Both the position numbers and the translations under genes were made by a program. The notes below the pieces were generated by a model. The model did no database searches and had not been told where the DNA came from. It saw nothing but the letters and a program-made list of their open reading frames with translations. A stretch of 32,000 nt of DNA from Gemmata obscuriglobus (lineage in GTDB: Bacteria > Planctomycetota > Planctomycetia > Gemmatales > Gemmataceae), in contig NZ_CP042911.1 in the NCBI RefSeq assembly GCF_008065095.1, positions 7,980,001 through 8,012,000 on the forward strand. Direction: 5' to 3'. Shown piece by piece: positions 1 through 32,000 of the stretch (position 1 is its first letter; every line of letters begins with the position of its first letter).

Positions 1-150
1 ATCGGAGCCTTGGGGGTGAGGTGTGGTCGTTTCCTGTTACAGTACCAAACCCGCGCCCCGGCGCGAGCGGAACGGTTCGCGGTCGCGTCGCACTCGCCAC
101 GATGTTAGAATAGGGCTCACCATTTCGCTCGTGTTCGGAGGGACCGCGTT

Positions 151-2040
151 GTGATCGCAACCGCCGCCCGTCTCACCGTTCTTTTCGCGGGGCTGCTCGC
201 GGTGCCGGGGCCGACCGCGCACGGGGCCACGCCGCGCGAGATCGACCGCGCGATCCAGGCCGGCACCGCCGCCCTCAAAGCCCGATACGACAAGGGCGGG
301 CCGGCGATCGGCGCCCAGGACACCACCCTCGGCGCGGCGTGCCTCGCGGGGCTGGCGCTGCTCGAAGCCGGCACCCCGGTCAACGATCCCGCCGTGAAAT
401 CCATCGCGAACACGGTCCGGACCCACGCGTACACGCAGAACCGCACCTACTACGTCGCGCTGTCCCTCATGTTCCTGGACCGGTTCGGGGACTCGAACGA
501 CGTGCCCCTCATTCAGATGCTCGCGGTCCGGCTGCTCGTCGGACAAACGGCCGGTGGCGGGTGGACCTACGAGTGCTGCCCCTCGATTCCGCAGACCGAC
601 GTGGACTGGCTGAAGGCCAATTTGAAGGCGAACCAACTGGTCGCCGGCGCCGCCGGGAAGCCGCCCAAGTTGCACACCGACGCGGAGCGGTACGGGCAAG
701 CGTTAACGGCGGCCAAGGCCCAGACCAACGGCGCGGGGATGACGGACGACAACTCGAACACGCAGTTCGCGGTGATCGCGATGTGGATGGCGCGTAAGCA
801 CGGGGTGCCCGTGGACACCGCGCTCGATTTGATCGAAAAGCGGTTCATCGCCTCACAAGACGGGCGCACCGGCAACTGGGCGTACAGCGGCGGCGTCGCG
901 GCGGCCGGGATGGGGGTGGGCAGCCCGTCGATGTACTGCGCCGGGCTGCTGGGGATGGCCACCGGGGTGGCCCGGCGCGAGGAGCGGCGGCTCAAGGCGG
1001 AGGTGCCACCGCCCAAAAAGGAGCCGGCCAAGTCCGACAAGCTCGACGACCCGTTCTACAACCCGCCGGCGCCGAAAGAACCGGCGCCGAAAAAGGCCCC
1101 CGCCCGACCGGCCGACGAGCGCGACGCGGTGGTGCAGCGCGCTTTCGCCGGGCTGGGGCTGACCATCGCCGACCAGATCCGCACCGGCAAGGGGTTGCTG
1201 TTCGCCAGCGAGGGCGGCGGGCACGGCATCGGTGACCTGTACTTCCTGTGGTCCCTCGAACGCGTGGGGGTCGTGTACGGCCAGGAGAAAATCGGCGGGT
1301 TCGACTGGTACGACATCGGGTCCACCGCGTTGGTGCGGTCGCAGAACCGCGACGGCACCTGGACCATCGGCGGTTCCTACGGTGCCGAAGTGAACACGCC
1401 GTTCGCGGTGCTGTTCCTGTGCCGGTCGAATTTGGCCCGTGACCTGTCGTCCAAGGTCCAAAAAGACCCGACCAGCACGGAAATGCGGGCCGGGGTGCAG
1501 AAGCCGGTCGATGTGGTGCCGACCCGAACGAGCACGGCCGTGCCCGCGCAGACGATCGACCTGCCGAACCCGACTGGCGACGAGGCGATCACGCTGGCGT
1601 CGAAAATACTCAAGGCGTCGGGGAGCGATTGGGCGAAGCTGCTCGCCGAAACGCGCGACGCAAAGGGGACCACCCAAACCCGGGCTCTGGTGCTCGCCGC
1701 GACACACTCCGCGGGCGACCGAAAGGCGGCGGCACGCGAGGCACTGACCGAACGGCTGTGCCGCATGAACGCCGCGACGCTCCGCGCGATGCTCAAAACC
1801 GACGAACCCGAGCTACGCCGGTCCGCCGCGCTCGCCTGCGCGATGAAGGATGACAAGGACCACATTCCGGACCTGATCGCGGCGATCACGGACGCCGACG
1901 ACGCAGTAACGCGAGCCGCGAAGGCCGGGTTAAAGAGCTTGACCGGTAAAGATTTCGGCCCGCCCGCAGTGCCGACCGCCGAGCAGAAGACCGCCGCCGC
2001 GACCGCCTGGCGCGAGTGGTACGTCAAAGAGAAGAAGTGA
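151..2040 (+). CDS. Secreted prenyltransferase/squalene-cyclase-like repeat protein with C-terminal HEAT-like repeats
   Basis: 629-aa ORF starting at GTG. It has a signal-like N-terminus (MIATAARLTVLFAGLLAVPGPTAHG) and repeated GGW / NWAYSGG / DGTWTIGGSYG motifs typical of alpha-alpha toroid repeats. A Pro/Lys-rich linker (PPPKKEPAKSDK...PAPKEPAPKKAP) precedes a HEAT-like C-terminus (ELRRSAALACAMKDDKDHIPDLIAAITDADDAVTRAAKAGL). Shadow ORFs on other frames are Arg/Gly-rich. Confidence 0.7.
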   Translation: MIATAARLTVLFAGLLAVPGPTAHGATPREIDRAIQAGTAALKARYDKGGPAIGAQDTTLGAACLAGLALLEAGTPVNDPAVKSIANTVRTHAYTQNRTYYVALSLMFLDRFGDSNDVPLIQMLAVRLLVGQTAGGGWTYECCPSIPQTDVDWLKANLKANQLVAGAAGKPPKLHTDAERYGQALTAAKAQTNGAGMTDDNSNTQFAVIAMWMARKHGVPVDTALDLIEKRFIASQDGRTGNWAYSGGVAAAGMGVGSPSMYCAGLLGMATGVARREERRLKAEVPPPKKEPAKSDKLDDPFYNPPAPKEPAPKKAPARPADERDAVVQRAFAGLGLTIADQIRTGKGLLFASEGGGHGIGDLYFLWSLERVGVVYGQEKIGGFDWYDIGSTALVRSQNRDGTWTIGGSYGAEVNTPFAVLFLCRSNLARDLSSKVQKDPTSTEMRAGVQKPVDVVPTRTSTAVPAQTIDLPNPTGDEAITLASKILKASGSDWAKLLAETRDAKGTTQTRALVLAATHSAGDRKAAAREALTERLCRMNAATLRAMLKTDEPELRRSAALACAMKDDKDHIPDLIAAITDADDAVTRAAKAGLKSLTGKDFGPPAVPTAEQKTAAATAWREWYVKEKK

Positions 2041-2054
2041 GGGAAAAGGCAGAC

Positions 2055-2108
2055 GGGTTCACCACAAAGAGGTTCCCCGCAAGCGGAGAACCTCTTTGTG
2101 GTGAACCC
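2055..2108. terminator. Long perfect hairpin between convergent genes (candidate bidirectional terminator)
   Basis: gggttcaccacaaagaggttc (2055-2075) is the exact reverse complement of gaacctctttgtggtgaaccc (2088-2108), giving a 21-bp stem. The 12-nt loop cccgcaagcgga can itself pair (ccgc/gcgg). It lies between the stop at 2040 (+) and the stop at 2117 (-). Confidence 0.6.
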
Positions 2109-2116
2109 ATCTGCCC

Positions 2117-2602
2117 TCATACCGCGACGGCCGCGAGCCACGGCTTCGGGAGCGGCTCGCGGTCCGGCTCAACGAACTGCGTCTTCGCCTGTTCGGAGAA
2201 GAGCGCCTCTGGCGAGTAGTGGGCCAGCAGCGCCGTCAGCTTCCGGTCGAACAGGTCCGGGTTGCGTTTGCGGAACCCGGAAAACTTCTCGCCCGGCTTC
2301 ATGCGCGAGGCGACCAGCCGCACGAACGCGGTGGTGATCGTCTCGTGGAACCCGGTCGCCGGCTTCTCCTCGGCCGCCGCGACCTCTTCGGCCGGGCGGG
2401 TCGCGCCGCACGGCGCGTTCTGCTGGGCGATGAACGCCGCGTTCAGCTTCTTGATCCCCGACCGCACCTTCATCCGGGCCGCCCGGTACGTCTCGCTCCG
2501 GGCCACGTACAGCCACGCCATGCGGACGTGCGCCTCGTGGGTCCAGTCCGCGCGGTTCAGCGAGCACTGTTCGAACCGGGTCAGGAACGTGTCGTCGGTC
2601 AT
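2117..2602 (-). CDS. Hypothetical protein (161 aa)
   Basis: ATG preceded by GAGGAG about 7 nt upstream on the minus strand. Amino-acid composition is normal (MTDDTFLTRFEQCSLNRADWTHEAHVRMAWLYV...). I do not recognise a family. Confidence 0.6.
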   Translation of the reverse strand: MTDDTFLTRFEQCSLNRADWTHEAHVRMAWLYVARSETYRAARMKVRSGIKKLNAAFIAQQNAPCGATRPAEEVAAAEEKPATGFHETITTAFVRLVASRMKPGEKFSGFRKRNPDLFDRKLTALLAHYSPEALFSEQAKTQFVEPDREPLPKPWLAAVAV

Positions 2603-2668
2603 CGCCGCGGCTCCTCACGAAGGGTGTCGGAAAGATGCACGGGTGAGCGAACAGGTTCACCCGCAATT

Positions 2669-4462
2669 TCATTTTCTACCCATATACCCGGGCAAATCGT
2701 AAGTCGCCATCTCCGTAGGGTTGCGAAAATACAGCCGCCCGCCCGCGACCACCGGGTGGTTCCAGGTCTTGCCTTTCACCGCGGGGAGCGCCCACAGCTC
2801 TTCGTACTCGTCGCCGCTCGCGGCCACACACGCCAGCCGGCCCTGTTCCGACGCAACGAGCAACTTGTCCCCGACCAGCAGCAACTGGCCCGAGCCGTAG
2901 TTCCCCTCGCGCCACCGGATCGAGCCGCTCGCGAGATCGAGGCACACGAGCCGCCCGGTGTCGAGGCCGAACAGGAAATCGCCGAACCGCACCACGTCGT
3001 TGAACACCGGGGTGAACTTCGTCGTGGCCCACTTCTCGGTCACCGACCATTTCTCACCGCTTTTGGCGACCGCCAGGCACCGCGTGCCGGTGCCCTTGAT
3101 GCCGCCCCCGATCACGATGCGGTCGCCCGCGAGCACCAACGGCTGAACCGTTGCGGGCTCGTTGGCCTGCACCTTCCAGTCGTAGCGCCACACCTCGGCC
3201 CCGGTCGCGGGGTCGTGGGCGAACAGCCCCTCGCCGTTGAACATCAACACGAACGGCACGTTCGCAACGGTCGAGAGCTGCGGGGAGGAGTACCCGTAGG
3301 TGCCCTTCGCTTCGGTCTGCCACTTGAGTTCACCGGTCGCGGCCGAGAGGGCCACCAGCCGCGGGGCCTCGGGCGCCGCCGGGCTCAGAACCACCAGCTC
3401 ACCGACCGCGAGGGGCGACGAGGACCACCCGAACGGCGGCTTGGTGGCCCCGTACTTCTCCTTCAGATCGACGCGCCAGAGCGGCGCGCCGGAGCCGGCC
3501 TGGAGCGCGACAACGGCGCCGCTCGCGGTCGCGGCGAACAGCCGCCCGTTTGCGAGCGTCGGGGTCGCGCGGGGACCCGCTCCGCTGGCCCAGTCGGTGT
3601 GCTTGCCGGCGTCGCCGTGCGCCCACACTTCTGTGCCGTCGGCGGTGCGGTAAGAGACCACGGACTCCGATTCGCCGCGCTGCTCCTGCGTGAACAGAAA
3701 GTCGCCCGCGACACACACCGACGACCACGCCGGGCCGATCGGGTTCTTCCGCCAGCGCTCTTTCGGCGCGGTCCCGTCCCACCCCTGGAACGCGGCGACC
3801 GGCGCGACGCCCGCGCGGTCCGCGCCACGGAACCCGGTCCAGTCGGCCGGGCCGACCGGCACGTCCGCGACGGCAGCCGTCGGGGCCACCGTCGCGCGGC
3901 CCGCGAGCTGCTCTTCCGCCGCGGCTGTCGGCGGGGTGCTCCAGCGGAACGAGACGTCGAGGTCGAACGCCCCGGTCACGCCCTCCGTGCGCGTCAACAG
4001 CCACGGGCTTACCGCAACCATTGCCACGAGAATCGCGGGCCACCCGCGTAGTGCGGGGACGAACGCCAGCACCAGGCCGGCAACTGCGGTCGCGAGCGGC
4101 GCTCCCCAGATGAGCCCAAACATCTTCATCCCGCCCGGTTGCGGGACCCAGAAGCCGTGCGCGAGGAACGGAACCGCCACCACCACCGCCGCCGCCGCGA
4201 GCGCCAAGAGGACGCGCGTCACCCGGCCGTAGTCGCCGAAGACCAGCCACCACAGCCCGAACCCGAGCAGGGCGAAGAACGGGGCCAGTGTGCTCAACAT
4301 GACCAGCGACATGGGCAACGTGACCGAATCGAGCCGGTACGCGATCCGCCCGGCCGCGAAGCCGCCGGCCCCGAGGGCGGTGAAAATCAGCAGCGCGCGC
4401 CGCCAGCCCGACCGGATCGGTTGCGGCCGTTCGGCCTCGAAGCCGTCGGAAGTGAGGTCCAT
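2669..4462 (-). CDS. Membrane-anchored PQQ-like (BamB-type) beta-propeller repeat protein
   Basis: 597-aa ORF with a strong SD (AAGGAGGAGCG directly before the ATG). The N-terminal ~160 aa form several hydrophobic helices. They are followed by repeated propeller motifs (GAVVALQAGSGAPLWR, LVALSAATGELKWQ, LFAHDPATGAEVWRY, LVCLDLASGSIRWR). Confidence 0.8.
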   Translation of the reverse strand: MDLTSDGFEAERPQPIRSGWRRALLIFTALGAGGFAAGRIAYRLDSVTLPMSLVMLSTLAPFFALLGFGLWWLVFGDYGRVTRVLLALAAAAVVVAVPFLAHGFWVPQPGGMKMFGLIWGAPLATAVAGLVLAFVPALRGWPAILVAMVAVSPWLLTRTEGVTGAFDLDVSFRWSTPPTAAAEEQLAGRATVAPTAAVADVPVGPADWTGFRGADRAGVAPVAAFQGWDGTAPKERWRKNPIGPAWSSVCVAGDFLFTQEQRGESESVVSYRTADGTEVWAHGDAGKHTDWASGAGPRATPTLANGRLFAATASGAVVALQAGSGAPLWRVDLKEKYGATKPPFGWSSSPLAVGELVVLSPAAPEAPRLVALSAATGELKWQTEAKGTYGYSSPQLSTVANVPFVLMFNGEGLFAHDPATGAEVWRYDWKVQANEPATVQPLVLAGDRIVIGGGIKGTGTRCLAVAKSGEKWSVTEKWATTKFTPVFNDVVRFGDFLFGLDTGRLVCLDLASGSIRWREGNYGSGQLLLVGDKLLVASEQGRLACVAASGDEYEELWALPAVKGKTWNHPVVAGGRLYFRNPTEMATYDLPGYMGRK

Positions 4463-4574
4463 CGCTCCTCCTTTGTGCCTTCGTGTTGTGTTCGCACTTC
4501 GGACCCGGACAATAGCACTACCGCGGGCGCCCCGCCCGTGTTTCTGAAATAACGGATAATGTACCTATTCAGCA

Positions 4575-5063
4575 ATGCCAACCGAACCACCTCCCGAACC
4601 GGATGACGCCTTGATGCTCGCTCGCGCGTTCGCGTCGTTCGGGCCGGTGTATTACAAATGGCTGCGCGCGTGCTTCGCCGAGAGCGGGGTGAGCTTCCCG
4701 CGCATGAAGTTGCTCGGGGCGCTGCACTCGTCCGGCCCGAAGATCATGAGCGAGCTGGGCGAAGAGCTGGGCGTGACCGCGCGGAACGTGACCGCGCTGG
4801 TGGACGCGCTGGAGGGCGAGGGGCTGGTGCGCCGGGTGCCGCACACGACCGACCGCCGCGCGACGGTGATCGAGCTGACCCCGGCGGGAGCAAAATACGG
4901 TCTGGAAATGGCTTCGGGCGGGCACCTCGACAAGGTGGCGGAGCTGTTCCGCGCGCTGAGCGCCGACGAGCAAGAGCAACTGCGCCGGCTCGTGGCGAAG
5001 CTCGAAAGTTTGCTCGCGGGCCGCGGGTTCGGCACCGGCGGGCTCTGCGGCGGCGATGGGTGA
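4575..5063 (+). CDS. MarR family transcriptional regulator
   Basis: 162 aa with a winged-helix core (PRMKLLGALHSSGPKIMSELGEELGVTARNVTALVDALEGEGLVRRVPHTTDRRATVIELTPAG). It is divergent from the propeller gene. Confidence 0.85.
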   Translation: MPTEPPPEPDDALMLARAFASFGPVYYKWLRACFAESGVSFPRMKLLGALHSSGPKIMSELGEELGVTARNVTALVDALEGEGLVRRVPHTTDRRATVIELTPAGAKYGLEMASGGHLDKVAELFRALSADEQEQLRRLVAKLESLLAGRGFGTGGLCGGDG

Positions 5064-5086
5064 CCGGCGCGCGTTACTGTATTTCC

Positions 5087-5344
5087 TCACGCTACCGGAT
5101 TGCGGGTGTGGTGAGGTGTGAAGCCTTCCAGTTGGTCACACAGGAGTCGCTCAGAGATTGAAGCCGGGCAAGGTGTAAGCAGGTCTCGCGCGAGGGCGGG
5201 GCGGGCGACTATGGCCCGGGTCGCGGCCGTCACACCGGAATGTTTGGCGTTCCGCAACAGGGACACGGCTACGTTCCGCAGCGACGCCAACACGCGCGGG
5301 GCGTGACCGCGCCGCACCCGGCACCGGTCCTCGCCGTGCGTCAC
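5087..5344 (-). pseudogene. 3'-terminal fragment of an IS4/ISAs1-type DDE transposase (relic)
   Basis: The translation ..DVTHGEDRCRVRRGHAPRVLASLRNVAVSLLRNAKHSGVTAATRAIVARPALARDLL matches the conserved extreme C-terminus of these transposases (DVT.GEDRSRVR.G.AP..LA.LRN.A..LLR). The upstream in-frame sequence has no transposase-like continuation, so only about the last 60 aa survive. Confidence 0.6.
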
Positions 5345-5433
5345 GTCCGCAGCCCTGGAGCCGGGGCAGGTAACCTTGATAATCCGTTCAGCGGGCGTGA
5401 TTTGAGTGCGTGAAGTGCGTTCGCGAGAGCGAG

Positions 5434-5466
5434 GGCGGCCCGTGGCAGCGATTGCCGCGGGCCGCC
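5434..5466 (-). terminator. GC-rich hairpin downstream of the thioredoxin-like gene
   Basis: ggcggcccg (5434-5442) is the reverse complement of cgggccgcc (5458-5466). It lies 8 nt past the minus-strand stop at 5474. No clear U-tract. Confidence 0.35.
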
Positions 5467-5473
5467 AGTCCGG

Positions 5474-6529
5474 TCACTTCTTCTCTTCTTTCTTCTCGTC
5501 CTTCTTCTCTTCGCTGTACTTCTTGGTCATGCTCTCGAGTTGCTTCTTGAGGCCGCCGTCCGCCACCTCGACGGCCTTCGCGCCGGTCTCCTTCGCCTTC
5601 GCCTTGTCGCCGCTGGCGAAGTACGCCTCGGCCAGGAAGTACAGGGCGACCGCGTCCTTATCGCCGGCGAGCTTCACGGCCGTCTCGGCCGCCTTCACGC
5701 CGAGGGCCACCAGTTCCTTGTTGTCGCGCGCGAACGGGCTGGTGAGCGGCCCCGACACGTTCCGCAGCACGCTCGGGTCCTCGGTCGCGATGCCCTTGGC
5801 GAGCAGCGCCTCGGCCATCTTCTTGGCCTCGTCGGTCTTCTTGGCCTTGAGGAGCGAAACCAGCTTCGGGGCGTCGAAGTACGGGATGTGCCCCAGGTCC
5901 GGGTGCTTCGCCTCGAAATCGGCCAGGGCCTTCAGGAACGCCTCCGGGTCCATCTTCCCGGTCGCCTCGAACACCGCGTCCACTTCCTTCTCGACCGCCT
6001 TGAGCCCCTCCACGTCGGCGGGGGTCCACTTGCCCGCGACCACCTTCGGCAGCACCGCGCCGAGGAACATCGGGTGCCCGATGTACGCGATCTTGCCGGC
6101 GGTGTCGACCACGAAGCAGCACGGGATGCCCTGCTGCCCGGCGGCCGTCATCCACGCGTCGTAGACGGCGCGCTCGTCCGCGTAGGCGAACGTGTACCCG
6201 AGCTTCGGGCCGCGCTTCTTGACGAACGCGGCCACCTTCTCCTGCGTGTTGTTGTCGTCCTTGGAGGTGTGACCGATGAACGTGACCTTGTCCTTGTAGT
6301 GGGCCTGCAGTTCGGCCATGTGCGGCATCATGACGATGCACGGCCCGCACCAGGTGGCCCAGAACTCGACCACGTACGCCTTGCCGGTGGCGAACTCCTT
6401 GACCTCGGCGCCCTGGAGCCACGTGGTGGCCTTGAGCGCCGGGGCCTTGTCGCCGACCTTCAGTTTCTCTTCGGCGGCGGCCGGGGCGACGAGCCCGGCG
6501 ATCACGGCCAGCGCGAGTAGCGAACGCAT
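5474..6529 (-). CDS. Secreted TlpA/thioredoxin-like redoxin with helical-repeat C-terminal domain and Lys/Glu tail
   Basis: 351 aa with a signal peptide (MRSLLALAVIAGLVAPAAA) and the active-site motif WATWCGPC. The C-terminal half is Ala/Lys-rich helical repeats ending in KKYSEEKKDEKKEEKK. Confidence 0.85.
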   Translation of the reverse strand: MRSLLALAVIAGLVAPAAAEEKLKVGDKAPALKATTWLQGAEVKEFATGKAYVVEFWATWCGPCIVMMPHMAELQAHYKDKVTFIGHTSKDDNNTQEKVAAFVKKRGPKLGYTFAYADERAVYDAWMTAAGQQGIPCCFVVDTAGKIAYIGHPMFLGAVLPKVVAGKWTPADVEGLKAVEKEVDAVFEATGKMDPEAFLKALADFEAKHPDLGHIPYFDAPKLVSLLKAKKTDEAKKMAEALLAKGIATEDPSVLRNVSGPLTSPFARDNKELVALGVKAAETAVKLAGDKDAVALYFLAEAYFASGDKAKAKETGAKAVEVADGGLKKQLESMTKKYSEEKKDEKKEEKK

Positions 6530-6733
6530 GCAATATCCTTCCGGGGTGGAACGCGAGGGGCTGAACTAGAGTTTACGCCCAACGGGGACGGGGGACAGGT
6601 CGAAACCTAACCGGGGAAGTCGTGTTTTGGAGGCGCCCGGCCGCGGCGGGAACGGTGATTGTGCCGCGTCGTGTGATCGACTAAGTTGCGCGGCGTGAGA
6701 CCTGGTTGGTGCCACGGAACAGAGGAGCTTCGC

Positions 6734-7465
6734 GTGAGCGAGTCGTCCCCGGTGTTCATGTTCGACAACAGCGACCCCGCGATGCAGCGGGCTTACGAGT
6801 CCGCACGCGCCGCGTTCCGCTACTTCTGGCGCGAGGTGGCCCGCGACCGGCGGCGGATCGTTCCCGCCCTCGACCTCGCGTGCGTCAAAGCGCCCTTTTC
6901 CGACGTGGGCGGTTCGGACACCGAACACATGTGGCTGTCGGACATCGATTTCGACGGCCGGACCGTGAGCGGCACGCTCGTGAACAGCCCGAACCGGCTG
7001 CGGACGGTTGCGGCCGGCGACGCGGTGAGCGTCCCGCTGGAACAGATCAGCGACTGGATGTACGCCATTAGCGGCGCCGCATTCGGCGGCTACACGATCA
7101 ACCTCATGCGGTCGCGGATGGACGCGCGCGAGCGCCGCGAGCACGACGCGGCCTGGGGCCTCGACTTCGGCGACCCGCTCCAGATTCGAACCGCGACCGA
7201 GAGCGAACACGCGACCTTCAACGAGAACCTCGCCGCGTCACTCCGGGACCACCTGGCGCAGGAGCCGGCCGCGCTCTCCGAAACCGACGGCAACGGGTGG
7301 ACCTTGTTGCACCAGGAGGCCGCGGCGGGCGGGGCGGCGACGGTCGCGGTGCTGTTGGAGGCCGGCGCCGACGCGGGCGCGGTCACCGACCTCGGGCTGA
7401 CGCCGCTCCAACTCGCCCGGGCGCTCGGGTGGGACGAGGTGGCCGCGCTCCTCGAACGAGCGTGA
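6734..7465 (+). CDS. DUF2314-like domain protein with C-terminal ankyrin repeats
   Basis: GGAG at 6724-6727 lies 6 nt before GTG 6734; the ORF track begins earlier, at 6686. N-terminal region: FMFDNSDPAMQRAYESARAAFRYFWREV...HMWLSDIDFDGRTVSGTLVNSP. C-terminal ankyrin motif: GWTLLHQEAAAGGAATVAVLLEAGADAGAVTDLGLTPLQLA. Confidence 0.7.
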   Translation: MSESSPVFMFDNSDPAMQRAYESARAAFRYFWREVARDRRRIVPALDLACVKAPFSDVGGSDTEHMWLSDIDFDGRTVSGTLVNSPNRLRTVAAGDAVSVPLEQISDWMYAISGAAFGGYTINLMRSRMDARERREHDAAWGLDFGDPLQIRTATESEHATFNENLAASLRDHLAQEPAALSETDGNGWTLLHQEAAAGGAATVAVLLEAGADAGAVTDLGLTPLQLARALGWDEVAALLERA

Positions 7466-7577
7466 CCGCACCGACCCGCGCGCCCCTCGCGCTCGGGTGC
7501 GCGCCTCCGGGTGGCCGACGCCGTCCGCGCCGCGTACCCCTTCCACTTGGGTTCGTGGTTGCAACTCGGAGCAGGAC

Positions 7578-8666
7578 ATGGCTTCTCAGTGCCGGTGGGG
7601 GATTCTGGGCGCCGCCAACATTGCGCGCAAGAACTGGAAGGCGATTCGGCTCGCGGAGAACGCGACCCTGACCGCCGTCGCCAGCCGTGAGCCGGCCCGC
7701 GCGAAAGAGTGGATCGACGCCAACCAGGCGGAGTGCCCGTTCCCGACCGCCCCGGCCGCGGTCACCTACGACGAGCTGCTGAAGAGTCCCGATGTGGACG
7801 CGGTGTACATCCCGCTGCCCACCGGCGTGCGCCGCGAGTGGGTGGTGAAGGCGGCCCGCGCGGGGAAGCACGTGCTGTGCGAGAAACCCTGCGGCCCCGA
7901 CGCCGGCGAGCTGCGCGCGATGCTCAACGCCTGCCAGGCGAACAACGTGCAGTTCATGGACGGCGTGATGTTCATGCACGGGAAGCGGCTCCCGCTGCTC
8001 CGCCGCACGATCGACGACGGCGAGACGGTGGGCCAGTTGCGGCGCATCGCGACGCAGTTCACCTTCGCGGCCGGCGACGACTTCCTGAAGAACAACATCC
8101 GCGTCAGCACGGCGCTGGAGCCGCTCGGGGCGCTGGGCGACCTGGGCTGGTACAACCTCCGCTTCTCGCTGTTCGTGATGAAGTACCAGATGCCCGCGAA
8201 GGTGAGCGGGCGGTTGCTCACGGAGCACCAGGGGGTGCCGCTGGAGTTCTCGGGCGAGCTGTTCTGGGACGGCGGCGTGTCGGCGGCGTTCTACTGCTCG
8301 TTCAACACCGAGCTGCAGCAGTGGGCGCACGTGAGCGGCACGAAGGGCAGCATCGCGGTGCAGGACTTCGTGCTCCCGTACTACGGGTGCGAGGCGGCGT
8401 TCGTCGCGGACCGCCCGGTGTTCAACGTGCAGGGCACCCGGTACCACTGGGAGAGCCACCCGAAGCGGTTCGCGGTGACCGAGTACAGCGACGGCGCGCC
8501 GGACGCGCAAGAGACCAACATGGTCCGCACGTTCAGCGGGCTGGTCCTGGGCGGCACGCCCGACCCGACGTGGGGCGAGATCGCGCTGAAGACGCAGGTG
8601 GTGATGGACACGTGTCTGGCGTCGGCGCGGCAGGGCGGCGCGACGCTCGCGTGCCCGTCGGTGTAA
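7578..8666 (+). CDS. Gfo/Idh/MocA family NAD(P)-dependent oxidoreductase
   Basis: The Rossmann N-terminus begins at ATG 7578 (MASQCRWGILGAANIARKNWKAIRL), followed by the EKP motif (GKHVLCEKP). The upstream part of ORF 7497 is Pro/Arg-rich and unlikely to be coding. Confidence 0.85.
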   Translation: MASQCRWGILGAANIARKNWKAIRLAENATLTAVASREPARAKEWIDANQAECPFPTAPAAVTYDELLKSPDVDAVYIPLPTGVRREWVVKAARAGKHVLCEKPCGPDAGELRAMLNACQANNVQFMDGVMFMHGKRLPLLRRTIDDGETVGQLRRIATQFTFAAGDDFLKNNIRVSTALEPLGALGDLGWYNLRFSLFVMKYQMPAKVSGRLLTEHQGVPLEFSGELFWDGGVSAAFYCSFNTELQQWAHVSGTKGSIAVQDFVLPYYGCEAAFVADRPVFNVQGTRYHWESHPKRFAVTEYSDGAPDAQETNMVRTFSGLVLGGTPDPTWGEIALKTQVVMDTCLASARQGGATLACPSV

Positions 8667-8728
8667 TTGGCCCCTTCCGCATTGCGGCGCCGTGGGCTAT
8701 TATCACGGCGCCGAACCGAGGTCGGAAC

Positions 8729-9160
8729 GTGAGTACGCCCATCCAGACCCGAGCGGACTTCCAGCAACTGGCCGAGGTGCGCCTCGTCGAGGCGAAAGCG
8801 CTCCTCGATCTCGGGCACTGGGACGGGGCGTACTACCTAACCGGGTACGCGGTGGAGCTGGCGCTCAAGGCGTGTATCATCAAAGTGCTGATGGCGACCG
8901 ACGCGTTCCCCAAAAAGGATTTCTCGCACAACTGCTACACTCACGCCATTGAGCCGTTAGTCGACCTCGCTCAACTAAGTGCGGCGCGTACCGCTTTCGC
9001 CGCGGCGAACGTCAACTTCGATGTCAACTGGAAGACGGTCAAGGACTGGTCCGAGCACAAACGGTATCACCGGGTCACGGAACCTGAGGCGCGGCGACTC
9101 TACGCGGCGGTTGTTGACCCTTCTGATGGAGTCTTCGCGTGGATCAAGACGCACTGGTGA
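8729..9160 (+). CDS. HEPN domain protein
   Basis: GTG 8729 with GAGG 8 nt upstream. The 143-aa all-helical protein reads FQQLAEVRLVEAKALLDLGHWDGAYYLTGYAVELALKACIIK ... WSEHKRYH..TEPEARRLYAAV, which is the layout of the classical HEPN family. It is the only non-Arg/Gly-rich part of ORF 7709..9160. Confidence 0.65.
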   Translation: MSTPIQTRADFQQLAEVRLVEAKALLDLGHWDGAYYLTGYAVELALKACIIKVLMATDAFPKKDFSHNCYTHAIEPLVDLAQLSAARTAFAAANVNFDVNWKTVKDWSEHKRYHRVTEPEARRLYAAVVDPSDGVFAWIKTHW

Positions 9161-9555
9161 CCGAGCGCGTTGAAGCCGGCAAACGGTTCCTCGCGCAACT
9201 GTCCGCGGTCGGGTTCCCGATCGCGGTGGCGTTTTGGGCGCGGCCGAGCGACGAGCAGTGGTTCCTCTACTTGGCGTCACCGGTCGTTGACGAAAAGGGT
9301 GGGCACGAGGCGTACCGCGATCTCACGTTGCACGAGCGCCGATTTGACAACGTAGGTCTCGATCCGTTCGAGGTGCGGCTCGTGTCCCCGTCCGACACGA
9401 TGGCGGTTGCGGCGGCCAAGCTGATCGAGCCGAAGCCGTGGCAGCCGAAGCCGTCCCCGTTCATGACCCGGTTCGATGGCTCGCGCCTCGGCGGGATCGA
9501 TGTCGAGGGCGTTCTCGTATACCCGGCTCTCGCCTCGACCGTACCCGGGGCGTAG
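9139..9555 (+). CDS. Hypothetical protein, overlapping partner of the HEPN gene
   Basis: ORF of up to 138 aa starting at GTG 9139. An in-frame GTG at 9157 overlaps the HEPN stop as GTGA, suggesting translational coupling. No nucleotidyltransferase (GS..D.D) motif seen. Confidence 0.5.
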   Translation: MDQDALVTERVEAGKRFLAQLSAVGFPIAVAFWARPSDEQWFLYLASPVVDEKGGHEAYRDLTLHERRFDNVGLDPFEVRLVSPSDTMAVAAAKLIEPKPWQPKPSPFMTRFDGSRLGGIDVEGVLVYPALASTVPGA

Positions 9556-9583
9556 CGGCCCGCGGGGGTGCTACAATCAGGGC

Positions 9584-11434
9584 ATGAGCACGCGCCGCGT
9601 CCTTCTGGTCCAACTGCCGATCCCGCCCCTCGGCCCGGCCCCCATCCGGGGAAACGTGCCGCTCGCCGGGGCGTACCTCAAGCTGTACGCCGAAACCCGC
9701 GGGCTCGGCGCCGATTACGACATCGAGGTGTTCCCGGCGCCGCTCGCCAACACGCTCGGCGACCGCGCGCTGGCCGAGGCGCTCGCCGCCCGCGGGCCGT
9801 GGCTCGTCGGTTTCACCTGCTACCTCTGGAACGTCGAACGCACCCTCTGGGTCGCGCGCGAGCTGAAGCGGCTCCGGCCCGGCGTGAAGGTGCTGGTCGG
9901 CGGGCCGGAGATCACCACCGACAACGCCTGGGTGCTCGGCTCGGCCGACTACGACTTCGCGGCGGTGGGCGAGGGCGAGCAGACGTTCGCCGCGCTGCTC
10001 CTCGGGCTGCTCGGCGGGGAGGACGTGCCCCCGGTCCGCATCGACGGGCTGTACGTTCCGCCCGGCGCGGGCGAGCGGTTCCGCCCCGAACTGGCGCCGA
10101 AGTTCCGCACCCCGCTCCCCGACCTCGACCGGCTCGGGTCGCCGTACCTCGCGGGCGTCCTCGACGCCGCCGACGAGCGCATGCTGCTGCTCGAAACGAC
10201 CCGCGGGTGCGTGTTCAACTGCAAGTTCTGCTACTACCCCAAGAGCTACGACAAGCAGTACTACCTCTCCACCGACCTCGTGAGCGCCAGCCTCGCGCAC
10301 GCCCGCACCCGCGGCGCCGAGGAGGTGTTCCTGCTCGACCCCACCCTGAACCAGCGGAAGGACTTCGCCGAGTTCGTCCGGCTGCTCGCGCGGGGCAACC
10401 CCGGGCGCAAGTTCAAGTACTTCGGCGAGTTGCGGGCCGAGGGGATCACCCCCGAAATCGCGTCCCTGTTGGCCGAAGCCGGGTTCACGGAGGTGGAGGT
10501 CGGGCTCCAGTCGGTCGAGCGTGACGCGATGGACCTGATGGCCCGCCGGAACAACCTGAAGGCGTTCGAGAAGGGCGTCCGCGCGCTGATCGACGCGGGA
10601 ATCAGCGTCACGGTGGACCTGATCGTCGGGCTGCCCGGCGACACGGAGGAGTCGGTGCGCCGCGGGTTCCGCTACCTGCGCGACGGCGGGCTGTACTCGC
10701 GCGCGCAGGTGTTCAACCTCGCGGTGCTGCCCGGCACGGCGTTCCGCCACGAGGCCGGCGAACTCGGGCTGCACTTCCAGCCGCGCCCGCCGTACTACGT
10801 GCTCCGCACGCCCACGCTCGACCGCGCCGCGCTGCTCGGGCTCATGCACGAGGCGCAGGACGTGTTCGACGTGGAGTTCGACGCCGCCCCGCCGCCGGTG
10901 CTCGACTTCGGCCCGCACGACCGGACCCGCGTGTGGCGGGTCGACCTCGACGGCCCCCGCGACACCGCCCCGGCCCCGGCCGAGCGGGCGCAGGCGCTCA
11001 CGCTCTGGTTCCGCGCCGCCGACCTGCCCCGGCACAGCGCCGAAATCGCGCGCCTGATCCGCCAGTCGCTCGACGTGAACCCGTATACGACGCTACAGGT
11101 GGTGCTCGAGCCGTCCGCGCCCGATGCCGAATCGGTGCAGCGCGTGCTCGGCCCCGCGCTCCTGAACGCGCTCCTGGCGGCGTGCCTGGAGAACCCGACG
11201 TACCTCGACAAGTTCTACGCACTGCTCCCCGGGCGCCCCAACGGCGCGAAGCGGCTCGTGGTGCTGCTCCCGCTTGAGGCGCGCGAAGCGACAGACCCGG
11301 ACGCGGTGGCCGAAGCGGGGGCGTTTGCGTCGGTGGTGTGGCGCGGGGCGGCGGGTGCGGCCGAACCCGACGACCTCGAACCGCACGAGTACGTGTGGGC
11401 CGCCACTCCGATCGCCCAGCCCGTGGGCGGGTAG
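9584..11434 (+). CDS. B12-binding domain-containing radical SAM protein with long C-terminal extension
   Basis: ATG 9584 (MSTRRVLLVQLPIPP...). N-terminal B12-binding-like region (VGFTCYLWN...VLVGGPEIT). Radical SAM cluster motif RGCVFNCKFCYY (CxxxCxxC). About 200 aa of Ala/Pro-rich C-terminal domain. Confidence 0.85.
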   Translation: MSTRRVLLVQLPIPPLGPAPIRGNVPLAGAYLKLYAETRGLGADYDIEVFPAPLANTLGDRALAEALAARGPWLVGFTCYLWNVERTLWVARELKRLRPGVKVLVGGPEITTDNAWVLGSADYDFAAVGEGEQTFAALLLGLLGGEDVPPVRIDGLYVPPGAGERFRPELAPKFRTPLPDLDRLGSPYLAGVLDAADERMLLLETTRGCVFNCKFCYYPKSYDKQYYLSTDLVSASLAHARTRGAEEVFLLDPTLNQRKDFAEFVRLLARGNPGRKFKYFGELRAEGITPEIASLLAEAGFTEVEVGLQSVERDAMDLMARRNNLKAFEKGVRALIDAGISVTVDLIVGLPGDTEESVRRGFRYLRDGGLYSRAQVFNLAVLPGTAFRHEAGELGLHFQPRPPYYVLRTPTLDRAALLGLMHEAQDVFDVEFDAAPPPVLDFGPHDRTRVWRVDLDGPRDTAPAPAERAQALTLWFRAADLPRHSAEIARLIRQSLDVNPYTTLQVVLEPSAPDAESVQRVLGPALLNALLAACLENPTYLDKFYALLPGRPNGAKRLVVLLPLEAREATDPDAVAEAGAFASVVWRGAAGAAEPDDLEPHEYVWAATPIAQPVGG

Positions 11435-11602
11435 CGCCGCGTTCGCCGGGTGCGAGTACGGGCGGGCGTCCGCACCTCGCCAAGACCGGGCGAATGGGAG
11501 CGGTTGAAAATGAAGGAGCCCCGCGACACTGGCGCCGCGGGGCTCTGGGAGAGAAGCAAGTTCGAGCGGGCCTTCATCGCGTGGCCCCTGCCACGCGGCG
11601 GC

Positions 11603-11710
11603 TCAGTCGGAGTTGCTTCCGTCGAGCCACAAGTCGGTGTCGTCTCCGTGCGGGCACCCGTCGTCGGCCATGCGGTTCAGTTCGTCGCGGTCCAGTGCGA
11701 TGGTTTGCAT
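11603..11710 (-). CDS. Candidate small acidic ORF (35 aa)
   Basis: Found by hand and below the ORF-track cut-off. ATG at 11710 is preceded by AAGAGGG about 7 nt upstream. Translation: MQTIALDRDELNRMADDGCPHGDDTDLWLDGSNSD. No family recognised. Confidence 0.25.
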   Translation of the reverse strand: MQTIALDRDELNRMADDGCPHGDDTDLWLDGSNSD

Positions 11711-12222
11711 GCTTCAGCCCTCTTGGCTTTGGCGGGTGGAGGCGATGCGTGTGATTAAGCAGCGGCCGTGCCACAACGGCGTGCGGATTTTCCCGGCCGA
11801 GACTTGAGGGCTTTTCGGTGTGCGCGGCGCGGTTTGTTTCGCGCCACGGACCGGCTCCGGCGCTCGGCGTAGCAGTCTGGGGCGGGGCGCGATTTTGGGC
11901 CGCGGCGTGCTTTACAAAGCCGGTTTTTGAGGCGGGTAGGAACTACAACTCGTTGTAATCGGCGGACGCAAAAGTTACCGGCCGCTGTCCAAATTTTGCC
12001 AGAGATTGGAAGAGCTGCTCGTCGCGAAATCCGAACGCGTCGATTGTGGCTCGCTTGCGCATGGCTCGTTGGCGGCCGCCGCGAATAAGTGGCGCAAAAC
12101 CCGTTGGCCCGCCGGCCGGGGCGGTTTGCGTAGCATCGCCCGCCTGCGTCAGCAGGTAGGGGAGCGTACAACAGCGAACGGGAAACACCAGAATCGAGCC
12201 TGAAACTTGGAGCGGCCGGGTT

Positions 12223-12326
12223 TATTACGGCGGCGCGTTAGATAAGCAGAGCCGAATCGCTGGAAATCGCAGGGAATTACTACCGGGCCGCTGCCATTAA
12301 TGCGTATCTTGCGCGCCGCCGTAATA
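12223..12326. repeat. 15-bp perfect inverted repeat flanking a 74-nt lower-GC segment
   Basis: tattacggcggcgcg (12223-12237) is the exact reverse complement of cgcgccgccgtaata (12312-12326). It lies in a stretch with no convincing gene. Confidence 0.5.
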
Positions 12327-12603
12327 CCAACAACTCGCGGAACGGATCGGCGCCTCGAAGGCGGCCCGAGCGGTCGGTGCGGCCAACAGGAAGAACCCGA
12401 TCTCGATCATCAGCCCCCGCCACCGGGTAATCGGTTCGTCCGGCGCGTTGACCGGCTTCACCGGCGGCCTCGCGACCAAGCAGATGCTGTTCGAACTGGA
12501 AGGCTGCCGGTGACGCCTCCGGCGTGTTCGCCCTTCCCGCACCCGTTGCGGTGCCTCGGGCAGCTTAGAGCTGCGCCACCGGGACGGTGACCTGTTCGCC
12601 TAC

Positions 12604-14511
12604 CTACTCCAGTGCCGCCGCGCCAACGCGAAGCGACCGGGCGATGAACATGAACAGGGGGCGAAGTTCCTCCATCCGGTATTCCAAAGCGGTACAAACG
12701 AGCACAGCCATGCTCCCGCTATCGGCGATGGCGAACGCGATTTGACGTTCGCGCGGCAGCAGACGGTCGCTGTACTCACACACGGCAGAATCAGGGCCGG
12801 CCAGCACGGTTGGCCGGCGCGTGATTACATCGAACGTGTAATCGCCGTCGCGCTGAAGCCAACTCCGAAGGCCGTCCTCAGCCGAAGTCGCAGCGCAAAC
12901 CTCCAGTGCGATTCTGGCCGGTGTGGTACCTGTGGTTCGCGTGGCATCGGCCGGATCCCAGCCGTCTTCTTGTAACTCAAACCCGAACGGATCGGAATGC
13001 TCTTGTGGCTTGTCCCACCCCACGGGCACCAACACGGATGCGAATCCAGCTACGACGCGCCGGTGAAAAGTCAGCGCTGTGTTCGGCGACCACGCCACAA
13101 CCGTATCCGAAATGATCTTTGCGGCCGGCAGTTGATGCGCGAGCGTTAGTGCCCCGGTCGCGGTAACGGCCGACTCACTGATATGCAGTGTGCGAAGGCT
13201 TCGCAGCGTGCGGAGGTGGCCCAGCGCACAATCCGTCACGGCCGGCCCGGTCAGCTTCAGCCAGCACAGGTTCGTGAGTTGCGCGAGATGCCGGAACTCT
13301 GAATCACCCTCGCCGAACAAAGACAGTGTCAATGTCCGCAGCGTCCGCAACGGTCCGATGTACTCAAGCGCCCAAGGAGGAATTGGGTGCAGTGTGAGCT
13401 TTTCAAGTTCCAGCAACCCAGTTAATTCGGCGAGGTCGGTGCCACTAATGTGCTGACCCCAAAACAGCATCAGTTCCAGCGAGCGAAGTCGGTGCAACGC
13501 AGCGAGGCGCCGAAGCGTTTGCCCACCGATTTCGCACCAATCCAGTTTCAACCGGCGCAGGTTCGTGAGCTTCTCCAACCCCGCGGTGCCGGTATCGTTG
13601 ACAACGGCACGCCGCTCGGTGCCCGCTTCTGCTGTGATTACAAGCTCCGTTAGGTTGGGGCACGCCGTCAGTGGAGCGATCGAATCGACCGGGCACGAAT
13701 CGATCTCCAGCGTCTTCAACTTTGAGAGTCGGGGAAGATGGTACAAGCCAGCCGTGGTGACATCGCCGTTGGCGATACGAACGTGCTCCACTTCTCTAAT
13801 TGACGTGAACACCCGAAGTTCGTCATCGGTAGGCGAAACGTCGAGGGACTTCACGAGTTCGCAGGGGCGCGGCAGATGGTAGCTCGAGAACCGAAGCGCT
13901 CGGATCGCCCCACCGCGCTGTTCGTCGGGCGGCAGTTGTTCGAACCGCGCGAGCCGACGTGCGCGGAACGCCAGCCATGCCTCATTGCCGCAAGTACGGG
14001 TGCAAAGCCTCAGAAAAACCCAGGGTGGTAGCGATTCGAGTGCGTTCAAAACCGTGACGTTGATTTCCGCCTCAGTAATCAGGAGGACGTCCAAGTGCCC
14101 CAGTGCGATGATTAACGCCAACACCGATGGCGTCAGCTCGCACTGGCCTTCTAGGGCTAGCAATCGGATTGTGGGCAGTTGGCGGAGAATCGACAGTTCT
14201 TCCTCCGTAGCGTCTCGGATGGTCAACTCGGTCGGGAACCCGCGCTCGAAACGCAGTTGCACCTTCTCCGGATCGAGTGGCCCGATCTCTGCCGTCCATC
14301 TCTGAAAATTTGTGGCGAGAAGCTCGTCCGTACGGTTCTTAAGCCGCCCGGCCTCGTCGCTCCGTAGGCGTGACCATTCGACCTGCGCGCGGATGAACTC
14401 CGCGCGCTCGGGCCGGTCGTGCTCGTCGAGCCAGTCGGCGTAAGCGAGGCGCGGGTCGTCGTCGTCGGGGTTCGCGTGGATCGCGGCCAGCAGCGCGTCT
14501 TCTTCGCTCAT
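12604..14511 (-). CDS. TIGR02996 domain protein with leucine-rich repeats
   Basis: ATG 14511 with GGGAG upstream. The N-terminus MSEEDALLAAIHANPDDDDPRLAYADWLDEHDRPERAEFIRAQVEW is the Gemmata-type repeat-companion motif. The central region is LRR-like (LRSLRTLHIS, LTNLCWLKLTG, LRTLRTLTLS, LEKLTLHP, LRSLELML, LTNLRRLKLDW, LSKLKTLEIDS). The ORF-track extension up to 15453 is Arg/Gly-rich shadow sequence. Confidence 0.8.
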   Translation of the reverse strand: MSEEDALLAAIHANPDDDDPRLAYADWLDEHDRPERAEFIRAQVEWSRLRSDEAGRLKNRTDELLATNFQRWTAEIGPLDPEKVQLRFERGFPTELTIRDATEEELSILRQLPTIRLLALEGQCELTPSVLALIIALGHLDVLLITEAEINVTVLNALESLPPWVFLRLCTRTCGNEAWLAFRARRLARFEQLPPDEQRGGAIRALRFSSYHLPRPCELVKSLDVSPTDDELRVFTSIREVEHVRIANGDVTTAGLYHLPRLSKLKTLEIDSCPVDSIAPLTACPNLTELVITAEAGTERRAVVNDTGTAGLEKLTNLRRLKLDWCEIGGQTLRRLAALHRLRSLELMLFWGQHISGTDLAELTGLLELEKLTLHPIPPWALEYIGPLRTLRTLTLSLFGEGDSEFRHLAQLTNLCWLKLTGPAVTDCALGHLRTLRSLRTLHISESAVTATGALTLAHQLPAAKIISDTVVAWSPNTALTFHRRVVAGFASVLVPVGWDKPQEHSDPFGFELQEDGWDPADATRTTGTTPARIALEVCAATSAEDGLRSWLQRDGDYTFDVITRRPTVLAGPDSAVCEYSDRLLPRERQIAFAIADSGSMAVLVCTALEYRMEELRPLFMFIARSLRVGAAALE

Positions 14512-14619
14512 CGCGGGCTCCCATTCATTTCGCGATAGCTTACCGCCGATCCTGGTCGACGCGAACGCGCGTTGCGGAATGCGATCGCTAGGCGGCCGGG
14601 GGCGGTTTAGCATGACGGC

Positions 14620-15468
14620 ATGTTCACCGACGACGACGTTGCGTTCCAGCGGGCGCTCCTCGCGAACCCGGCCGACACCACGCTGAAGCTCGTGTACGCC
14701 GACTGGCTCCAGGACCGCGCCGACCCGCGGGCCGAGTTCGTCCGGCTCCAGGTCCAGCTCGCCGGGCTGATCGATTCGTCTGCCGGGCCGCAAGCGGCCG
14801 GGGTGTTCGGCACCCTGGGGGACGAGTTCGAGCCGGCGTGGACCGCGTTCATGACCACGCTCGCGCAGCCGTTCGCCCCGGTGCGGTTCCAGCACGACGA
14901 CCCGCCGCACCCGTTCGCCGAAGCGGTCGGCACCCGCGGCCGGGTGGTCACGTTCGGGTCGCAGTTCTGCGCCCCCGACGAGTGGGACGAGGGGCTGCTC
15001 GCGGACCTCGCGTTCCTGACGGGCGTCGAGTGGGGCGAGTGCTGCTACGGCGCCGCGGACTGCCCGATGTACGGGTTCGTGTGCCAACTGGAGCCGGGCC
15101 GGCACCCGCTCACCGGGCGCGACGTGATCGACGCGGTCCGCGCCGGCGGCTTCCGCAGCGACCACATCGACACGCTGGACGCGACCGCGATCCCGTACCC
15201 GGGCTACCACCCGCACACGCTCAACGACGAGGTCCACACCGATTTCGCCGACCAGTGCCTGTTCAACCACGAGACGGCCGGGGCGGAGGACGCGGGGGCG
15301 CACGGCGCGCTGAAGGGGTACGTGCGCGGGCGGCTCTGGTACGTCCTGCTCCACGCCGGCGGCTGGCCGTGCGGCGAGGTGACGCTGCTCGCGGTCGGGC
15401 ACTCGCCGCACGGGGACCGGCTCGTCGGCGCGATCACCAGTCAGGTGTGCCACAACCTGTGCGATTGA
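14620..15468 (+). CDS. TIGR02996 domain protein (282 aa)
   Basis: The N-terminus MFTDDDVAFQRALLANPADTTLKLVYADWLQDRADPRAEFVRLQVQL carries the same motif as the divergent neighbour. I do not recognise the C-terminal domain. Confidence 0.8.
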   Translation: MFTDDDVAFQRALLANPADTTLKLVYADWLQDRADPRAEFVRLQVQLAGLIDSSAGPQAAGVFGTLGDEFEPAWTAFMTTLAQPFAPVRFQHDDPPHPFAEAVGTRGRVVTFGSQFCAPDEWDEGLLADLAFLTGVEWGECCYGAADCPMYGFVCQLEPGRHPLTGRDVIDAVRAGGFRSDHIDTLDATAIPYPGYHPHTLNDEVHTDFADQCLFNHETAGAEDAGAHGALKGYVRGRLWYVLLHAGGWPCGEVTLLAVGHSPHGDRLVGAITSQVCHNLCD

Positions 15469-15538
15469 TACCCGTTGGCGGCTCTTGTTCGTTGAGGTGG
15501 CGGTCCCCTCGCTTCGCGTGGTGGGCTTTTCTCGTGGG

Positions 15539-16402
15539 TCACAAGCCCACGATTCGCGCCAGCGCCGACGGGAGCGGCGCTTCCAGTTCGAGGCGCTCCA
15601 GCGTGAACGGGTGGTCGAAGCTCAACCGCCACGCGTGCAGGCCCAGGCGCCGGACGGGGTCGGTCGTCGCGCCGTACATCTTGTCGCCCGCGACCGGGCA
15701 CCCCAGCCCGGCTAGGTGAACGCGGATCTGGTGCTTGCGCCCCGTTTCGATCTCCACTTCCACTAACGAGTAGCCGCCGCGGGTCTGCCGGACCGTGTAA
15801 CGCGACGCCGCGCGTTTCCCGTCCGGCCCGGGGCGCGGGCTCGCGCGCACCCGCAGGTCGCGGCCCTCCGTCAGGTAGTTCTCGACCCCCCCTTCGGACG
15901 ACTCCGGGCGGCCCTCGACCACCGCGAGGTAGGTCTTCGTCAGCTCCTCCCAGTTCCCCTGAAGCTGGTCGCGGACCTCGGCGCTGCGCGCGAAGAGCAG
16001 CAGGCCCGATGTGTCGCGGTCGAGCCGGTGAACCACGAAGGGCCGCCCCGCGTTCCGCGCCCGCAGGTAGTCGCTCAGGCGCACGAACGCGGTGTCGAGC
16101 TTCTCCGACTCGGTCGCCACGGTGAGCAGTCCCGACGGCTTGTCGATCACGACGAGGTGCGCGTCCTCGTGAACGATCTCCAGCCCGGACGCGGACGGCG
16201 GCGCGGGCGGCGCCTCGCGCGCCACGCCTACCTTGTCGGCGGGCCGAACCGTGTGGTCGTGCCGCGTCACGGACGCACCGTTCACGACCACCCGCCCGGA
16301 GCGAAGGAGCTGCTTCACGCGGGTGCGGTTCATCGGCGCGAGCGCCGCCAGCAAGAACTCCAGCATCGGCGTTTCGGAAGCAGGTGGAGACAGGTTCTGC
16401 AT
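15539..16402 (-). CDS. RluA-family 23S/16S rRNA pseudouridine synthase with S4 domain
   Basis: S4-like N-terminus (RVKQLLRSGRVVVNGASV), then HLVVIDKPSGLLTV and the catalytic motif HRLDRDTSGLLLFA, plus GRKHQIRVHLA. Start chosen at ATG 16402 (MQNLSPP...); the longer 16474 start adds non-conserved residues. Confidence 0.85.
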   Translation of the reverse strand: MQNLSPPASETPMLEFLLAALAPMNRTRVKQLLRSGRVVVNGASVTRHDHTVRPADKVGVAREAPPAPPSASGLEIVHEDAHLVVIDKPSGLLTVATESEKLDTAFVRLSDYLRARNAGRPFVVHRLDRDTSGLLLFARSAEVRDQLQGNWEELTKTYLAVVEGRPESSEGGVENYLTEGRDLRVRASPRPGPDGKRAASRYTVRQTRGGYSLVEVEIETGRKHQIRVHLAGLGCPVAGDKMYGATTDPVRRLGLHAWRLSFDHPFTLERLELEAPLPSALARIVGL

Positions 16403-16591
16403 GGGACCATCACGTGCCTGCGGCGCCGCGCACCGGCGCCAGAACGGCGTCGGTGCCACAAGGACAAAAACCAAAGCCTATATCAACAGCCGGCCCCTGA
16501 ACGAGTGCGTTCACCGCCGGGGCTCGTTCTGCAAACGCATTCGCGGCCGCTTCCGATTAGTACTACGCGGAGAGGGGCCGGCGGTCGCGCG

Positions 16592-16785
16592 GAACTGGCG
16601 GCCCTTGGCAAGAAGCCGGGCGAGTGGCAAAAGTTCGTCATCAACTTCCAGGCGCCCAAGTTCGAGGGCGGGAAAAGGTCGCCAACGCCACGTTCGTCAA
16701 GGTGGTGCTCAACGACGTGGTGCGGCACCAGAACGTTGAGACGAAGCGGCGGGCGCCGGGCGGGCTGACAAGATCGCCCCGGTAA
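16592..16785 (+). pseudogene. Frameshifted C-terminal relic of a DUF1080 (3-keto-disaccharide hydrolase-like) gene
   Basis: One frame reads LAALGKKPGEWQKFVINFQAPKFEGGK. After the run gggaaaaggtc (~16670-16680) the continuation KVANATFVKVVLNDVVRHQNVETKRRAPGG is in another frame. Together they resemble the conserved DUF1080 C-terminus (KP.GEWN...F.AP.F...GKK..NA.F.KV..NGV..H.NVE). No N-terminal part is present. Confidence 0.45.
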
Positions 16786-16965
16786 TCGTCAAAAAGTGAA
16801 GCCCGTGGCGGGGGATGAGGGGCCGGCGGCGGTCCGCCCGGAACCGATCGTACCGGTTCCGGGCGGGCCGCCGCCGGCCGCTTTCTGCCCGGCCTTACTG
16901 CCCACGGCCCGCTGCCCATTATACACTGGCTGTAACGCATCCCACCGCCGCCTATCGAGACCGTC

Positions 16966-18114
16966 ATGAGCACCGAAATCGAATACAAACCGGGCCTTGA
17001 GGATGTGCCCGCCGCGAAATCCGCGGTCAGCTTCTTGGACGGCAAAAAGGCGGTGCTGGAGTACCGCGGCATCCCGGTCGAGGTCCTCGCGAAAGAGAGC
17101 AGTTTTGAAGAGGTGTCGTGGCTGCTGGTCAAAGGCGACCTGCCCACCCAGAAGCAGCTCGCCGAGTTCGACCACGACCTGCGCCAGCGCCGGGCCATCC
17201 ACTTCCGCCTCAAAGACCTGATCAAGTGCATGCCCGCCGACGGGCACCCGATGGACGCCCTGCACGCCGGCGTCGCGGCGCTCGGGATGTTCTACCCGTG
17301 CCCGACCGTCAGCAACCCCGCCAAGAACTGGGACGCCACCTGCCGCCTGATCGCCGCGCTGCCCACCCTCGTGGCCGCGTTCGCCCGGGTCCGCCGGGGC
17401 GAGGAGATCCTCGACCCCCGCAGCGACCTGGACCACGCCGGCAACTTCTACTACATGCTGTTCGGCAAGGAGCCGTCGCCCGCCACCCGTAAAGTGCTCG
17501 ACGCGTGCCTCATCCTGCACGCCGAGCACCAGATGAACGCCAGCACGTTCACCGCCCGCGTCACCGGCTCGACCCTGGCGACCCCCTACCACACCATCGC
17601 GTCCGCCATCGGCTCCCTGTCCGGCCCGCTGCACGGCGGCGCGAACGAGGAGGCGCTGCGCCAGTTCGAGGAAATCGGCGGCCCGGAACAGGTGAAGGGC
17701 TGGCTGGACGCCAAGCGTGCGGTCGACTCGAAGTACAAGGTGATGGGCATGGGGCACCGGGTGTACAAGGTGAAGGACGCCCGCGCCACCGTGCTGCAAG
17801 AGATCGCCGAGCACATGTTCGCCGAGACCGCCCGGCCCAAGACCTACGAAACGGCCCTCGAACTGGAGCGGCTCTGCGCCGGGATCTACGGCCCGAAGGG
17901 CATCTACCCGAACGTGGACTTCTATTCGGGCGTGGTGTACCAGTCGCTCGGCATCCCGACCGACGTGTTCACCCCGATCTTCGCCATCGCCCGCGTGAGC
18001 GGGTGGCTCGCCCACTGGACGGAGCAGCTCGTCGGCAACCGCATCTTCCGGCCGGAGCAGATCAGCATCGGCAAGACGGACGTGAAGTACGTGCCGCTGG
18101 AGCAGCGGGCGTAG
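16966..18114 (+). CDS. gltA: Citrate synthase
   Basis: 382 aa. KPGLEDVPAAKSAVSFLDGKKAVLEYRGIPVEVL, ILHAEHQMNASTF, GPLHGGANE, MGMGHRVYKVKDAR and NVDFYSG are hallmark citrate synthase motifs. Confidence 0.92.
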   Translation: MSTEIEYKPGLEDVPAAKSAVSFLDGKKAVLEYRGIPVEVLAKESSFEEVSWLLVKGDLPTQKQLAEFDHDLRQRRAIHFRLKDLIKCMPADGHPMDALHAGVAALGMFYPCPTVSNPAKNWDATCRLIAALPTLVAAFARVRRGEEILDPRSDLDHAGNFYYMLFGKEPSPATRKVLDACLILHAEHQMNASTFTARVTGSTLATPYHTIASAIGSLSGPLHGGANEEALRQFEEIGGPEQVKGWLDAKRAVDSKYKVMGMGHRVYKVKDARATVLQEIAEHMFAETARPKTYETALELERLCAGIYGPKGIYPNVDFYSGVVYQSLGIPTDVFTPIFAIARVSGWLAHWTEQLVGNRIFRPEQISIGKTDVKYVPLEQRA

Positions 18115-18661
18115 TGGGGCACGCCCCGGCGGACCGGGCGCCCGCCCGGTGTGCCCTCCCCGAAAGGAGCACGACCGGCGCCCAGTCGTTTCACGTTCGC
18201 GCAGTGCGATTCGGGCCGTTGAATGTGGTCCGCTCACTCTGTGAGCGGTTGCTCGGCGCGCCCGGTTCGCTCTGCGAGCATGCCGCCCTGCGCGCCTTCC
18301 AACGTCACGGCGCGCCCTCCCGAAGTCGCGCCGCGCGTCCGATCAGCTTCGTGAGCTTGCGGACCCTGTTGCTGGGTGCCACACACATCTGAGGCCCGAG
18401 TATCCGCTCACGGCCTGACCGGGCCGCACTCAAGTCCCGCACCTCCGACACACGCGCGACACAAATTCCGCGCGCGACGGTCGAACTTCACCCGCGACCG
18501 CGGAACAACCGACGTGCCACCTCCGCGGAAGCCGTCGTCACGGGACCGGTGCTGATTTCGGCGTACTGCGAGGCGCTCAAGGTCCACGCCGCGCGCGGCT
18601 CGGCGGGCCGCGTTCGCTGCGCCACGACTGGATTCCCCTTTCACCACCCCGGAATTTCCCC

Positions 18662-20377
18662 ATGTCTGCGACCACAGACCTGATCCCGGTGCGCGCCCTG
18701 AACCAGGTGACGTACTGCCCGCGCCTGTACTACCTCCAGTACGTCGATTGCGTGATGCCCACCAACGAGCACGTCGAGGGCGGGCTGCACGACCACCGCC
18801 GGGTGGACGCCCCGGACCTGAAGAACAAGACCCGCACCGACCGCGGCACCGCCACCAGCCGCGGGGTCGCGCTGTCCAGCGAGCGGCTCGGCGTCACCGG
18901 CGTGCTCGACGTGCTCGAGGAGAAGGGCGGCGCTCGGTACCCGGTGGAGACCAAGCACGGGAGCGCCCCGCACGACGCCGACGGCAAGCCCACCGTGTGG
19001 GACAACGACGCGGTCCAACTGTGCGCCCAGGCGATGCTGCTGGAGGAGGCGTTCGGGCAGCCGGTGCCGCACGGGTTCCAGTTCCACGCCGGGAGCCGCG
19101 AGCGGGTGCCGCTGGAGTTCGCGCCCGAGCTGCGCCAGAAGACCCGCGACGCCGTCGCCCGGTGCCGGGAGCTGGCGGCCCTCGCCGCCCCGCCGCCGCC
19201 CCTTCCGCCCGAGCTGCGGCACCGGTGCTTCGGGTGCTCGCTGGCGCCGGTGTGCCTGCCCGAAGAGACCCTGTACCAGCTCGGGCACCCGGCCCCGGGG
19301 GCGGACGCGGCCGAGAAGCCGGTCCCGGAGCTGAAGAAGGTCATCCCGATGACCGACGACGGCGCGGTGCTGTACCTCCAGGAGCCCGGCACCTCGGTGG
19401 GCAAGCGCAGCGAGCACCTCGTGGTGAAGAAGGAGGGCCAGGAACTCACCCGGGTGCCGATGCACGCGATCCGGCAGGTGGTGGTGTGCGGGAACGTGCA
19501 GGTGAGCACGCAGGCACTGGAGACGCTGGCGGCCAACGACATCGCGGTGGCGTATGTGACCGGGCACGGGCGGTTCATCGGCTCGTTCGTGCCCGCGCCC
19601 GCCAAAAACGTGTCCCTGCGCGAGGCCCAGTTCCGCACGTTCAACGACCCCTCCGCGTGCCTCGACCTCGCGAAGGCCGTAGTGCGGGCGAAGCTGAGCA
19701 ACCAACGGGCGCTGCTCATGCGGAGCTTGCGGGGGGAGGGCGAGGCGCGCGGCAGTCACGAGTATTCGGCGAAGGGCATTTACGGGCTGCTCGGGGCGCT
19801 CGACGCCCAGACCTCGGTGGAGTCCGTTCTCGGGATCGAGGGCCAGGGCGCGGCCCTGTACTTCGGGGACTTCGGGCGGTTCCTGAAGCAGCCGCCGACC
19901 GGGAAGGGGTTCGACTTCACCACCCGCAACCGGCGCCCGCCCCGCGACCCGGTGAACGCGCTGCTGTCGTTCGCGTACGCGATGCTGGCGAAGGACTGCT
20001 TCTCGGTCGCGTGTACCGTCGGGTTCGACCCGTACAAGGGCTTCTTTCACGTGGGCCGGCACGGGAAGCCGTCGCTGGCGCTGGACCTGATGGAGGAGTT
20101 CCGCCCGGTGATCGCGGACTCGGTGGTGCTGACGCTCATCAACAACGAGGCGCTCACGCCCGACGACTTCATCATCTGGCGGGACGCGTGCAGCCTCACG
20201 GAGAAGGGGCGGCGGGCGTTCTTCGCGGCGTACGAGCAGCGGAAGGCGACGGTGGTGACGCACCCGGTGTACGGGTACCGGATGAGCTACGCGCGGATGC
20301 TGGAGGTGCAGGCCCGGATGCTGGCGGCGTTCGTGCGCGGCGGCGTCCCGAGCTACACCGGGTTCACGGTGCGGTGA
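18662..20377 (+). CDS. cas4-cas1: CRISPR-associated Cas4-Cas1 fusion protein
   Basis: 571 aa. The N-terminal Cas4/RecB-like domain has one early Cys (VTYCPRLYYLQY) and a C-terminal cluster HRCFGCSLAPVC. The Cas1 domain follows (VLYLQEPGTSVGKRSEHLVVKK..., NALLSFAYAML, GFFHVGRHGKPSLALDLMEEFRPVIADS). The stop overlaps the cas2 ATG (TGATG). Confidence 0.93.
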   Translation: MSATTDLIPVRALNQVTYCPRLYYLQYVDCVMPTNEHVEGGLHDHRRVDAPDLKNKTRTDRGTATSRGVALSSERLGVTGVLDVLEEKGGARYPVETKHGSAPHDADGKPTVWDNDAVQLCAQAMLLEEAFGQPVPHGFQFHAGSRERVPLEFAPELRQKTRDAVARCRELAALAAPPPPLPPELRHRCFGCSLAPVCLPEETLYQLGHPAPGADAAEKPVPELKKVIPMTDDGAVLYLQEPGTSVGKRSEHLVVKKEGQELTRVPMHAIRQVVVCGNVQVSTQALETLAANDIAVAYVTGHGRFIGSFVPAPAKNVSLREAQFRTFNDPSACLDLAKAVVRAKLSNQRALLMRSLRGEGEARGSHEYSAKGIYGLLGALDAQTSVESVLGIEGQGAALYFGDFGRFLKQPPTGKGFDFTTRNRRPPRDPVNALLSFAYAMLAKDCFSVACTVGFDPYKGFFHVGRHGKPSLALDLMEEFRPVIADSVVLTLINNEALTPDDFIIWRDACSLTEKGRRAFFAAYEQRKATVVTHPVYGYRMSYARMLEVQARMLAAFVRGGVPSYTGFTVR

Positions 20378-20661
20378 TGGACAGCTACCTGGTGTGTTAC
20401 GACATCTCGAACCCGAAGCGGCTCCGCAAGGTCGCGCGGACGTGCGAGGACTTCGGGTATCGCAAGCAATTATCTGTCTTTCTGGTTCGCGTGAGCGCTA
20501 CCGACTTTGTACGATTGCGTTCCCGCTTGTATGACATCATCGACCTGAGCGAAGACCAAGTGCTGTTCATCCCGCTTTCGGAGCAGGGGTTGCAGCGCAT
20601 GGAGGCGATCGGCCGACCGACCGACCCGCACGATAAGAACGACGTGGTGATGATTTTGTGA
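20377..20661 (+). CDS. cas2: CRISPR-associated endoribonuclease Cas2
   Basis: 94 aa, MDSYLVCYDISNPKRLRKVARTCEDFGYRKQLSVFLVRVSATDF...DQVLFIPL, the classic Cas2 ferredoxin-fold pattern. Hidden inside track ORF 18748..20661. Confidence 0.9.
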   Translation: MDSYLVCYDISNPKRLRKVARTCEDFGYRKQLSVFLVRVSATDFVRLRSRLYDIIDLSEDQVLFIPLSEQGLQRMEAIGRPTDPHDKNDVVMIL

Positions 20662-20673
20662 GGAGTTCGCCCG

Positions 20674-23253
20674 ATGAATAAGAACGAGTTTGCCACCGCC
20701 TTTGCGACGCTCGCGGGCACTCCCGGCCCTTTTCCTTGGCAGTGGGAGTTGTATAAGCGGTTCGTCGCTGGTGACATCCCGGCGTCGTGTAACCTGCCAA
20801 CCGGTTTGGGCAAAACATCGGTCATCCACGTCTGGCTGCTCGCTCTGTCTGTGAACAACAAGCTCCCGCGGCGGTTGGTGTACGTTGTGAACCGGCGCAC
20901 CGTGGTGGATCAGACGACAAATGAAGTGGAGAATCTCCGAGAGCGCTTGCCGGATGTCCCGGAGGTCGAAGCCGCGCTTTGGGCGTTGTGTTCGACACGC
21001 CCAGAGAAGCCTGACCCGAAGAAGGACCGGCCGCTCGCGATCAGCACACTACGCGGCCAATTCGCGGACAACCGCGAGTGGAGCGCCGACCCGTCGCGCC
21101 CGGCGGTGATCTGCGGCACCGTAGACATGATCGGCTCGCGGCTGCTGTTCAGCGGGTACGGATGCGGGTTCAAGACGCGCCCCTTGCACGCCGGGTTCTT
21201 GGGCCAGGACGCGCTCATCGTCCACGACGAAGCGCACCTGGAACCGGCGTTTCAGGAGTTGCTCGTAGAGATCGAAAAGGAACAGCAGCGGTGCAAGGAC
21301 TTCCGGCCGCTTCGGGTGGTGGAACTGACCGCGACCTCGCGGGCCGATGGCCCGCCGCCGTTCACCCTCTCCGACGAGGATTACAAGGACGAAACCGTTC
21401 AACGACGCGTCGGCGCGAAGAAGGCGCTTCACCTCCAGCCGAACAAGGACGAGAAGAAACTCGCGGACGAGATTGCGGACCTTGCGCTGAAGCACAAAGA
21501 ATCCGGCAGTGCGATTCTGGTTTTCGTCCGCAAAGTTGATGACGTTGATAAAGTCACGAAGAAGCTCCCGAAAGGTTTGTTCGAGCAACTGACCGGAACC
21601 CTTCGCGGGTTGGAACGCGACGACCTCGTGAAGAAGCCGATTTTCCAGCGGTTCTTACCGCCCTCGAACCGCAACACGACCGCCGCACCGCAACCGGGCA
21701 CGGTGTACCTCGTCTGCACGAGCGCGGGCGAGGTGGGGGTGAACATTTCGGCGGATCACCTCGTCTGCGACCTCTCGACGTTCGAGAGCATGGCCCAGCG
21801 GTTCGGCCGCGTGAACCGCTTCGGGGAACGTACCGACACCGAGATTCACGTCGTTCACCCAAGAGAAGCGGACTTCGATGGCGAGAATACGATCGACGTG
21901 CGGCGGATGCGGACTCTCACTTTGCTTCTGCAACTTAACGGCCAAGGCAGTCCGGCCGCACTCGGGATGCTCGACCCGAAGGCGCGCCAGGAGGCGTTCG
22001 CGCCGACACCGACCATCCTCCCCGTGTCCGACATTCTGTTCGATGCGTGGGCGCTCACAACCATCCGCGCCAAGTTGCCCGGGCGCCCGCCGGTCGAACC
22101 GTATTTGCACGGATTGGCAGAATGGCAACCGCCGGAAGCGCACGTCGCGTGGCGCGAGGAAGTGGGCTGCATTACGGGCGCCCTGCTGACGCAGTATCCG
22201 CCCCAAGACCTGCTCGAAGATTATCCGCTGAAGCCGCACGAACTGCTTCGCGACAACTCGGGCCGCGTGTTCGATCGGCTGAAGAAGTTGAAGGCCGATG
22301 CAGGAACTCCTGTATGGGTCGTGGACGATGACGATTCCGTCCGCGTCACCACGCTCGGCGAGTTGATCGACGCGGGTAAAGAGGCCATCGAGCGCCGAAC
22401 CGTTCTCCTCCCGCCCGGAGCCGGTGGGCTTGCGAACGGAATGTTGGACGCGACATCGACCTCCGCAGATGACGTGGCCGACCGATGGTTCGCGGACGAA
22501 TTGCGGACACGGCACCGCCGCATTCGCGTCTGGGACGATGACACCGTGCCCAGCGGAATGCGACGAATTCGCAAGGCGATCGACATCAAGCCCGATGCGG
22601 AAGAGGCAGAGGAAGAAGAAACCGGCACGCGCTTCTGGTACTGGTTCGAGCTATCATCCGGCGGCGACGGGGACGGTTCCAAGAACACGACGGGAGCCGT
22701 ACTGTGGCAGGTTCACACCGACGATGTGGTGAAAAACACGGCGGCGATCGTCGAGAAGCTTGGCCTGGGAGACTTGGTCAAGGCTTTCGAGATCGCGGCG
22801 AAGTGTCACGACCTCGGCAAGAGGCGCAAGGTGTTTCAGACCGTTCTTGGTAACCGGGCCTATCCAGCGGTCACGCTGGCAAAATCGGGTCAAAAGGGCG
22901 GGCGGATCGCGGAGACATACCGGCACGAGTTCGGCTCGCTCATCGACACCGCGAATCCGGATCTAGCCCCAGGTTTCGCGGGCCTCTCAGAAGACCTGAA
23001 AGCGTTTGTGCTGCACGTCATCGCGACGCACCACGGGCGCGGTCGCCCGCATTTCCCAGAACCCGAAGCGTTCGACCCCGAGCGCCCGGACGCCGACGCC
23101 AAGACGGTTGCCCGCGAGGTGCCGCGTCGGTTCGCGCAATTGCAGCGCAAGTACGGGCGGTGGGGGCTGGCGTACCTGGAGTCGCTGTTGCGCGCCGCGG
23201 ACTACGCCGCAAGTGCCAAGCCGTCGGCGTTCGTGACGGAGGGCGTGAAATGA
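20674..23253 (+). CDS. cas3: Cas3 helicase with C-terminal HD nuclease domain (type I-G/I-U architecture)
   Basis: 859 aa with GAGGAG 8 nt before the ATG. Helicase motifs: LPTGLGKTS (I), VHDEAHL (II), CTSAGEVGVNI (V), QRFGRVNR (VI). The HD domain is at the C-terminus (KCHDLGKRR, YRHEFGS, IATHHGRGRPHF, LLRAADYAAS). Confidence 0.92.
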   Translation: MNKNEFATAFATLAGTPGPFPWQWELYKRFVAGDIPASCNLPTGLGKTSVIHVWLLALSVNNKLPRRLVYVVNRRTVVDQTTNEVENLRERLPDVPEVEAALWALCSTRPEKPDPKKDRPLAISTLRGQFADNREWSADPSRPAVICGTVDMIGSRLLFSGYGCGFKTRPLHAGFLGQDALIVHDEAHLEPAFQELLVEIEKEQQRCKDFRPLRVVELTATSRADGPPPFTLSDEDYKDETVQRRVGAKKALHLQPNKDEKKLADEIADLALKHKESGSAILVFVRKVDDVDKVTKKLPKGLFEQLTGTLRGLERDDLVKKPIFQRFLPPSNRNTTAAPQPGTVYLVCTSAGEVGVNISADHLVCDLSTFESMAQRFGRVNRFGERTDTEIHVVHPREADFDGENTIDVRRMRTLTLLLQLNGQGSPAALGMLDPKARQEAFAPTPTILPVSDILFDAWALTTIRAKLPGRPPVEPYLHGLAEWQPPEAHVAWREEVGCITGALLTQYPPQDLLEDYPLKPHELLRDNSGRVFDRLKKLKADAGTPVWVVDDDDSVRVTTLGELIDAGKEAIERRTVLLPPGAGGLANGMLDATSTSADDVADRWFADELRTRHRRIRVWDDDTVPSGMRRIRKAIDIKPDAEEAEEEETGTRFWYWFELSSGGDGDGSKNTTGAVLWQVHTDDVVKNTAAIVEKLGLGDLVKAFEIAAKCHDLGKRRKVFQTVLGNRAYPAVTLAKSGQKGGRIAETYRHEFGSLIDTANPDLAPGFAGLSEDLKAFVLHVIATHHGRGRPHFPEPEAFDPERPDADAKTVAREVPRRFAQLQRKYGRWGLAYLESLLRAADYAASAKPSAFVTEGVK

Positions 23254-24089
23254 GTTTCAGCGTAGCTGTGGACCCGACTAATCCGGGCCAGTTCTTTGCG
23301 TGCTGCGGGTTGCTGGAGTTGGCTGACCGTCTCTGGCCCGGCGCGGAAGGTTGGTTCGAGGACGGAACGTTTCATGTGTCGACGGGTGATATCGCAACGT
23401 TAATTGACCAGCTTGTCTGCCTGCGATTCGTTAGTTCGCTCGGCGACGACGGATTGAAGCGGCTTGGCAGCCTACTGAGTGCCGACAAATCGACACTAAC
23501 GGAACTGGACAAGCAAGATAAAGAGCGATTGCGAAAGGCTTGGCAAGTTGAGCGAGTTCAAATCCCCGCTCCGTTCGATTTCTGGTTGGATTGGTGGTGG
23601 AATGATAAATCTGGCGTGACGCTGCTCAAGACTTGGGCGGCGAAACAATTCGTTCTGTCGATGGCTAACCCGATGCTGTCCGCTCTTAAGAGCCTGACCT
23701 GGGACAGCAGCAGCAGGGAAAACTGTTTGCAGCGGACAGCGAAATTGTCAGGGTTGCCCTTTTATTTTGATGCAGCAAACAACACTCAAAATACGCCGCG
23801 CGACAATGGTTTTGCTCCGGGGGCTGTAAAGTCAGCTCCCAACGATAGACCGCTGCTTGAACTGCTCGCGTTTGTCGGGTTGCAGCGGTTTCGTCCACAT
23901 CGACCCGATAAAGCTGAGCGAATTCTGTACGCAACTTGGTCCATTCCCCTTCCGCCTTCTGTCGCTTCGGTAGCAGCAGCGGGGATGTTGAACGTGACAG
24001 GTAGTCGAGCCTTTGAATTCCGCATGCTTTACCGGACTGAGTATATGAAAGCGTTTCTTCCTGCCCAAGCCGTGCGAGGTGTCAAATGA
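23250..24089 (+). CDS. Short Cas8u/Csb3-like protein (paralogue A; putative large-subunit-type component)
   Basis: 279 aa. ATG 23250 overlaps the cas3 stop (ATGA) and its own stop overlaps the csb1 ATG (ATGA). The N-terminus MSFSVAVDPTNPGQFFACCGLLELADRLWPGAEGWF resembles the N-terminal motif I associate with the Csb3/Csx17 (Cas8u) families. Its position between cas3 and cas7 is the usual large-subunit slot. Visibly lower G+C than the flanks. Confidence 0.6.
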   Translation: MSFSVAVDPTNPGQFFACCGLLELADRLWPGAEGWFEDGTFHVSTGDIATLIDQLVCLRFVSSLGDDGLKRLGSLLSADKSTLTELDKQDKERLRKAWQVERVQIPAPFDFWLDWWWNDKSGVTLLKTWAAKQFVLSMANPMLSALKSLTWDSSSRENCLQRTAKLSGLPFYFDAANNTQNTPRDNGFAPGAVKSAPNDRPLLELLAFVGLQRFRPHRPDKAERILYATWSIPLPPSVASVAAAGMLNVTGSRAFEFRMLYRTEYMKAFLPAQAVRGVK

Positions 24090-25213
24090 GCGAGTTAACC
24101 AAGTTCGACAATTACCTGAGCGCTGACGGCCCCGCGGCGCTTGTCATCCGCGAATGGCTAATGCCAGCCGAAGGTGCGGATGGCGTGCTTTTCCCGGCAA
24201 CGTTCGCGCCCGGTGGCAATTTTCCAGGTGGTTACAACATTGACACCGATCCGAGTGGTAAAAACGTCTGCCTCATCGACAGCGTAGGGTCGCAAGCGAA
24301 TCGCATCGAGCCGATGTTCATGCCTGACAAGTGTGATGGCAAGTACGCGCACCTCGTTCCGCAAATCGTGGTGAAAGCTGGAGAGAAAGAGGTGAGTATC
24401 CTCGAAGCCGGACATCGCGCCGGCGATGCAATCGTTCGTTGCTCTTCACTTCAGAGGGAACTGCACGACGCATTTAATGACGTGTTGAAAGGTGACGCTA
24501 CAAAGCTCGCGAAGATTGCGCCGACATCACTGGTTTTCGGCGTGTGGGACTCGCGTGACACACAGGCCAAACTCCCGCGAGTCGTAGCGTCTACGGTTCG
24601 TGCCGAACAGGTGCGCCCGCTCACACGCGGCGCAGTCTACATGCCGCCGGTAGATTACGCGGCTCTTGAAGTGTTCAGCGAAGAAGAGAAAGCGAAAGCC
24701 GAAGGCGACAACAAGAGCCCGTTAGCGAAACGCGGATTCGTTCACGTTCCGGCGTCAGCGTCTCACGGCGGCGTCATCGCGGACGGCGGTGTTCGGCGCG
24801 ACGCTACGCTCGGTCTTGCGGCTCTGCGTCTGCTTCACGCGGGAAAGGACCCGGCGCGGACACTCGCACTTCGCCGCTACATCCTTGGCCTCGCGCTGGT
24901 CGCGTTTACGCACAACCCATCTGGCTACCTGCGGCAAGGGTGTTTGCTCGTCCTCGATTCGGACAAGCCGCGTGAGTTCGTTGAAGTTCACCCTTCCGGC
25001 GAGCGGAAGCCAGTAACGATTACGCCGAAAGTGGCGCTGGAGTATGCCACCGCGAGCGCAAAAGAGTTCGGCGTCGGTGATAGCAGAACGGTGCCTTTCG
25101 AGAAGGAGCGGGCGAAGACTGATCTGAAAGAGGGGAACAAAAAAACGAAAGGAAAAGCGAAGAAATCAAAAGAGAAAAGTGCTGAGGAAACGCCCGAACA
25201 GGAGGCCCAGTAG
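24086..25213 (+). CDS. csb1: Type I-G (I-U) Cas7 RAMP protein Csb1
   Basis: 375 aa. LMPAEGADGVLFPATFAPGGNFPGGYNIDTDPSGKNVCLIDSVGSQANRIEPMF matches the Csb1/Cas7u signature (..P.gG....fP.TY......Y.....g.....iDSv.SQANR.E). Unusual Lys-rich C-terminal tail. Confidence 0.85.
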   Translation: MSELTKFDNYLSADGPAALVIREWLMPAEGADGVLFPATFAPGGNFPGGYNIDTDPSGKNVCLIDSVGSQANRIEPMFMPDKCDGKYAHLVPQIVVKAGEKEVSILEAGHRAGDAIVRCSSLQRELHDAFNDVLKGDATKLAKIAPTSLVFGVWDSRDTQAKLPRVVASTVRAEQVRPLTRGAVYMPPVDYAALEVFSEEEKAKAEGDNKSPLAKRGFVHVPASASHGGVIADGGVRRDATLGLAALRLLHAGKDPARTLALRRYILGLALVAFTHNPSGYLRQGCLLVLDSDKPREFVEVHPSGERKPVTITPKVALEYATASAKEFGVGDSRTVPFEKERAKTDLKEGNKKTKGKAKKSKEKSAEETPEQEAQ

Positions 25214-26712
25214 TGCCTTCTCAATTCTGCATTACGGTGCGGTTTCTTCAGCCATGTGCGCACGGACGTGGTGACGGCGAAGAACCTGAGTGGCCGCCGT
25301 CACCGTTACGGGTGTTTCAGGCGCTCGTTGCCGCGGCTGCGGCTCGGTGGAACGAGCGCACGCGACTTGAATACGCTGTGCCCGCCCTTGAGTGGCTCGC
25401 GAAGCAACCAGCGCCTACGGTGATCGCGTCGCAAGGCGTGCCATCGGGCGTGAAATACCGCCTTTACGTCCCCGATAATGTGGCCGATAAGGTGGCGAAG
25501 GCGTGGAGTGGCGGAAATACGAGTGCGAGCATCGCGGATTCCCGAACCGAAAAGGACGTTCGCCCCACGCATCTGATCGGGAAAAGCGACGAGCTCCCGG
25601 CGGTTAATTACCTCTACCCCATTGGGGACACCGATTCGGAGTTCGCCACGCACAAGGAAACGCTCGTCACCGCGGCGCGGAGCGTCACGCACCTCGGCTG
25701 GGGCGTGGACATGGTCGCGGGGGACGCGCGTGTGCTGTCCGAAGAGGAAGCCGCGAACCTCACCGGCGAGCACTGGCGCCCGGCGGCGGGCGCGTCCACA
25801 ACCCAACTCCGCGCCCCGCGCGCCGGGACGCTGAACGCACTGGCGCAGAAGCACGAGGCGTTTCTGAACCGGCTCTCGGCCGACGGGTTCAAGCCGGTGC
25901 CGCCGCTGACGGTGTTCGACACGGTCGGATACCGGCGCGACACCGAACCGGCCGCGCGCGAGTGGGTCGCGTTCCGCATCACGTCGGTCGATCCGGACGC
26001 CCCGAACCCGTCGTTCGACGCCCCGGCCAAGTGCCGCGACGTGGCGGCGTGGGTGCGGCACGCGACCGGCGAAGTGTGCCGGAACTGGCCGTTTTCCGAT
26101 TTCGCCTCGTTCGTTCACGGGCACACCGAGAGCGGGTTGCAAACGAAGGGGGAACGTGCCGACGAGCGGTTCATGTACCTCCCGCTACCGAGCATCGAAC
26201 GCCGGGGCGACCGAAGGGAGCACGTCGGAGCAATCCGCCGGGTGCTGGTCGCCGCGCCGCCGGGGTTCGGGGAGCGCATCGAGTGGATTCGCCGCCGGTT
26301 GCCCGGGCAGGAACTCGTCTGGGACAACCGGGCGCAGGGCCTTCTGAACGCACTGCCGGATTCGGACTGGGTGCTCCGGCGGTACACCGAGAATGCGCAG
26401 ACGTGGTCCACGGTGACGCCCGTGATATGGCCGGGGCACGACGACCACGACCCCGAGAAGGCTGCTCGCCTCCTGCGGAAAGCGTTCGTGGATGCGGGCT
26501 TTGCGCGGGCGGTGGTCGATGCCATCACCGAACTGGACTGGCGCCCGGTGGGTTTCCGGGCCGGGGCCGAGTTGGCTTCGCGCTACGCCTTGCCCGACCG
26601 GCTCAACGGGCGCCGGTATCACGTGCGGGTGCGGTTCGCGCACCCGGTTCGCGGGCCGCTGGCGGTCGGGGCCGGGCGGTATCGCGGGTTGGGAGTGTTC
26701 GCCGCCGAGTAG
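25213..26712 (+). CDS. csb2: Type I-G (I-U) Csb2 (Cas5-Cas6 fusion-type RAMP)
   Basis: 499 aa. GTG 25213 overlaps the csb1 stop (TAGTG). The N-terminus FCITVRFLQPCAHGRGDGEEPEWPPSPLRVFQALVAAAAARW is the Csb2 hallmark (EWPPSP.R.FQALV). The Gly-rich C-terminus VGAGRYRGLGVF is RAMP-like. Confidence 0.85.
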   Translation: MPSQFCITVRFLQPCAHGRGDGEEPEWPPSPLRVFQALVAAAAARWNERTRLEYAVPALEWLAKQPAPTVIASQGVPSGVKYRLYVPDNVADKVAKAWSGGNTSASIADSRTEKDVRPTHLIGKSDELPAVNYLYPIGDTDSEFATHKETLVTAARSVTHLGWGVDMVAGDARVLSEEEAANLTGEHWRPAAGASTTQLRAPRAGTLNALAQKHEAFLNRLSADGFKPVPPLTVFDTVGYRRDTEPAAREWVAFRITSVDPDAPNPSFDAPAKCRDVAAWVRHATGEVCRNWPFSDFASFVHGHTESGLQTKGERADERFMYLPLPSIERRGDRREHVGAIRRVLVAAPPGFGERIEWIRRRLPGQELVWDNRAQGLLNALPDSDWVLRRYTENAQTWSTVTPVIWPGHDDHDPEKAARLLRKAFVDAGFARAVVDAITELDWRPVGFRAGAELASRYALPDRLNGRRYHVRVRFAHPVRGPLAVGAGRYRGLGVFAAE

Positions 26713-26752
26713 TACGGACCTCAACGCCGAACTGCCGGAGCGGTTCTGGCGC

Positions 26753-27832
26753 GTGGTGCGGAAGTGGGGCTGGTGGGGCGCGGCCTACCGGGAGGCGGTG
26801 TTCCGGTTGGCGGACCACGCGCAGAGCGCCGCCGAGCAGATCCGCGACGCGGCCCCGGCACCGGTGGCAACCGGGTGGGTGTCGCGGCCGGCGCTGGCGT
26901 CGCGGGCGGAAGGTTATGCGCTCCCACTGACGGGGCTCGATGGGGCGAACCCGCTCGCGTTCCTCGCCGCCTTGGGAACGCTCCGGTTGGCGGAGCGTGC
27001 GTACCCGGGGACTCGCCTGAGCTGGAAAGCACAAGGGAGTTGGACACCGGTTCTCCACCTTCCGCAAGAAATCACCCCAACGGCCCTAATCGCGAACCTT
27101 CTCGCACAAGCCGTTCGGACCCGACGGTGCGTCACGTTCGCTCAAGATGTCAAAATTCTGGCCGAAGAGTTTTGTGCCTTCGAGCGGGAGGCCCGTCTCG
27201 CGATCCATACCGACCGGGAGTTCTCAGAATTCCTTGTCGCTTGCGCCAATCCACTCGTAACGATCCAAGGCGGTCCGAACGCCGGGAAGACTAAACCGAC
27301 GGAGTTCTATTTCATCGCAGGTCAGCAAAAGCTGCTGAAGCAGGCTTTGGAGATCGCCACAGCCGCGACGCAAGAGCATCTCACGAAGGCGTTGTTTGCG
27401 TACTGGACTTATGACGACCCGCTTGAGGGGTTGTCGTTGAGGTGGGATCCGCGGGACGACCTTCGCTACGCGACGCGATTTCACAACCCAAGCAAGGACA
27501 AATCAAAGGGGAAGAAGGGTTCCGTCCTCGGCGCCAATCGCTTGGCGTTCGAGGCTCTGCCGCTGTTCCCGTGCTTCGCACGGGGCTCCCGTCTCGTCAC
27601 CACGGGATTCCTCGTGCTTGACCGCCGCCCATTCTTCACTTGGCCGATTTGGGAACCTGCTTGGGGGCTTAGTTCGGTGCGATCCGTACTCGGGGCTCTT
27701 GCGGCTCCGCGAGACGGGTCGGAGGTGCGACACATCAAGACGCCTGACCAAATCGGCGTGACTGTTTGTTATCAGTGCGAAAAGGTCTCAAACAGTGATT
27801 ACAGTAACTTCACTCCGTCCAGAGCGCTGTGA
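26753..27832 (+). CDS. Second Cas8u/Csb3-like protein (paralogue B); start codon uncertain
   Basis: The frame is open from 26492 to 27832, but it contains no ATG after the csb2 stop (26712). The first canonical start is GTG 26753 (GGAG 12 nt upstream); later in-frame candidates are GTG 26798/26864/26879 and TTG 26807. It contains LTGLDGANPLAFLAALGTLRLAERAYPGTRLSW, homologous by eye to DPTNPGQFFACCGLLELADRLWPGAEGWF of paralogue A. The C-terminal LGANRLAFEALPLFP...FFTWPIWEPAWGLSSVRSV parallels RPLLELLAFVGLQRF...ILYATWSIPLPPSVASV of A. Confidence 0.6.
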   Translation: MVRKWGWWGAAYREAVFRLADHAQSAAEQIRDAAPAPVATGWVSRPALASRAEGYALPLTGLDGANPLAFLAALGTLRLAERAYPGTRLSWKAQGSWTPVLHLPQEITPTALIANLLAQAVRTRRCVTFAQDVKILAEEFCAFEREARLAIHTDREFSEFLVACANPLVTIQGGPNAGKTKPTEFYFIAGQQKLLKQALEIATAATQEHLTKALFAYWTYDDPLEGLSLRWDPRDDLRYATRFHNPSKDKSKGKKGSVLGANRLAFEALPLFPCFARGSRLVTTGFLVLDRRPFFTWPIWEPAWGLSSVRSVLGALAAPRDGSEVRHIKTPDQIGVTVCYQCEKVSNSDYSNFTPSRAL

Positions 27833-28414
<582 letters not shown>

Positions 28415-28613
28415 TGACACGCGAGCGGCCCGGTGGTGAAACGCGTCGTCGGGCGTTTCGCGCCGAAGGTCTTTGACAACTAACGAGTTTCCACCGGGCG
28501 CCAGTTCGCCACCGCTCGCAAGTCGCAACCGACGGTTTGGTCAGCGGGTTGTGGCAACTGGTGTCCCAGAGTTTACGTCATGACAGCGTTTCGCGCTCAA
28601 CCGCTCGCGGAGA

Positions 28614-28641
28614 TTGCGATAATCCGTTGCGACGATATAAT
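28614..28641 (+). promoter_or_regulatory. Sigma70-like promoter in the CRISPR leader
   Basis: TTGCGA (28614-28619), a 16-nt spacer, then a perfect TATAAT (28636-28641). The -10 element ends 14 nt before the first repeat (28656). It lies at the 3' end of the 238-nt (28418-28655) leader. Confidence 0.5.
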
Positions 28642-28655
28642 TTCTGAGAATCGAA

Positions 28656-31600
28656 GTTCTCCGCGGCTCATAGCCGCGGCCGAATTGAAGCTCCAGCGGC
28701 TCCACCGTGTACTCATCCGCATCGAGCAGGTTCTCCGCGGCTCATAGCCGCGGCCGAATTGAAGCAGCGGGTGCTGCCCATTCAGCACCCGTTTCGTGAA
28801 GGGTTCTCCGCGGCTCATAGCCGCGGCCGAATTGAAGCATTGAAATTTGCAAGGCAGGAACTTCGGTTCCTGCCGTTCTCCGCGGCTCATAGCCGCGGCC
28901 GAATTGAAGCAAGTTGGGCACTGGTTATGCGATCTTTGACGATAACGTTCTCCGCGGCTCATAGCCGCGGCCGAATTGAAGCCTGACGGTTATACCGGCA
29001 CCGGTCGCGCGGATTCCGGTTCTCCGCGGCTCATAGCCGCGGCCGAATTGAAGCCGGGCGGCGAGACTGTCAGCCCTGCGACGGCTGAGTTCTCCGCGGC
29101 TCATAGCCGCGGCCGAATTGAAGCCGCAGTGCCAACGTACATTCAAGTTGAAGACAATGAGTTCTCCGCGGCTCATAGCCGCGGCCGAATTGAAGCAACT
29201 TCTACCTTGACTACGCGAGTTGGAATCCCTCGGCGTTCTCCGCGGCTCATAGCCGCGGCCGAATTGAAGCCCTTCGTCCACCAACTTCTGAATACCGGGG
29301 ACGAGCGTTCTCCGCGGCTCATAGCCGCGGCCGAATTGAAGCTCGCCACCATTCATCGGCCACTTCTCGTAGAACAGCACGAGTTCTCCGCGGCTCATAG
29401 CCGCGGCCGAATTGAAGCCAGCGTTGTCTCGACAAAATGACTACCGCCCTGATGCAGTTCTCCGCGGCTCATAGCCGCGGCCGAATTGAAGCTGAAGGAT
29501 CAAGTCGAAGTTCGTCAGAAGACCGATGCGTTCTCCGCGGCTCATAGCCGCGGCCGAATTGAAGCAATCAAATCGCCACGGGTCAAGCGGCAGCGGTGGC
29601 CTTGTTCTCCGCGGCTCATAGCCGCGGCCGAATTGAAGCAGCCAGCGATCGCACACGTTTATTCCACTACCGCCGTGTTCTCCGCGGCTCATAGCCGCGG
29701 CCGAATTGAAGCGTCAACTGGTATTATGACAAACTTACCGTCGATCGGGTTCTCCGCGGCTCATAGCCGCGGCCGAATTGAAGCACACTCTGCGGTGTAA
29801 ACCGCAAATTCGATATTTCGGGTTCTCCGCGGCTCATAGCCGCGGCCGAATTGAAGCGACCTTAGTTGCTTCCTCTTCGTCGTCCTCTTCCTCGTTCTCC
29901 GCGGCTCATAGCCGCGGCCGAATTGAAGCTGGCCGCCGCGACAGTCTCGACGCCCTTGACCACTACGTTCTCCGCGGCTCATAGCCGCGGCCGAATTGAA
30001 GCAGCGAAGACTGCGTCCGAATAACTCGAAGCACTTGTTCTCCGCGGCTCATAGCCGCGGCCGAATTGAAGCCAAGGCACGGCCAAGGAAAAGGAAGCTC
30101 TCCAACAGGTTCTCCGCGGCTCATAGCCGCGGCCGAATTGAAGCCCGTTGGCGGCCGTGCCGCTGAGCAGCTCGCGGGCGTTCTCCGCGGCTCATAGCCG
30201 CGGCCGAATTGAAGCGCGTGCGTCTGGTTGTACGCCCCCACCGCCACCCGCAGCCGGTTCTCCGCGGCTCATAGCCGCGGCCGAATTGAAGCTGCTTGCC
30301 CATCAGCACGCCCGCGAGGTAGTCGGGGGTTCTCCGCGGCTCATAGCCGCGGCCGAATTGAAGCACGAGCCTCGCGGTGACGTTCGAGGCGAGCCCGGAC
30401 GGGTGTTCTCCGCGGCTCATAGCCGCGGCCGAATTGAAGCGGTCAACACGGCCGCGCGGGCCGCCGTGACCGAGAAGGGGTTCTCCGCGGCTCATAGCCG
30501 CGGCCGAATTGAAGCCTCACCGAGCTAGAAGGCTTTCCGCGGGGGCAGTACGTTCTCCGCGGCTCATAGCCGCGGCCGAATTGAAGCGGCTTGTGCCCCA
30601 GGTCCGTCCGCCACGAGTCGGCTTGTTCTCCGCGGCTCATAGCCGCGGCCGAATTGAAGCTCGACTTGGCCATGTGTGCAGGGTAGCCGTGCAACCGTTC
30701 TCCGCGGCTCATAGCCGCGGCCGAATTGAAGCTCTCCCATAGCTCGCTGCCCTAAAGACGTTGAACAGGTTCTCCGCGGCTCATAGCCGCGGCCGAATTG
30801 AAGCTTAAAGGTTCTTGCGCGGCCAGCAGCTAGCTCGGCTGTTCTCCGCGGCTCATAGCCGCGGCCGAATTGAAGCTACTTGGTTTGGTGGTGATGCTAA
30901 TACCCGGCTCTAGTTCTCCGCGGCTCATAGCCGCGGCCGAATTGAAGCTCTGACTTAACCGCAGGCACTACACCGGACGGCACAGGTTCTCCGCGGCTCA
31001 TAGCCGCGGCCGAATTGAAGCTTCGCACCCGGGTGGGCCGCCTTGCAGGCCCGCTGCCAGGTTCTCCGCGGCTCATAGCCGCGGCCGAATTGAAGCACAC
31101 TGACGTGCGAAGCGGGCCTGTGGCGGCTGGCGATGTTCTCCGCGGCTCATAGCCGCGGCCGAATTGAAGCCACGAACGGCGTAAACTGGCCCTTGCCCGG
31201 AACCGCGTTCTCCGCGGCTCATAGCCGCGGCCGAATTGAAGCCGTCTGCTCGCGTTGAGCGATTGTGTATAGCGTTTCGTTCTCCGCGGCTCATAGCCGC
31301 GGCCGAATTGAAGCCTGTATGCGGCCGCTTTGGTTTGAGTCGCGGTCACGTTCTCCGCGGCTCATAGCCGCGGCCGAATTGAAGCCACGGCTCGTCTGAC
31401 AGGTTTGGAGTTTCACCGCACGGGTTCTCCGCGGCTCATAGCCGCGGCCGAATTGAAGCCCAATTCGCAACTGCGCACACGTATTCCGCGGTACACGGCG
31501 CCGCCTCAGAAGTTCTCCGCGGCTCATAGCCGCGGCCGAATTGAAGCAGCCTGCCCCCGAGCGGCCGGCACGTGCGGCCGATGTTCTCCGCGGCTCATAG

Positions 31601-32000
31601 CCGCGGCCGAATTGAAGCCAGCTTTACCGCAAGGCCATCCGTGAGGGCAAGTGATGGTTCTCCGCGGCTCATAGCCGCGGCCGAATTGAAGCTGACCCTG
31701 ACGCCAGCCAGCCCCAACGCCAACGCGCGGGTTCTCCGCGGCTCATAGCCGCGGCCGAATTGAAGCGGTCAATTCGGCCGCGGCCTGGATCAGCGGCCCG
31801 GGTTCTCCGCGGCTCATAGCCGCGGCCGAATTGAAGCCGCTGCCGGTGGTCGAACTGGTATTCCGCACTGGTCGTTCTCCGCGGCTCATAGCCGCGGCCG
31901 AATTGAAGCAGGTCGCTCACCACCAGCGTGCGGGCGGGGATGTGGTTCTCCGCGGCTCATAGCCGCGGCCGAATTGAAGCCCAGCGCCGAGGAGCTGTCA
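28656..32000 (+). CRISPR. CRISPR array: at least 46 copies of a 36-nt repeat, truncated by the window edge
   Basis: The repeat GTTCTCCGCGGCTCATAGCCGCGGCCGAATTGAAGC has its first copy at 28656-28691 and its last complete copy at 31945-31980. I saw no variant copy by eye. There are 45 complete spacers of 34-41 nt (36 most common) plus one of 52 nt, and a partial 46th spacer at the edge. The repeat forms a 7-bp stem CCGCGGC/GCCGCGG with loop TCATA and ends in ATTGAAGC, a type I-style 5'-handle sequence. That ending supports + strand transcription, co-directional with the cas genes. Confidence 0.99.

Follow-up and report, generated by a model that had tools for sequence, protein, structure and literature searches.

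The stretch of Gemmata obscuriglobus DNA analysed here, 32,000 nt in length and referred to below as the window, carries a CRISPR-Cas locus of type I-G whose genes and array all lie on the forward strand (Table 1), at the positions that an initial annotation of the same DNA had given. The assignment to subtype I-G, which is typified by csb2 (PMC9638904), holds, with the profiles for Csb2, the Cas4-Cas1 fusion, Cas2, Cas3g and Csb1 all matched; the Cas4-Cas1 fusion scores 671 bits with NF049935 against a cut-off of 560, Cas3g scores 643 bits with TIGR02621 against a cut-off of 400, and Csb1/Cas7g (TIGR02570) and a Cas8g-type protein (TIGR04106), both of which mark I-G membership, also exceed their cut-offs. 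The HD nuclease domain of Cas3g occupies residues 681-846, C-terminal to the helicase, and the protein is without an extension domain of the kind described below. The start of cas2 overlaps the stop codon of cas4/cas1 by 1 nt, and the ATG of cas8g2 overlaps the stop of cas3 (ATGA). Other points of the initial annotation were borne out, namely that the adaptation genes cas4/cas1 and cas2 really do precede the effector genes, that two short proteins labelled as Cas8g sit on either side of csb1-csb2, and that a full-length Csx17 is absent, there being no match of about 700 aa to Csx17 in the locus and no Csx17-type match for any open reading frame with the NCBIfam and PADLOC models. The Cas3-like N-terminus of the 359-aa reading frame and the pseudogene downstream of it had been overlooked.

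Table 1. Features of the I-G locus, in coordinates of the window, with the length, profile match or observation on which each is based
Feature	Coordinates	Strand	Length and basis
cas4/cas1 fusion gene	18662..20377	+	571 aa; NF049935 cas4g_cas1g profile 1-546/546, E 1e-201
cas2	20377..20661	+	94 aa; TIGR01573 and PF09827
cas3g	20674..23253	+	859 aa; TIGR02621 1-854/854, E 1e-192
cas8g2	23250..24089	+	279 aa; TIGR04106 1-282/282, E 2e-121
csb1 / cas7g	24086..25213	+	375 aa; TIGR02570 and PF09617
csb2 (Cas5-Cas6 fusion, I-G signature gene)	25213..26712	+	499 aa; TIGR02165 2-491/492, E 1e-89; PF09609
Gene for 359-aa protein, GobsT_67660	26753..27832	+	359 aa; NF049934 1-298/299, E 2e-67
Putative imported Geobacter-type cassette cas3g-cas8g2-csb1-csb2	20662..26722	+	Identity pattern and GC
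Mosaic segment within cas3	22166..22989	+	aa 497-772; break in DNA homology to L005
Relic of Cas3 C-terminal helix	26723..26839	+	39 aa; TIGR02621 positions 820-854
Foreign allele body of 359-aa reading frame	26983..27856	+	DNA homology to G. algarum interrupted
Pseudogene, displaced 3' half of G. algarum-type extension allele	27857..28417	+	Aligns to intact gene of L005
CRISPR leader	28418..28655	+	Nearly identical to L005
CRISPR array	28656..32000	+	46 repeats; continues past window end

The array comprises 46 identical 36-nt repeats (GTTCTCCGCGGCTCATAGCCGCGGCCGAATTGAAGC) within the window, and at least 46 in all, with spacers of 34-41 nt and one of 52 nt; its repeat is nearly the same as that of L001, which together with L006 represents the extension-type I-G loci of the Gemmatales discussed below. 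The leader contains a promoter-like site at 28614-28641 (TTGCGA-16-TATAAT), the only promoter-like match between 26400 and 28760, where shuffled sequences give a mean of 0.2. None of the spacers is common to the corresponding locus of Gemmata algarum (L005), though that locus is 98% identical, and none matches elsewhere in the window; scans of the whole window for tRNAs and Rfam families found no integration site or other RNA feature. The intactness of all the genes, the identity of the 46 repeats, the promoter-like site of the leader and the wholly different spacers would lend indirect support to crRNA-guided DNA interference and spacer acquisition.

The first of the two short proteins, of 279 aa, matches TIGR04106 (the GSU0052 family, Cas8g2) from end to end of the 282-position model, with 405 bits against a cut-off of 125, and in PADLOC it carries the label Cas8g 'GSU0052/csb3', with the models PDLC00996 and PDLC01375 likewise matched at full length; in some sources the product of cas8g2 is named 'Csb3' or 'Cas8c'. 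Its homologues number more than 4000, each of about 280 aa, and cas8g2 lies between cas3 and csb1 here and in all compared loci in which both flanks are present. The initial annotation had taken the Geobacter reference locus to encode a single Csx17 of about 700 aa, but the GSU0052 family model spans only 282 positions and the 279-aa protein is a full-length member of that family. Nor are the effector genes rearranged, as had been proposed, since from 20674 to 26712 they follow the order of the Geobacter interference module, cas3-cas8u2-cas7-cas5/6. The AF2 model of Cas8g2 (pLDDT 82.7) gave no significant structure match in Foldseek, the best being a chain of the type I-A Cascade 7tr6 at E 0.59. 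Gene position, the curated family names and the Geobacter experiment cited below all point to Cas8g2 as the probable large subunit of the cassette. In Cas8g2 loci the usual order is cas3-cas8g2-csb1-csb2-cas4/1-cas2, without an extension gene; among those with a complete csb2, the adaptation genes lie downstream in 27 and an extension gene in two.

The second short protein, of 359 aa, starts at a GTG at 26753 and is identical in sequence to the annotated GobsT_67660 of G. obscuriglobus. It is made up of a Cas3 relic, a linker and a complete domain of the 'Cas3-extension family' with a Cas8g-like fold, and it matches NF049934 with 228 bits against a cut-off of 65 and the PADLOC model PDLC01514 (Cas8g 'CAS-I-U effector_LS') over positions 3-285 of 287. 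The best Foldseek match of its AF2 model (pLDDT 78.5, pTM 0.78), and the sole significant one, is the type I-G effector structure 8b2x, at E 1.5e-5; chains of type I-B and I-A Cascade structures rank behind it, with weak matches short of significance. PDB chains searched by sequence and profile with both short families gave chance matches only, and no Csx17 match. No new class of effector is present here; both short proteins would receive names from the NCBIfam and PADLOC models now in use. The initial annotation had allowed that the locus would be a known sub-variant if both short proteins were catalogued at full length and the gene order were common: the proteins are indeed so catalogued, but the seven-gene order is rare, with Cas8g2 and an extension gene occurring together in four of 160 related loci.

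Elsewhere, the extension gene keeps close company with cas3, being fused to it or directly following it in 76 of 79 extension-family loci, and of these 79 loci only L005 contains cas8g2 as well. In-frame joining of the extension to cas3 is seen in about 15 of 80 loci, most of them from Planctomycetota, and L001 and L006 each have one open reading frame that matches both TIGR02621 and NF049934. The context of the 359-aa gene, which follows csb2 and lies 3.5 kb from the end of cas3, is atypical for NF049934, to which it belongs by sequence. A reading of it as a Csb2 fusion was rejected, as the gene is in the +1 frame relative to csb2 and behind a TAG stop, with no sign of frameshifting. It has no ATG start, and one must go 12 nt upstream of the GTG to find a GGAG; no terminator was found between csb2 and the reading frame or downstream of the latter. 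Damaged copies of the extension gene are present in two further loci whose operons are otherwise intact: the copy in L101 is truncated and frameshifted, and that in L108 lacks profile positions 1-39 and with them the invariant NPLAFLAALG motif. The extension domain, often fused covalently to Cas3 and with a predicted Cas8g-like fold, is put forward as a candidate for the large subunit missing from the widespread I-G variant with neither Cas8g2 nor Csx17. The 359-aa protein of the window is best viewed as a second protein with a predicted fold like the Cas8g N-domain, one that the cassette should not need.

The origin of this protein is suggested by its N-terminus. The Cas3 relic begins at 26723, 11 nt past the csb2 stop, so that 10 of its codons precede the annotated GTG start; it hardly differs from the C-terminal end of Cas3 in the fused genes of L001-L004 and L006, and has 53% identity with the C-terminus of the window's own Cas3. 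Duplication of the resident cas3 was rejected as its source, since the relic resembles the Cas3 of the Gemmatales fusion genes much more closely. Because the 359-aa protein carries this relic, its gene appears to have arisen through truncation of a fusion gene. The original partners of the protein, that is, extension-type Csb1, Csb2 and Cas3, are gone from the locus.

The body of the gene has a history of its own. DNA homology to G. algarum (98%) ends at 26982 and picks up again at 27857, with the left breakpoint falling within the conserved NPLAFLAALGTL motif, and the foreign body in between shows 35% identity with the G. algarum allele, as against 63-67% with Gemmatales Cas3::extension genes. 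The slot in L005 holds a different, also intact, extension allele, and the genes flanking it are 98-99% identical between the two Gemmata species. The pseudogene, contained in a 190-codon open reading frame (27845-28417), is a decayed partial copy of the extension family, which aligns to the middle and 3' part of the intact L005 gene with 93.5% identity over the first 170 bp and gives a partial match to NF049934 of 53 bits, below the cut-off of 65. Three lesions mark it: 72 bp are duplicated in tandem (27984-28055), one nucleotide has been gained near 28188 (+1) and one has been lost near 28395 (-1).

Comparison of the remaining genes with other loci suggests that the locus draws on two I-G variants. 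Cas4/1 is 80-85% identical to that of the extension-type L001 and L006 and only 37-41% identical to that of ordinary Cas8g2 loci, and Cas2 is 87-91% identical to that of L001 and L006; taken together, Cas4/1 and Cas2 are 33-46% identical to their counterparts in ordinary Cas8g2 loci. The cassette proteins, by comparison, show 55-74% identity with their counterparts from Cas8g2-type loci and 25-30% with those from L001 and L006, and the GC content falls from 70-72% in cas4/1 to 58-63% at 20 to 26 kb. On its right side the cassette was taken to end immediately ahead of the Cas3 relic, which starts at 26723. Within the cassette, DNA homology of cas3 to L005 is lost at 22165 and regained at 22990, with Cas3 identity to G. 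algarum of 97% over aa 1-496, 38% over aa 497-772 and 87% over aa 773-859. The window version of this mosaic segment resembles that of L101, and the G. algarum version that of L098. Extension-type loci were considered as its donor and rejected, since at only about 30% identity the segment is not from them.

Taking these patterns together, we consider it probable that a Geobacter-type effector cassette replaced genes within a Gemmatales Cas3::extension frame, stranding the extension, the body of which was swapped later. Identity patterns and composition suggest an order of events in which the ancestor would have been a Gemmatales locus of the form cas4/1-cas2-csb1-csb2-cas3, with cas3 fused to a Cas8g-like extension and the array next to it. 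A Geobacter-type cas3-cas8g2-csb1-csb2 (about 20662-26722) would then have taken the place of csb1-csb2 and of cas3 save its last 40 or so codons, so that what was left of the old fusion, its 3' end, became an independent reading frame of 359 aa beside the leader. Later, the body of this reading frame may have been exchanged for another allele by recombination within its most conserved motif, and the displaced 3' half of the earlier allele would have been pushed downstream and have decayed there (27857-28417). Such a replacement would account both for the adaptation-first order and for the stranding of the fusion gene's 3' end as a free-standing reading frame, and the two short proteins would stem from two different I-G variants brought together through recombination. 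Neither the cassette donor nor a pre-replacement locus was recovered among the loci compared.

As to the present role of the stranded gene, we lean slightly towards continued expression of the 359-aa protein and its retention as an auxiliary, optional subunit that would dock either on Cas3 or on the complex at its 5'-handle end; failing that, it would be a young relic. The latter, which we regard as a serious though somewhat less probable alternative, would make the 359-aa reading frame a functionless remnant, still undisrupted, and the locus simply an I-G system of Geobacter type in which junk separates csb2 from the leader. Decay of the extension in L101 and L108, which have the same architecture, argues that it is dispensable, but the same slot in the two Gemmata species holds two very different intact alleles between near-identical flanking genes. 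A pseudogene fragment lies in the window itself, yet this relic of 560 bp, a product of the same event and of equal age, has acquired three disruptive indels as against none in the 874 bp of the neighbouring body. The non-ATG start and weak signals, the deletion of the cognate partners and the sufficiency of the four-gene cassette in Geobacter would all suit a remnant; the reading frame is nevertheless of full length, gives a confident Cas8g-like model and keeps all invariant residues of the family (the 35 invariant columns of the 25-sequence alignment A1). Its amino-acid divergence is not faster than that of the fused homologues, its branch being no longer than theirs, and in pairwise dN/dS comparisons with its four nearest homologues dS is saturated, which leaves the branch lengths as the usable measure.

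If the stranded copy does work, the window would represent a natural test of the interchangeability of large subunits between variants. A bolder proposal, which we think unlikely, is that the 359-aa extension acts as a second, exchangeable large-subunit module able to dock either on Cas3g or on the conserved ATTGAAGC 5'-handle end of a Cascade of the Cas8g2 type, such that swaps of its body and of Cas3 aa 497-772 would change PAM range, Cas3 recruitment or anti-CRISPR sensitivity; were it true, nature would here have equipped a type I system with two Cas8-like subunits as alternatives.

The direction of the replacement could also be reversed, with a Geobacter-type locus gaining adaptation genes and an extension gene in two separate events and no cassette being replaced, as identity patterns reveal the variant kinship of the parts and not the order of events. 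We find this quite improbable, for the effector genes would have to be bounded exactly by two or more insertions of independent origin, and the repeat and leader would need to be of extension-type origin besides; moreover, the relic lies within 11 nt of the csb2 stop, as a single replacement ending inside cas3 predicts, and it is the cassette, not its flanks, that deviates in GC from the upstream chromosomal genes. Least probable of all is the split or duplicated Cas8 of the initial annotation, in which the 279-aa and 359-aa proteins would both be needed in one Cascade of an undescribed I-G variant: PADLOC gives both of them Cas8g labels, both are intact in two Gemmata species, both start with a common N-terminal motif and a beta-alpha-beta-beta-alpha arrangement, and neither appears to have the Cas11-like helical C-domain of Csx17, so that another supplier might be needed, but their similarity is confined to that motif of about 70 residues (BLASTP 32% over 73 aa), with an hhalign probability of 3% for the two families leaving paralogy unsupported beyond it, both resemble N-domains and so are not two complementary halves of Csx17, no other Cas8g-type candidate was detected in the widespread variant to which each belongs (only 4/160 loci having both), the Cas3 relic marks the 359-aa protein as a truncated fusion product, the extension is degraded in L101 and truncated in L108 where the other operon genes are intact, and the Geobacter four-gene cassette interferes without any extension protein.

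Cassette exchange is generally accepted for CRISPR-Cas systems and is, to our knowledge, seldom documented at base resolution. The window offers a base-resolved case in which the effector cassette of one I-G variant appears to lie within the adaptation, leader and array frame of another, with junctions that can be dated via the Cas3 relic and the pseudogene. On the model of the Geobacter and Thioalkalivibrio systems, Csb2 would cut the pre-crRNA and cap the complex, Csb1 would form its backbone, the 279-aa Cas8g2 would serve as the large subunit of the cassette and Cas3g would degrade the target, while new spacers would be inserted by Cas4/1-Cas2 on the leader side of the array.

The I-G (formerly I-U) locus of Geobacter sulfurreducens comprises cas3 (GSU0051), cas8u2/Cas8g2 (GSU0052), csb1 (GSU0053), csb2 (GSU0054), cas4/cas1 and cas2. 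The window has the same four effector genes in the same order, with TIGR02621, TIGR04106, TIGR02570 and TIGR02165 all matched over their full length, and the Cas4-Cas1 fusion is common to both. Interference in Geobacter was reconstituted with cas3, cas8u2, cas7 and cas5/6 (PMC6547450), and the interference mechanism in the window is presumably the same. Unlike the Geobacter type, in which the adaptation genes are downstream, the window has them upstream, and the space from csb2 to the leader holds one more Cas8g-like gene together with a fragment of a pseudogene.

In the other I-G variant represented by Thioalkalivibrio sulfidiphilus (PDB 8b2x), Csx17 is the Cas8g1 protein, of 720 aa, and Cas3 is retained in the effector only when Cas8g is present (PMC9638904). 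Cas3 being an integral, Cas8g-dependent part of the effector is consistent with the natural Cas3::extension fusions. The window resembles this system in also having Csb2, Csb1 and Cas3g, and in the fold match of the 359-aa protein to 8b2x, but neither of its short proteins has the 720-aa length, the Cas11-like helical C-domain or a sequence match to Csx17.

Extension-type I-G loci, of which the Gemmatales L001 and L006 are examples, have the order csb1-csb2-cas3 with the NF049934 domain fused or next, and cas3 has the same position in Bifidobacterium loci without cas8u2. The window shares with L001 and L006 an array placed directly after the extension gene and a Cas3 C-terminal helix kept before the extension domain, but its csb1, csb2 and cas3 are of the Geobacter type, its extension lies away from Cas3 and Cas8g2 is present. 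Westra and colleagues, as cited in PMC6547450, reportedly described, in 2012, natural fusions of Cas3 with Cse1 (Cas8e) in type I-E, which would be a precedent for a large subunit joined to Cas3, as in the putative ancestor of the 359-aa gene; those fusions belong to another subtype and to other families, whereas in the window the fusion is broken, with about 40 residues of Cas3 left.

The genes and array described in the initial annotation were all found, on the forward strand and in the order given there, forming a real and apparently complete type I-G system built from catalogued parts. Ordinary chromosomal genes lie upstream, for example those for citrate synthase and a pseudouridine synthase, and the 279-aa and 359-aa products are identical to GobsT_67630 and GobsT_67660, respectively.

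Genes and array of the type I-G locus (window coordinates)
Feature	Coordinates	Strand	Remarks
cas4/cas1 fusion	18662-20377	+	571 aa; NF049935 full length
cas2	20377-20661	+	
cas3g	20674-23253	+	859 aa; TIGR02621 1-854/854; HD domain C-terminal
cas8g2 (279 aa)	23250-24089	+	ATG overlaps cas3 stop
csb1	24086-25213	+	
csb2	25213-26712	+	
359-aa ORF	26753-27832	+	GTG start
190-codon ORF	27845-28417	+	
Leader, then CRISPR array	array 28656 to window edge	+	46 identical 36-nt repeats

Since both short proteins fall into known families, the locus does not encode a new effector type. The 279-aa protein matches TIGR04106 (cas8c_GSU0052, 'type I-G Cas8g2') over 1-282 of 282 positions (405 bits, cut-off 125) and the PADLOC 'GSU0052/csb3' model; its homologues, of about 280 aa and often named Csb3 or Cas8c, number over 4000. 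For the 359-aa protein, NF049934 ('type I-G CRISPR-associated protein, Cas3-extension family') aligns over 1-298 of 299 positions (228 bits, cut-off 65) and the PADLOC Cas8g model 'CAS-I-U effector_LS' at full length. The suggestion that they represent a split or duplicated Cas8 finds no support: BLASTP aligns them only over 73 N-terminal residues at 32% identity, and hhalign gives the two family alignments a probability of 3%. Neither family matched any PDB sequence. In fold comparison, the AF2 model of the 359-aa protein (pLDDT 78.5, pTM 0.78) significantly matches only 8b2x, a type I-G effector structure (E 1.5e-5), with type I-B and I-A Cascade chains next as weak hits. For the Cas8g2 model (pLDDT 82.7) nothing was significant, and the best hit was a chain from 7tr6, a type I-A Cascade structure (E 0.59). 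Both models open with the same beta-alpha-beta-beta-alpha unit; on these predicted folds, each resembles a large-subunit protein of the N-domain type, and the two do not make up complementary halves of Csx17.

Gene order was compared across 160 loci, 80 from genomes, taken with the 359-aa family as anchor, and 80 from metagenomes, taken with Cas8g2 as anchor; all were then searched with the window's proteins. In extension-family loci the order is csb1-csb2-cas3(::extension) with cas4/1-cas2 on either side; cas3 lies directly upstream of the extension in 76 of 79, and the two are in frame in about 15 of 80, mostly from Planctomycetota, including the Gemmatales loci L001 and L006, where one ORF each matches TIGR02621 and NF049934. 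Cas8g2 is absent from these loci, with the sole exception of L005 from Gemmata algarum. Cas8g2 loci are ordered cas3-cas8g2-csb1-csb2-cas4/1-cas2; among those with a complete csb2, adaptation genes lie downstream in 27 and an extension gene only in L101 and L108, both of which, like the window, carry cas4/1-cas2 upstream. The seven-gene order thus occurs in 4 of 160 loci, so that, of the two signs by which the initial annotation would have recognised a known sub-variant, the catalogued families hold but a common gene order does not.

The scans also revealed other atypical arrangements. In L029 (4069-6545, a Phycisphaeraceae MAG), csb2 is immediately followed by an extension-family gene and this by cas4/1, with no cas3 in between and no Cas8g2 on the contig. 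Just 3' of the extension gene, several extension-type loci (L006 11079-11879, L072 2737-3777, L056 12983-13468) have a separate stretch similar to the Cas6-like C-terminal part of Csb2, and in their csb2 at the usual position only the N-terminal part matches the window's Csb2; Csb2 may thus be split or duplicated in this variant. HD-domain-plus-extension relatives of about 570 aa on long contigs (P0110, P0119, P0064; L013, L017) suggest that some I-G loci have a split Cas3 whose HD nuclease part alone is fused to the Cas8g-like domain.

The window locus is a chimera of two I-G variants. Its Cas4/1 shares 80-85% and its Cas2 87-91% identity with the L001 and L006 counterparts, compared with 33-46% for ordinary Cas8g2 loci, and its repeat differs from that of L001 by a few bases. 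Cas3, Csb1 and Csb2 show 55-74% identity to Cas8g2-type loci and 25-30% to L001 and L006. GC content drops from 70-72% in cas4/1 to 58-63% over the stretch at 20-26 kb. Beginning 11 nt past the csb2 stop, in the frame of the 359-aa ORF, a 39-residue stretch is nearly identical to the Cas3 C-termini of the fused genes (L001-L004, L006) but shares only 53% identity with the resident Cas3. A Geobacter-type cassette (about 20662-26722) would have replaced csb1-csb2 and most of cas3 in a Gemmatales extension-type locus. This single replacement is probably the simplest history, as one event would explain why the adaptation genes come first, why the array adjoins the effector genes and why the extension ORF is orphaned; no intermediate was found among the loci examined.

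A second exchange is visible by comparison with G. algarum, which has the same locus at 97.6-98.3% nucleotide identity. Cas4/1, Cas2, Cas8g2, Csb1 and Csb2 are 98-100% identical in protein sequence, but the 359-aa protein is 92% identical over its first 51 residues and 35% over the remainder. Homology ends at 26982, within the invariant NPLAFLAALGTL motif, and restarts at 27857, at a point equivalent to the middle of the intact extension gene of G. algarum, so that 27857-28417 is the displaced 3' half of an earlier allele. This pseudogene has acquired a tandem duplication of 72 bp as well as indels of +1 and -1, and scores under the NF049934 cut-off. The nearest relatives of the inserted body (26983-27856) are Gemmatales Cas3::extension genes (63-67% identity). 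Along the window, GC content is 58-63% at 20001-26000 (effector cassette) and 27001-28000 (swapped body), compared with 66-72% over most of the window.

Cas3 is itself a mosaic, being 97% identical to its G. algarum counterpart over aa 1-496, 38% over aa 497-772 (22166-22989, the post-helicase region into the first half of the HD domain) and 87% over aa 773-859. The window version of the middle segment is nearest L101 (65%) and the G. algarum version nearest L098 (56%). Only this segment and the extension body have diverged strongly in a locus that is otherwise 98% identical, so the two possibly interact or face diversifying pressure. The homology with G. algarum begins at 18648, 14 bp before the cas4/1 ATG, and the upstream genes (citrate synthase, 16966-18114; pseudouridine synthase; an LRR protein; a B12/radical-SAM enzyme) are not common to both; such different contexts at about 98% identity suggest recent horizontal transfer, and no tRNA or other integration signature was found in the window. 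The metagenome contig L101 shows the window's two-layer arrangement (13490-14140): first a window-type extension allele, then one of the G. algarum type, each reduced to a frameshifted remnant. Identity to the window is only 43% for its Cas8g2 but 85% for its Cas4/1; effector genes in this lineage seem to have been exchanged repeatedly.

We slightly favour the 359-aa protein being a retained, optional auxiliary subunit. That the ORF is instead a young relic is somewhat less than an even bet. The native partners are gone, the GTG start has weak upstream signals, the extension gene is truncated and frameshifted in L101 and lacks the first 39 profile positions in L108 while the remainder of each operon is intact, and the four-gene Geobacter cassette suffices for interference (PMC6547450). 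Against a relic, the ORF is intact with a full-length HMM match, retains all columns invariant in the 25-sequence family alignment and yields a confident, Cas8g-like model, and the corresponding slot in G. algarum holds another allele that is also intact. There is no excess amino-acid divergence relative to fused homologues, the only usable measure of selection given saturated dS, and 874 bp contain no disruptive indel against three in the 560-bp relic of the same event, a rough comparison that takes indel rates as equal. The obligatory two-part large subunit envisaged by the initial annotation, formed of the 279-aa and 359-aa proteins, is improbable.

In the proposed mechanism, Cas4/1-Cas2 would add spacers at the leader end and a promoter-like site (28614-28641) would drive the array, whose repeats Csb2 would cut, the repeat end ATTGAAGC yielding an 8-nt 5' handle. 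Csb1 would form the backbone of the complex and Cas8g2, by analogy, the large subunit that recruits Cas3g, in line with descriptions of other I-G systems (PMC9638904, PMC6547450). The window and G. algarum arrays have no spacer in common, which suggests spacer turnover. All 46 repeat copies (28656-31980) end in GAAGC, and the same repeat in G. algarum (L005 11343-21026) ends in G (103 copies) or T (30 copies); window spacers are usually 34-41 nt, with one of 52 nt.

The locus adds something modestly new: two I-G variants combined in a rare hybrid that carries a stranded, later re-swapped Cas8g-like Cas3-extension gene beside a datable pseudogene, a combination on which we found no paper. The three I-G variants differ considerably in large-subunit size, Csx17 (Cas8g1, 720 aa) being that of the Thioalkalivibrio variant (PMC9638904). 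The 'missing' Csx17 stems from an inaccurate reference, as a protein of about 700 aa in the Geobacter locus is at odds with the 282-position family model based on GSU0052, and the Geobacter interference construct, cas3-cas8u2-cas7-cas5/6 (PMC6547450), has the same effector gene order as the window at 20674-26712.
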